Below are positions 1-64,000 of a DNA stretch of 64,000 nt, one piece after another. The translations under genes were made by a program, and so were the position numbers. The DNA lies in NCBI GenBank assembly GCA_050084515.1, contig CM114271.1, forward strand, positions 31,186,001-31,250,000. Reading direction: 5' to 3'. Numbering within the stretch: position 1 is the first letter of the stretch; each line of letters opens with the position of its first letter. This stretch comes from Blasia pusilla. Taxonomy: Eukaryota. The notes beneath the pieces were generated by a model, which saw nothing but the letters and a program-made list of their open reading frames with translations, searched no databases and had not been told where the DNA came from.

Positions 1-429
1 ATTTATGAACTCCGTCTCCGTCCATCCATCCATGCGTCCCACCTTATATTCATTATCTTGGTTTGCCAAAACATGTCTTGGGCAAGATTCAAACTTGCAC
101 CACTAGCCCAAAGTGGAGTCTTCTGCTACTAGCCCACACATTATTGTATGTACATATGTAACAAATTCAAATACATATAGATTTTTTTTCTTTTTTGCAT
201 ATTTTACTTAAAAATGTATGATAATATATGATAATAATTAGATCGTTCATATAATCCAATATGATAGTTTATTGGATCATATTAAGTCTAAAAATAATCT
301 AATGGTTACAAAAGTTGATCATTTAAAAAAAACCATCAAGTATTAAATAAGAAAATTGGATTTAATTATTGCCGTGCTGATGGGTGGATATTTCTTGATT
401 CTAACATTTTAAATTTTTAAATGACAACG

Positions 430-1115
430 TCACAAGATGAAAATGACACTTGAAAGATTTTTCCTGAAAGTCCCCCATTCCTCTTGCTTCCTTCTTTTTT
501 TATATTTCTCTCCAAAAAGGAATGCATAAATCACGCAACTTTGTCACAATATGTACGTGGGTCTCAAGAACTAGACCAAAAATAAAATCTCAAAATAACC
601 ATCCAAAGAGGGAATTAAAAATAACGAATTTTAAATTTGCCTTCCCAATACTTGTCTCATCATGTAAACGTAAATAGAAGATCTGAACCGCTCAAAAGAG
701 AGAAGGTCTTCCCAACATCAAGTCCTCCAATGGTGGAAACAAATGATGTTTCAAGATGACTATGAAAATGCTAAAAACATTTAAAATATTTCCTCTTAAA
801 GTTCTCCTCTTCCACTTTGCATTGTCTCTTCTATTTTTACCTTTCTCTCCGACGAGTAGTTCATAAATCATGCCATTTGGTCACAATATGAAATTTGGTC
901 TTAAAATCCAAGCCCAAAACGAAAATATTGAAATGAATTTCCAAAGAGGGAATAAAAAATTCTAAACCCTAAATGTAGTCTCATAATTATGGTTTCATCA
1001 TAGAAGATTAAATGGAAGATTTGATCCGGAGAAGTGCTAGAAGGTCTTACCAAAATCCACTCCTCCAAGTTTCAACTTAATCCAATGGTGGGAACCAATG
1101 ATGCTTCAAGATGAA
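430..1115. repeat. Diverged ~355-bp tandem repeat
   Basis: ccaatggtgg(a/g)aac(a/c)aatgatg at ~727 and ~1082; related units at 60400-61110. Confidence 0.65.
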
Positions 1116-4089
1116 GAAAATACAAAGAATGGTCGTTACATGTCCACTCAAAGACAATGATCATTACCGTTACTGGTATTCCTTATTTATTAGCGTGTCG
1201 CTCAAACAAGCTTAAAGATACAAAATCATTCAAACATTCTCATATCTATTATTTAAGATGAAAGTGAAATTTTAACAAGAAATATGGACGTTTTCCCACC
1301 AAATGGAATTGTAAAGGGAAAATAGATATCTTGATTACAAATCAAAATATTACAAATTTAGTTAAAAATACCTAGAAATTTGGCAGTTGCGCAACAACCC
1401 TAAAGTTCTCAAACGCCATGGCATCACTCTCCGAAACAGCTTAGCCCTAAGAACATGCTTGCATCCATACATCATGGTCATCTAGGTCCAATATCTCACC
1501 AGCATCTCGACGAATGGCTGTAGGTCTATCTGGCTCTTGGCCATAAAGCAGCAAATACGGTGAGAAAGACGCTAAGGAGGCTTGTCTGCTAAATTTGCAT
1601 CCCATCGCCAATCACGGCAATTGGAGGTCCCAATCTCCTAGGTGACCCCTCTACAAGCCATACTTGTGTAAACCTCTCTTCATCGTCTGCACAACCCTCT
1701 CCCCTAGTCCATCCGCCTCAGCATGATCTCGCAAAGTGGTGCAATGGTCGATCAACGCCTGATCACATAAGGCATTAAACTCCCTATGAAACTCTATACC
1801 TTGGTCTATCAACACCTCAGCTGCTATGCCCTAGTGACTCATCACTAAATCTAGGAAGACATACTCTACTTCCTCACTCGCTTTTTCAAGCAATGCAACC
1901 AACTCTATCCACTTCGAGAAGTGTTCGACCATCACCAACACATAACAACTATGGCACTCCATCAAAGGTAAAGGTCTTGCAAAATCAAAACTTCATCTAT
2001 AACCTAAATCCATGATCGGAAGTCAATGCAAGTGTGGAGTCAGAGCATTGAATTGTGCTTGCGACGCTACTAGACTGCAGGTATTCCAAGACTAATCCAT
2101 CCTCATGAATATCTCAACCACTTGTCGTCTCCTCACCGACCTTTGGATCTAAGGACTCTCCATGAGACCTCGCCATCAAAGTCTCAACACTCTGGCTCTC
2201 CATAGCCAACAATTCCAATAGGCTAACATCTTGGCACCAACTCCTTATCACTCTCTCCATGCCATTGAGCTCAAGTCGTACCTCGTTGACTCGGGCATGG
2301 ATTACGGCTCAAACCATTTGCATCTTGGTTGAGCGTCTGAGGTCTATGTACCACTTGGAAATCATACTCCTCCAACAATAGAGCCCATCTCATAAGCTTC
2401 CCTATAAGCTTGTCAAAATCCATCAACCAATTAAGTGGTTGATGATCACTGAAAAAGATAAAGGGGTTGCGGAATAAGTAACAACTGAAATGCACAACAA
2501 CCCACATTGCAACCAAGCACTCATCCTCATACAAGCTATACTTTGCCTCTACAACATTGTTTGAGCGACAAATATACGCCACCACAAATCGTCTATCCTC
2601 ATCGTCATGGTGGGTGAGCACCGCTCCAAGCCCCAACATACTCCAATCTATATGCAACTAGAAATAACGCCCCCTAATCGGTCTCCTTAATATGGGCGCG
2701 GACGTCAACCTATCCTTCAGTAGTTGAAATGCTCTCTCCTATTCATCCCTCCTAGTGCCACTCGTGATCCACCTTGATCAACAAGGTTAGTGGCTTAATT
2801 TGAAATCGAACTTAACCCTTGATGTACCGTCGATAGAAGTTCGCCAACTCCATCAATGCACAAACTCAACTCACATCTATAGTGCGTGGAATGCATGAAA
2901 TAGCCTTTACCTTTGTCTATTGCACACCAAGGCCACATGGGTATATCGTATGACCCAGGTACTCAATCTGGTCATAGAAGAACTTGCACTTGCATGGATG
3001 TAGCTTCAGCCCATGTAATTGCAATCGTCGAAATACCTCCTCTAGATGTCGCTCATGCTTCTCAAACGTGGCGCTAAAGACTACGATGTCATCAATATAA
3101 AACCTAGCAAAATCTAGACCTACCAAAATCCTATCCATGACCCACGGAAACTCATCCGGGACATTTTTTAACCCAAATGGTAAGAACCGCCACTGGTACA
3201 CACAATCATTCTCGTGAGATTGATGCCCCAAAATGTCGTCTTCTACCTATCCTAGTCTCCAATCTAATAGGCAGCTGATGGTATTTGGTTTGAAGATCCA
3301 ACATATTGAAGACCTTTGCATGCCCAACAACATCAAAGATCTCCTAAGGGATGGGTATGGCATGCCTATTGAACTTCATCTACCGACTGCTAGGTTAGTA
3401 ATCTCCACACATCCGCCTATCCGTCTAGTTGCCATGCTCATCCTTCTTAGCAAGCATGACAGTGGTAGATGCATACTCCCCATGCAACATCTCAACTAGT
3501 CCTGCTCGAACCAAGTCTTGGCTCCTACTTTAAATCAAAGCCCCATCCATATCACTGTACCTGTAAGATCGTCGAAAGATCGGCGTGTCGCTAGACAACT
3601 CAATGCGGATCCTTGGACCCTTTAACGTACCCAAATCTTGCATGCTAAATGCAAAACAACTCCTATAACTCCTAAGGAACTTATGAATCCGACGCCGCTC
3701 TCCTCCTATTAACTTAGGGCCCATATCCGGCTCCCAAGTCTCCACGGTGACTATGGTAAGACTCTCAAGCGTGGGCATCGATGGTTGCTATGGTGCAACC
3801 TCATCTTGAATAACATGACTCAACCGCTCCCCTGCAATTAACTGTAAAATCTCATCTCCTCTAGGTGTAGTACCTAGAACCACGCTCGATGTTGTGGCTA
3901 TCATCTCTCAACGTACCTGCAAAACATCTTGAGATGTCCAAGGGTGTCTCTCTGATCATCCTTGGCATGTCAATCTCCTCAGATCTCACCCCCAGCCACT
4001 GCCTCAACCGTCTTGGTAGGCATGAGGCTCACCAATGCAACAATTATGGTTTGTCCTAACCTCATCCTACGCTCCTCAACTAATCCTAA

Positions 4090-4500
4090 GGTGATGATCT
4101 ATGTCAAGCAGTTCAAGTCCATCGCCTGACCTCAGACATGATGCCGTGATGCTTGTGATATCAAGGGTGAGCCAACCCGCTTCCTCATCTAGCACTTGAC
4201 TAATCCTAACATGGCTAACTAGCAATGATCAAATCAATGGTCCCTACTCGCTCCAAGTCTTGCACCCCCAACAACGAAATATCCCCCGGTAGGGAACTCT
4301 GGTACCCTTGTACGGGGGACGTAGAAAACAAGTCAAGAAAACAGAGGCATAACTATGCCACATATCGTAGTGAAACAGGCCTTGCAACCTCATGAAGCTG
4401 AACATACAAATAGTGTTGCAAGTGCACTCAAGCCTACAAAACAATAGCCAATCCAATGTTGATCCCTCCAAAGAGATCCAGCGCCCGAATACCCTCCTCT
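4090..4500 (-). pseudogene. Degenerate DNMT domain in copy C
   Basis: Manual translation gives EEGIRALDLFGGINIGLAIVL* (motif I), DLERVGTIDLIIAS*PC* (motif IV), then directly GQAMDLNCLT (motif X). Motifs VI-IX are deleted. Confidence 0.85.
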
Positions 4501-7500
4501 GGGATGCGCCACACAATCGGTGTGGTATCCAAGGGTGTCACAATAGCTTTCTTGGCTACCTCGGACCTATCATGCTCTCCACTCTCAAAACCCTAAACCC
4601 TAAAAGTTTCACTCTACGCCGTCTACATATGCTCATCATCCAAGTGTTGAAGCTCCTCACTTGACCCCCATAGTAGCACCTCTCCTCCACGAAATGATGC
4701 GGCTACCATAACACTCCTCTCCCTTGAAGTGTCAGGTGCAGGTGTGTCCTTTGCATGGACATGCCCCTCAATCAAATCACTAGGCCATGTGATGGCGCTG
4801 TTGAATATTGCTACTGTCGCCATCTCTCCCGGCCGTCGCTCGATCACTCCATCGGTAAATCGAACGGATAACAAGCTAAGTCGCCCATCACTTGACTACC
4901 ATCTTGGTCTAAAGGATGCTGACTCCTCCCAGTAATCCAAGAGAAACCCCATTGGGTATAACATTGCTCCTCCAACCAATACGTCATAGGACTCGACGTC
5001 GGTCACTATTGCCTTGGCTTGCACCATGGACTCATCTGATGGATGTCCTAGGGCAAATCCTCACAACAACCTCATATCGGGTGATATAGTGGGTCGTACT
5101 TGCTGCACCCAAGGATGTATGCATCCTGAATGGGCAGCGGTCCTTGTCAAGCCCAATCCTATAAATGCCACCTTCCCCAACGTCAGGGGTTGTGCTCCTG
5201 AATTCAACAAGACGCGCTATGGACAAAATACCCTACCTCCTGGACTCACTAGATGGAAGACCTCTCCTTGGTTATCCAACAAGAAAACACTTAGCAACAC
5301 CATGGCACCCTCTATAGCGGGTCTAGTAGGCATCTCCACCGTCCTAGCCGCCACAACCTGCCATGACTCTGAGATGGACGACTCAAGCATAGGCTCCAAG
5401 GGCAGGTCCACCACCTCCTCTACAATCACCTTGGATTGTGACGCATGAACACCAAATCCACGCTCACATAGCGTAGATGCCAACCGTTAAACCTTGATGG
5501 GCGTACCTCCCAATGTCGTAACATCAGAAGCAAAAAACAATGGGGCGCAGTACATAGCAATGGCCCCCAACAACGTACTTGACACGAGCTCCACCTGAGC
5601 ACCTGCAATAGGAGTCATTGCACTTGCTTGCTTCTTCCATCATCCTCCGTGCCTGCACATCCACGACATCAACCCTCCAAGAACTCTAATCATGACCCAT
5701 CCATGGGGTCCTCATTGGCTCGGACAAAGTAAAAGAGTGAGGAAGCCTTGTATATTTCATGGCCTCCCCTCTCTGCGGATCCAACTCTACAACAGTTACT
5801 TGCGTAACAATAGCGGCTGCTTCCATCTATGCGGCCGCACACATCCAACCAGAATCCTCCATGTCTCTTGCTGCCCCATAAGACGTCCATGTCATTGATC
5901 CGGCATCAGATAACCTCAACGCCATAGCGGCAATCTACTTCTGCAAATGTTGTATCTGAGTAGCCATCCTTGCACGCCTAGCGTCTCCCTTGTCGTGTCT
6001 ACGTAGCAGACCTCTATCTCCTCCGCGGGCAACTATGCCATCCCCTCGGGCAAATCCAACTCCTCGTCCCCCAACAAGACCACATGGCATATGACCTCTA
6101 GGCTCACCCAAATCGGCAACTTGCTCGGGTGCCCTCTCCCGCCCTCGGTCCGGGCATAAATCAAGGTATAGGCTAAAACATTGAGCACATGTATGACCAT
6201 ACCTTTGACAATGATCAAACTGGTAAACTCTTGGTGTAGACCCATCTCCTCCTCCATGTTGAGGAATACGTCTGTTACCGTGACGGATGCAATCGCGGGC
6301 TCCATCATATGCCCAAAAAATAATCCTTGGGGGCTATTGTTGCACCGCATATGATGGCGCAGGTCTCTGTGGCACGGACTCTTGGTATCCTCCGTGAGCT
6401 CGTGGTGCCATATTCCTCTCCCAAAATCCACATTATTGCACTAGTGGTGCAGGCAATCATGATTGCTCTCGCACAAAACCCATGGCTACTACGCTCTCCT
6501 CATCCATATTACGATCAATAAACTCCGCAGTCTCAAAAACATCTCTCAACCTAGGTGAGGTGTGCATAAGAAGTACCCCATCCCTCACCCATTTTTGTAA
6601 GTTTTAGTCCAACATTGCCTACCATGTGTGGATAGCCTGGGACTTTGTCATACCTTGAGTGACTCTAATCAGTGAGTGAGTAAATGCCACAGGCAAACTC
6701 TCATTGTACACCTATGGAAGTTGTGGATGCTCCACAACTTCTCAGTCCATATCCCCTGGGAGTTAATCCGCAACTCCCCAAAGAACTCAACCATAGGGTT
6801 GAACCTAGGAAAAATCCCACTAGACAATATAATTGCTCCATTCCGACTCATCCCTCCTAACACATCATTGGTGGAAGAGGAAGTAGCCTCTCCTAACTCC
6901 TCCTCCTCGTCTAGGAACCGCTTAGTCCATGACACATAGTGTGGATCATAGTGGAGTCTCCATTGCCTCCATGCCTCAATCTCATGGGCATATCTCTGGG
7001 AGAATTCATGGTAATTGTCCATGGGCGTCCCCTCTAATTTTTCGAATATTCTGTTCCATGCTATAAGTAGGTTGAACTCTCTAGAGTTCCTAGCCCGCTA
7101 TGAATCACACCAACACCTAAACTCCGTGATAAAGTTGTGTAACTCTATGGTACCTACAACACCAAAAAACCTACGCGGTCCTCTACCCCGGTCGTCCATC
7201 TCGTACTCCCAGACATTAGCACCACTCATTGTGTGTGGTGCTCACAAACTCCTCTATACCCTCATCTTTTTCTAAAGATGACACAAAATAGGGTTCAGGT
7301 GGTCCCTCACGTGGAACCCCTCAAAACCTTGGGCCACTTTGTATAAAACCTTGAGAGCTACTCTCGGGTGCGGCAAATTGACTATTGTCTCGACAGAATA
7401 TACCCTCAACTCTAAACATCCCACACAGGTCTATGTCCTCTAAACCACATATATCAATGATGCTCTCAACATCTTCACAAAACCCAATATCCCCAAATGA

Positions 7501-8758
7501 GTACCCAATTCTCAGAATCCCTCACACGTACAGGGCAAAAGACGTGAATGGATAACCTGAAATGTTTTTTGATGTCCCTCCTCAACAACTATAATTCTCG
7601 ACCCCAACTTGGTCATGAAGACAAACTCCTCCAATTAACAAGTCGTACTCCCCTGATACTAGCGATGCTCAAATCTCCTTGATGTGCGGTGCGGGTCCAA
7701 TAGTACGCTACGACACTTGTGGCATGAGATGGCTACAAGCGGAACGGCACTCAAGAATGGATACGGAAATCAGCGGCATACCCTAGGCCTCCTCAATCAA
7801 CAACACACGCTCTACTTCCCAATGATGGGGTAACACCGCGATCGAGACAGTGTAGTGCGGCCATGAGCGGCACCTACTCGATCATCATCGAGCGGCTACA
7901 ACCTCAAGACATAGCAAAGCGGACAAAAAATTAGGACCCCATGAATCAAAAAGTCACTTTGTCAGAGTTGAGCAGTGCACAAGTAGCAACGATGCGTACG
8001 GACTCAGGCAAGTCCGATGGTGATAGAAAACGGCAAACGGCAACGGCGGCCCAACGTAGCCCTAAAAGGTGGCAGCCGAACGCATCTCTAAACAATAGAG
8101 GAAGTGGCAAAAATAGCACTGGAAATAGCCAAAATGGCAATCGTGGACAGAGGATGGTGATGGCAACAATGACGGCAACGCAGCGGCTGGTTTAGGGTTT
8201 GAGAATTTTTTACCCTAAAAATCGTCTAGCTATGGCAATTTGCAAAATCAACCATAACTTTCTCCTCACATCTCTAAATTGTGCACCCTTTATTCCACAT
8301 CGTGCACAACGTCTTGATCTACGACGGCATCAAATTTATTTTTCATTGGACCTTCCAAAAAAATGGACGGGGACTGTCGTACAATCCTTCAATCTACTCT
8401 CCTATACAAATTTTGGTAGCGCTTTCGCATTGATTTCTCTCAAAGAAAACCTCAATCCTATAAAAATAGCAACCAAAAAGCTATATGGTACCCCTAAGAA
8501 CACCAACATGGAGCAACCCACCCCCATACTCAATTTCCACCAAAAATTGGGGAGCGCTTCCGTAGGCCACTCTCCCGTACAAAAAATCAGCAACAGAAAA
8601 TTGCATGGCTCTTGCCCTTGTAAGCATTCCCATGAACCATGAAATGGGGAACACCATCCCCAACCTGCAGCACACAATGAGCACTAGGAAGCTCCTCCAT
8701 TGTAGCTCTCAAATCGTCATTCTCTTTGTAAATCAAGTGGATCTCTCCATCACAAAGT

Positions 8759-8766
<8 letters not shown>

Positions 8767-8806
<40 letters not shown>
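8767..8806. repeat. (TC)n microsatellite
   Basis: Read directly; followed by a short (GA)n. Confidence 0.95.
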
Positions 8807-8809
<3 letters not shown>

Positions 8810-8820
8810 AGAGAGAGAGA

Positions 8821-9071
8821 GCGGTAGATGACCAAGAGGTTAGCTGAACAAACATAAGGTCCTCTTGAAGAGGTCTTGGGTTCAACTCTCCCCTTGGATA
8901 GTGGGGGGCGGTCTCAACCCGAGGGCAGTGGCGTCCCCTACCTAGGACATGGATGGTCCATGTTCAAGAGAGAGAACGCCTTGTGTGCCTTGACTATGCT
9001 CCCAGGTTAAAAATCTGGATAAAATTCCAGACCTTCACAAAAGAAAAATACAGAAAAAAAAATACAAAAAA
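8821..9071 (+). mobile_element. Probable tRNA-derived SINE inserted in the leader of copy C
   Basis: A-box-like TGACCAAGAGG (8829-8839), B-box-like GGTTCAACTC (8879-8888), A-rich tail ~9038-9071. Confidence 0.5.
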
Positions 9072-9330
9072 CCAAATCTCCTGAGTGAGAACCCCAAATC
9101 TAGATGTGAAGGTGCCATGTCGGATGCGATGTCAATTTCACATATGTGGAAGGGGTCCCATAAGCCAGATCGGCTTCCCGTGGACTACAAATCTACTCCA
9201 CTCTACTCTCTCTCTCTCTCCAAACCCACTCTCCTAATGAGAGGCTTGGATTACACACACAAGGCAAGGAGGATCATAGCTCCGCCACGTGTCTCATGCC
9301 AAGAGGTTCAACAAAGAGAGAATGAGCTCT

Positions 9331-9436
<106 letters not shown>

Positions 9437-11406
9437 GGTATACACCCCGCCCTCTCCCAAGCTCTCTCCACGGTAGCCTATGCTTATAGGTCACCTCCTT
9501 GGCTCTTGACTTGCTATAGCGGGTCAAAGGCCATTCCCAAAGTGAAAAGTCAACTATACTCAATATGGAAACTTACCTGAAAGAATTTCTCTGTATGGCT
9601 CCAAATGAGGCAAAACAAAGGGAAAACCTAATGTCTCAGGTTATTTGTGGCCTCATCGGATCATCCTCAACCTCTTTCTAAAACTCTATCAATATTAGGC
9701 AAAGGACCAATTCTAGAGCCTTTGAGTTTAGTGGCACTAAATATCGGTAACATCATTCCATGTAGCGGGAAAAAAATCCATTCCCAAGGATACGTCATTC
9801 TAAAGATCGAGAGGAGTTAAAACATTATTGTCGAATTTATGTAGAGGTACAAATAGTTAACTTTGAATAGGGTGAGTGATAGATAACTCATCTCTTGGTG
9901 TTACATAAACCGTTGGCATATCGTAGAAGTAGTCTCGAGAACATCATAGAGTGGGATGTTGGGTAACTCAACTCTTGGCTATACATAAGTGGCAACTTCT
10001 TGCACATGAAGTGTAGAATCATCTTGGATGAATTCATCTTCTCTAGCTTCTACATGCACATCCTGATTTTCTTCTACCATTACTCCATCCTCAATGGAAG
10101 GATTGAAATAAGATTAAAAGTTTATAAATGATCGATTAGAAGAAACACAAATATGAATGTTGAAGGGCTAGGAGCAAAGATACAAAAAAATAATGAATAG
10201 GATAGGTGTTGGAATGTGACCTTACAAATGAACTTCCATTATCTAGAAACTGGATAATTGGAATACTTGGAATGGCTTCTACTTGTGGAGTAAATGTAGG
10301 ATGCACTTAAATCGATTTATTTCATTTCTTATACAATAACTCTCATTGGTAGGTCTTCTTATTTCATTGGAGAAGTATCATTTTAATTATCAATATGAAA
10401 TGCTTGTTTCTATTTTTGGGCTTCGTTATGCAAAACCTTTCAAAAATCCCATATATCTACGGGATTTGATGGAAGTGGGAGTATGGAATAGCATGGGAAT
10501 CATAAATTTAGGGAAAATAAAATATGAGGTCAAAATAGAGAAGCGTGGTGAATGATCGTAGATGGAATGAACTTACATTTGAGATATAGTGATCAATAAG
10601 ATATGTTGTATTTCTAATTGGTGTGGTAGCTTCTTCACACAACGGGCATGACTTTTTTTTTGAGCCTCTACATATGCTAATTTGCAGAAATCACGTAGAT
10701 TTATAAGATTTGAAAGAAGTGGAAGTCTGCACAAAAATAAGGGAAATGCCCACGATGAAAGTCATGAAGGAAAATTTCATACAAGATGTTGCACTATAAT
10801 GGAACAGTATGATAAGATGTAACGGAAAAGCATTATGTTGACATTCGATAATAGTGCTTCAATATCCTTGGATGTCCCTCCGTTCTTTAAGATGCAGTTG
10901 GTACATTATTGATAAGAGTGTGCAACCGTCTCTCCGTGCTTCCTTATAGGTGATGAAGAGTCGACATCTAGATAACACACAACAAAGAGGATAGAAAGTA
11001 AATGAGAACTTTTGAGAAAATGAAGAAAAAGTAGGTCTGAATGAAAAGAAAAGAACAAAAAACCTAACTAAGATGAAAAGAAAAGAATAGTGATGCAGAA
11101 AAGAGTAGAGAAAGGAATTTTCTCTTTTCTTAATGGAAAAAAACAGACATATTTATGGTGTCTTAAAGAAATAAATTCTTAGGAAAGACTATTTCTAAAA
11201 AAATGTAAAAAAGAGGATAGTAAAAATTTGGATAGAGAGGTTAGAAAAAAGGAGGATAAAATTAAGAGAGAAAAGAAATAAATATTAAAAGGGTAGATTT
11301 TTATTTCTTAAAAAGTCTTTTAAAATGTTCCTTTTTTCCATCCATCCCTAACCCAAACCTGACCTAACCCGGCTCGACCCTTGACATTACCCAACCTTGT
11401 CCCTAA

Positions 11407-12330
11407 TGTAGCAACCCGACCACATCCCGAACTGCAAATCTCATGGTTGCATTTAGGCACCATTAGATCAACGATGCAGATCTAATGTCAATGTTAGATT
11501 TGCATGATCCAACGGCAAATAAACTCCTAGGTGTCTCTGCCACCTTAGATCCAATCCCCCTATCTCAAATCAACACATCCTCTCTCCTTCCATGATCCTT
11601 ACCTTGCCCCTCTTGAGTCCTACCACTCTCCTTTATACTTGCTCCCCCTCATCCCCTCTCACTTCCTCCTATACTCCTCTCCCTTCACTTATGCCCACTA
11701 TTGTACTATGTCCCTCTCTACTCCATTTTTTCATCGCTCTATCAATGTGTTTTGTAGATTTAGCCTGATGCTTGTGGATCTAGGTTTGTTATGCAACTTG
11801 AGAGCGGAATCTCACGTGCTCATGAGACCAAGCTCCAAGCCTTGTAGTGGCTTGCAAGGCAACCTTTCTTGTTCCTCTCCTTATGTTTTCCCTTACTCTA
11901 CAACTCTGATTTTTTGTGTGCAACATGGCCTTGATCCTCTTCGAATCTACACTCAAGTTGTGGCCTTGATTTGATTTTGATATTGAGTTTTCCGCATTGC
12001 AACAACGTGCTCCTGACACTCAAGAAAGGCAACCCCATTATCCCTCTCTATTTTGTGTATTCCATTGGAGTGCTCTCAACACTTTGGATGCGGCCCTAAT
12101 CGCGTTCTCGATCATGTTCAACTATTGCGTTGCATTAGAGTACACTTAGCACTAAAGATGCGGGCTCGTGTTTTCCTTGCTCTACCAACCTCTGAGGACT
12201 TGAGTGTAGAGCAAAACCACTCAGCACTCTAGTAATTTTCCAGTTCTAGTTGGGGCGTTTGAATCCTCTCAACACCCAAAGCGCAAGTCATTTTGCACCT
12301 TGCAAGTTGGGGAGGGGAGGGGATGTTACA
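11407..12330. mobile_element. Possible old LTR
   Basis: Imperfect inverted termini TGTAGCAACCC...GGGATGTTACA; no TSD and no partner copy seen. Confidence 0.3.
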
Positions 12331-15300
12331 CATTCATAGCAGAGAGCTTGCTTTCTTGGGGTCTTTAAACTTAAATTTTGCTCCATGAAATTTGAGCTCA
12401 TTGGTATTAGATAAGGGGGAGAAACTTCCGAATTTCAACTTTAGATATGAGTAGCAATCAATTGACATTATTTTCTTTCAAGCTTGATATCTATACATAC
12501 TTATGCCATGCTTACTCTGTAGCATAGAAATACTCTATTCTCGCAATCAAAATCTCTAGTATAAGCAACAAATGGTGAAAACTCTTGATGTTGAGTGTTT
12601 AGAACAAGTGTGCTCCAAAGCTTTATGGTAGATTTGGACCCAAGATGGGCTACTCTCTAATTATGGGGACTTTTCAATAGATATTATGGGGACCCATGAT
12701 TTTATCCTTGGATACTTGTAGAGCCTCATCGAACATGCTTGGAAAATATCCCTTACTCGATTCTTTTGGCACATCGAAGAAGGAATGGAATCCCTTTGAC
12801 ATCTCCAAAGTTCTTAGACTCTAAAAGGGGCAACTCGTACCCCAAGCAAGGTTGATATCTAGTTGAGACTTCTTAGAATTGTCAAATACACACTCTCCAT
12901 GAGAAGTTGGAGGCCATTAGATGCTCTCCAAAGGCGATGCATATGTAGGCTTTACGTAGTAGTGCTTATTTGATGAAGCTTCAACCTTTGATACACTCTT
13001 CCCCTTTTCTTGTGTGTTGTTCATCGTTGTTCTTGTTGTTGCCATTTGAGTAGCAATATAGTTTTCTTTGAAGACACTTGTTTTGTCGAGGTGGATGCCG
13101 AGAAAGAAGTGAAATTAATTGGGAGTAGATGCGCGGTTAAGGAAAATGGGAGCAAGGTGTGGAGTTGTTCATGAAGGAGCCGTTGGAGTAGGACAAACTT
13201 GGAGCAAGGCGTAGATATGTTCACAAAGGAGCTTTCATAGAAGAGTAAACTTGGAGAAAATAGAGACTTCTTCTTTCAAACAACCTAGAAAACATCAATA
13301 GAACAATATCAAAGCATCTATTGATGTTGAATTAAGCAATAGTAGAGCATGAAAGCATTAGCCTATGAAGCAATAGTATAGCATGAAAGTCACATCTTAT
13401 GCCTAGCTGAGTAAAGAAAAGAAAGCACACTACATAGATAGAGACTATTTGTTCTTCATAGCAACTTAGTAAAGCTCATGCAAGTTGAACTTCTATATGG
13501 TATATATATTTACTTATTTGAATCTGCACTCGAAAGTAAAGTGTGTGCCGCCTTAGTAACTTTCAATCCCCCTCTAAATTTCTTTGACAGTCTCATGTGG
13601 ACATGAAATAAATTTTGTAGAGCCAAATGAGCCCTCAAAGCCTAAAAACCCTAGAATTGAAGTCGCCACCTTATCAATCGCTATTTGGGAGCAAGATCAT
13701 AACTGTAAAGAGGACAAAAAAAGAAGTGGAAATGTGAAAAAATTGAAGACAACCTATATTATAGGTATACCAATGTGGATCCACTACTACATAAAGTAGA
13801 AGTGACCCAATTTTTTTTTATAGTGGACACGTGTTTGATGCCTATTGGCTCAAAGGGTCATGTATCAAAATCAAGATAGGGTTCTCAAATAATAGTATAG
13901 ATTGATTGGAACTTGAATAGCATCTGAGGTTTTGCAATGTTGAAGGTCATAACAACCAGATCTAAAGTGTGTTTGGTATGAATAAGGTGACGTTGGAAAG
14001 CTTATGCAAAGACAATTCCAATGCATCAAAGATCCAAAAAAAGCATGAGCAAAGATCAAGAATCTGCTCCTAAACTATCATAATGATAGTTGAGTTGAGG
14101 CCAAAAGAAGTAGCCCAAGAGGGATTTCCCGAAGGTGGGGAGGGCATGGAGATATCTAGAACTATATATAAGGGGGAGGGTCTCCAAGAGTACTTGGAAC
14201 CTGAACAATCCTTTGGGGAGCCATGGGGTGAACTAAGGGCATAGAATGGATCAGAAGGTTGGCTTCGGGATGTAGACGCCAAGCCAAGTCCAAGGGAGGG
14301 AATTATGGATGTCAGACACCTTGGACCTTGATTTGTGACTCATATCTGGGATCTTGGTTAGAGACTCATTTGATATTCATTGGACAGTTGGAATTGCTAT
14401 GTGCGCAAAGCCCCATTTTAGATGCCTAGACTATCTAAGAAGTTTGTCCCAAGTCTAGAAAGACTTGCCTTTGTTGGGAAGTGATAAATTAGAAACTGTT
14501 GAGCTTGATGGATAGCTGAGTTAGGAACTTGGGGAGATGTTAGATTGATGGACTCAAACCAAGACTAATGTAAGTGTGTTTGGGTGCAGATTAGTAGTAT
14601 GAGCATGATCTTATGAATGCAAGCTTCCGCACCGCATGAGATCGACGTTCACGAGAGTAGGCGCACGATATTGGTAGTAATGGGGACTGAAACAAGTTTT
14701 TGTCACCTCCACTTTTGCAAACGCTATCTTAATGGTTAAGACCCCTAAAAGCAATTGTTTTTTTTTCTCTCCATCTAACTTATCCGCGTGTGCTCTACAC
14801 ATAAATATGATCGAAACAATCAATGAAAATTTAGAAGGGAAAACCATTTTCTTTATATCTATATTTTGTACAACATTTGATAGAGGTCTCTTCTAAATAT
14901 TAACACCCATTTCCCGGTCTGGGGACAGCTCAGATATTCCCTGCTGCGTGGCTTTTCTCTACTACAAGCCCCGCTACGCGCCACTCCGACCGGTAAACTT
15001 GGAAGGCGGTAATTTTCATGCCACGTCCCCATTAATGACCAATAGTGGGTTCCCAGGCCATTCTTTCAGTATTGTAACTGGTCCACAGGTCCCGTCACTA
15101 ATTTTGACGGGTAGAAGTTTGCATCCTGAGCAGCTAAAGATAAGGGTAATTCTTTTGACCCAAAATTTCTCGGTGCTATGAGGCGAAACTTGGTGAAACC
15201 TGACGAATGGGCAGTTGGAGCAACGGAGATAGTTTTGCCACGATGGTGTTGTGACGGGAGGTTTTACACGTCGGAACGTCAGCTGACATTTGCAGAGGAA

Positions 15301-16343
15301 GATAGAGTTTAAAAAGGAGGCAGGGAATTTCGAAACTTGATCATCTCGTTGATGAACTCCACGGGATTTGATCGGTATTCTCATCTGTCTCTATCGAATT
15401 TTTGTGTGGCCACATGCAATCCGGTTGTGCAGCTTCCAATTGCGAGTTTCTTGAGCTTCTCCGGTGCCGAAACGGCCAAGAAAACTGACCGCTGGCGCTT
15501 TCGTGTCAAGAAACGAGGGTTTGTTCGGTTGGTTCTGCGGAATTTTATAGCTTGATCGGCAGCTCACCGAGCATTGCTGGTAAGGCGACTTCCATGCTCG
15601 ATAGTCGATGTTTAGGTGTGGTTTTTCGTTCTGGTCATATACGCAGGTTCTTTTCAGGGGAGGATGAAGTAGGTTTCGTCACCTGTTGGATCGATGTAAG
15701 TTACCCACACGTCTTGGCTTTTGCAACGTCTAGTTTCCAACCTACTATAGGCTCCGAATAACTTTGAAAGCTCAAATTTGACGGTTTTGTGCATCTTGAA
15801 GTATATTTCGTTGTGAATCTACTCAAGGATGTCTCCGAGAGCTTGGACATTTCTCGGCCGGTCTAGCTCAACTGCCGTTGCTTCGGGTTGGCTACATACT
15901 TTGTATTGCCGTCGGATAGGAACACCCATGACCCATTTTGGCTAGATTTCTTTCGATTTGTTGGACTTTCACATCTCTTGAGACCGGATCTGTTCTGTTG
16001 CCTTGTCACAATATTCATCTTGCACCCTTTCCTCCTTGTCCCTCCTTCAGTAACTCTGCGTGTTGAAATCTTCTGAGTTCTTTCAAATCCTTAAGCAAGA
16101 TTTCTTGGATCTTGACTGAACTCAGGAGTAGTTGGTGTATAGTCCTTTCCTTTGTGGTGTTTCTACTCTCCTTTTCATGGAGCACAGAAGAAGGATGATC
16201 ATCCACTAACTTGTACTAGGCTTATCAGGGTAGATTTCCTCCGGTCTGTAGCTGTGGAGGGATGTGCTTGCTTGACGGTTTTCTCCCGTTGGCTTTGCTT
16301 CCAGCTCGCCTATTGTGTTCCAGTTACTGCATGTCCGTCTCAG

Positions 16344-19300
16344 ATGGAGTGTGCCGAAGCGTTCTTACACTCCGCGCTTCAAACGGGACCAACATCACCT
16401 AGTCCCTATGACGACGACGACGACGACGACTTGGTGCAGTTCCTGGAATCAGAGGTCTTGAGCCTCGATGAAATTCCCTGTTCTGCTACTTCCGATTGGA
16501 ATGATGCGGAGGCTGAAGAGCCGGACCCCAAGGTTTGTAGTTAGCGACATCTTTGAGTTTGCTTGTTGGCAAGTTTGTGGAGCGTTATCGCTGGCTGGGA
16601 TGTGGCTTGTTGTTTCCTAGTAGTGAGTTGTCCAGAAGTCTTCGAGGTATTCTTGGTCGTGTGGGCTTGGGTTGAGGTCCGGTTTAGCATTGGATCTTTG
16701 AGTGTTGTGGTTAGAGCTGGTCCCCGCAGCGCGTCCTAGGATGGCAAGAGTATACTGCTATGTAGAGGGAGGTCTTATCATCTTCTGTCTCGGTTTGGGT
16801 TGGTCGCTTGACAGGACATTGCTTCCTACTAGTGAGCCTCTTGATGTCCAACCTAGACGATTGGGCTGTAGAGTGCATTGGATTTGTTAGGTTCTCTGTT
16901 GCCATTGATATTTTCGATCGACATGATCTTGTTGAAATATGTAGCCGCGACGTTATATCCTTGATGACAGCCGAGGGTTCATTTATGCTGCCGCTTGCTT
17001 GCTTTCGTTTCTGACTATCATCATCACTACCTTCTCGTCTATCTCGAGGTTTCGTTGAAATCTTTGAGCGTGTCAAGTACTCCCAAGTCGTATTACCTCC
17101 TCTAACTTCTTCGGCCAGAAGTTTTAATCACTTTGATTCAATGGTGGATATACCAGACTTGACTGTTTACCGGATGGGCATCGCTGCACGCCATCTGAAC
17201 TCTCGCGCTGCGGGGACTCCCCAGCGATGCTTATCCAGCGGGTGTTCCAAAGAAACCTTATGCCTGGGTATGCAATTACCTCAATTTGCTGCTATGTTGC
17301 TGCTTGAAGTACGGTGGTGAAGTCTCCTGACGATTGGTCGTTTGCTCTAACATCTATTCGTCTATATTTCGATTACGTATGTGTCACCTGATATTCATTC
17401 AGGTTCCTGGAGAAGAAATACCGGCTATGCAAAAACGGCTTGGAGAAGCAGGTGATAGTCGCAAGGTTCATTCCACACCTGGTATGGATACTGCCAACGT
17501 CGGCAAGGTCCACTACATACATGGTATTGACACAGGACATTTTGGCAAGATTCCCCCGGAGTTGTTTCCGAACATTCTGAAATTTCTGTCTTCTGAGGTA
17601 AGTTGAGATCTTTCAATGATATTGTAGTATATTGTATTAGGGATCCTTCCATTTTTGTAACGGTGGGTGTACAAGTGTCTAAGTTTTAGGTTTTCCGCTT
17701 TTAGGTTTAGCAGAAGATTTTATTCTCAGACCGTTGTTGCCAGGTTACCTGAGAGTTGTCCGTTTCTGTGCGGATCTGTTTCTAATCATCTTATGGAAGG
17801 ATATTGAACTTGTTTTTCGTTTACCCTCTTGTGTAGGATCTCTCAATGTGTGCCGGTGTATGCCAGTTCCTCAGATTCGTGACATCTGATGAGAGTCTGT
17901 GGAGACGATTGTAAGTTTCATCAAATAGTCATTCATGTGATGTGAAAGTGTTGGATTTTAGTTTTCGTTTCTAGAACCGAGACTTTTGCCTGGCTTTGTC
18001 CGTTAAATTCTGAATCAAGGTCTTGCAAGTTTGTGGCGTTCTGCTTATTCTTCATTGTCGTCTTGTTATGCTGTCTGCCGTGATATCCTCCAGGTACTGT
18101 CTCCGATGGGGACCCCCTTCTCAGACAGACCGACGAGGCAAGCCTCGAGGAAGTGCATGGAAGAAGCTTTACTTTGAGGTGAGGGGGACTGCATCTTATC
18201 ATTAACGCCTGTGAGTTCGCATTCGCATTACAGAGCAATTGTTGGCAATCACGTTACACTTCCCACTTTCTCTTGCGAGCCACCTGAAAATAGCTAGGTT
18301 GGTCCTTCTTTCTAATCTTATTCACTTCGTAGACTCTTCGATGTCGAGTACCTTCTGACAGATAGCCTGTCTTCTGGATGAAAGTATTTTAGATTGTGGG
18401 GTTGATATGTGAATGGTGGCTGGATTCTGACAGCGGGACCAGTCTGATATGGTGGAGTTTGTGCGGAATACTCCTGTTGAGTTTCGTGAGTACTACATTC
18501 AAATGCAAGCTGCTAAACGTAGCCAAGCTCCCGCTCCTGCGCTGGTAAAAACTAATCTAGCCAGAAATATATTCAGCAGGGTTCATTTTTTTTTGGAACA
18601 TGGCAAAGTGTAGGAAATACTGTGTTATGTTGAAGTTGATGCGAGAGTGTATCATGTGCAGATAAGTGATGACCTCGTTGTTATCGACACATCAGTCGCT
18701 GATCATGTAACAGCATGGCGGCGTGGCCAAAAGCTTCCGGATGTGTATTTAGGGGATCACTGGTGCTCAGGCCGAACGTGTTCCTACCACCAAATAGGTG
18801 ATATATTTCTGTGTGAAAAAACTGGCCGTGCCCACGGTGAGATTTCCTGCAGTACTGCACAAGTTTTGAGTTGGTTTTGGGGCATTCTTTTGCCTACACA
18901 TTGTCAGAGTCCAGCAGTACTTCTGAAATCCGTTTGTTGAGCTTGTGGAGCCAGAAAGTAGGGTATGTCCTTCAAGTCAAGGGGAAAATCACAAGAGTCT
19001 GATATTTGCCATATCAGACTTGTGATTTTCAGTATGATGTCGAATTACAATGAAAAGTGTTAACTCATCGAATGACGTTATTGTAATTCCAGTATGCGAT
19101 GATACCTGCCGGGAGACTGTACTGGATCCATCGAACGAGCTTTTAGTTTGTACAGTTTCGGGCCGGTGCTTTGATCGCTGGCTCGATGGTGATGATGAAG
19201 ATGACGAGACACAGCCGGTAGGTAGCCTTCTTTCCAGACTAGGTTGGATACGATTCAAATTTACGTGATTCTTGTACAATATTATCTGTGACATAGATTT

Positions 19301-19665
19301 TCCTTCTTAATTAAGGGAGTACCTCTTGAACTTGCAGTCACGGCAGCAAGCAGAAAACAATGCAGCCACAGAGGAGGGGGAGCCATTCATGGGGGCCGGG
19401 AGACTTGGTAATGTACTTTGCGTTCGTAGCTGCATATGTGTGCTGTTCGTGAGTGAGGTTTGATTGAGTGGATGAACTGAAAGTGATTGAAATAATAGCT
19501 GTTGGAATGGGGTTAATGGGACTTGTTTTAAAACAGAGATACAAAATCACGCCTGACGACAATTACTTGTGGACGTTTTCATATGCAGGAAGAGCATATC
19601 TACTCGGGTACAATTGTTTGGACGAGAGGGAATTAGACGCCGCCTTGAGGTCATGCAACTCCTGA
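16344..19665 (+). CDS. SKIP31: F-box protein SKIP31-like, 9 coding exons, 366 aa
   Basis: Exons 16344-16532, 17403-17597, 17837-17910, 18094-18178, 18434-18544, 18662-18836, 19093-19217, 19338-19407, 19589-19665. All introns are GT-AG and phases are consistent (1101 nt). Motifs [13 protein letters not shown]-box [47 protein letters not shown]...VCTVSGRCF and RAYLLGYNC recognised as SKIP31 family from memory. Confidence 0.92.
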
Positions 19666-21299
19666 ACCCGCTTTCTTCCATATTGATGTAATTTGAGAAG
19701 AAATTGTTTCCTCAAAGTCCTAGGAAGTCTGTGCAAGGCATCATTATTAGGAGTCGAGAGAATGAAGTGTGCGGATGAAATCTGACACTCTGGCCTGCGT
19801 ACTATCACTTTCAGGGAGGTGGTGTATCCCCGGGCTAAGAAGCTGAAATTGTACCCTACTTGTGCGTGCGATTGATGGCCTCATAATTCATAGAGTAGGA
19901 ATTGTCATTTTGTACATCTCGTATTTGTTCAAATTAGCGACAATCGGAGATTTTGGTTGGTGATAGAAAGCAACAATGGAGAAGTCATCAACTTGAAGTT
20001 ATAGAGGATAATTTTATACTTAAATACAATTTTAGGAGATCAATGTTCCCCTACATGGGTGGAGATAGATCAAGCCGAATCCTCTTATCCACTTCTTTTA
20101 TCTCGACAGTCTTGAGCCTCTCGTACCTGGGTTAAAGCGGAGCTCTTTTTTGAATGGTGCAGTTCTTAATTGCACACTACGACGAAGATAAAACACCCAC
20201 ATTACGTGTAATAAAAATTGAAATTTGGTTGCCAGTTTGCGGGTGATAGTTATGGATGGTTTATCTGGGGTTGCATATAAGTTGAGATTTTTCGCAATCA
20301 GGAGACGGTATGTAGTGATATTGTGGAACTCCATCGAAACTTGCTGGTATAACCGCAAAACTCTCAAGAGAAACAAGTTGGTATTGAGGCCAGGGAATAT
20401 TGAATCCGACTACAACTAAGGATCCAGACCTCCATGTGAAATTCGGGAGAAACAAGGTTATTATCATGGAAGTGACAAAAATGTATCAGACATTGACAGT
20501 AAAGTACCCGAGTAAACGGAGGGAAGGAAAATTAGTCACGGCCGTACCTTTTATTCCATTCAGAGTGCAAAGGCTGCAGAGGTTCAACCGTGGATGTGAA
20601 GAACTTGTATACTGTGCAAGTGCCAGAATTGGACGTTTGTGCCAGAATTGGACATTTACCAGGATGCATTATTGACAATAATGCATCATGGTAAATGAAC
20701 GGGTATAAGGAAGATCAAACACGATTCTGAGTCTGGGTCCAGGGAGTTTTTTGGTGACAATTGTTACATTTCCGGTCTCTACAAATCCAAGCGGCAATTT
20801 TTGAAGTTTGTCATTCCAGCCGGCGAAATAGATATGAATACAAAGGACACCCTCCCTCGGTTTTTGGATGGTAAGTGACCAACTGAATCGGAAATTCTCA
20901 CATTCTTCCGGCCAGCTCAACACGTATCCAGTTCTCCCCGGACATTGTTATGAGTGTGTAGAGATGATCATACACAACTTCTCAATAGTGTATTGCAGAT
21001 TGCACGAGATAGGTGTTTTTTGATGTATCCAAGTTCCAAGGCTATGTATGTCGAAATTACGCAACATTGGCAAATAATAGAAACAAGAGAATTTTACACA
21101 AACACAAAATTTTATTTAACTCATGTTCTTGTAAATTCAAATCCACTCTCAAAATCAGAGGGTTCATCACAAAACAATTAATATTCATATTGTCCCTTTT
21201 CATAATAATCATTGTTTTGTGAGGAATTCATTCTTCTATGTTAAACTTCCTTGTTTATTTCGTCATGCAAAGAAAGTTTAACGTAGAAGGAGTGAACTC

Positions 21300-22210
21300 C
21301 CGAGGTACTCTCTCTCCCCAAGCCCTCTCCTCATTGATCTATGCATGGATGTCATCTCCTTGACCTTAAACTTGCAATAGTGGGTGAATTTTTTTTTCTA
21401 CAAATATAAAATTAACTCTCTTAAAACAAGGAACTTACTCAACATACAAAGACCTTCAAGTAAACTCCAAATGACCCAAACCAATGAAACTTGCACTTGT
21501 AGATTACCCTACTCCTTAGCACCCCATACTTGGCCTACCATGCTAAACCTATGATCTCTCTTGAGGGTGTTGAGTGGATACTTTCTATTCCACTATGAAA
21601 GATATGAAAGTTTTGTACGTATACATATTACTGCACAACATATATTGTTGTCACTAAGCAAACATAAAAAGCACTTACACAATACATTCGACCATTGAAT
21701 CCAAACGTGATATGGATGATAAGATCATCCATATCACTTGAGCAACTCTAAATGTCTAGCTCCTATTCTATTTACATTTAGGGCATATCCATTGTCCTAA
21801 GAGACTCTAGCAAGAGATGGCGTTAAACATATCATTGCCATCATGTTGAACATCGATCATAAATTAGCATTGTGGTTGCACCGCTCTTGTAGATCCATAG
21901 AATATATATTGCAAGCCTACATATACCATTACCAAGGTTGAATCGATCACTATACCATCAATGTTTGAAAGGTGACATGGCGCACAATTATGCATGTAGT
22001 CCTTCTAAAAATCATCACACCCTTGTAATACCAGAATACCAAATGACCAAACCTATTGTAGGTTGGATGGAACATCCAAAGTCATCCGCATCGTCTATTG
22101 CAAGTAGACACAATCCCAATAGATTCTCTAGATTAGTGGTTGCAATGGAGACTCTGGATTGTTGTTTGATGGTCTTCTCCCCAAATAGTCACATACCTCA
22201 TTATATCCTG
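21300..22210 (-). mobile_element. Highly decayed 3' fragment of the same group (copy D): partial X, Y, PHD and integrase C-terminus
   Basis: 21300-21520 resembles X; ~21610-21690 resembles Y. Minus-strand remnants: GATTMLIYDRCS...LGQWICPKCK*, HNCAPCHLSNIDG, GDCVYLQ*TMRMTLDV. Confidence 0.7.
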
Positions 22211-22559
22211 CGAACTTGACTCAAATCGATAGGGTGTGAATTGCATGAAATAGTCTCTATCTTCCATTGTTGAGCACTCAATCAAACTAATGGTGCGTAC
22301 TCAATCTCCAATAATGCATTGTCTTGAGGCATGACTCCTTCTTTATTAAACATCCAATAAAAGGTATCTCATTCCCACCCATAAGATCCTCTTGTAAGCC
22401 TTGTGCCAACCAATCCACAGATGTGATAGGAGATGGGATGTCAATAGCATTGCTTGGCTCTCTTGCTATATATGTCCACCCTCATGACATGCCTACGAGG
22501 AAAATATTGAAGACAAAGTTATAGTCAAGCTCATCAGACATACGAACAACTACATTTGG

Positions 22560-24030
22560 TACTCACACAAAGTAGAAAATCTTAAACTTGGTTAGTTAGT
22601 TAAGCACAATTATCTTAATTAGGATTAGTTAACCAAAATTAGTATAACTCAAGATTATGATTAGGATTAGGGATAGGGTTGCTTGTTCATATCCTATGTA
22701 GTTGAGAAGTGGATCAGCCTCCATCCATTCTCTCACTGCAAAACATTGGTTCTCCATGATGGTATGTGTGAGAGAGCGTATCCCATCAATTATGCTTGTT
22801 TATAAGTTTTCTACATGATATCATAGCAATAGGAGAACATCAATTGAAATTCTTGATGCTTGAGGAAAGAAGAAAGGCAAGATAAGGCACAATTTGAGTT
22901 TGGGGATTTAAGTCAGAGCTCAAGGATAGAAGATTTGAGGTGGAGTTTTGACCATGACAAAATAAAATTTAGAGTCATTTTTAGGGCTTTTCCAATCGAT
23001 TCAGGAATTTGGATCCCCCTTTGGTCAGAACGATGCTTAAAATTGATTTTGATTGTCTTACAAAACTTATCAAGAGCTTTCCAACAAATCTAAAATCATT
23101 TGATTTTGATATTAAGAGCTCCTACGATAGTAATTTCAATATAGGAAACTACAATTAATGATGGAAAGTTGTGCAGTTTGCTCTCTGTTGGCCAATTTTG
23201 ACTAGTTCTTCCACACAATTGATCAATTTTGGAAAATTTTAGGTCAATTTATGTGTAGGATTGGTTTATGTTTGAATTAGAGAAATGGGGAGCATAAAAT
23301 CACGTTTGGTGAATAAAATCATTCTTCATGGAATATCCCTCAATAACAATCACAAGGAAGAAGCTAGATAAGCAAAATTACAATGTTTGGAAGTTTTGCA
23401 TGAAACAATTTCTCATGGATCAAGAACAGTGGGAGCATGTTATAAGTAATGAGGCCAAACTAGAAGGTGACTCAACACACTTGAATTTTTGCACCTAGAA
23501 CAAACGCGCAAGGAGTAATCCACTATATTTCAATAACGATCAGTTTGCTAATCACTAGTCACATTCAAGATATTGATACTTTGAAGGAGACTTGGGATGC
23601 ATTGGAAAACCTATTTGGCACATCTACAAAGGCAAAAAAAATTCAATTGAGATAAAAATTAAACAAAGTGAGGAAAGGATCGCAAAACATCAATGATTAT
23701 ATTTTGAGCATCAGAAATATTCTTATTAGTCGAATAGCATTGGAATGTAGAAGATGATAATCCGATTTTGTTCACTCTTCAAGGCCTTCCAAAAGATTTC
23801 AAGTCTTTTGAGAACTTTATTTCTATGAGAGAGAAGCATCCAACTTTTCAAGAGTTAGTCCCATTGTTAACTAGAGAGAAGACGCGCCTACTCGGCAACA
23901 CCAGCTCACATAGTGTGCAAGAGAGTGTGCTATTTGGAAGTAATGGATTAAACAGAGGTAGAGATCATAATAAAAGCTTCTGTGGTTATGATGGATATTA
24001 AGGATATGGAGGGAGAGGCACTCAACATAA
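22560..24030 (+). mobile_element. Ty1/copia 5' fragment (LTR end, PBS, decayed gag)
   Basis: CA at 22814-22815 followed by tgatatcatagc (decayed Met-i PBS TGGTATCAGAGC); gag remnants NYNVWKFCMK, ETWDALENLF, LFTLQGLPKDFKSF. Confidence 0.75.
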
Positions 24031-24916
24031 ATTTACTCAATGAATTTTCAATATTGGAACATTGAGAATACTTACGACTTGGCTTTCACAAAGTATACTC
24101 ATATATATCTAGAGAAGTCATCAATAAATGAAATAAAATACTGGAAACCACTAAGGCTATGTTGTGATGTTATCCACATATTATTCTCAACTCCAATATC
24201 TTGGATGTTCTTGTAACTTGCTTTAGAAATGGAAATCTAGCTTTTTTTTCTAAATTGGCAAATAAGAAATATTTCCAGCATAGCAGGACTTGATTAGGAA
24301 TTCTTATTACTAGATTAGATGATGAAAGACTATGTAATCTTTGAAGATTTATATGCCCAATTCTCTTATGCCATACATTGAGATCCGTGACTTATTGGCC
24401 AATTTAAGCTTACATTTCTGTTTGAATCTCTAACATACAAACATCTAATTTGAACATTATACTGGATCTTGTTCCTTTGGCTATCATAGTCCGATCATCC
24501 ATTGCAAGGATGCACATGGACAAAGTCCATGTCAATGCCGTCTCGGGTATCTGCGGCTCACATCCGAGCCTGCCTAGAGCGTACCCAAAGCCCTTTGCGT
24601 AGACCTAGGCTAATAGAGCTCGTACCCATTGCGTGGCCCGCCAAGGCCGTGCGTGGATTTAGGATATCAAATAGAAATCAAATTTCTTGCGATTATGGTA
24701 GGAACATAGAGAACATTTCCAAGAGCATATAAACCATCTAATTCTATTAGGACTTTACTGGTATGCATGATATAATATTGAGTATGATCTACTATGAGGG
24801 TTGTTGTATGATCTTTCACAAGCTCTATTTTGCTAAACCATTTAGCTTGTGAGATCATATGATTTACAAGGTTGCACACGAATAAATTTCGTGTCAACGA
24901 AAATATCCGGGTCCGT

Positions 24917-26192
24917 TGTCGTATAGTAAAATCAGCCAGTGTGTAAACTCCTTCCTTGTTAAGTGTTAGATAGAGTTTTATTAGTATTAAGTAAATTATC
25001 TTAGGAAAAGGAAATCCCCATGTTTAAACCTCTTTATGGTGCCTCTTTTATGCAGGCCCAACTTTAGAAAAGAGGTAATAAATAAAAGATGACTTTATAA
25101 AAGTAAAGTAGTGAGGTTGGTGCTTTAATGAAAAGCAAAAGTAGGCTTGGTTGGTGGCTAGGTTAGTTGGGGTAATTTGGAAAATATCAAGTGGATAAAA
25201 GAGGATATTTTGGAAAAGATAAGAGGAAATCTACTTGTGTCAAAATATGATTGGCTAAGCCTTGAGAGGAAGCCATGTGGCACAAGATAAGATTCGCTCT
25301 ATTTCGTACTCTTGTGGGTCTCTTGTGAGTATATAAAGAGGAGGGACCTTCAAGGGTTCATCACCTTCTATTCCACATCTTGAGTCTTTCGTGTCACTCT
25401 TGAGTGTATGACTTTGGGATTGCTTGCTCTTCCAATGAGAGTGGATCATCCCTCTTGGAGAGTAACTTGACCATGGTCTATTTTTCGAGAGGTTTCTAGA
25501 GTATGGTATGTGTGTGGAGATGAGAGGTTTGTCACCTTAGAGGAGTTTAGTCATACTAAAATAGTTAATGTTTTGGCTTATTACTTCCCCAATGAGAGTG
25601 GATTACCTCTCTTGGGAGAATAACTCCGCAAAAACCCATTCTTGAGGAGAGTAGAGAATGTCTGTCAAACATGGATAGGGGTGGAGCACGAGTTATGCCC
25701 AACTTTCCTTTCCTCAATCCATACCATGTCAAGATACTCTTTGTAGATAGGCACTCGTTCACTCGCTATTTAGTTTATCACTTTGGGGAGGCGTTCATGA
25801 ACCAGGTCATTCAATCTCCAACTCCGGTGATCCTTCCTATCGTCATATATGGAAGGACATGGGATTGTACTTTGTATGTCCTTATATAGCAATCAATGGA
25901 CGTCAATAGGCCTGCTCAAGTAGGGTTTAATACTGGTTGTGCTATCTTCTTCGTATACAATTGTAAAATAGTTTATAGGGATTTTATAGTTAGGAATTTC
26001 GGGGTCCGATGTTACGAAGAAGTGATCGCCTCGGCACTTCCATTTGTGATACCTGTCGTGAGAGAATGGAGAGTATACATAATAATTTTATATTGAAAAA
26101 TGAGATCTTCTCAGAGAATTTATCTTGCATCGACCGCATCTGCCGCAGCTACAAGGCCTGCCCTTACTCGAAGAAAGGCTCTCGACACGACA
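24917..26192 (+). mobile_element. Solo-LTR-like element, ~1.28 kb, copy 1
   Basis: Termini TGTCGT...ACGACA; 4-bp TSD CCGT (24913-24916, 26193-26196); inverted near-copy at 35318-36595. Strand assignment is only relative. Confidence 0.9.
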
Positions 26193-27589
26193 CCGTTCCT
26201 AGGACAAACAAGTTCGTGTAGGCACGGATACATGCGTTCCGCACTTGAGCCCGCCCTGCCCCGCTCATAACGTACACCTAGGCTCGGCCAACCCGCATCT
26301 TGTCTCAAAATCCATCGTCCGTCTTGTAGCCCGTACCGACCCACGCTAAGTTGGCATTGGTAAGCGGTAGTTCCCCATAGGGTAGGTTGGGGCCCTCCTT
26401 GTGCGGGCATGTTGCGGACCGATGCGAGCAAAGTGCGGGCCGATTCGTGTCCATCTCCCTTAATCTAAGCTTGCACATGTTCTCGCGCCCCGAGCTTGCT
26501 TGGGTCATGGGGATGCTGGTAGCCCCCAATCCAATTACAACCCCAAAGTAAACATAGATGGGGTGGTTCACGTAGAAATCCTAGGTCAGCAAAGGATTGA
26601 TCGAGCTATGCGAGCGTGGCTGGTCCGTTTCATTGACATGTACGATTGAGGCGACTTTATTTATGAAACTGCCATAGATCTCAACGGTTGAATCCACAAG
26701 AAGTTCGAGATGCCTTCAACAAAACTTGACAACTTGTGCTAAACCATCATCAAAATCCATTAGTGGATGACCTTGTCTTGCAGAGACTTGAATTGATCTT
26801 GCCACCTTTCTTATGGCAAGATATTCCTCAAAGGATGGAAGGGGGATTTCTCGAACATACCATTATCCTTGTCGAATGCAGGAGGAACTCTTTGGATTCT
26901 TCGAGTGAGATTGGGAGATGTTTCCAATACAGCCAACACAAGAAACAGATGATGGTGAAGCCGATGTTGAGTTGGAGAGGACTATTCCTCGTCTGATGAT
27001 GTATCAGATTAGATAAAATGAGTTCATATTTATATCTTTGTAATATACATAAGTATACTCTTCCTCTCAATCCATATGTTTTGTGGGGTATCACCCTTTT
27101 TGGTAGAAAATATTTCAAAAGGTTACTTGAAAATGGTTTATTTGTTTATAGTTTATGGATTGGCATTAGAGGCAATCTACTACAAAGAGTTGAGAATCAC
27201 CATATGCTCTCGGGGACGTCACCTGAGGATATTAGCATTTCATGAGAGTAGGAAGAAAGTGGTTTTTTAATTTTAAAAAGAGGCAAATTATAATTAACCA
27301 ATTAGTTGCGAAAGGGCTTGAAAAAAAAAAAAAAAAAGGTCCTATTATAATATAGGGTCCAAATAATTGGTAGACCTATACAAATAATTAAAAACTACTA
27401 TAGGGAACTCGATATCCCATGTTGCAACGTTTTCATCATTAAGTATACATTATTTTATCATTTTCTTATTGATCATGATAAAATAAATATAAGAATATAG
27501 GAATAAATATAAAATCATCATTAAGTATACAATAACATCATCTATAAACAATCCATTTTTTTACTATATAAGTAATTGTAGTATATGGA

Positions 27590-28545
27590 TACTTGAAGTT
27601 ACAAAACTTATGAGTATCCAATTTCTCTCATACTTATCCAAAACTTCCAAATATTTTTCAATCATGCATGAAAATTTGAGGATTTGGCTAAACTTTTTTC
27701 ATGGCAAAATATTGCTCCAAAATGAAGCTAACAATAACACAGGGAAATACCATGTTTAAATCATAACTAAAATTTTTAGTGACTTTCACAAGATCTAAAC
27801 CGTTCATTAAATTTAAATACAATCAAGAGGACTCCCCTACAACTTTCAAATCCATGGTAAGGTGCAATGTGATGTTAAAAGTACTACATCCATGCAATAA
27901 AATGAACTTAAGCAAGGCAACAAATTTTCCATGAGGGTTGAATCTACAAAAGCCTCCAAACTTTTCTAACACATGTATGGGATGGTACTCAACATGTATG
28001 AATTATTTTAGACCCATTGGACATTGCATAAATTAATTATAAATGGAAAATGGTTTTAATTTGATGTTTTTTTCCTCCATCCCTCAAATTCCAAAAGAAG
28101 ATCTAAACCAATGAATTACCTCATAATGCAAAAATGGAAATATCCTCAAGGTTTTAGCATAATTCAAAGGTTAAATCTAAGGTGGCGCTAGAACTAAGAA
28201 AAATAAAACAAGAACATAATGCCAATTCTCAAGGTAGATTTTCTATACTTGAAGTTGGAAGTCTTTTGAGTATCCAACTTCTTTGATATTCATAAAAAAA
28301 TTTGAAACTCCTTCAAATCATGCATAGAAGCATGAAGATTTGGCTGAATTTTTTTCATGGGAAACTATTGCCCCGTAGTGAAGCTAAAATAAACAATGAG
28401 AAATGCCAAGTTTAAATCATAACTCATATTTTGAGTGACTTTTAAAAGATCTAAATCGTTCATTAGATTTTATAAAAGCAAGAGTAATCTTCTATAACTT
28501 TCAAATCCATCCAATGGTGGAATGTGATGTAATAAGTACATTAAG
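27590..28545. repeat. Diverged direct repeat, period ~657 bp
   Basis: acttgaagtt...tgagtatccaa at ~27591 and ~28247; aagatctaaa(c/t)cgttcatta at ~27790 and ~28446. Confidence 0.7.
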
Positions 28546-29959
28546 ACAAGAAAACTTGGTTGCGTGATTGCCAAGAGTTGTCAATTTTTGATCCACATCA
28601 TGAAGTTGATAATGAAACAAGTCTTGTGGAGAATGAGCATGCTAGTTATCGTGATGGTGTAAGGGCAAACATCTGGAATGATTTTGTTCCATTAGTTCAT
28701 TCCTCCATGGAGTCAAATTTGTGGAATGAACGAAATCCTTCCTTGGTTCTTCTAAGTGATGACAATACTATAGATGATGGTCTAGCTGATATTCATGTAG
28801 TTGGAGATGAGTTGAGACACGTTATGAGTGAGGTTATGCACGAGAGTGTTGGAGAAAGAAAATATTAGAAAGGTTGATCTTACTGTTACATATTATGGGA
28901 AAACTATATATAAATCAACATTGATGAGCAAACTTATTGGAAATCCTATGCTTTCGAAAGATAGACTTTTAAGAGTCAGAAGTTCATCGATATTTAGTAT
29001 TCCTAAACTTCGCTTACAACCTTTAGACGCACTATGAGCATATATATATGATATTGGTTGTAGAAGTGTGTGCTTTTTAAAGAGGAAGCTTTGTTATCTT
29101 CTACCTCGAGGGCTACAACATCTAGACACATAGGAAAAAATACCAAATGAGTCCCTACAAGTAGCATGGACTGAGGATATACTTACAAAGCTTGGATAAA
29201 TGAAGTTCAAAAGTTGAGGAGAAAAATAGGAAAGAATTGCAAAGAAATAAGGCATGAAATATCATTATATGACAGGGGCATGCTTGACCATGTTGGAGGA
29301 TCTACGACAGAAGATGATGGGATAGACTGTATGTTCAATTGATTCAATCTTGTGAATCAAAACTCAATTCGTTTCATTTATGATAATAATTATGTATAAT
29401 GGATAGAAATAGATAATGTGTGTGAAGATGTTTGGATACTAGATCTTCATGATAGAAAAGTTGTAGATGCTTTCTTAAAAGAAAAAATGACATTTTGAAT
29501 TTAAAATTTTATTATGTCTTAAGTGTATTGTATGTACTTTTTTTCATTTACATCTAATTGGCTCTTTGTATTATGCTTCTTTTATTATATAAATTGTATC
29601 TGCATGGGAAAGAGGCGGTAAGTTTTTTTGAAGATTTTTATAATAGTGAAAGAGTTATTAAAATCCATAATTGAAGAAATTATAATAGCGATGCCTCAAT
29701 TAAAAATTGCAAAAAAAACTAAATAGGGCCTGACTAAGTAAAAAATAATGATAGCGAAGGGTTACTTTAAAGGCCTAGGGTCGCACATGATGTATTAGAC
29801 CCTCTAGGTGACATCCCTAAGCATATGCTTGAGTGTGGCTATATATTTTTTTTGGAAGAAAACTGTTAAATAAGCATAACTGATGGGATTCGGCTCTCAC
29901 ACACACATATGTGAAAGCCGTATATATAAATATAGATATCAATATATGCCTTTGTAAGT

Positions 29960-32075
29960 TACTAACACCAATCTTAACAAGCAATCAGTGAAGACACACC
30001 ACCTTACATATTGTATTGGTTGCTTATCTATACGTAATCTCTATTGAAGATAAAACAATTGTAGATTGCTTCTTTGAAACCCAACTTATAACAACGCTTC
30101 TTAAGGTGAAGGAATAAATAGATGTAGAGTGTCTAGATCATAAAATTTCATGCCCAATCAACTTCTGTAAATCCCTATAATTGTAAACTCTGAGAAGATT
30201 CAAATTGAAGCCCAAACTAAATAGAGAATTTCACATACCACATAATCCTCCTCACAACATCAATAGGAGGTTTTCGAGGTGCTTGCATGAATTGGCTCAC
30301 TAGGCCAATTGCGTAGCTCAAGTCTGGCCTAATTATAGTTAGATAGATCAAACTTTCAACCATGGGTGTGCATATTTTAGAATCTGCAAGAAACCCTTCC
30401 TTATCCACTCTTAGCTTCACACTCTAATGTGATGGTGTAGAAATTGGCTTACAAGCCATCATACCATATTTTGAACGTAGATGCAATACATATTTTTGTT
30501 GTGATAATCACATGCTCTCTCCAACCCTAATAAGCTCAACACCAAGTAAGTACTTGAGTTCTCTAAAGTCCTTCATATCAAATTTTGTCTATAACCTTAG
30601 GTTGACTAGTTCTACCACATCCTCAGTACTCCTAATAATCAAGAGGTTGTCAACATAGAATATAATGATAATTGTATGGCCTTATCCTCTCAAGACATAC
30701 AGGGAGGAATCAAAATCATTTACCCTAAAGCCAAACTCTTGTATGACATATATAATCTTACCATATGCGAGCTCTTGGAGCTTGCTTGAGCTCGTATAAA
30801 ACTTTATTTAACCTACATATACTGAATGAAAACTCTAGATGCTCATATCCAGGCGATTGAGCCATATATATCTCCTAATATAGATCTCTATCTAAGAAGA
30901 CATTATTGATGTTCATGTGATCTAATTTCCACTTCTTACTTATTGCAACTGCAAGCACTATTCTCATAATGGCCATCTTTGCAATAGGGCTAAATATCTC
31001 CTCATAATTGATACGATATTGTTGTGCATAGTCTTTGACTACTAATTTGGCTTTGTAGTTGTTCAATATACCATGATCTTGATTGCATTTGACTTTGTAA
31101 GCCCATTTGCAACTAATAGCTACTTGACCGAAAGGTATATCAACCAACTCCCAAGTTTTTTGATGTTTTAATGTAGCAAGCTTTCTTCCATAATGTCAAT
31201 CCATTCAACCTTACATGCAACTTCTTCAAAACAACTCGGTTTTTATTCTTGAAGGACAATCATCATATATGGATGGTATGTTGCAATAAATCTTTCATTT
31301 ACGAATCTATGAATAGTATGTGTGAGGCTACTTGATATACGAAATTGTTGTTCGGAGGTGGATGCCTCTAACATCTGACTTGAGCTCTGACTAGTGTGAA
31401 GAGACTTAATACATACTATTCTTGACTATGGATTGATAGATTTAATTGAAAAAATTAGGACCTCTCCTAACCTTGCACTGGTATTCAGGGAATTAGTAGG
31501 CAATATCTGTTGGTTTATAATCATATTCTCCCCCTCAACAGACAAGTTTAAAGGTGGAATAGGCTCAGACAGAGCATACCATGACTTCACCTCATAAAAA
31601 ATAACATTGTGACCAATAATAAGTTGCATAAAGGATAGAATGTAGCACTTATATCCCCTAGTTACATTAGCGTAGCCAATGAAGCACTTATTTGGGATCT
31701 AATTTATGATGTCTTTCATAAGGAATATGAATATAAAAAATATAGCTAAAGACTTTTATGAATGAAAAATCTGGTTAACTTCTTCTAAAGACTTTGAATG
31801 AAGTCTTATCATGAACTCCTATGGTTGGAGTTTGGTTGATTAAAAAGACATCGCATGCTATAGCCTCTGCCCAATACACCTTAGTCATCTTCTTCTCATT
31901 TATTGTAGCACGTGTTTCCTTAGTCCTATATTACTTCTTTCACTTAGCCACTCTATTTTCTTGTGGAGTATAATTGCGAGTGACTTGTGGTTGGATGTCT
32001 TTTGACGTAAGTAGTGATCAAACTCTATTGAAAGGTACTATCCTCCTCCATCACAATGTAATTTGAGAATGTGTT
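29960..32075 (-). mobile_element. Ty1/copia pol fragment (integrase, RT, start of RNase H), decayed
   Basis: AISCKWAYKVK, YKAKLVVKDYAQQYRINYEEIFSPIAK, LIYLTIIRPDLSYAIGLVSQFM; integrase remnants CDGGG and YTPQEN near 31950-32060. Confidence 0.9.
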
Positions 32076-32077
32076 GT

Positions 32078-32644
32078 CTAGTCAGCTTGTCTACCTCCCA
32101 AAAAGAAAGTGAATTTTTCTTGCTCTTGGGTTCGCTTGCAATACGTAGGTGGTACATTGCTATAAGGAGCATGGAAAGATATGCCAAAAAGATGATAGAG
32201 TCCTCCTGACCAAGCTTGTTTACAAGTTGGACACTTGTGAAATAATAACATGGCTTTTTGAAGACAATATGGATGCCAATAACAAGCTTTACATGTGCCT
32301 CTCACGTAGCAACCTTTTGCGGCAATGGGGTTGAAGCATATCATGCATTTGGGCCAATTTTTTGGCATGGCCCCTCCTTTAGCTATAGCGATTGCTTTTA
32401 TCCAATCAAGCAAATCTTGCTCTTGTCTACTCAGATTCAGAGGTGTTAGGGCCAACATCAAAGAAGCATAGTTAGCAACGTTTGAATCCACAACATTGTC
32501 CCATGTTGTGCATAGAGGAGGAGGCCACAACAATTCGATAGGTTGAAATGAGATCATATCAACTTCCTTCACGAGACGACCCTCAATTAGAGTTGTCTCG
32601 GTGGTAAGTTGTCCCTCGTTACCCCTTGCACTCCATTGCAACAT
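32078..32644 (-). CDS. ORF with RING-like C4HC3 zinc finger, probably a TE accessory ORF remnant
   Basis: CMIC...CKACYWHPYC...CPTC; no clear start or splice structure; sits between TE fragments. Confidence 0.4.
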   Translation of the reverse strand: MLQWSARGNEGQLTTETTLIEGRLVKEVDMISFQPIELLWPPPLCTTWDNVVDSNVANYASLMLALTPLNLSRQEQDLLDWIKAIAIAKGGAMPKNWPKCMICFNPIAAKGCYVRGTCKACYWHPYCLQKAMLLFHKCPTCKQAWSGGLYHLFGISFHAPYSNVPPTYCKRTQEQEKFTFFLGGRQAD

Positions 32645-33439
32645 TTCATCAATTTCTTGCTATCTTCTTGCCATGATGGATGCATATGCCCTCCTCCACT
32701 GCTCTGTGTGGTCAGCTATTACAACTCTTTGTCTTCTATGGAGGTTATCTGTGGCAACTCATTCATTCACAATCTTGTCAATCTCTCTCTTCAGTCTGTT
32801 ATGCTCCCTAGACAACTCTTGGTGTTTCCCCTTCAAAATGTTGAATTTCGCTTCCAAATCAAAAGTGCATAGGGAATTTTTTATTAAACTCTCCAACTAT
32901 GATAGACAAGATGTAACCTTGCTATTATCCGGAGCACTCTCCCCACGAAAGATTCTAGGAACAGCGCTGCTATGTATAGGGCGATCAGAACTATCTCCGG
33001 GCTGATCAAAGCTCATATTACGACCTACATTGAGGTTATTTAAAACATCTTGTCTATCCTCAAAATCCTCCACCCCCATCTGGACTCACCCTTCATATTC
33101 ACTCTCATCATGTATCTCTTGTTCGGTCTTCCGATTTGTTTTGTGTCCATCCAAGGAAGATAGTATGCCTCTAAGGATTCTTGACAATCCACCGTGCCTA
33201 TATTGGCCTGATGACGCTCTTGGTAATGAAGCTCCCACTCTTGGTTGTTTTGACTATGGTGGTGGGGTTATACTATCTTCAACTATGGGTCTCTTATCTC
33301 TTCTTGAAAACCTATTTTCCTCATCGCCATAATGAACCTCCATGTCCTTCATCAACTCCACAACTTTGAGCTGGAAAATATCTTGCTCACTCACTTACTC
33401 TTCTTTGCGGGGAGGTCCTCATAATTTGGAAGCGGTACC

Positions 33440-36400
33440 TATGGTGCGCATACACATTGCTACACAACATACATCGCTGTCGACAAACATACACACACAC
33501 ACACACACGCGTGATCCCATGCTAACTCATGGCATCCAAACAATGAGACAAGAAGTACCAAAATATCTCTATTAAATCAACATCCAATCTCTCTCAACAG
33601 CATAGCTCTCAAATGTGTGCATTCTCACATGTCTCTCTCAATGTCAAACCAAACCCACTCTTCTAATGAGAGGCTTGGGTTACACACACAAGGCAAGCAA
33701 GACCATAGCTCCGCCGCCTCATGCCAAGAGGTTCAACAAAGAGAGAATGATCTCCCAAGCTCTCTGTCCTTAAGGTATACTCCCTTCCCTCTCCCAACCT
33801 CTCTCTCCTCGGTAACCTATGTTTGTAGGTCACCTCCTTGGCTCTTGACCTGTTGTAGCGGGTCAAGGGCCACTTCCAAAAGGGGAAAGTAAACTCTACC
33901 AAATATAGAAACTTACCCAAAATAGCAAGTTTCTTTATATGGCTCCAATGAGCCAAAACGAAGGGGAAACTTGCTCTCTCAAGTTTCCCGAGACCTCAGT
34001 AGGTCATCCTCGACCTCTTGAGCCTGTCCTCCTCTACTTGTGAAGGCGCTCTACCAGATCTCTCCGATCTATCCTAAAATATCTGGACAACTATCGTGAG
34101 CATATACATCGCTACATAACATACATCGCCGTCGACAAACATACACACACACATGCACGATCCCATGCTAACTCATGGCATCCAAAAAATCAGACAAGAA
34201 GTACCAAAATATCTCCAATCCCTCCCCTAACTGGTGGTTACGTCCCTCTAACTCCTGATAGCCATCTATCCCTATCTACTATGACACACATCTCTCGGAC
34301 GCTAAGAGCAAAAAAGCTGGGTGCTCGTGTGGCCCCATCGTTAGTCGCCTTCTTGTCAGCCATGTCACAGACACAAGTCGGAATGTAGAACTACCGACTC
34401 TATGTACATCTGGGATACATCCATCGTCCCTTTGGAACCCTAGTGAGAGGTGGCGTCAGACATGCCATATGCCATCGTCTTGAACATCCATCACAGACTA
34501 GCATAGTGGCTGCACCACGGGCATAACCACACAACATACACCGCAAGGCTGTAGGAACTACTTCTAAGCTCAGATCAATTGTACCTTCAATGTTTGGAAG
34601 ATGACATAGCGCACAATTACGCACATGGTCCTTTCAAACCATACCATCGTGTACCTCCAAAAAGAGAATACTAGATGGAAAAATCTCACGCACTCTCAAG
34701 ATGGTGCACCGTGCAGTCACAACCAACGTCGTAGGTGCCGTGTGCTGCAAGTAGACATAGTCTCCCTAATGAAACCTCCGGATAGTAGGTCGATAACCAA
34801 CTCCTCGAATAGTCTTATACCTCAATGTATCTCGATGCTACGCAATCGCCAAGTTCTCAAATGCCATGGGCATCACTCTCCAAAACAACTTAGCCCTCTT
34901 AGAATATGCTCGTATCCATACATCAGGGTCATCAAGGTTCAACACCTCACCAACATCTTGACGAATGGCTGTAGGTAAATTTGGCTCTCGGCCATACAAA
35001 AGCAACTACAGTGAGAAAGACCCTAAGGATGCATGCTTGCTAAATCTGTATCCCATCGCCAACCAGGGCAACTGGAGGTCCCAATATCCTAGGTGACCTC
35101 TCTCTAAGCCATACTTGCGTAATCCTCTCTTCACCGTCTGCACAACCCGCTCCGCTAGTCCATCTGCCTCAAGATGATCTCGCAAAGTAGTGCAATGGTT
35201 GATCAGCGTCTGATCATACAAGGCCTGAAACTCCCCGCAAAACTCTGTGCCTTGGTCTATCAACACCTAAGTTAATGTGCCATAATGACTCAATACTTGA
35301 TCAAGGAAGGCCTACGCTGTCGTGTCGAGAGTCTTTCTTCGAGTAAGGGCAGGCCTTCTAGCTGCGTCACACGTGATCCATGCAAGGTGAACTCTCTAAG
35401 AAGTTCTCTTTTTTCAATATAAAATTATTATGTATACTCTCCATTCTCTCACGACAGGTATCACAGATGGAAGTGCCGAGGTAATCACTTCTTCGTAGCA
35501 TTGGACCCCAAAATTCCTAACTTTAAAATCCCTATAAACTACTTTACGCTTGTACACAAGAAAGATAGCCTAACTAGTGTTAAACCCTACTTGAGAAGAC
35601 CTATTAGCGTCCATGGATAACTATATAAGGACATACAAAGTACAATCCCATGTCCTTCCATATGTGACAATAGGAAGAATCACCGGAGTTGGAGATTGCA
35701 TGACCTGGTTCATGAATGCCTCCCCAAAGTGATAAACTAAATAGCGAGTGAACCAATGCCTATCTACAAAGAATACCTTGACATGGTATGGATTGAGGAA
35801 AGAAAAGTAGGGCACAACTCGTGCTCCATCCCTATCCATGCTTGATAGACATTCTCTACTCTCCTCAAGAATGAGTTTTGAAGGAATTTTTCTCCCAAGA
35901 GGGGTAATCCACTCTCATTGGGAAAGTAACAAGCCAAAACATTCACTATTTTAGTATGACTAAACTCCTCTAAGGTGACAAGCCTCTCATCTCCACACAC
36001 ACATCATACTCTAGAAACCTCTTGAAGAATAGAGCATGGTCAAGTTACTCTCAGAAGAGGGATGATCCACTCTTATTGGAAGAGCAAGAAATCCCCAAGC
36101 CATACATTCAAGAGTGACATGAGAGACTCAAGATGTGGAATAGAAGGTGATGAACTCGTAGAGGTCCCTCCTCTTTATATACTCACAAGGGTTCCACAAG
36201 AGTACGAAATAGAGCTAATCTTATCTTGTGCCACATGGCTTCCTCTCAAGGCTTAGCCAATCACATTTTGATACAAGTAGATTTCCTCTTATCTTTTCCC
36301 AAATATCATCTTTTACCCACTTGATATTTTCCAAATTACCCCAACTAACATAGCCACCAACCAAGACTACTTTTGCTTTTCATTAAAGCACCAACCTCAC

Positions 36401-38598
36401 TAGTTTACTTTTATAAAGTTATCTTTTATTTATTATCTCTTTTCCTATAGTTGGGTCCGCATAAAAGAGGCACCATAAAGAGGTTTAAACATGGGAATTT
36501 CGTTTTCCTAAGCTAATTTACTTAATACTAATAAAACTCTATCTAACACTTAATGAGGAAGGAGTTTACACACTGGCTGATTTTACTATACTACAACGCT
36601 ACTCCCTCACGTGCTTTGTCAGGCAATGCAACCAACTTTATCCACTTTGAGAAGTGCTCGACCATCACCAACACATAACGACTAGGGCGCTCGGTCAAAG
36701 GCAAAGGTCCTCCAAAGTCCAAACTCCATCTATAACCTAAACCCATGATCGGAAGTCGATGCAACTATAGAGTCCGAGCATTGAACAATGCTCGAACTTG
36801 ATCACACACCATGTATCTAGCAACAAATTGTTGAACGTAAGTCTGTATGCCTCGCCACCAATACTGTATTTGGAGCAAGCTATATGTCCGCTTCACTCCA
36901 AAATGACCCAACTCCTTGTGGGCATGACGCACCAAATGAACTCTGTGGGAAGGATGAGGCACCATCCACACTCTACCATCCTCCCATACTGACGATGTTC
37001 AAACCTCCTTGGTGCACGGTGCGGGTTTGATGGTACGGTGCGGCACGGAACGGCTACAATGGCATAGCACTCGGAAATGGGGTACGGCACTCAACGACAT
37101 ATCCTCCTTAATCAACAAACATTATCGGCTCACGATGATGGTACGGCTTGGCGATCGAGACGGTGCGGTGCAGCCACAAACAACACGACGCAGCAATCGG
37201 CGGCGCGTTGCAGCATGGGCGTCACGGCACGGTACCCAATCATCGTCGAGCGGCTATCTCCTCATGGCATAGCCAAGCGGAAAAGAAACTACAACCCCAT
37301 CACTCCAAAAAGCAGGTTACATACCGTTACTGGCAAAGCACTGGCCGGAAATTGTGTGGTGACAACGGCAGATTTGTTGTAGATGATGTGGACGCACCGT
37401 TGAGTGTAGAATGGCCGTCAATTGACTAACGGAATCCGTCAACGATGTCAGACGGGCATGGATGGCCATCTAACAGATGGCAGCATGGGATCTGGACGTG
37501 GCAGGTACGTGGTCGGACCATGATTGAGCCGAAGGCAGTAGCTCAGACAGTTCGAATGCGGTTAGCGTTCAGCGTCGAGCACTGGCAAGTCGTGAGGCGG
37601 CAGCTTAACTGTCAGCAGTAGGTCATGACGGGGTCAGCTTCAGGAGCCGCGTGGCCGGGATGAAGTCTGGCTAGGCCGCTTATTGGCGGTTCTTCTTGCT
37701 GAACCAACAACGCAAACTACGATAGTAGCAAGAGATCTCGACGACGCAGATTAACCATGTTTTTCTTTGAATTTCAACACGGATAGTCGGGGAAGTCGCG
37801 AGTGGTACGTGCTAGGAACGCCGGCTTCACAACCAAAAATGGCCAAACGGCGAACCGCGTTGGCAGTTTGGTCGGCGGCTCAGCACGGAATGCGGGTCGC
37901 GGTAGGACTGGCTACAACGGGGAAGCGGTAGTAGCAGGGCGGCAGGACCCGGAAAGTAGGATAGTTACGGCAAGGAGTCGGCTATGGCTAGCCGTGACTG
38001 TGCGGCTGGCGATGCTCGGGTGGATACCTATGGTGGCAGAGCTAGTCGAAACGAAAAATGACAATAGGCAGGGTCGACGGCAGTCTAGGGATGGGAAAGT
38101 GCGGCTAAGGAAGGCTGCCAATCAAGATCCAATCTCTCTCAACACCATAACTCTCAAATGTGTGCACTCTCACATGTCTCTCTCAATGTCAAACCAAACC
38201 CACTCTCCTAATGAGAGGCTTGGGTTACACACACAAGGCAAGCAAGACCATAGCTCCGCCGCCTCATGCCAAGAGGTTCAACAAAGAGAGAATGGGCTCC
38301 CAAACTCTCTATCCTTGAGGTATACTCCCTTCCCTCTCCCAACCTCTCTCTCCTCGGTAACCTATGCGGATCAAGGGCCACTTCCAAAAGGGGAAAGTCA
38401 ACTCTACCAAATATGAAAGCTTACCCAAAATAGCAAGTTTCTCTATATGGCTCCAAATGAGCCGAAACGAAGGGGAAACCTGCTCTCTCAGGTTTCCAGG
38501 GATCTCAGTAGGTCATCCTTGACCTCTTGAGCCTATCCTCCTTTACTCGCAAAGGTGCTCTACCAGATCTCTCCGATCTATTCTAAAATATCGTGACA
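33440..38598 (-). mobile_element. Internally deleted member of the same split-repeat Ty3 group (copy B): leader plus INT-PHD only
   Basis: 4-bp TSD TACC (33436-33439, 38599-38602). Repeats: Y2 33440-33569, X2 ~33575-34089, spacer ac, Y1 34092-34215, PPT-like ttaggggagggattg (minus) 34216-34230, X1 ~38120-38598. PHD ORF 34400-34624; integrase pieces 34630-35317 and 36596-36990. 37000-37300 is homologous to the leader at 7680-7935. Confidence 0.9.
35318..36595 (-). mobile_element. Solo-LTR-like element, ~1.28 kb, copy 2, inserted in the integrase of copy B
   Basis: TG..CA termini; 4-bp TSD ACGC (35314-35317, 36596-36599); integrase sequence is continuous across the insertion. Confidence 0.9.
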
Positions 38599-38602
38599 TA
38601 CC

Positions 38603-41532
38603 AGACAAGTTGAGAGAAGTATTGGAGGAATATAAAGATGTATTCCCAAATGATTTACCATCAAGGTTACCACCCAAACTGAGGATAGACCATAAGATTG
38701 ACGTCCTTCCAAGAAGCACACCACCATGTAAGGCTCCTTATTGCTTAGCTCCAAGGGAATTAGAAGAATGCAAAGCCCAAGTGGAGGAGAAAGGCTTTAT
38801 CCAACCAAGCGTCTCGCCATATGGAGCCCCTGTTCTTTTCGTGAGAAAGAAGGATGGAAGCATGCGACTGTGTATCGAAAATTAAGCACTGAATCAACAA
38901 ACAATAAAAAATAAATATCCATTATCAAGAATGGATGATTTGTTTGCTTGCTACAAGGAGTAAAATACTTCACCAAACTTGACCTTAGAAGCGGCTACAA
39001 CCAAATTTGAATTGCGGATGAAGACTGCTCTTCGTACTAGGTATAGACATTTTGAATACTTAGTCATGCCATTTGGTCTTACTAATACACCTGTAACCTT
39101 TATGGGCCTAATGAATGATATCTTTCATCCATATTTAGAAAATTTTGTCATTGTATTCTTAGATGATATCTTAGTCTATAGTAAAACCATAGATGAGCAT
39201 ATAAATCATCTACGAGAAGTCCTTCAAATCATAAGAGATAATGAGTTGTATGCTAAAGCTTAAAAATGTGAGTTCGGTTAGACATAAGTTGATTATATAG
39301 GGCATCTTGTAAGCACATAAGGTATCAAGTAATGAATGAGAAGGTAGAAGCGATCCAAAAATAGAGTGCATCTGAGGATCAAACTCAATTGAAGATTTTT
39401 CTAAGATAAACATGATTCTATCGAAGATTTGTCAAAGGTTTTGCTCAAATTGTATAATCCTTGGCGGCTTTACTAGGGAAAGGACAAAAGTGGAATTGGG
39501 GCACATCACAAGAGATTTCTTTTCAATCATTAAAGGATGTCTTAATCAAAGTCCCTATTTTGAAGTGGTATGATCCTAATCGACCCATCAATTTTTCCAT
39601 AGATGCTTCAGGTACTAGCATTGGAGGAGTACTACAAGAAGAATGAGAAGATGGATGGCATCATATTGCCTTTGTTTCTTGCAAGCTATTGCCAATGGAG
39701 CAAAAATACCATACAACTAAATGAGAAGAACTTGATAGTGTGTTGATAACCAAGCATTGGAAACATTACTTGGGCGATAAGGAGTCTGTGATGGAGATTG
39801 ATCACAAGCCCTTGGTCTACTTAGAGTCCCAAAAGGAGCTCTCCAAACGCCAAATTCAATGCACAGAATGGCGATAATAATTCACCATGAAAATTTTCTA
39901 TGTGGAAGGAAAGAAGCAGTTGGCGGACGCCCTAACTTGTATACCACAGATGAATAACATGTCTGAAATGGAGATTCACTCTGGTTGGTGGAAACAGTTA
40001 TCCATAGCCAGAAAGGAGGATGAAGAAATTTTAATTGCTATTCAAGCCAACAAAGTACACAAGGCTCAAGGATTTACTTTCCATAAAGCTAAAGTATCGA
40101 TCCCACAAGATCCACATTTACGCACTCACGTATTGTCTAAAGCTCACGACATAGTCATTGTCGGTCATATGGGAGTTGAAAAAACCTTAGAGGGATTACA
40201 ATGGGAATACTATTGGCCCAAAATGAGAGAATATGTTGACATATATGTAAGGAGTTGTAGGATTTGTTAACAAATCAAGGCTAGTAACACAAAACTAGCA
40301 AGATTGTTACAGCCCATCCCAACACCTAAAAAATGTTGGGAACAAGTCACTATGTATCTGGTTTATGAGCTACCATGTACGATCACAGGATATGACTCTA
40401 TTGTAGTCTTTGTGGATAGACTAAGCAAGATGATACACCTTCATTCGATCAAGAAGAGTGTGATTGCATCAGAGTTGGCTAGGATCTACCTCAAGACAGT
40501 CTTTTTCCATCATGGTCTTCCTGAAGTGCTTATCATTGATACGGGAACCCAATTTATCATTAATAGGGGTTGAAAAAACCTTAGAGGGATTACAATGGGG
40601 ATACTATTGGCCCAAAATGAGAGAATATGTTGACCCATTTCACGAGTTTATTTTGGAAGGCTTTATTCGGATTGCTCCAAACTAAACTAGCCATATCTAC
40701 GGCTTATCATCCTCAAATTGATGGACAAACTGAAAGGGCCAACCCTACCATTGAGGATATGCTACGTGCCTTAACATTGGAGGATCAACAAGGATGAGTT
40801 TCATTATTACCCTTAGTAGAGTTCTCATACAATAACTCCATGAACTCTTCCACTAAGGCCATATTGCTCTTTTTAATGCATGGCGAGCATCCCTTAATTC
40901 CTTCTAGTCTCACTCGAATAGGGAAAAGTATGAGGGAACCTACAAAGATAGTTGCAATTAATGAGTTTTTGGACCAGATTCAGAAAGGGGTTCAACTTGC
41001 TAAGGAAAAGTTGTCTTTTGCCCAAAATCGACGAAAAAAAATGGAGATGCTCATCGTTGAGATATTGAGTTTTTTGAAGGGGACAAGTTTTGGTTAGCAA
41101 CAACCAATTTATCATTAAGAGGATTTTGTAAGCTTAATCGTTGCTATATTGGGCTTTTTACTATCCTACAAAAAATGGGCGTCGTGGCGTATAAGCTAGA
41201 TCTACGGATGCATATGAAAATCCATCATGTATTTCCTATCTCTCTTCTTTGACCGTTTATTCCACGCTATAAGAGATTTGAGGATAATATTGTCACTCCA
41301 CCACTACCTGAAATATTCGGAGATCATGAAGAATTTGAAGTGGAATGTATCTTGAAGAAACACACTCAAGGAGCTCATCACCAACGAGTTGAATACTTGG
41401 TCCAATGGAAAGGATATCCACTATTTGAGGTACATGGAAATCCTCAGCGAAACTTGGCCAACACACCATTAATAATGCAAGAGTTTGAAAGTTCTCACAA
41501 CGAGGACTTTGTATCTTAAATGGGGGGAGGCT
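38603..41532 (+). mobile_element. Ty3/gypsy chromovirus pol (RT-RH-INT-chromodomain), decayed
   Basis: [63 protein letters not shown]; chromodomain EEFEVECIL...EYLVQWKGY at ~41328-41430; PPT ggggggagg before the LTR. Confidence 0.93.
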
Positions 41533-41904
41533 TGTAACCATCCTTTGTTAGTCATAGTTAGGTTAGAATCTATGACATGAAGCGCATAAGTGGGAAAGAA
41601 TCAACCAAAAAGAGAAAAGAGAAGATAAATGAGATAAAGATGAGAGTGGGCCCATAAGTTGGTAAAAAGTAAGGATAAGGTTGAAATGAAGACGAGAGTG
41701 GGGCCATAGGTTGATGAAAAGGAAGATAAGGATGAGGTTGGGAGATTAGAGTCCAAAAGAGATCCTCTCATGCTATGAGAGTAGGACACGTGGCATAAGG
41801 ATAGGTAGAGCTAATTTGTCTTCATTGTACCTATCTCTAAGTATATAAAGGAAGAGGAGAGGCCTCGAGGGGCATTCTTCTTTGAGCAACCCTAGAGTGG
41901 TTCC

Positions 41905-41987
<83 letters not shown>

Positions 41988-42674
41988 GAGAGGGTAGAGA
42001 TGCAGAATTTTAGGGATGGGGCTGGAAGTTATAAGGAACTCAACAAAGCAACTAGCAACGTCGACGATTGGACTCTTGGAAGCTGCGCGATTAGGCAAGC
42101 ACCAATGCGATGGTTCTTCAAGCTAGCTCTTGAGATTAGGGAGTGACTAAATTGAGTTGAAATCAAATTGAAATCAAATGAATTGACGTTAAGGATACAA
42201 TTTGAAAGGTGTCTATTTCTTGATCAAATCAATCCGCAGGCGCAGACTTGCGACCGTCCTCCCAAGATGGAGTGTTTAACGTGGGGGGCTACCCTTGTCT
42301 CCTAATAAAAAACACAACACAATGACATGAAATGTCCGACTTAGTGTAGCCAATTGAGGCGTTCGATCGGACTTCATAGATAGATGCGCAACATAGAGGT
42401 TGGTTGTAGCATCCAAGATCAATAGGGCTGTATCAAGCTCAACCCATCATTGCAGACATCATTGATTCAATTGAAAATGAATTAATAAACTGGTTTTTGG
42501 CCTATTCGAACACCCAAAGAGATGCATACAAAGATCCCACATAGACACACAAAATGAGAGAGAAAAACTACCAAAATGTGATGCTAAAAGCTCAAGTTTT
42601 TCCTATCATAGCTCAGGTCCAATATCTAGAAATGATGACAGAGGATGTGGTAAGGAGTTGTGTAGCATGTTACA
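41533..42674 (+). repeat. 3' LTR of the chromovirus
   Basis: Begins TGTAAC right after the PPT and ends GTTACA; TATA-like tatataaa at ~41843; contains (GA)n. No 5' LTR recognised in the window. Confidence 0.75.
41908..41984. repeat. (AG)n microsatellite in the chromovirus LTR
   Basis: Read directly. Confidence 0.95.
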
Positions 42675-43859
42675 AGTTTCCTTGGGCTTGCTTTACGTTA
42701 GCTGTGACGTTGATTCAAGGTGATTGAGTCACTCATATGAAGTCAAGTCAGGTTCGGCTTCAAGAGATGCTAGTGCATTAAGAGAAACTATCTCTTAATG
42801 CAGCAACACCAGTTGACGACAACGACTACACACAGGCTCGGCTCAACAAACCCTAAATACGGGAATCCTCAGGATTTTCCTCAAGGTGAATTCGGCATTG
42901 CATCCAATTCGTTGGCAATGCTCATTTTTTGAACCTTCGCAAGGGCACTCCGTCACAACAGCAAAAGCAACACTCCTCCTAGTATACTACGCCTCTAGAT
43001 ATTCTTGCCCTCCACGTGATGCGGCAAAATGGAAACCAATCTTCTCCGAATGTGACGTCTTAAGACTCCGCTCAATCTCTCTCCACTCTTCTTTGTCCTA
43101 CAGAAACAGCGGCGGCCATTCCCGAGTCTTCTACGACCTTCGCATCTGCCGGTCCCTGCCCTATGCTTCAAAATCCGGTTCTCCGCAGATTTGCGAGAGA
43201 GAGAGTCACCTCACAAATGTCACTATGGGAAAATGACGACCATAGTTTCCTTCCTAACAAAGAGACTTCCGTTGATCAGAACCTAGTGCTCTTGCTGGAT
43301 TGTGTCTCGGGAAATTTGTGAAGAAACCTCAATTCAACCTAGAGTTTGCGCTTACCGCGAAAAACGAGCTCCAAGAGCGTGGGAAAGTACCCAGAGGATT
43401 TAGAATGAAAGTTTAGAAAAAATGATATGTTGTAGTTAGGGTATAATTTGCCAACTTAGTGATAGTTTTAACATAGCAACTATACTTTTAACTACATCAA
43501 ATTATTTCTAATACTACTAGACTACTAATCATAGTCTAGTCTTATTTTTACACGTCATATTGAGGATTAAATTTTAATAAAAAATAATTTGTCATAAATT
43601 CCACGTCTTAGTTGTTTTGCACTAATCTAGTCATTTTTTAATGACATGTCATTAGTTAATAATAATAACATTAAAAAAATTTATTTATTTATTTTAAAAA
43701 AATCCATGTCTCACCCTCTAGTCTAGTCATTCTTAATAACTAAGTAATACTAAATTATGCTACATATTAAAGAGTTATGTAGTGGTATTTTAGTATTGTT
43801 GGATTCTAGTTGTAAGTGGGTTAATGCTAAAAGCTTGTTAAAAAAATTGGTGCATTTTT

Positions 43860-44509
43860 CCAATACTTGAGTGCAAAGTTATGATTAAAGAATTCCGTCA
43901 AGTAGAGAGTTTTCTCTTGTGGCGAGATTTCAATCACGTTGGTGAGACCAAAGTCTCCCACCTTCGTGGCGTTCACAATTGTCCAGGAAAGAGGCCTGCG
44001 CCTCGCACATCCACAAACTCCCATCCCTGATCCTGGTCCTCACTTTCCCGTAATTCCCACCGGATAGATAAATCCTTCCCCTCTTTGTGGCCACGGCGAT
44101 GTCGTTTGGTTGAATCATTGTGTTGTTGCCGCGAAAGGTACTGGCCGTCACTCTCTTGTCCCTCTTCGACTTCAAAACATGGACCACCTACTCATTCTTT
44201 ACGTATGTAGCTAAACCTCCGAGTTCAAAATTCTCGGACACTGATAGCGAAAGAGGAAGCAACCTTATGCCATTAACAACTGCGAAGCTGTCTGGTCCTT
44301 CAAAATCAAAGTCTGCATGACTTTTCCTCGTGCACCGCCGGCGATCCAGCCCAGTCTTGAAGTCCCGTCGCCGCTGTATCCCGTCGCGTAGACATTTCCG
44401 CTGTGATCTACAGAAGTGCCCTCGATGCCGAGCCCAAATTTGGAGATGTGCGAAGTGATGAAATGTTTCTTTACTACCTTCGGCACTGCAGCGCTCAGCG
44501 GAGTGTGAA
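43860..44509 (-). pseudogene. SMP-30/gluconolactonase-like beta-propeller, disrupted and 3'-truncated
   Basis: IEGTSVDHSGNVYA, VNGIRL, QPNDIAV..GRIYLSG, GLTNVIEISPQEKTLYLTE; two frameshifts and one stop. Confidence 0.7.
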
Positions 44510-44816
44510 CTGCAAGTGTTAGTCCGTGACGCTCACGTAACTCTCAATCCTTCCTCCCCGGCCTCGTGCGCTCCACAAATTCCTTTCTTCTCCTCTCCTT
44601 ATTCCGTCACTGTCACCTCTTCATCAACTCTCGCATATTCACGCAATTTTCCGTTCCAAACGCTAGTATTCTCACCTGCATCTCCGAAGAAATGTCGCAC
44701 ATGAAAACGTTTGTGTAGGTTTTGTCCTTCTAACTGATGACAGGATGACGAACATAGACAGCGATCAATCCGCGATCAGTACTTCTATCCTGAATCTGAA
44801 AAGCAGTTGAACTCAC

Positions 44817-45095
44817 CTCTGCAGCTTCTAGTAAATGTCCCTCTTCCTTGCACAAAATACCCCAAAGCGAGAGTGCACACAAATTCCGTTGATCCAGGCA
44901 AAGGGCGTCCGCAAAACTGTCGGACGCTAGGCGCGAGTGACCCTGCATTTGAAGGCAGATTCCTCTCCGACGTATGGGTCCACATTTGGGGCTCAAGCCC
45001 CAGTATATTTTCATGCAGGGCAACCGCATCCGCGAACTTGTTTCTGGACCTTAAGATAGCCGCGTATGAAAGCGCATCTTTTCCTACCAATTTTC
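44817..45095 (-). pseudogene. SPY: SPINDLY N-terminal TPR exon fragment (frameshifted)
   Basis: GKDALSYAAILRSRNKFADAVAL and GICLQMQ...SFADALCLD..NLCAL..GILCKEEGHLLEAAE, ending at a GTGAGT donor. Recognised as SPY from memory; no later SPY exons in the window. Confidence 0.85.
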
Positions 45096-45989
45096 GTACC
45101 GCAATGCCGGAATTGCAAGTTTGAATCCAATCTCCACATCGAATCCTCTCCAAACTCCTCGCATCGTCACCTTATCTAATTACCCACATTCTCTATGGGC
45201 AACATATTACTGTTATAACAATTGACTTGGGTGTGCAGGTTCCAATTGACTTGGGCTGTACAGTTCTCTTGGTTGGCATCTACAAACACATTCGGGGAGA
45301 GAACGACATAAGGTAAGTCCTTATTGTTCTCACACTGATTATAGCACTACAAATCTATGTTCCATGTTGTGTTCTGCTAATTTTTTCTCTTTCACTACTA
45401 CAAACTAGTTTCTGTATGCTATTCGCAAGGGCCACTTAATTTCCATGCACAAGTACCTACTGTGGGTATTTTTCTATCACATAATTTTACGCGATAGGGA
45501 GGTGAGACTACTTTACTCAGGTATGCTCATATGAGCCATCTAATTAGCTTAGTATCTCATTCTTAATTGGAACGCTGTTTAGAGTCATAAGTCTTCTCTC
45601 TTCTGCTCTTTGCTTCTATCCCAGCTCCCTCTATCTCGAAGCTCCCCTCGCACCTAGTCGCCATAGACACGTTCCTCTCTAGACACGCCATAGACTATAT
45701 TTGATTCAACTCTCAACAAGCCATCCTTATCCACAACTGCATCATTATCATAATGTCACCAAGTAGAAACCAGGATTACAATTGTGAGCCGCCTAACGAT
45801 AATTTACAACAAATACAACATACTCGTACAAATAGTAGTAGGAGAACACTTTGTCACTCCAACCATCTTCAAAGATTGAATCCTCTAATGAAGTGTAGAG
45901 AGAGAGCTAGGAAAAGGATGTTTGTAACAATGCGACTCTCTTGTAAAACAATGTGCTATCATTGGTCGATTATGGGCCAACTCCTTTCA

Positions 45990-48900
45990 AAATGGAGAAA
46001 ATTATGCCATAACTTTATAAATCAGTTACAATGTTGTGGTTATTGTGGGCATATTCTTTTTCCAACGTCTCATACACAAATGTGTATTTTAAAATCCACT
46101 GAATATCCACCATATGCTTTGTGTTATGGATTCCTTGCTTCCTTCATAATCCCAAGGCTTGGGGAGTTTTACATTTGTGATTTGTGTAGTACTTAAGAGC
46201 CCCGCACCAATTTCAACTCATATATGACTCGTGCATACATGAGAGATATTCTCTCTGCCAATCCATTACACTTACAACTCTTGTCCATTTTTTATTCTCA
46301 AATTGGTATATAGAGCAAATTTAATGAATTTCACAAAGGTTTCTTCCAGCCCACATCTCTAATAGATAACCCATTAGTTGGATGGAGTATTAACACCAAT
46401 TCACGATATAGTGAAGAGTATCCAAAAGTTTCCAACAAACATATTTAACAATGGATGCATATCAATTAGAAGGGAGGCTAATAATAGAGAAATTTTCCTT
46501 ACAGACTCCTCAGGAAAATCTCTTGACAAACGCCTCACTATAGAGATAGACATCTTCCCATTCTTATTTCCCTATCTTCGTGGATATTTCTCCGATCAGA
46601 TTTCTTCCCCTGATTATATAAAAGCAAGATCTAGATAGTTCTTCAGCCTTTTCTCACTCTACAAACCATATTCTTTGATCATGTATCAGTTACGTCAGTC
46701 ACTTTCTCTTTGCTCATCTTCACAGACTTTCATATTGAATAGAGACCTAGACGCACTTAGGACACAGAAGCCTAACCTAGCCGAGGAAGACCTCTACTTT
46801 CACTTATCTAAACACTCAGTGAGCCCGCAAATGCCTAGAAGTCCTTCAAGGCATAGACGTCACTTAAAAGACATTAAGGCCATGGTCCATAAATGGGGTA
46901 TGCCCCACTTTTTTCTAACTCTTACCTCCGATGAGGTATCTGAGACTATGTGGCCTGAAATTGCTTATATTGAAGTAATACTTCAGAAGTTCAACTCTGA
47001 TTTTACATGGAGAGATGCATCAGCCGAGTGCACACAACTCTTCCATACTCGTATTCACACATTCTTATCACGATTTATATTTTTTGGACCACAAATTCTT
47101 GGGAACATATTGGACTATGTACTTAGATACAAGCTTCAAGGTAGAGGTAGCCTTCGCTGCCATATGATAGTATGGGTAGATGCTACATACATTGAACGTG
47201 TAAGTTCAAAATTTGTGTCTACATTCCCCAAGACATTCCCACTTGTCCTACCTCACAAACACCTCAAACTTGCAATAAGCCTTGCTCTCTCCTAGCCAAA
47301 TATGTCAAAACTAAGCAAATGCATAAATGGAAGTATTGTGTATATGCACAGTACAAAATCTAAAAACCAACGGCCATACTATAGATTTGGCTTTCCCGCT
47401 GAGGTTAGCACATCGATAGCATCTGTTATTGACCTAGTAACTTTAAGGTGGAAAAATTTCAAACCCTCCCACGAACACATAAATGTGATACCATACCATC
47501 CAAAAAATACTCTTGTTATGGGGAGCTCACATGAACATACAACGTGTAACAAACACTGAATGGTCTTTCTACTTGTTAAAATATGTACTTAAGCCTGAGC
47601 CAACGAGACCCCTTGATATATATTCATACTACATCCGCAAGGTGTCTAAGACTAGAAATCTTAGATGAGGTGAGGCTAAAACTAGTATCCGGAATGGTTT
47701 TGAACAGAATTGTATCATCCACTAAAGCATGCCTTACTTCAATGCAAATACCCATTATTTTCCGTTCACAAGATGTGAAATACGTACATCGACTAAAACC
47801 CTTCTTTACGCAAAACTTACTTGTACAAACATGCATCATTACCCAGTATACATCCTGCAACTCTCAACTGCAATAGGCCTCCCCAACTTAGGGAACAACA
47901 CATTCATGCAATACTCGTCCAATCATGAACTACTGAAAACTTGCCCTAAAAATAGGCTAAACTCAGTCGTAGGACATGATTCTCTTGGTAACTTTGTACT
48001 AAACACCACAAGGCTTATTACATTTACGGACTTTCATCCATTCCACCTATGGAATGAATTTTCCTTCTCTATATTACTTCAAACCATCCCATTCAGATCT
48101 GAGCACGAATTTCTATCATCTAACTGTAGCGAATGGACATATTTGCATGAATGTCTACATCGATCTATTCTCACAAATTTCAATGACATCCAGAAGCTCA
48201 TAAATGACCATGCCATTTAAAATTTATGGAGTAAAGTTCATACATCAAAAATCATTTCAAAAACTTCTGATATTCTCCAGCCTTACTTATAGCAAGACCT
48301 AAATCACATTGTCAACAAGACTCAACCTCTTTGCTCTACAACCATTGATATTGAAAACATACCTACCCCTCCTCCTGAACCCTCTATACTAAATCGAGAA
48401 CAACTACAACTATTTCACACCATAAATCAATTTTCATCTGGTCTAGTTTTTCGGAAAGGTGCACCTGGTAGTGGAAAGTTTTTCTTCATAAACTTTATGT
48501 GAGCCTATTGGAGTTCCAAGCATCTCTCAACACTACTCACAGCCACCATAGGAATTGCTGCAACAAGACTCCATACTAGTGCTGTAACGTTACTCTTAGC
48601 ATTTTCTATTCCAATTCAAGGTGAGTTATCAAACATGCATGCTTCATCACATAATTCTATTAGATTAAACAAAGCATTAGTTATTGTAGTAGATGAGTGT
48701 TCTAAGCTCACTCCATGTTTATTACAAATTCTAGCAATGAGGTTAGTTGAATGTTCATCCTCACGTGGCCATAATCCATTCAACAGTAAGCTAGTTATAC
48801 TTGTAGGTGACATGTATCAATTACTCCCTCAATGCAACCACAAAGCCAAACCATTTTGTCAAATATGCCATCTATACTCATCACCATTCCTCGCTAATGC

Positions 48901-49130
48901 TGTAACTTATGAATTATCAACACCTATGCAACAATTTTTCTGACCCACCTTTTTTGCTTTAAATTTCTTAAAATCCTTACGGTCTTCACAACCTTCTACT
49001 TCACAAATTCAGACTTGTCTAGGGTATTTCTTTGTAGATAACGATCAAGCTATTGATTTCATCACTGATGAAATAACAATCAATTGCTCCCATCGTTTTG
49101 ATGTGAAGTTATTTAATGGTATTTGTCTTA
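45990..49130 (+). mobile_element. Helitron RepHel pseudogene
   Basis: Rep motifs PHFFLTLT, YKLQGRGSLRCHMIVW, YLLKY; Pif1 helicase motifs GAPGSGK, VIVVDECS, PFNSKLVILVGDMYQL; many stops. Termini not found. Confidence 0.88.
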
Positions 49131-50204
49131 GAAGAATTTTTGGTCAAGCGTCTATAGAAGAAATCAATATTGTAACCGATGCGCCATCTACGCCTAAGTT
49201 TAAACATTAGATAGAAAACGATGATTATGCTACCCACATCCCAAGTTCTCACATCCCAATTGTGGCCTTGCATGGAATGTTTTTTCATGTAATTTAGAAG
49301 CGTGGCTGATTGAGATGACCATGTATTCCTAGCTTCAGAAATCATCACAGTGGAATGGAGATGCAATCGTCCACCTTGATTATTATGAGGTGTGGGCAAA
49401 GGCTTATTGGAGCCATTTGAAATCTGGATATGGGTACTAGATCCTACTAGGTCTTGAGGCAAAGATATGCATATTGGACTTGAGGCACTTCCTCGAGTAG
49501 ATGGGGGAGTAATAACTTCCAAAGCATCTTGGACGTCATCTCGATTATTATTAATGACCTCCAAGTTGTCTAGATCTACTAGTTTTCTCTTCATTGAAAC
49601 CACATCTTTTGCACGATACATTGGCTCCATTACATAACAACTTCCGCTAAGGTCTGCTACATCTATATCTGCCTCAAAGTCTCTATTGACTCTCCCATCA
49701 TCTTTATCCTAGAAGTGAAATTCACTCTTGAAGTGGGTTTTGGCTAGGCGAGAACGAAGATCACTTAGTTTCTTGTCTTGTTTGTGGAATAAGAAGCCAC
49801 AACTGCTTCAAACTTTGTGGGATTAGACATAGCATCTATTATCGAAATAATCTATCTTTGGTACCCATAGCTAGTGATAGAGCAAGCCTGCAATAACATA
49901 ATAGAAAAAACCACAAATCAATTTAGCATATACATACACTTTCAACGTCCTTGGTCTCTTTAATCATGACAAAACATATGCAATCATTCAAATCATGAGA
50001 CTAGATGGCATCTTGGGTATGTCTCACTCACCAATAAGTAAAGTAGTACTTTGAATATCACCCATCCTCCACCCCTCTCTCCTTCTTGTCATGGATCCTC
50101 CTACATGACATCGAGCAAGCTAGTAAGAAGGCCTTGCTTACCAAGTATCAACCAAGTCTGTCAAGAAGGTATCACGATCTTATGTCCTTACAGATCCCCT
50201 AAAA

Positions 50205-50357
<153 letters not shown>

Positions 50358-51242
50358 ATTTGCCACGGTGGATCTCATAATTGAGCAATGGAGCTAATCT
50401 TAACGTGCAAAAACCTACAGAATTAAGAAATATAAAAGTAGGAATATAGAAGGGCAAGTTAGGAAGACGTCTTCCTAGAGAACTACATGTGTCGTGCGAA
50501 TCCACATCGTCATACAACATACATCGCTGACATACCATACTCACATACATACATAACATAGACGAGAGCATCCACAAACACAAGAGTACCACAACTGAAA
50601 TCCGTGAAAGACCTACATCATAAAACACGTATAGAAGCACATACAATCGAGCCAAACCCACTCCACGATGGGAGAATCTAGGTCGAAGCTTGCGGGAAAC
50701 ACCATAGCCAAGAGCTCTACTCACTACCAAGGCTAACTCCCAACGCAACAGGCTCAACTCAAAGAACAGACTGTTCTTTGAGTGCACTCCATCTTATATC
50801 CTCCAACCTAAGAGCGGGCCCTCTTGGAAAACTCTCCCTCAAATGAGTGACACCCAACCCTATGTATGAAATCGCATCTCTACCAAAACACTACGGCCCT
50901 ACATAAGGTATGGCCTCTACTAGCACACTATACTCTACGACATAATCCCTATGGTCATGACAGCTGTCGTGCGAATCCACATCGTCATACAACATACATC
51001 GCTGACATACCATACTCACATACATATATAACATAGACGAGAGCATCCACAAACACAAGTGTATCACAACTCGCCCCCTTAGTGGCGGTTAGGTCCCTCT
51101 AATTCCCAGGTAGCCCTATACATCTACTACATGCTATACACCTTCTTGGGTGCATGAATCAGAAGGCCGGGTGCTAGGTTGCCCCATCGTTAGTCGCACA
51201 TCTGTAATCCATATCATGCAAAGATCAAGTCATCTACCTCTC

Positions 51243-52560
51243 CTAAGTACATCGAGGACAAACCCACCTTCCAATAGGAAAAATATCCATACGTGGAGTC
51301 AAACACATCATGTGCCAACCCCTAGAACACCGATCACACACCAACATACGGGCTGCGTTACCAGCAGACCCACACAACATGCACCTCAAGCTAGCACGTA
51401 TCATGGCTAAGCTTGGGTCAACAGTACCATCCACATTTGGAAGATGATATGGCGCACAATTACGCACATGGTCCTTCCAAACAACTCCATCACGACCCTC
51501 CAACATGAGAACTCCAGAAGCTAACACCTCGCGCACTCGTAAAATAGTACAGCCTGCCGTCACATCCAACGTTGTCGGTGCAATCTGCTGCAAATAGACA
51601 TAGTCTCCCACATGGAACCTACAAATCGATGGTCGAAAACCTCCACCCCGAATGGTTGCATACCGAAACGTATCCCTGTGTTGAGCAATGGCAAGATTCT
51701 CAAAGGCTGTTGGCATCACTCTCCGAAAGAGCTCTGCCCACTGAGAACACACTCTCATCCACATCTCTGGGTCATCAAGGTTCACCACCTCACTAGAATC
51801 CCGACAAATTGCTGCTGGCAAGTCTGGATCTCGGCCGTATAACAGAAAATAAGGTGAGAAGGAAGCCAAGGATGCTTGGCGACTGAACCTATACCCCATG
51901 GCAACTGAATATCCCAGTCTCCAAGATGCCCCTTATGTAGGCCATACTTACGCAATGCCCTCTTCACCGTCTGAACCACACGCTCAGCCAAACCATCCGC
52001 CTCTGGATGATCTCGAGACGTGGTCCGATGATCAATCAACGCCTTGTCACACAAGACCTGAAACTCACCCTGAAACTCTGTACCCTGGTCGGTCAGAACT
52101 TCAGCTGGTGTACCAAAATGACTAAGCACTCTATCAAGAAACGCATACGCCATTCCCTCACTTTCCTTGTCCGGTAATGTCACCAACTCAATCCACTTGG
52201 AGAAGTGCTCCACCATCACCAACACATATCGATGATGTTGTACAGTTTACGGTAACGGTCCCGCAAAGTCCACACTCCAACGGTAACCCAACCCCATAAT
52301 AGGCAAGGGGTGTAATTGTGGTGTAGGGGCATTGAATGATGCCCTCACCCGGTCACAAACCATATAACGTGACACCAACTTCTGCACCTGAGTATGCATG
52401 CCACGCCACCAATACTGGCCAAGGAGTAAGCTATACCCCAAAATGTTCCAACTCCTCATGGGCATGTCATACAATGCGCTCTCTCTGAGCCAAATGCGGC
52501 ACTACTCGTACTCTACCATCCTCCCACACACGGAGAATATGTGTTCCCTCCAATCGATAC
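51243..52560 (-). pseudogene. DDE integrase with C-terminal PHD finger, copy A (frameshifted)
   Basis: YWWRGM...CDRV zinc-binding region; core VDFAGP, TDQGTEF, GLAERVVQTVK; PHD CMLC-x11-CDRC-x3-WHMMC-x12-WVCPRC (C4HC3) at ~51246-51390. Confidence 0.92.
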
Positions 52561-52799
52561 CTCTTAGCACGTTGAAGAACACGGTCTCGCTCCTTGGCAC
52601 TCACTATGCCTGGCACCCTACTGGTCCATAGGAACTCCAATACCAACGCATCATCATGAATATCACGCTGATCCGTACCACCATCTCCAACCTTAGGATC
52701 TGAAGGCTGGCCATCTACCCTCTGACTAGAGTAAGATATCATGTGGTCCTCCATACTAGAGTCCACCCCTAACCAACATAAAAGGGTGGATGCATGCCA

Positions 52800-54332
52800 A
52801 CCTGGCACCATCTCCTCATCAACCTCGCCATGCCATCTAGCCCCAGTTGTATCCTCTTGGCTAGTACATGGGTTCCTACTCAACCCATCAGCATCAAGGT
52901 TGGCAACTCCGGGTCCATGTACCACCTGGAAGTCATATTCCTGTAAGATAAGAGCCACCGTGCAAGCTTCCCTGTAAGCTTGTCAGACTCCATCAACCAC
53001 TTGAGCGGCTGGTGATCAGTAACAAGGGTAAACTGTGTGCCAAACAAGTAACACCTAAAGTGTGCCCACTGCCCACACTCTTGCCAAGCACTCTCCTTCA
53101 TATGAACTATAGCGCGACTCCGCTGCATTATTCGAACGACTTGCATAGGCCACCACAAACTCCATGTGCTCATCATCATGTTGTGTCAACACCGCTCCAA
53201 GTCCCAACCTACTCCAATCAGTGTGTAACTGAAATGGGCGCCCTCTGATATGTCTCCTCAAGATAGGCGCCGCCACCAACTGGGCCTTAAGCTCCACAAA
53301 AGCTCTCTCCTCATCATCTCCCCAATGCCACTCTTGATCTGATTTCAGAAATTGGTTCAAAGGCTTTGCCATAGCCCTAAATCCCTTCACATACCTCTGA
53401 TAGTATTTCGCCAATCCCATGAATGCTCGAACTCTACTCACATCTACCGGACGCGGAATAAGTGCAATAGCCTCCACCTTTGCTTGCTGAACTCCCAAAC
53501 CACCTAGATAGATCACATGACCCAAGTACTCAACATCCTCATGGAAGAACTTACACTTTCTTGGATGCAAACGTAGACCATGAGCTTTCAACCGCTCAAA
53601 CACCATCTGCAAATGTATCTGATGCTCCTCCACCGTGTTACTGAACACCAAGATATCATCAATGTAACACCAAACAAAATCCAGCCCTGCTAGGATCCTG
53701 TCCATCACTCTCTGAAACTCGGCAGGTGCATTCTTCAACCCAAAGGGTAAGAATTTCCACTGGTACAAACAATCCTTGCCATGAGAGTTGACACCCCAAA
53801 ATGCTGCCTTGGCCTTGTCACTCTCGAATCGGCAATTGATGGTATCTCGCCAAGATCAAATACTGAAAATCTTTGCCTGTCCCACCACATCAAAGATCTC
53901 CTCAGGTATAGGCATGGCATACCTATCGGCCTTGGTTTGCCGATTGATAGGAAGATAATCTCCATACATCCGCCTATCCATGTAGTTGCCATGCATATCC
54001 TTTTTAGCAAGCATGACAGTGGCTGATGCATACTCTCCATGCAAAAACTCCACTAATCCAGCCTCCAAAAGGTCCAACGTCCTACTCTGAATCAGGTCCC
54101 TCTCCATATCACTATATCGGTAGGGACGACGGAAGATTGGCGTATCACTAGCCAAATCAATCCGTATACCGGGTCCAACCAGAGAACCCAACTCCTTCAT
54201 GCTAAAGGCAAAACAACTCCTATAAGCACGTAGGAACCGTGTCAGCCGTTTCTCACCTCCCGTAAGCTTGGGCCCAAGTAATGGCTCCCAAGTCTCCTCC
54301 ACTGGCACACTAGAGGGAGAGGACAATGCCAT
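52800..54332 (-). pseudogene. Reverse transcriptase and RNase H of copy A (frameshifted)
   Basis: PIFRRPYRYS, LPFGLKNAPAEFQRVMD, YIDD; RNase H HTDWS, YEGECLA, TDHQPL, DADGLSR, spread over several frames. Confidence 0.95.
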
Positions 54333-54338
54333 TGGCTG

Positions 54339-56399
54339 CTACGCAACCCCCTCACAAGATGGTAAACCCTTAGCTACACCATCATCTGAGCAAATAACTC
54401 CTCCACCAGCATGAGCAACCAACTCCACATGCCCAGCCATTACATCCCATTTACTCCAAGGATGCAAAATACTACTCTCCTCACCCCCAGCCGATGCCTC
54501 TACCGTCCCGGTAGCCATCGAGCTCAATACAAGGGGTGGAAGACCCATAGACATAGTCCAAAGTCGACGCTGCTCGGCCATACCAAGACTCAAAATCCAA
54601 GTCAAACAATTCAGGTCCATGGCCTGACCCAACACATGACGTCGTGAAGCCTCAGAAATGGAAGCAACCGTTGTCACACCAGTAGCAAATCCCATCGCAT
54701 GCTCTCTCTCATCAGCGTTAGGCTCCACCAACTGTCGCACATGAGAATCCCATACAAGCCCGGGACCACCGTCCCTGTATGCATGTGACGAGGGAAAACT
54801 CACAAATGTGGGTAGTGCCATCCTAGGCTGGCCCATACGGTTCACCACTGCCATGGGTGACCGATCAATAACCCTCACCATCTGAGAAAGTCGCCTAGTA
54901 TCCGAGATACTATCCACTGTAAAGCAAGGATCCCGCTGCACTGCATCATATGCTCGACGTAGAACCTCCCTAGGCAACAAGTTTGTCCACCACAAGCGTG
55001 GACGATGTGCACGCGAGCCAACTCGCGCTGCATCCAACAACACCGCTGGTCCAATCCAAGACCGCACCTCATGAACACTCGCCATCATCCGGGTCCGAGT
55101 GTCACCCAACAATGGAACATTCTCCAGAATGTAAGCTAGAGCACGTGCCTGATGAACCTGAAGATGTCGTAACACCCGTAACATCTCCCAAAACAATCGA
55201 GACCTAGGGTCCTGTAATCCCTCACCATGACCAGCACATGTATGACCTTGACATGGCCATCCAGCAATCACTAAATCCACAGGACCAACCCTCTCAAGGT
55301 CCTGCGCCCCCAACAATGCAATGTGTGATGGCAAAGCACGCTGGTACCCATGAATAGCTGATGGCGGCAACAACTCAGGATATCTCCACATCAACTGACC
55401 AATATGTCGGGATGAGACTCTCTGGGCCGTCTCATCTCGCTCCACATACACGTATCTCCGCACAAGAATACCGACCTGCAACACTACAGCCAAACTAGTG
55501 CTAATCCCACCAAAGAGATCTAACACACAAATGCCCTCCGGCGGATACTGCCATACAATGGGTGTAGTATCCAAAGGGGATAATCCAAGTGGACCAGAAG
55601 TAGGAGTCTGCCGTGGGGCCTCCTCTTCCTCGTGATGTATAACAGCCTCACACCAAGCCTCTTGCACTAGGCGATCAGCCTCCTGCCGTAGTGCACCGCC
55701 TGAACTCCAAAGTGGCACATCCAACGATGAGGATGCCACTGCTGCAAAAATAGGGACCTCCTCTACCTCCTCATGCGCAAGAGAATCCATAGCAGAAACA
55801 TTACCCTCCAAAAAGTCTCCTGGCCAAGTGACTACTCCACTAAAACCAGCCACAGATGCTAACACTATTGGGGAAGACCCACCTGGTCGAGCCCCATAAA
55901 TAAATCTCACAAGAACTTGGCTCATACGTCCATCCCCGGACTGCCAACCAGGTCTATAAGACGCTGTCTCAGTCCAGTAATCCATCTCAAAACCCATCGG
56001 GTACAATATTGCTCCTCCAACTAGTACATCATACGACTCGGCTGATGTGACTACCGCATATACTCCTAACCGGGAGCTATCAGTCGCATGATCTGGTCTC
56101 AACTGTACAGAAAACTTCTCCCGTGTCATGAATTGAGACCTATCATTGGCTCCTCCAAGTGATGTTTGAATCTGGAATGGGCAAGGCTCAAGCTTTGACC
56201 TCCGAATATCCAAACCAATACATGCCGCCTTTCCCAACATCAAAGGTTGGGCACCAGAGTCTAACAAGACTCTATCTGGTCTGTACACCTGTCCTGTAGG
56301 ACTCACCAATCGGAATATCCCACTCCGGTTGTCCAACATACATACACCAGGTGTAAGCCTCTCACGATCAATGGCTGGCCGGGCTAGTAATGCATCCAT
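54339..56399 (-). CDS. Pol segment: aspartic protease plus DNMT3-like C5 cytosine DNA methyltransferase domain (~54570-55540)
   Basis: Uninterrupted 686-aa frame. Protease: VLLDSGAQP...DVLVGG. MTase motifs in canonical order: I VLDLFGGIS, II YVERDE, IV DLVIAGWPCQG (catalytic PC), VI YILENVP, VIII DAARVGSRAHRPRLWWTNL, IX EREHAMGF, X LGQAMD. This is part of a polyprotein, so the listed Met is not a proven start. Confidence 0.92.
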   Translation of the reverse strand: MDALLARPAIDRERLTPGVCMLDNRSGIFRLVSPTGQVYRPDRVLLDSGAQPLMLGKAACIGLDIRRSKLEPCPFQIQTSLGGANDRSQFMTREKFSVQLRPDHATDSSRLGVYAVVTSAESYDVLVGGAILYPMGFEMDYWTETASYRPGWQSGDGRMSQVLVRFIYGARPGGSSPIVLASVAGFSGVVTWPGDFLEGNVSAMDSLAHEEVEEVPIFAAVASSSLDVPLWSSGGALRQEADRLVQEAWCEAVIHHEEEEAPRQTPTSGPLGLSPLDTTPIVWQYPPEGICVLDLFGGISTSLAVVLQVGILVRRYVYVERDETAQRVSSRHIGQLMWRYPELLPPSAIHGYQRALPSHIALLGAQDLERVGPVDLVIAGWPCQGHTCAGHGEGLQDPRSRLFWEMLRVLRHLQVHQARALAYILENVPLLGDTRTRMMASVHEVRSWIGPAVLLDAARVGSRAHRPRLWWTNLLPREVLRRAYDAVQRDPCFTVDSISDTRRLSQMVRVIDRSPMAVVNRMGQPRMALPTFVSFPSSHAYRDGGPGLVWDSHVRQLVEPNADEREHAMGFATGVTTVASISEASRRHVLGQAMDLNCLTWILSLGMAEQRRLWTMSMGLPPLVLSSMATGTVEASAGGEESSILHPWSKWDVMAGHVELVAHAGGGVICSDDGVAKGLPSCEGVA

Positions 56400-56847
56400 C
56401 TTCGCATTTCGCCGCCGCTAAGTAGCACTGGTACTCAATGCTACACTTGACATAGAGGGTCGCTCCACCGCAACACCCTCATCCACCTCAAAGACGTGTA
56501 GCAAGAACACCCCACGTTCACACAACGTGGTCGCTAGCTGAAATACAGGAGCTAAGTCAACTCCTAAAGGCATCGCTCGTGGCCGAAAACAATGGGGATC
56601 CCAACACCGAAGTTGCCATCCGCACATCTTTTGCCTTTGGATGTTGCATCCATGTCTACTACACACGATGTAGATGCCTGAGTCCCCACTGTCGGCTCAA
56701 TAGGCTGTGTAGGAACCATGGATAGAGTCCTAAGCACCTCAGACAACAAGAATGACTAGGGAAGCCTAGCCTGCCTCCCAGCCTCACCCCTATGTGGGTC
56801 CAACTCCACTGTAGCACCACGTGGCTCTGACGCTCGAGTAGCTCCTC

Positions 56848-58418
56848 TCATAACTGCAGCTGATGCCTCAACCTGTGCTGCACTCGCCATATAAGAGAGA
56901 TCATCCCCTCCATAAGAGGTGGAAGCCCCTGCTCCCAAACCGATCTATCTTTGGATACCAACCATAGTAGCCAACCTCGCTCCAATCTGCTCAATCTTGG
57001 CGACCATAGCGACTGTCGAGTGATAGGGGTAGCCACCGTAGGCTCTCCAACCACTGGTCCACCTCTATCATCCCTACCGCCTCTACCATCTCGGCCTCTC
57101 GGAGCTACTCCACCACGGCCGTGGCCTGATCTCAACTCTCGATGAAGATCAAAGCAACGCTCTCGAGGATGACATGGTCTCCCGCAATGATCACACTGAG
57201 TTGGGGCCGAGTGAGGCCCATCCTCCAAAGTCCGTCTCCTATCCTCTTGGGGACAAAACTTCCTAACATGATCACGTCCACATGTCCAACATGATTGTCC
57301 TTGCTGCGGGGCAGCAAATAAAGGCAATGGTCTTTGCGCAAGTATCCCTCTAGGACCTGACTGAGGTCGTGTGTACCCCCCACGACTCCCACTACTACTA
57401 CCACCACCACTACTACGAGACGTGAGGTGGGCTGCTGAACACGAGAAGTAGTAGTTGTATCCCTACTGAATGCGGATGTCACCACTCTCTCCTTCACCAT
57501 GTTAAGCTCAATCTTCTGAGATAGAGCAAACACATGGGTCAATGTGGGTGAATCATCACTCATAAGAGTAGCATCACGTATCCTACGGCGCAAGTCTCTG
57601 TCCAAGATCCCATACCAAAACTGGACTGCCTTAGCCTCAGTCACACCCTAGGTAACTGAAATCAAGCGTCCCATACGAGTGTATGCCTCACGAAGACTCT
57701 CACCAGTCTTTCGCTCAAATTCCTGAAGACTCCTCAACTTCTCTGTCTTCACTCCCTGATAGTTCTTCTTCAACCTCTTGAAGAACTCTACATCCGGGCT
57801 GAACGATGGTGGGGCACTAGTACCTCCACTAGTACCCCCACTAGTACCTCCATGGGTACCTCCACTGGTACCCCCACTCCGGCTCGTACTCGTACCACTC
57901 AACCTTGGGCTGGCTGGCATAGTAGGAGCACTACTACCAATACCACCATGGGTGATAGACACATATCCTGGAGACCAATATTGTCTCCACGCCTCAATCT
58001 GAGCAACATGGTCCTTCCTAAACTCATGGTATTCATCCATGGGTGGTCCTTCCAAGTGCTGAAACAACCCCTTCCAAGCCAAGAAGGGTGTAAACAACGT
58101 AGCGTTCCGCAACATCTGCATATCACACCACGTATCAAACTCCTGCATGAAGTCCTCCAACTCAATGGTGCCCACTACACCCGAGTATCGTCGTGGGCCC
58201 TTCATGGCCCCATATATCCCGTCCATGTTCCAAATCAATGGAGCTGCAACACTCGATAACAACGTAGAAGACTCGGTGTTTGGAACACCCTCATCCTCCT
58301 CGTCATCAACCGTCGGAAGTGGAAAAGGTAGCTGATACCTAAATCCACTTCGTGTGAAACCACCACTGTCCGCACCACGGTCCCCAACCACACCACCCGA
58401 GAGCTCCGTGATGACCAA
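56848..58418 (-). pseudogene. gag of copy A with two zinc knuckles (in-frame stop and frameshift)
   Basis: Gag-like ERKTGESLREAYTRM; in-frame TAG at 57648-57650; knuckles CWTCGRDHVRKFC and CDHCGRPCHPRERC followed by an RGG-rich tract; SGGT repeats at ~57815-57880. Confidence 0.85.
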
Positions 58419-59891
58419 CGCCGATGCCGCACCACCACCAAATTACCACCACCAACTAACCAAGTGACGTCGATGTCGCTATACTATTCTAGCTCTACTA
58501 GCTATGGGTGTAGGCAACCTAACCTGTCATCACCACAAGAAGCCTCCCACGGTCTACTGGTCATCACTCCAACATCACTATCGGTAGCACACAAGAGTAA
58601 CACTACTATGGAAATCAGCGTCAATCCTAACAATGGGCGCGCAAGCAAGAAGCAACGATGGAGGGGATCCAAACACAGGAAGTCCAACGAAAATCCTCCA
58701 ATCGCAAATGGAAATCAAGGTAACACAATCCACCAAACGTGGTGCCCCTTGAATCCACAAAACCCACCACACAATTCTAACGCAATAGCTACTCCGCCGC
58801 GGGTCGATGACGTGCTAGTCGAACTCGCAGCACTTGAAAATATCACCTGCATGGAGAGGCTACACCGTACTATGCGCTAGAGGTAAATTGACCAAAACCC
58901 TGAGATGCATAAAGCGCCTAATACATCTCCGAACAGCACCAAATGAGCTACAACACTGTGTACACTGGCATAGTTAAGAACTCAGCAGTTAAGCGTCCTC
59001 CAGGTACAATAGTCCAAAGATGGATGACCAATTATGCAACACTCAAATCACAAATCCTGCAAAATTTGCCTCACGCCCAAGCACTTGCTCCTTGCTCCTT
59101 ACTCCGCCTCTCACGCCCACTTGCCCTGAGCTAGTCCGCAAAATTTCGATCAGCAATTACTTCACAAATCTATGACCAAAATCAAATTTGTTTCAACCAG
59201 ATTCAATGGACCACCATAGCTATCTCTCCACAAAAAATCAGCTACAACCGAGCTCTGTACTCCGAGCTAAAAATCAGACAAACTTGCTGTCCATACACCT
59301 TCAGAATTGCGAATCCGACAACGCTTCCGCCAAGTTTCATGCATGCAGAAATTCACAACGCTCCACACACTCGAGCATATAGCTTCACATGAGATCACAA
59401 TACAAGTAGCAACAGGAACCTCTCACCCGATCTGGATGAACTTCAAGAGAGCTTCCGCACTCCAAGCTCTCCACATCAGAAAACCGTCGAACATGAACCA
59501 GAATCTTCAATCCTTGATAACTTCCAACTCCATTAACAAAATTCGGCGATCTAAAGCACGTTGGAAAGCTCTCAGCAAGGTGCTTCTCTCCCAACCAACC
59601 ACGCACCAGATTCACACTTCCAACATAGGCCACAAGCCACGAACATCCACGGCTGAGTACACAATCAGCCCTAACCAGATCCTACTGATCCACAATCGAT
59701 CTACTCCAGTTCTTTGAGTGAAATCCGTGAAAGACCTACTGTCATAAAACACGTATAGAATCACATAATATCAAGCCAAACCCACTCCAGGATGGGAGAA
59801 TCTAGGTCGAAGCTTGCGGGAAACACCATAGCCAAGAGCTCTACTCACTACCAAGGCTAACTCCTAACGCAACAGGCTCAACTCAAAGAAC

Positions 59892-59922
59892 TGATTGTTC
59901 TTTGAGTGCACTCCACCTTATA
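59892..59922 (-). promoter_or_regulatory. Putative core promoter in X1: TATA box and initiator
   Basis: Minus-strand TATAA at 59922-59918 and TCAGTT Inr-like motif with its A at 59892, 30 nt downstream. Confidence 0.6.
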
Positions 59923-60399
59923 TCCTCCAACCTAAGAGCGGGCCCTACTGGAAAACTCTCCCTCAACTAAGTAACCCCCAACCCTATGTATGAAATCGCA
60001 TCTCTACCTAAACACTGCGGCCCTACATAAGGTATGGCCTCTACTAGCACACTATACTCTACGACATAATCCGTATGGTTATGACACATGACTTATAATA
60101 ACCAAAATTTTTTCATGTGAGTGTGTTGGCGGGAAGTGTAAGGCCGGCGTGACCAAGAGAAGAAACTAAACAAAAATGCACTCCTCTCAATACCAATCGA
60201 GGGATGAGTTTTTTTAAAGGAATGATCTATCAGCAGATACAAAAGTGGCTCTTCATAATAACTTACTTGAGATGCAATTTGAATCCACGTTATTTTGATT
60301 TAAACCTCTCCAATTGTAAATTGCATGTTAGTGGCCTCCGTTCCTCTAATATGAGTTTCCTAATAGAAATTGTGCAGCTCTTAATCTTGGTGTAATTCT

Positions 60400-61110
60400 C
60401 AACACCCTCAAATGAAGTTGCTATCTCAATGAAGCATCCATGCAAGGCTCCTGCCCTACATCTTCTAAGGGTATTTAATTAGAAGATTAAATTTTCTCCA
60501 AATATTCTCCTCTTCATATAAGCTCAAAAAAAAAAAAAAAATTGAGATGATGTGCCAATGCCTCGGCAACCCAGGGAGAAAATAAACTCTCCAAATGCTC
60601 ACTCAAACATTGAATTAAAAATTGAAGACCATAATATGGTCTTGGATTTCTAGTTATATCTTGCAATCAAGAGAGCTTCCAAGTGTGAGATAAAATTACC
60701 ATGACCAAGTCTTCCAAGTTTCATTCCAATCCAATGGTGGAAACAAATCTTTGCCCAAAATAAAGGAGAACAGTAAAAGGAAGCTAAGTGAATCCCCACT
60801 TCAAGCCCTCTTCTTCCACTATCTCCTTCCTCTCTTGGCCTTGATTTTTAGTCATAAGCTCAAAAGTCATGAAACTTTTTGAAATGATGTCCCATGCTTT
60901 TGGAACACACAGAAAAAAATAAATTCTCTAAAGGCTTATCTAGAGATTTAATTAAAAATGGAAGACCATAAATATGATCTTGGATTTGAAATTTCATCGT
61001 GGAGTTAATATTATAAAATCGGAGCTGTCCACATGGGAAATTATGTTATCAGGATCAAGCCCCCCAAGTTCCACTCCAATCAAATGGTGGAAACAAATTT
61101 TGGTAGATAA
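60400..61110. repeat. Diverged ~350-bp tandem repeat related to 430-1115
   Basis: ccaagtt(t/c)ca(t/c)tccaatc(c/a)aatggtggaaacaaat at ~60714 and ~61064; attaaaaat..gaagaccataa repeated. Confidence 0.65.
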
Positions 61111-64000
61111 AAGTAAAATAATCCAAGCGAATCCCTTGAAATGATCCTAAATATAACAACATTCCCTTGAAATAAATTGGAGGAGGGGATCACCGAAAAA
61201 AAGCCCACAATATACTAATATCAATATTTTTTTATTATATTAGAGATTCCATTATTGATATTTTCTTTGGAATTGCATCGCCCCTTACAACTTTCGACTT
61301 TATTATCAAATTTTTTTGGGGGAAATATCTTCACCCCTTGCAACTTTCGACCAAAGTTTGAACTTTTTTCCCCATTTTTGGAGGGCCTTGCTTACATCAA
61401 CTTCATATTTTTAATTTCCCCCTCCCTTATGTAAGTTTGACGAAATTCCAAAAAAATTCTGTTGGCAATTAAAAATACCCTTGATTTTGATGCACGTTGA
61501 TGCCGACTTTTGAGGAGCGGTAAGAGGAGAGGAAGAGAAGAAGAGAGGAGAGAGGAGAGAGGAGAGAGGAAGATATTGGCAACCCCTAGGGCTCTTTTGG
61601 TTTGAAGAGAGTTTCCGACAGGTTGGAGAGAGAAAAGCTTTGACAAGTTGAAAAGACTTTTTTTTTCCAAAAACATATTGGTGGTGAAAAAAAAATTGAT
61701 TTTTGGGGGATTTTTTAACCTTTTGAATCCGTCAGAATGCGACGGGTTGCAAATATTTTTCGTTTTGGATTTTTTTTCGTTTTTTGGGGTTTTTAAAACT
61801 TTTGCAACCCGTCGGACTCTGACGGATTGCTTTTGAGGCCAAAAAGAAACCCGTCGGAGTTAGACGGGTTGCCATGATGCCTAGAAAGCAACCTGGCAGA
61901 GTCAAACAGGCTGCAAATGTTAAAAAACCCAAAAAAATGATTTCTTTTCCTTAACCCAAAAAAAAAAAACCAAAAAATTGCAACCCGTCGGATTCCAACG
62001 GGTTGCACTAAGTTTCCTCTCTTCAAAAAAAAATCTCAAAAAAATTACTCACTTATTATCCATAATCTTCATATTTTTTTAAGAGAGTTTCGGTTTTTTT
62101 TCCCTTTTGTGCCTTTTTTTTAAGAGAGACTCTCCTCTCTTCCTCTCTTCTGCCAGAATATCAGGCCCCCCGACTTTTCCTTCCGTGACATCCCCTCGTC
62201 TAAATTCATTTGTAGGAGCTCTTTTGTGTAGGAGTTTTAGGAATGGTAGGAATTGGGGAGCTTGTGAAGTTATTTATATGTGTGCTTTAGATCGTGAATC
62301 TTGTCAATGGTAAATAAAATGTAGCTGAGTGAAGGGATATGGATTTATGAAAGGTCTGATCGATGCATAAATAATAGGTGGTCTGGATTTTGACTTTCTT
62401 TTAAAGTAGGGTGGAATTGGAGGACATGTCATGAAAGAGAATGTTCTAACATTCGTATAATGGTGTATTATTGATACAATATGTGAAAGTTTTTTTTTGC
62501 AGTAGATGTGTTTTATTAGGACAGCATGACAGTAACCCTCTCTGCAGAGATAACATGGTTTTGCAAAATGGAAACTTTGGTAAAATGATACAATGTTTTA
62601 AGAAGTATTATGAAACTGCCCAAGTTTGGCATATAGCGGCAGTAGGCACTGGAGGAGTTTATGCCTGTAGGAGTTAAAACTTTGAAAAACATAAAGAAGG
62701 TGTTGCTGCCTTATGCATATAGAGATTTTGTATGTGTGGTGCTAATATTTTCTTGGTGATCCAATTGACAGAAGACTGTTGGGGAGGTAGCAGCCATTTC
62801 TTGCATATCACAAGGTGCAACAATTTACATTGCTAAAGTATAAATGGAAATTGAAAAAATAGGAGGAATGTGTGGATGTGGAAGAAGAGAGCTTGGAAGA
62901 AGATAGTTAGAAAAGCAGATAGAATCTGAAAAAATGGTTAATGTAGCATTGGTATAGGGCGAGTAGCATATTTCTAGAATGTACTAAGGAGCCCTATTTA
63001 AAGATGAACTCACAAATTTGAATACATATAAGGGAGAAGAAAAAGAAAGGCACTTGAAGTATGAAGAGTTGTAGAATATTATACGTGCAAATCAGTTTCG
63101 AAGCAAGGACTCAATAATCCCTAACTGGAGCTTTAACTTTGGGTTGTGCTCAATGAGAGGGTTAACTTCGACGATGAAGTCTTTGAAATGCCTTCGTGCT
63201 TCTTTCAAATTCTCCTTAAGATCTGAAATAATTTGCATATGGATGTCATTCTCCTCGTAAAGCGCAGATAGCTCGTTGCTAAGGTTGTTTTTTGTACTCG
63301 CCAATGTCTCTATCCGGTCATGGGACCTATCCAGATGTGCCATGACTCCATGATACAATTGAAGAGGAATAGTGAGACGAAGCGAAAAATGGTCTCTTGG
63401 TGATTGCACCTCTGGTTGATATTGCTGTGGAGTATTGCAAGGAGCTGCAACCGAGTAAGGTGGACGTCTTGAAGGTTGCCTAGTTCTCATCTGGAAGTAC
63501 ATCAGCCAACAATAATGTTGGGTTAGACCATCATGGACATTTCTATAATGAATTCGTGGAAGGTAGTGAATATGAGAAGCAGAGGTAAAATTGGGATAGT
63601 ACATTTGAAAATGAGAACCCATGTTGAAGCCGTGAATATGAATTGAGACAATAGCATAACAATGGAGTATGAAAAAGTGATGGGGGATAAGAAGAATAAT
63701 TTTTGAGAGAAGAATTCAAAATGAATGGTACGCTGATATTTCATTACACATCACATAATATTTTTGGCATATATGAAAAGTTATCTCAAGTATTGACATA
63801 GATGTTAACAAAATTTATAGTTCCCAGCTACAAAACAGATTGGACCGATATATAGTAGTTGGTAGTGAGTGCAAATTTTCAAAACTCAGGTGTACAATTA
63901 TCCATGGTGCTTGGTGTAACGGAACTTGCACAATAGGTAGTTTTTATTAGTTGACATAATACTTACAGGAATGAGCAGGAATGAGAAAATGAGATAAATA

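Follow-up and report, generated by a model that had tools for sequence, protein, structure and literature searches.

LTR circles are usually viewed as dead ends or minor reserves. A circle has been proposed as an intermediate for PAT, Ngaro, VIPER, and TATE elements (PMC6681497, PMC7192593), and in DIRS elements the junction core is found at both ends (PMC7192593). The retroviral (HIV-1) integrase cuts the palindromic 2-LTR junction (PMC1905944, PMC4372172), and cleavage of 2-LTR circles by integrase has been described for foamy virus (PMC1180852). In addition, KnitGypsy-Dnmt3 of the alga Klebsormidium nitens combines Gypsy domains with DIRS-type repeats, which the legend to Fig. 4c of de Mendoza et al. 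2018 calls "the same as that of a DIRS retrotransposon" (A-coding-B-A-B); the text sections of that article give no mechanism for the layout (PMC5890265).

The window, a 64-kb stretch of Blasia pusilla DNA, contained a Ty3-type retrotransposon, E1, at 50490-60086 on the minus strand. On that strand, the order was X1, gag, protease (PR), DNMT3, reverse transcriptase (RT), RNase H (RH), integrase (IN), PHD, polypurine tract (PPT), Y1, GC, X2, and Y2. The original prediction had claimed the order X-ORFs-Y-gc-X-Y and a CATG target-site duplication (TSD), and both were borne out by self-BLAST and the flank sequence, the borders reading CATG|TGTCA and CGACA|CATG. By self-BLAST, X1 (59719-60086) and X2 (50596-50962) were 94.3% identical over 368 nt, and Y1 (50965-51071) and Y2 (50490-50596) were 97.2% identical over 107 nt; because one A (59719/50596) belongs at once to the end of X, the primer site, and the start of Y, X is best set as 59720-60086 and 50597-50962. 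A primer site, a PPT, TG..CA ends, and a 4-bp TSD were all present, as for Ty3/Gypsy elements. Two identical LTRs around the internal region were absent, with X..Y-X-Y in their place, and the primer site and PPT specified other ends than the TG..CA ones. E1 is a bryophyte Ty3 retrotransposon from the DNMT3/PHD clade, in a decayed state.

Table 1. Features of E1 and E2 in the 64-kb window.
Feature	Position	Strand	Basis
4-bp TSD CATG, 5' side of E1	60087..60090	-	flank sequence
X1, 5' terminal repeat, starts TGTCA; promoter, start site, U5; right-hand part of predicted cDNA LTR	59720..60086	-	self-BLAST
Putative TATA-like box, 32 nt before predicted RNA 5' end	59917..59924	-	spacing of ~30 nt alike in L002, L004, L088
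Self-primer, the predicted initial 12 nt of the transcript; forms 3' arm of small hairpin	59881..59892	-	complementarity, fold
Predicted primer-binding site for self-priming; 13-nt complement to 59881-59893	59707..59719	-	complementarity, fold
gag region, several broken frames, CCHC-like motifs	56851..58442	-	position and motifs; no Pfam match
Aspartic-protease-like motif and DNMT3-like C5 cytosine methyltransferase	54342..56417	-	motif by eye; PF00145, 2.4e-09
Reverse transcriptase and RNase H, interrupted by stops and frameshifts	52470..54338	-	Pfam
Ty3-type DDE integrase (H2C2, rve) with C-terminal PHD finger, three broken frames	51246..52501	-	Pfam
PPT adjoining Y1	51072..51080	-	sequence
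Y1, left-hand part of predicted cDNA LTR, ends CACGACA	50965..51071	-	self-BLAST
Internal att-like join CACGACA-GC-TGTCATG; 2-nt spacer 50963-50964	50956..50971	-	sequence, repeat comparison
X2	50597..50962	-	self-BLAST
X2|Y2 join: fusion of the predicted right and left cDNA ends; no primer site or PPT retained	50590..50603	-	sequence
Y2, 3' terminal repeat, ends CACGACA	50490..50596	-	self-BLAST
4-bp TSD CATG, 3' side of E1	50486..50489	-	flank sequence
E2, second, internally deleted family member, E1-like layout, GGTA duplication	33440..38598	-	self-BLAST
Parts of E2: X1' 38120-38598; Y1' 34092-34219; GT spacer; X2' 33574-34089; Y2' 33440-33573		-	

Pfam matches in E1 comprised RVT_1, RT_RNaseH, Integrase_H2C2, rve, and PHD, together with a C5 DNA methylase that was absent from the original prediction and whose best PDB matches were to DNMT3A (5.5e-12). 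The pol order, PR-RT-RH-IN (PR motif identified by eye), was that of Ty3/Gypsy, with DNMT3 between PR and RT. The DDE integrase and TG..CA ends that had been predicted were confirmed by Pfam, PDB match, and flank sequence: the integrase core best matched Ty3 Gag-Pol (6.8e-07), its spacing was D-34-E rather than D-35-E, and the D-D-E triad was intact in 51 of 51 aligned PHD/DNMT-bearing relatives. No tyrosine recombinase (YR) family matched in the 30 stop-to-stop ORF pieces scanned, in agreement with the predicted lack of a YR ORF; four more listed ORFs of at least 80 amino acids in the coding region lay outside those pieces. The proteins closest to E1 came from Marchantia, Calypogeia, and Sphagnum. 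In the RT tree, E1 fell within a 99-row clade that includes two K. nitens RTs (P0045 and P0046; SH-aLRT, 96) and stands apart from chromodomain-bearing proteins, and there were no Klebsormidium-labelled proteins among the 96 DNMT-region matches listed. Seven distant RTs matched in a viral sequence collection.

The permuted layout was not confined to E1. E2 was 66% identical to E1 in the C-terminal part of the integrase, and the X repeats of the two were not alignable; the CATG and GGTA duplications differ from each other and from the spacers, and the joint chance of both 4-mer duplications was ~1.2e-5. A further locus, L004, has the form X-internal-Y and a duplication in which 3 of 4 bases match. 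In a comparison of target preference, CATG, GGTA, and GGTA/AGTA did not conform to the NCGN of the Phygy clade (REXdb). The X pair of E1 differed at 20 of 366 positions and the Y pair at 3 of 107 (p=0.32), and the corresponding values for E2 were 32 of 478 and 10 of 124 (p=0.56); such like divergence of X and Y in each copy would be expected had all four repeats arisen in one cycle. Ends were also surveyed in metagenome loci, of which the best 80 of 530 confirmed were used; 24 were informative or partly so, and the remaining 56 were outgroup elements, too short, or without a recognisable Y. Loci with shared flanks (L016/L018, L021/L022, and L042/L044; L041 by eye) were counted once each, and the collapsed or circular assemblies L002, L030, and L088 were excluded from the end count. 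The 20 independent 3' ends from E1, E2, and these best 80 of 530 loci comprised 14 X-Y|flank, 6 PPT-Y|flank, and 0 PPT-Y-X|flank ends; besides E1 and E2, there were 12 independent X-Y ends, all on other contigs. X1 was not found upstream of the old metagenome copies, a profile search included, so that three 5' ends were readable (E1, E2, and L004). The permuted layout is a family trait rather than an accident.

The internal Y1/X2 join CGACA-GC-TGTCA, described in the original prediction, proved to be a perfect 10-bp palindrome (GACAGCTGTC), and GACAnnTGTC had its single match in the whole window there. Both this join and the 2-nt spacer within it have been conserved throughout the clade: at most three mismatches to CAYGACA-nn-TGTCRTG were found in 9 of 12 loci versus 45 of 2093 random windows, a null that is lenient because the motif came from these same loci, and L005, in which the motif search chose a spurious site (5 mismatches), was scored as a miss. 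A spacer of 2 nt fitted best, with 35 summed mismatches versus 53-70 for 0, 1, 3, or 4 nt. In L088 and L030, the palindrome GACAGCTGTC was present 3' of a PPT. Palindromes near the PPT of the distant locus L053 were rejected as chance, 17 of 190 null windows being as good. Joints of X end and Y start were found in contigs of a public DNA run, possibly the window's own source. The X|Y joins were mostly tidy, as inheritance would give likewise, and were fairly constant within a subfamily; another copy had a one-base insertion at this join.

The putative primer site gives a 13-nt complement directly 3' of X1; 0 of 212 interior 40-nt windows reached 12 nt. The site was paired in the minimum-energy fold; the overall fold z-score of -1.18 was not significant, and only the terminal stem is used as evidence. 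Equivalent sites of 16 nt in L002, 13 nt in L088, and 10 nt in L004 each lay ~30 nt past a TATA-like box, and L002 and L088 differed by a two-base swap on both strands of the pairing, a compensatory change. As a control, the sequence 3' of X2 was examined in 11 loci, of which 10 had complements no longer than 7 nt and the other a complement of 10 nt. Neither E2 nor the reversed X in L016 yielded a self-priming match, and a search for tRNA genes found none within the 64-kb window. X1/X2 identity stopped at the primer site, and in all 12 loci examined, the PPT lay within ~4 nt of the point where Y1/Y2 identity started (shifted by a deletion in L064). By known LTR biology, the primer site would place one cDNA end at the end of X, and the PPT would place the other at the start of Y. 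The original prediction had equated the cDNA LTR with Y-gc-X, and this assignment gains support from the self-priming site after X1, the Y1/Y2 identity from the PPT, the conserved join and spacer, and the count of 0 ordinary ends among the 20 3' ends (E1, E2, and the best 80 of 530 confirmed loci). Sense RNA of relatives covered E1, at a depth of 132 ahead of the PPT but 17 in the final bin (bins of 325 nt; 107 of 5420 reads were at least 99% alike); with depth ~8-fold lower by the last bin, most RNA seems to end before the X2|Y2 join.

The best reading of this anatomy, and probably the correct one, is that the cDNA ends are joined into a circle, which integrase then opens at an att site inside the LTR. 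On the model of other LTR elements, the RNA would begin ~30 nt past the TATA box in X1 and fold back, its first 12-13 nt priming the minus strand at the X1 end in the manner of Tf1, and plus-strand synthesis would be primed by the PPT at the start of Y. Reverse transcription of the usual kind would yield a linear Y-gc-X-internal-Y-gc-X, the true ends of which would not be att sites and would be joined end to end as a 2-LTR circle, giving the X|Y join. Integrase would then cut the near-palindromic CA^nn-TG within one LTR with a 2-nt stagger, so that both ends would finish in 3'-CA and carry 2-nt 5' overhangs, as retroviral ends do after processing; insertion with a 4-bp duplication and loss of the spacer in repair would produce X-internal-Y-nn-X-Y. 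The X-internal-Y form, as in L004, could come from a 1-LTR circle or from later Y1 x Y2 recombination. Opening of a circle at CA-gc-TG was the core of the original prediction; the anatomy agrees with it, and we infer the circle and its cleavage by integrase from the sequence rather than having observed them. On balance, the clade, from green algae to mosses and liverworts, appears to have relocated its att sites, which no longer lie at the cDNA ends but in one palindrome inside the LTR, with joined cDNA as the required substrate.

If either LTR were opened at random, X-Y-X-internal-Y copies would be expected, a point against the end-joined circle. There were none among the three readable 5' ends (E1, E2, and L004), though the 6 PPT-Y ends among the 20 3' ends (E1, E2, and the best 80 of 530 confirmed loci) could still belong to such copies (p=0.12 against one half). 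In one RNA run, 30 molecules began at 59925; if this pile represents RNA 3' ends, which would lie 33 nt before the predicted start, that transcript has no R repeat, and the pile was likewise counted against the circle reading.

The same att site and integrase could also act on ends joined without a closed circle, either where reverse transcriptase jumps off the end of its template to the opposite cDNA end or in a head-to-tail dimer of two cDNAs, X-internal-Y-X-Y being cut out of that linear molecule. This route accounts for all of the listed sequence features, fits the one-base X|Y insertion of another copy as a circle does, and could explain the single permutation at the three readable 5' ends. 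The sequence data here do not separate it from a circle, but end-to-end jumping is known for a Ty3 enzyme as an occasional activity rather than a routine step, whereas 2-LTR circles are ordinary by-products, and we consider it unlikely. Slightly less likely again is regeneration as in PAT and Ngaro, with genomic RNA running from X1 through X2 to Y2; here the X|Y join would be inherited, and the missing ends would be templated by the internal Y-X copy before integrase acts. Such a scheme matches the layout of PAT, Ngaro, and VIPER (PMC6681497), the near constancy of X|Y joins per subfamily, and a last-bin RNA depth above zero; against it, the borders of the repeats fall at a covarying primer site and at the PPT across unrelated X families, Y2 is out of reach for a minus strand that is primed at the X1 end and transferred to X2, and the RNA depth is ~8-fold lower before the end.

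Split direct repeats are otherwise linked to YR elements, and a YR supplied in trans might integrate the element, the DDE integrase being incidental. The lack of a YR match in the 30 ORF pieces, the D-D-E triad intact in all 51 aligned PHD/DNMT-bearing relatives, and duplications that vary by insertion and do not repeat the spacer make this very improbable. Least credible is an ordinary LTR element changed by a one-off rearrangement, nested insertion, or misassembly. A misassembled Y-X-Y block, or ordinary LTR pairs in most copies, had been raised as objections to the original prediction; L002, L030, and L088 are indeed collapsed or circular assemblies, in which the layout would not be visible, but E2 in the same window has a like layout with its own GGTA duplication, the best 80 of 530 confirmed loci gave 12 more independent X-Y ends, and 0 of the 20 ends overall were ordinary. 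With the published Klebsormidium case, a one-off rearrangement or misassembly is largely refuted.

The permuted layout itself is already in print from Klebsormidium, and the novelty implied for it in the original prediction was too strong (PMC5890265). A published mechanism was not found: the mentions located were the 2018 legend and one line on Gypsy-DNMT3 from 2026, and subscription journals, theses, Repbase, or supplements may describe one. What appears new is a self-priming site of the Tf1 type, which shows a compensatory change among relatives, together with a PPT; the two would fix the cDNA ends. Also apparently new are an X2|Y2 join that corresponds to the predicted cDNA ends fused and integrated ends that probably derive from the internal CA-nn-TG near-palindrome with loss of its 2-nt spacer. 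If the circle reading is true, the clade would represent a third route beside linear integration (Ty3, Ty1, and retroviruses) and recombinase integration (DIRS), would have converged on a DIRS-type layout, and would use end-joined circular cDNA, elsewhere a side product, as a required integration substrate. The anatomy of many independent copies would then point to joined ends and an internal cut as the rule for an integrase-encoding family, and the question of the circle as precursor would be testable in a high-copy, transcribed plant family with Marchantia relatives. The mechanism would also explain the oddity in the 2018 figure legend (PMC5890265). LTR finders that require paired TG..CA LTRs, as in the methods of PMC6317226, will miss or mis-bound the clade.

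E1 resembles KnitGypsy-Dnmt3 in its Gypsy domains, the DNMT3-like domain in Pol, and the A-coding-B-A-B repeats, and differs in being a land-plant member; the text sections on KnitGypsy-Dnmt3 describe no TSD, internal att palindrome, self-priming site, PHD finger, or integration mechanism (PMC5890265). With PAT, Ngaro, VIPER, and TATE, it shares the A1-coding-B1-A2-B2 order and an internal copy of the joined termini, but those elements encode a tyrosine recombinase, whereas E1 has a Ty3-type DDE integrase, a PPT, a primer site, and variable 4-bp duplications (PMC6681497, PMC7192593). Unlike in PAT, Ngaro, and VIPER, there is no junction core at the ends of E1 and E2, where the spacer is absent and CATG and GGTA duplications are found instead. 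Tf1/Sushi and Tcn1 also have a primer site that complements the RNA's own 5' end, with no tRNA, but they carry ordinary paired LTRs and chromodomains, in contrast to the PHD finger of the E1 clade (PMC6317226). In Chlamydomonas, Gypsy-7a_cRei is an active, PHD-bearing element with a left LTR 8 bp shorter than its right LTR (PMC9940879), and it may represent a short-Y form of the E1 layout. Cutting of a palindromic junction in a circle by a DDE integrase, followed by integration, is common to the proposed E1 route and retroviral 2-LTR cleavage, which in retroviruses occurs at the U5-U3 join and is a side route (PMC1905944, PMC4372172). In the E1 clade, the predicted cut lies inside the LTR, would give a permuted product, and is apparently the family's normal route, whereas the retroviral cut, being at the U5-U3 join itself, gives an ordinary provirus. 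The proposed route also resembles that of IS3, IS21, and IS30, DNA transposons without reverse transcription, in which a DDE enzyme acts on abutted ends with a 2-3 bp spacer in a circle.

Self-comparison of E1, the element under study, reproduced the coordinates assigned to its two split-repeat parts, X and Y, and the CATG duplication and Y1/X2 join of the original prediction were likewise recovered: the minus-strand borders read CATG/TGTCA (5') and CGACA/CATG (3'), and CACGACA-GC-TGTCATG lay between Y1 and X2. The integrated ends are the two halves of this internal join. The interior contained a broken gag-pol with a protease-like motif, a C5 methyltransferase (PF00145; best relatives among solved structures, DNMT3A), RT, RNase H, integrase, and a PHD finger. 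As had been proposed, the integrase was of the DDE type, with Ty3 the nearest solved structure to its core, and no tyrosine recombinase was matched in the 30 ORF pieces scanned. In some aquatic-metagenome relatives (L027-L031 and L039), the methyltransferase was placed 3' of RT.

Features of E1 and related sequences in the window
Feature	Position	Strand	Remarks
X1	59719-60086	(-)	94.3% identity to X2 (self-comparison)
X2	50596-50962	(-)	pairs with X1 at 94.3%
Y1	50965-51071	(-)	97.2% identity to Y2
Y2	50490-50596	(-)	pairs with Y1 at 97.2%
DNMT3-like cytosine methyltransferase in Pol	54342-56417	(-)	protease/RT interval
Integrase D-34-E region of E1	51785-52246	(-)	
DNA hairpin CTCAAAGAAC/GTTCTTTGAG	59881-59905	(-)	predicted RNA start in loop and 3' arm
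E2, second family member	33440-38598		order as in E1
E3, third family member	1403-9676	(-)	both ends truncated; X similar to E2 X, contains long (GA)n run
1.3-kb inverted copies	24914-26196 and 35314-36598		91.6% identity
Integrase tail fragment with PHD	21725-22115	(-)	additional fragment
Unrelated Ty3-type RT fragment	39051-39676	(+)	33-36% identical to E1

The integrase C-terminal part of E2 was 66% identical to that of E1, and its X was not alignable to E1 X; it carried the join CACGATA-GT-TGTCCAG and its own duplication, GGTA. By sequence, the split-repeat layout is thus a family trait, E2 being diverged yet built alike. Divergence of the X and Y pairs was alike within each copy (p=0.32 for E1 and p=0.56 for E2). 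One 1.3-kb inverted-copy segment breaks into the E2 integrase and is probably a separate insertion.

A 13-nt stretch adjoining the 3' side of X1 was complementary to part of X located some 32 nt downstream of a TATA-like box, and none of 212 interior windows attained 12-nt complementarity. When RNA begun at the predicted start was folded computationally, its first 12 nt were paired with the stretch after X1. Three metagenome loci carrying relatives (L002, L088, and L004) had the equivalent arrangement, 30 nt from the TATA-like box, and a two-base swap between L002 and L088 was matched on both pairing partners; no priming match was found in E2 or in the reversed X of L016. The stretch after X1 corresponds to a self-priming site of the Tf1 type. 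A hairpin was also seen at the equivalent position in L002, L004, L088, and the L005/L006 subfamily. Among known elements, Tf1/Sushi and Tcn1 are named as self-priming in PMC6317226.

Identity between Y1 and Y2 began at most about 4 nt from the polypurine tract (PPT) in 12 of 12 loci. Because the self-priming site directly follows X1, the cDNA right end would be the X end, and because the PPT directly precedes Y1, the left end would be the Y start; the reverse-transcribed LTR is therefore predicted to be Y-nn-X, in keeping with the Y-gc-X proposed earlier. The X2/Y2 join, which lacks both primer site and PPT, would be a fusion of the two cDNA ends, right to left.

The internal join had three or fewer mismatches to CAYGACA-nn-TGTCRTG in 9 of 12 loci versus 45 of 2093 random windows, the motif having been derived from the same loci, and its best-fitting spacer was 2 nt. 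The E1 sequence GACAGCTGTC recurred after the PPT in L088 (RT 65% identical) and L030 (45%). Conserved TG..CA was absent from the true cDNA ends across the clade, the left ends beginning AGTT, GGTT, or similar. If CA-nn-TG were cut with a stagger, each strand being cleaved after CA, the products would be exactly the processed ends that a retroviral-type integrase inserts, and such a cut would explain why neither E1 nor E2 has the spacer at either end.

Among the best 80 of 530 relatives from a metagenome contig scan, with shared insertion sites merged and E1 and E2 added, 20 independent 3' ends were tallied. Eleven were complete PPT-Y-nn-X-Y ends meeting flank, one of them a separate opposite-strand copy in L025; two had a damaged Y2, one was deleted yet terminated as X-Y at the flank, and six terminated as PPT-Y. 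The ordinary LTR end, PPT-Y-X, which the original prediction had named as contrary evidence, occurred in 0 of the 20. L004 was a complete X-internal-Y copy whose duplication matched at three of four bases. In L042 (11058-15493) and L044 (5778-10217), a Y end was followed by 3.9 kb with ACATATG on either side, by X, and by a primer-site-like stretch, after which a deletion led into the end of Y; the 3.9 kb could have been inserted into the att palindrome, or it could represent a second copy that has suffered deletion. L088 (1-9285), from a record whose title describes a cyanobacterial genome bin, was assembled as a circle with 127-bp identical ends; contamination by plant DNA or collapse of a repeat is the probable cause.

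The family was abundant in public runs (244,070 contig records from one run), and X-end/Y-start joints were present in some contigs of that run, which is possibly the window's own source. The nearest proteins were from Marchantia, Calypogeia, and Sphagnum, followed by Klebsormidium and chlorophytes, and a quick RT tree gave a 99-row clade including two K. nitens proteins (SH-aLRT 96). The usual integrase spacing is D-35-E, one residue longer than the D-34-E found in 51 of 51 aligned PHD- or DNMT-bearing integrases. D-34-E is not unique to the clade: outside it, 6 proteins also had 34 and 15 had 35.

About 6% of one raw RNA run yielded 5420 reads at at least 82% identity, of which 107 were at least 99% identical, so the reads derive from relatives. 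They were strongly one-stranded, in the element sense if the library was of the usual stranded kind. Depth was 132 immediately ahead of the PPT and had dropped to 17 by the bin with the X2 end and Y2, the bins being coarse, which favours RNA termination inside X2; the X/Y join would therefore be newly made every cycle. Thirty RNA molecules started at 59925, immediately 5' to the TATA-like box of X. If these are RNA 3' ends, they stop 33 nt before the predicted start is reached and count against the proposed model; the pile may instead stem from a shorter mRNA, from a diverged relative, or from duplicates. Sixteen reads (10 starts) lacked a 987-nt segment of the RNase H-integrase region (51715-52703; ends TC..TG, plus strand), which could reflect a deleted copy or a splice.

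These features are probably explained by reverse transcription that would yield a linear Y-X-internal-Y-X, whose ends would be joined into a 2-LTR circle; integrase would open the circle inside one LTR by a staggered cut at CA-nn-TG and insert the 3'-CA ends, the 2-nt spacer being lost from both. Across the clade, it is somewhat probable that the att sites moved from the cDNA ends to a palindrome within the LTR, with end-joined cDNA the required substrate. If either LTR of the circle can be opened, mirror-image X-Y-X-internal-Y copies are expected; the three readable 5' ends included none, and the six PPT-Y 3' ends could include them. End joining by template jump or dimer, with no closed circle, shares with the circle reading the use of an internal att site by a DDE integrase and is an unlikely but appreciable alternative.

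An X/Y join that is inherited and regenerated in the manner of PAT/Ngaro is rather improbable, given the fall in RNA depth before Y2. A tyrosine recombinase supplied in trans is very improbable, and an accident is hardly credible when E2 is built alike and ordinary 3' ends were absent from the tally.

Circle junctions are used by bacterial IS3 and IS30. E1 is real and most likely represents, among land plants, a kind of element noted before, KnitGypsy-Dnmt3, which like E1 has DIRS-type repeats with Gypsy domains according to the Fig. 4c legend of de Mendoza et al. 2018 (PMC5890265); the portion of that text seen gives no TSD, att site, or mechanism. The family names occurred in the searched literature only there and in a 2026 preprint, whose available part mentions Gypsy-DNMT3 in one line, and no further Gypsy case of split or permuted repeats was found among the matches listed. 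The layout is therefore not new. What the searched literature did not contain is the explanatory anatomy, namely, the self-priming site, PPT-defined ends, fused ends, conserved internal att palindrome, 4-bp TSDs, and lack of ordinary ends, and this anatomy suggests an LTR retrotransposon that integrates by a route not previously described. HIV-1 integrase cleaves 2-LTR junctions (PMC1905944 and PMC4372172), but that cleavage restores an ordinary provirus, unlike the permuted product represented by E1.

Follow-up and report, generated by a model that had tools for sequence, protein, structure and literature searches.

A decayed Ty3/Gypsy-type retrotransposon copy encoding a DNMT3-like cytosine methyltransferase domain, and its relatives in bryophytes and green algae

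DNA methylation is the host's chief weapon against transposons, and a transposon equipped with its own de novo methyltransferase is therefore a paradox. Such a case was suggested by an earlier note on the 64,000-nucleotide stretch of DNA analysed here (the window), which described the motifs of a C5 cytosine methyltransferase at 54570-55540, in the same frame as a protease. This raises the question of whether the domain is a genuine methyltransferase, whether it belongs to a mobile element, and what the element might use it for. The motifs proved to be real and to lie on the minus strand, where motifs I to X span ~55523-54609, within the interval given by the note; on the plus strand, stops interrupt the translation of 54570-55540 throughout. 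The motifs read VLDLFGGIS (I), AGWPCQ (IV), ILENV (VI), HRPRLWWTNL (VIII), EREHAMGF (IX) and GQAMD (X). The domain and the frame that carries it are located as follows.

54543-55532, minus strand: DNMT3-like C5 cytosine methyltransferase domain, motifs I-X unpermuted (Pfam PF00145, phmmer against the PDB, profile and fold search)
54342-56417 (54339-56417 with the stop), minus strand: open protease-methyltransferase (PR-DNMT) reading frame of 692 codons, the remaining C-terminal part of ORF1 (ORF translation)

The Pfam DNA_methylase model (PF00145), which the earlier note had proposed as a check, matched the domain significantly, at 37.5 bits (cut-off 22) and E 2.4e-9. Comparison of the single sequence with the PDB by phmmer returned DNMT3A (2.4e-13), DNMT3C (6.4e-12) and DNMT3B (2.3e-11), whereas the chains outside DNMT3 were weaker matches, namely tobacco DRM (1e-4), HaeIII (4e-4), HhaI (2e-3) and DRM2 (0.016). 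The DNMT3A alignment was colinear over query residues 17-220 and 291-323, while the DRM chains matched only residues 14-141, through their C-terminal part. The string DAARVGSRAHRPRLWWTNL pairs with DAKEV-SAAHRARYFWGNL of DNMT3A in the phmmer alignment, just as the earlier note had it. A profile built from 32 domains of the family gave the same ranking, with DNMT3A at 6.5e-28, DNMT3C at 2.9e-26 and DNMT3B at 2.5e-25, against 1e-17 to 1e-14 for DRM, 1e-9 for HhaI and 3e-6 for DNMT2; DNMT1 and CMT were absent from the PDB matches of this profile at E<=0.01. The AlphaFold2 model of the domain (pLDDT 91.2, pTM 0.89) was submitted to Foldseek, and among the matches listed (to rank 49) all chains were DNMT3A, 3B or 3C, with a best E of 2.3e-19 and target TM-scores of 0.41-0.85. 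Sequence and predicted fold thus indicate a complete, unpermuted, DNMT3-like domain, closer to DNMT3 than to DRM, DNMT1/CMT, DNMT2 or the bacterial enzymes, an assignment made by ranking PDB E-values and by fold search. The preference for DNMT3 over DRM, MET1 or CMT, which the earlier note had drawn from motif order and sequence, is borne out.

N-terminal reader domains, PWWP and/or ADD, are a feature of animal DNMT3. Neither Pfam family was detected in the 692-residue ORF or in the ORF1 models of its relatives, and the domain is therefore termed DNMT3-like and not canonical DNMT3. The catalytic fold, the motif order and the best sequence and structure match are shared with cellular DNMT3A/3B/3C (e.g. 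5yx2, 6u8p, 8tci), but identity to these is only ~20%, a longer insert separates motif VIII from motif IX than in DNMT3A, and the PHD finger described below sits on the integrase and not on the methyltransferase. The catalytic Cys, ENV, RxR and ERE showed little or no variation in the 32-sequence alignment. Across 193 sequences, 62 columns were at least 80% conserved; the window copy departs from the consensus at four of the 62, the family median being five. The Asp of motif III in the family is His in the window copy.

Very probably, the domain is encoded by a dead copy of a Ty3/Gypsy-type retrotransposon of 9.6 kb, located at 50490-60086 on the minus strand; this statement concerns identity and architecture, not function. 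Read 5' to 3', the order is A1, gag (CCHC), retropepsin, DNMT3-like C5 methyltransferase, stop, RT, RNase H, DDE integrase, PHD finger and B1-A2-B2. The remaining features are given in this order.

60087-60090, minus strand: 5' target-site duplication, CATG in element orientation (read from the sequence; the same four bases lie past the 3' end of the element)
59719-60086, minus strand: repeat A1, the 5' terminal repeat, beginning TGTCAT (94.3% identity to A2 over 368 nt)
56581-58226, minus strand: decayed gag, with a CX2CX4HX4C zinc knuckle in the ORF 56848-57462 (tblastn with Marchantia ORF1 models)
56013-56279, minus strand: retropepsin-type protease, active site LLDSGA (homology to relative P0073)
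54333-54341, minus strand: in-frame stop and its context, TAG CAG CCA, with the TAG at 54341-54339; candidate readthrough site between ORF1 and RT (conservation across 50 loci)
53058-54338, minus strand: RT and RNase H, decayed by a stop at 53858-53856 (Pfam)
51896-52349, minus strand: DDE integrase core, decayed (Pfam rve 2.5e-13; frames by tblastn with P0072 and P0044)
51249-51383, minus strand: PHD finger at the C-terminus of the integrase ORF (Pfam PHD 7.8e-10)
51070-51080, minus strand: purine-rich tract AAGGGGGCGAG at the start of B1, a possible polypurine tract (read from the sequence)
50965-51071, minus strand: repeat B1 (97.2% identity to B2 over 107 nt)
50596-50962, minus strand: repeat A2 (94.3% identity to A1)
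50490-50596, minus strand: repeat B2, the 3' terminal repeat, last bases CGACA (repeat comparison and sequence reading)
50486-50489, minus strand: 3' target-site duplication CATG (read from the sequence)

The order PR-RT-RNase H-INT with a DDE integrase, the short target duplication and the TG...CA ends are those of Ty3/Gypsy elements (Metaviridae); the termini here read TGTC...GACA. The pair of identical LTRs that flanks the body of a Ty3/Gypsy element was not found in this copy, which has A at its 5' end and B-A-B at its 3' end. The A...B-A-B arrangement equals a circular permutation of B-A...B-A. It was also seen in the metagenome loci L078/L062, which represent one insertion, and in L038; locus L002 shows A...A as far as the contig end, and no repeats were found when L035, L036, L042, L023 and L076 were examined for the arrangement. 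Target duplications of 4 bp mark three independent insertions, those of the window, L078/L062 (CATA) and L038 (TCTC). SymbioDIRS-Dnmt3 of Symbiodinium (PMC5890265), as described there, shares the A-coding-B-A-B layout, a DNMT3-like domain in a retrotransposon polyprotein and the coexistence of two domain orders, but it is a DIRS element with a tyrosine recombinase, whereas the element here has a DDE integrase and 4-bp target duplications.

The window copy is a pseudogene, i.e. a dead element. Its gag aligns with the Marchantia ORF1 models P0057, P0058 and P0059 at 48-70% identity across four frame changes (tblastn), and is broken by stops at 57650, 56947 and 56758; the zinc knuckle reads CWTCGRDHVRKFC in the translated ORF. 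Residues 12-198 of the open frame are 40% identical to P0073 (E 7e-40), in which the aligned part (763-849) scores 28.3 bits as Pfam Asp_protease_2 (cut-off 24.3), and direct Pfam searches with this copy gave no match for protease or gag even at E<=5, save a weak Retrotrans_gag at 0.31. Downstream, Pfam identified RVT_1 (7.1e-26), RT_RNaseH_2 (3.5e-24) and RT_RNaseH (2e-15), while the integrase carries a stop at 52249 and frame changes near 52300 and 51900. The closest solved structures to the PHD finger are those of KMT2C/D, CHD4, DPF2/3, ATXR5, PHF21A and KDM5A/B, and a PHD finger follows the integrase in many relatives too. A histone reader at the C-terminus of a DDE integrase, presumably for site choice, is shared with chromoviruses and with PHD-bearing elements such as REM1 of Chlamydomonas, as cited in PMC6673714. 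Unlike in chromoviruses, the reader here is a PHD finger and not a chromodomain, and a writer enzyme, the DNMT, is present in addition.

Protein searches returned 55 relatives of similar length and 40 longer ones, among them named proteins from Marchantia, Calypogeia, Sphagnum, Chromochloris and Haematococcus, and a cluster search returned 232 representatives at E<1e-30 (clusters at 50% identity). Protease was found upstream of DNMT in 47 of 80 metagenome loci and RT downstream in 62, while RNase H lay directly upstream in none; both flanks were present, in the order PR-DNMT-RT, in 38/80, and the same order was seen in named proteins of three bryophyte genera. A sister clade, which includes the green algae Chromochloris and Haematococcus, has its DNMT between RNase H and integrase, and the two domain orders separate cleanly on the DNMT tree. 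The close named relatives come from Marchantia polymorpha, Calypogeia fissa and Sphagnum spp., all annotated as hypothetical proteins; among them Mp_4g09160 of M. polymorpha is an intact Gag-PR-DNMT model of 1278 residues. Land-plant membership, to which the earlier note had pointed as an extension of the known range, is supported by these named relatives (74-78% identity) and by the position of the window DNMT among bryophyte sequences in the tree.

The precedent named in the earlier note holds. KnitGypsy-Dnmt3 of Klebsormidium nitens was described by de Mendoza et al. (2018, Nat Commun 9:1341, PMC5890265), and its copies form a divergent Dnmt3 clade in the published tree. As portrayed in that paper, it shares with the present element an unpermuted, intronless DNMT3-like domain inside a Gypsy-type polyprotein, A-coding-B-A-B repeats of DIRS-like type, purifying selection on the DNMT, and a streptophyte lineage. 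The host here is a bryophyte-type genome and there a charophyte alga. The protein searches matched no Klebsormidium-named protein, and the kinship therefore rests on the shared architecture. The kind of element described as a rarity in a freshwater alga is thus common in mosses and liverworts and extends to land plants, and the family, with 232 clusters and two domain orders, far exceeds in size and age what had been described. New here are the conserved stop that closes the Gag-PR-DNMT ORF1, the bryophyte relatives behind hypothetical-protein annotations, and the sister clade with another DNMT placement. A literature search, also by Marchantia gene ids, found no earlier report of DNMT-bearing elements in bryophytes, although the supplements of the 2018, 2025 and 2026 papers may list some; a 2025 MBE paper (PMC12344493) and a 2026 preprint (10.64898/2026.05.21.726589) speak only of 'streptophytes' in the passages concerned.

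Selection on the domain was assessed by dN/dS across copies, as the earlier note had suggested. Between the window and 31 metagenome loci the median was 0.21 for DNMT, at dS 0.74, and 0.17 for PR. Among the metagenome loci themselves the DNMT ratio was 0.55, with 97.8% of 493 pairs below 1. Only 2/31 loci have stop-free DNMT stretches and the ratio among loci is 0.55, so most copies are decaying. As estimated from these substitution ratios, the comparison shows that purifying selection acts on the DNMT of the family, and a dN/dS below 0.2 is given for the DNMT of the K. nitens elements (PMC5890265). In this large family of elements, which has the window layout in bryophytes and an RNase H-DNMT-integrase layout in green algae, the domain is a stable component under selection.

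What the enzyme would do for the element can be proposed more tentatively. We put forward, as a possibility that we rate somewhat below even, a SAM-dependent de novo methylation of the element's own new DNA, in the particle or just after it. A new copy would then reach chromatin already bearing a host-like methylation mark, and the PHD finger would guide the integrase towards nucleosomes whose H3 tail is unmodified. Alternatively, the DNMT may be selected for a task other than its own cDNA, such as methylation of host DNA near the insertion or of RNA, or service as a DNA- or chromatin-binding module together with the PHD finger. We consider this somewhat unlikely, but the PHD finger does suggest chromatin targeting, the authors of PMC5890265 list several alternatives, including slower transposition, and the KnitGypsy-Dnmt3 enzyme produced no methylation in yeast, a result that they call inconclusive. 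A pure binding module would have no need of catalytic residues, yet the 32-sequence alignment shows conservation of the catalytic Cys, ENV and RxR as well as of the SAM-binding motifs, in line with the 62 conserved columns and the dN/dS of 0.21 given above, and the fold and the nearest relatives are those of DNA enzymes and not of DNMT2. The SymbioDIRS-Dnmt3 enzyme, according to PMC5890265, methylates CG in yeast, whereas the enzyme here is known from its sequence.

The earlier note had placed the domain within Pol, between protease and RT. The frame in common with PR holds, as does the presence of RT in the same frame downstream, but a conserved TAG at 54341-54339 ends ORF1, and only a presumed product of readthrough would have the domain flanked by PR and RT. 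In the window this TAG closes the PR-DNMT frame downstream, and a decay stop at 56420-56418 limits it upstream. The homologous codon is a stop in 49 of 50 metagenome locus rows (45 distinct sequences at 99%), as TAG in 35 and TAA in 14, and CAACCC follows directly in 46/50, where the window has CAG CCA. In 37/50, as in the window, RT continues in the frame of DNMT, and all 37 of these keep the stop. Ten divergent loci (L053, L056, L058, L063-L067, L074 and L077; 41-49% identity) have decayed too far for a stop call. Protein models from Marchantia, Calypogeia and Sphagnum end 66-70 residues past the DNMT domain, compared with 67 in the window. The conserved stop means that DNMT ends ORF1 (Gag-PR-DNMT), and since RT follows in the same frame, production of RT-INT-PHD probably needs stop-codon readthrough, as we infer from conservation.

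Gammaretroviruses use Gag-stop-Pol readthrough and tobamoviruses a leaky UAG, and the consensus for a readthrough-promoting 3' context is CAR-YYA. The element has in common with them a single in-frame UAG between an upstream ORF and an RT-containing ORF, and CAG CCA of the window fits the consensus. In contrast to gammaretroviruses, the stop follows PR and DNMT and not Gag, the loci carry CAA CCC, which is a partial match only, and readthrough would here be deduced from conservation. The stop could instead be a true terminator, with RT-RH-INT-PHD expressed by splicing, by reinitiation, from a subgenomic RNA or in trans from other copies. This would agree with the partial match of CAA CCC and with Marchantia gene models such as P0008, which skip ~300 nt around the stop in an intron-like manner. 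It is improbable, given that ORF1 and ORF2 lie in one frame in 37/50 loci and in the window, interrupted by one stop that always occupies the same codon, that the six bases 3' of the stop are nearly invariant (46/50), and that no independent ATG start for ORF2 is evident other than an ATG 6 nt past the stop.

With readthrough, ORF1 (Gag-PR-DNMT) would be the main translation product, occasional reading of the UAG would yield Gag-PR-DNMT-RT-RH-INT-PHD, and the protease would then free the individual domains. The output of DNMT would then be similar to that of Gag, and the particle would carry the enzyme along. The full scenario describes an ancient, Viridiplantae-wide DDE-integrase lineage with a DNMT3-like writer and a PHD reader, whose writer was relocated once in the polyprotein. 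In bryophytes the writer would form the C-terminus of Gag-PR-DNMT before a leaky stop, be made in Gag-like amounts and packaged, and methylate the cDNA ahead of its integration; new copies would thus be marked on arrival. Taken as a whole, we regard this scenario as doubtful.

Transcription was examined in three RNA-seq runs of raw reads, all with the same species label and from one study only. The element is covered by reads that are 95-99% like it and show a strong bias to one strand. They differ from the window copy at fixed sites and therefore come from sister copies, which are transcribed; in run X22, 107/2416 reads were at least 99% like the window copy. Two reads in X22 join 60086 to 50490, as a circular or tandemly repeated element would, but a sister copy could produce this joint equally well through its internal B1-A2 junction, and it was not counted. 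The reads also bear on the proposal that the host has kept the PR-DNMT frame of the window as an exapted methyltransferase gene while the rest decays. This is highly improbable. The frame runs for 2076 nt free of disruption, whereas the remaining ~4.9 kb of coding DNA has about 15-18 stops and frame changes (Poisson P(0) ~1e-3), but the comparison is post hoc, the copy having been selected for its open frame. The near-consensus state of its conserved columns, which speaks for retention, is countered by the His in motif III; nearly all RNA reads differ at the fixed sites, no promoter of its own could be shown for the PR-DNMT ORF, and the DNMT has stops in 29/31 loci.

The last alternative, an artefact in which a host DNMT3 gene lies beside or is interrupted by a retrotransposon, or in which the motifs match by chance, has only the general frequency of chimeric TE/gene annotations in its favour and is refuted by the single unbroken frame of PR and DNMT, the recurrent PR-DNMT-RT order, the target duplications that bracket the entire unit, and E-values of 1e-9 to 1e-28.

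The first report of such elements, of 2018 (PMC5890265), is based on a dinoflagellate and a charophyte alga, neither of which is easy to work with genetically. Intact ORF1 copies in Marchantia polymorpha make the role of a TE-encoded DNMT open to a genetic test in a model plant. The abundance of the family in bryophytes, the transcribed sister copies and the position of DNMT in the first ORF, which would give the main product, offer concrete experimental handles.

Some minor observations concern base composition and the surroundings of the element. The CpG observed/expected ratio is 0.61 in the element and 0.58 in the entire window, i.e. no difference. An Rfam scan of all 64 kb gave 0 matches, and Pfam, applied to ten further long ORFs in the window, identified no host gene and only Helitron-related domains.

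The cytosine-5 methyltransferase motifs that the earlier note had placed at 54570-55540 were borne out, on the minus strand. Translation of the window revealed a minus-strand frame of 692 open codons (54339..56417) housing LLDSGA and then, in normal order, motifs I, IV (PCQ), VI (ENV), VIII (HRPRLWWTNL), IX and X; the plus-strand translation of 54570-55540 was riddled with stops. The Pfam DNA_methylase model, proposed earlier as a check, matched this frame (E 2.4e-9, 37.5 bits; cut-off 22). In a phmmer search of all PDB chains, DNMT3A was the best match (2.4e-13), followed by DNMT3C (6.4e-12) and DNMT3B (2.3e-11), with tobacco DRM (1e-4), HaeIII (4e-4), HhaI (2e-3) and DRM2 (0.016) trailing. 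The alignment to DNMT3A was colinear from motif I through X, and the DRM chains aligned by their C-terminal part alone, as expected for a permuted enzyme. The lead of DNMT3A over DRM and HhaI grew when a profile of 32 family domains was compared with PDB (DNMT3A 6.5e-28, DRM 1e-17, HhaI 1e-9, DNMT2 3e-6); DNMT1 or CMT was not found at E<=0.01 among the matches of this profile. An AlphaFold2 model built on the 32-domain alignment (pLDDT 91.2, pTM 0.89) was searched against PDB with Foldseek, and all chains listed to rank 49 were DNMT3A, 3B or 3C (among the matches listed, best E 2.3e-19, target TM-scores 0.41-0.85, identity ~20%). Motif order, Pfam, phmmer, family profile and fold matches together uphold the earlier assignment to DNMT3 rather than DRM. 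Judged by PDB E-value ranking and fold search, on which the comparison with canonical DNMTs rests, the window holds a complete, unpermuted DNMT3-like catalytic domain.

The domain is carried by copy 1, a Ty3/Gypsy-type element with all its parts on the minus strand. Reverse transcriptase (RT) and RNase H (RH) were located 3' of the protease-methyltransferase (PR-DNMT) frame (RVT_1 7.1e-26, RT_RNaseH_2 3.5e-24), together with a DDE integrase (INT; rve 2.5e-13) and a C-terminal PHD finger (7.8e-10), and a decayed gag with a CCHC knuckle was found upstream. The protease was not detected by Pfam; it aligned to the Asp_protease_2 region of the related protein P0073 (40% identity, E 7e-40). The ends are unusual, the order in element orientation being A1, body, B1, A2, B2:

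60086-59719, minus strand: repeat A1, 94.3% identical to A2 over 368 nt
51071-50965, minus strand: repeat B1, 97.2% identical to B2 over 107 nt
50962-50596, minus strand: repeat A2, pair of A1
50596-50490, minus strand: repeat B2, pair of B1

The termini are TGTC...GACA, with the 4-bp duplication CATG on both flanks. The A...B-A-B order and 4-bp duplications were also observed in metagenome loci L078/L062 (one insertion, CATA) and L038 (TCTC); the repeats were not found in five other long loci examined. The same arrangement is described in the Fig. 4c legend of de Mendoza et al. (PMC5890265). A perfect (CT/GA)n microsatellite of ~146 nt (50211-50356) is situated a short way outside the 3' end of the element.

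A TAG codon (54341-54339) directly follows the DNMT of copy 1. Its reading as decay was rejected, since the codon before RT was TAG in 35, TAA in 14 and GAG in one of the 50 loci where the RT start aligns, thus a stop in 49/50; at 99% the rows collapse to 45 distinct sequences, the metagenome loci being partly interdependent. CAACCC followed this codon in 46/50. DNMT and RT shared a frame in 37/50, with the stop present in 37/37, and the remaining 13 showed frame changes in the linker. A related-locus search had returned 80 metagenome loci, with PR upstream in 47, RT downstream in 62 and both in 38; the order was PR-DNMT-RT wherever flanks were present, and RNase H directly upstream of the DNMT was found in 0/80. 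Leaky UAG codons of plant viruses follow a CAR-YYA rule, which the window context, TAG CAG CCA ATG, fits. Protein models named by NCBI ended 66-70 residues past the domain in Marchantia (P0057, P0058, P0009, P0011), Calypogeia (P0003) and Sphagnum jensenii (P0045), compared with 67 in the window, and a second clade ended uniformly at 86. The stop is therefore conserved, and with the shared frame and matching protein ends it points to an ORF1 of Gag-PR-DNMT, RT-RH-INT-PHD probably being reached by readthrough. Thus, the order protease, DNMT, RT proposed in the earlier note stood, but the conserved stop makes the DNMT part of ORF1 rather than an insert within a continuous Pol.

Relatives were numerous (55 from a near-length search, 40 from a longer one; by exhaustive phmmer of 1.84 billion representatives, 3540 matches at E<=1e-3, 805 at 1e-10 and 232 at 1e-30). 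They included many Marchantia polymorpha models (65-77% identity), Calypogeia fissa and three Sphagnum species, as well as Chromochloris zofingiensis and Haematococcus lacustris (33-35%). The nearest ESM Atlas cluster was eukaryotic, with Streptophyta the commonest phylum. Mapping with the window's own pieces revealed two layouts among 239 proteins, PR-DNMT(-RT-RH-INT-PHD) and RT-RH-DNMT-INT-PHD (e.g. 53 proteins with PR-DNMT, 38 with the latter), corroborated by Pfam on P0078, P0081, P0092, P0096 and P0008. On an unrooted FastTree of 193 DNMT domains, one change was enough for both. An unrooted IQ-TREE quick tree of a random subset (28/49 type A and 32/86 type B, the two groups sampled, plus the window) put the two layouts on opposite sides of a branch of SH-aLRT 96. 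On this tree the window DNMT was placed beside a Sphagnum troendelagicum protein, adjoining the Marchantia and Calypogeia group; the land-plant occurrence anticipated earlier is supported by this position and by the named bryophyte relatives.

The Marchantia ORF1 models P0057, P0059, P0006 and P0009 were 87-93% identical to one another, and in P0057 (Mp_4g09160, 1278 aa) Gag(CCHC), PR(DSGA) and DNMT(PCQ, ENV) form one unbroken frame; this suggests that the element was active in a model liverwort fairly recently. A more distant subfamily in the same metagenomes (L053, L056, L058, L063-L067, L074, L077; DNMT identity 41-49%) was in an advanced state of decay, its DNMT-RT linker frame holding 6-23 stops. 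Next to the DNMT elements in L036 (14649-16511), L020 (1-2013), and L062 and L078 (3007-5050) lay parts of further retroelements (RT, RNase H, integrase, at times PHD), which fits nested insertions in repeat-rich DNA.

The precedent cited in the earlier note holds, as KnitGypsy-Dnmt3 of Klebsormidium nitens (PMC5890265) is of the same kind. Full-text literature searches, supplements apart, yielded no report of bryophyte elements of this kind or of the Marchantia gene ids, and the accessible text of two later papers (PMC12344493; 10.64898/2026.05.21.726589) names 'streptophytes' only. Supplements may already list bryophyte copies, or the K. nitens domain order and stop. To the known kind the family adds a placement in ORF1 ahead of a conserved stop, a PHD finger, a pair of layouts, its breadth and an occurrence in a model liverwort.

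Copy 1 is a pseudogene because of many stops (57650, 56947, 56758, 56420, 53858, 53057, 53018, 52985, 52249 and three in a linker) and ~6 frame changes outside the PR-DNMT frame. This frame (54342-56417) carried zero disruptions in 2076 nt, against ~15-18 in the rest of 51246-58226 (~4.9 kb coding), a post hoc comparison with a Poisson chance of ~1e-3. Its DNMT departed from the family consensus at 4 of 62 columns conserved at >=80% (family median 5), one departure being motif III Asp to His. The Nei-Gojobori dN/dS across copies, suggested earlier, was computed in two ways: the window DNMT against 31 loci gave a median of 0.21 at dS 0.74 (PR 0.17), and values among the loci were higher (DNMT 0.55, RT 0.41, PR 0.56) and 29/31 DNMT stretches carried stops, 2/31 being stop-free. 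These values indicate past purifying selection on the lineage, with most sampled copies now decaying.

The element combines a complete DNMT3-like catalytic domain under selection, in ORF1, with a DDE integrase fused to a PHD finger. UAG readthrough could fix the ratio of Gag-PR-DNMT to full polyprotein, the protease would release the DNMT, the DNMT would methylate the element's own cDNA within or after the particle, and the PHD finger may guide integration. The nearest solved relatives of this finger were those of KMT2C/D, CHD4, DPF2/3, ATXR5, PHF21A and KDM5A/B PHD1, most of which recognise the H3 tail in its unmodified state. Self-methylation of cDNA, an idea put forward by de Mendoza et al. 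(PMC5890265), is made more plausible by the ORF1 placement; we hold it tentatively, at somewhat below even probability, the remainder being divided among host-site methylation, self-restraint and non-catalytic roles.

Transcription was assessed in three raw-read RNA-seq runs of one study, which share the species label of the best-matching DNA dataset, covering 6-12% of each, and 2192-2547 reads per run were placed on 50400-60200. Most were 95-99% like copy 1 (e.g. 2309/2416 in run X22) and differed from it at fixed sites. In nearly every bin, first mates on the plus strand outnumbered those on the minus strand more than tenfold, so by the usual library convention these reads mean sense RNA of sister copies, copy 1 itself being at most weakly represented. 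In the integrase region (51715-52703), 14, 25 and 43 read pairs (X22, X23, X24) skipped 987 nt, with 9 other letters between, which indicates expression of a sister copy in which an internal stretch has been deleted or replaced. Two X22 reads linked the 5' end of the element (60086) to its 3' end (50490) across 2 intervening letters; they may span a circle or tandem junction, or simply the B1-A2 junction inside a sister copy.

The window is rich in transposons, and a host gene was not recognised among ten long ORFs examined. A related-subfamily element (~1450-7184, minus strand) was 42% identical to copy 1 in PR-DNMT and 62-67% in RT. Its DNMT match to every relative ends at 4164 and restarts in the motif X region (4161-3985), ~180 residues, roughly motifs VI-IX, being gone. 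A third relative is an INT-PHD fragment (34403-36695, with 33444-33505 and 34224-34367), 66-71% identical to copy 1 in integrase and PHD finger, with B-like and tail-like repeat remnants downstream. Helitron-like ORFs were located on the plus strand at 45708-48943 (Helitron_like_N 1.8e-17, 46642-47295; PIF1 helicase 2.6e-11, 48506-48943).
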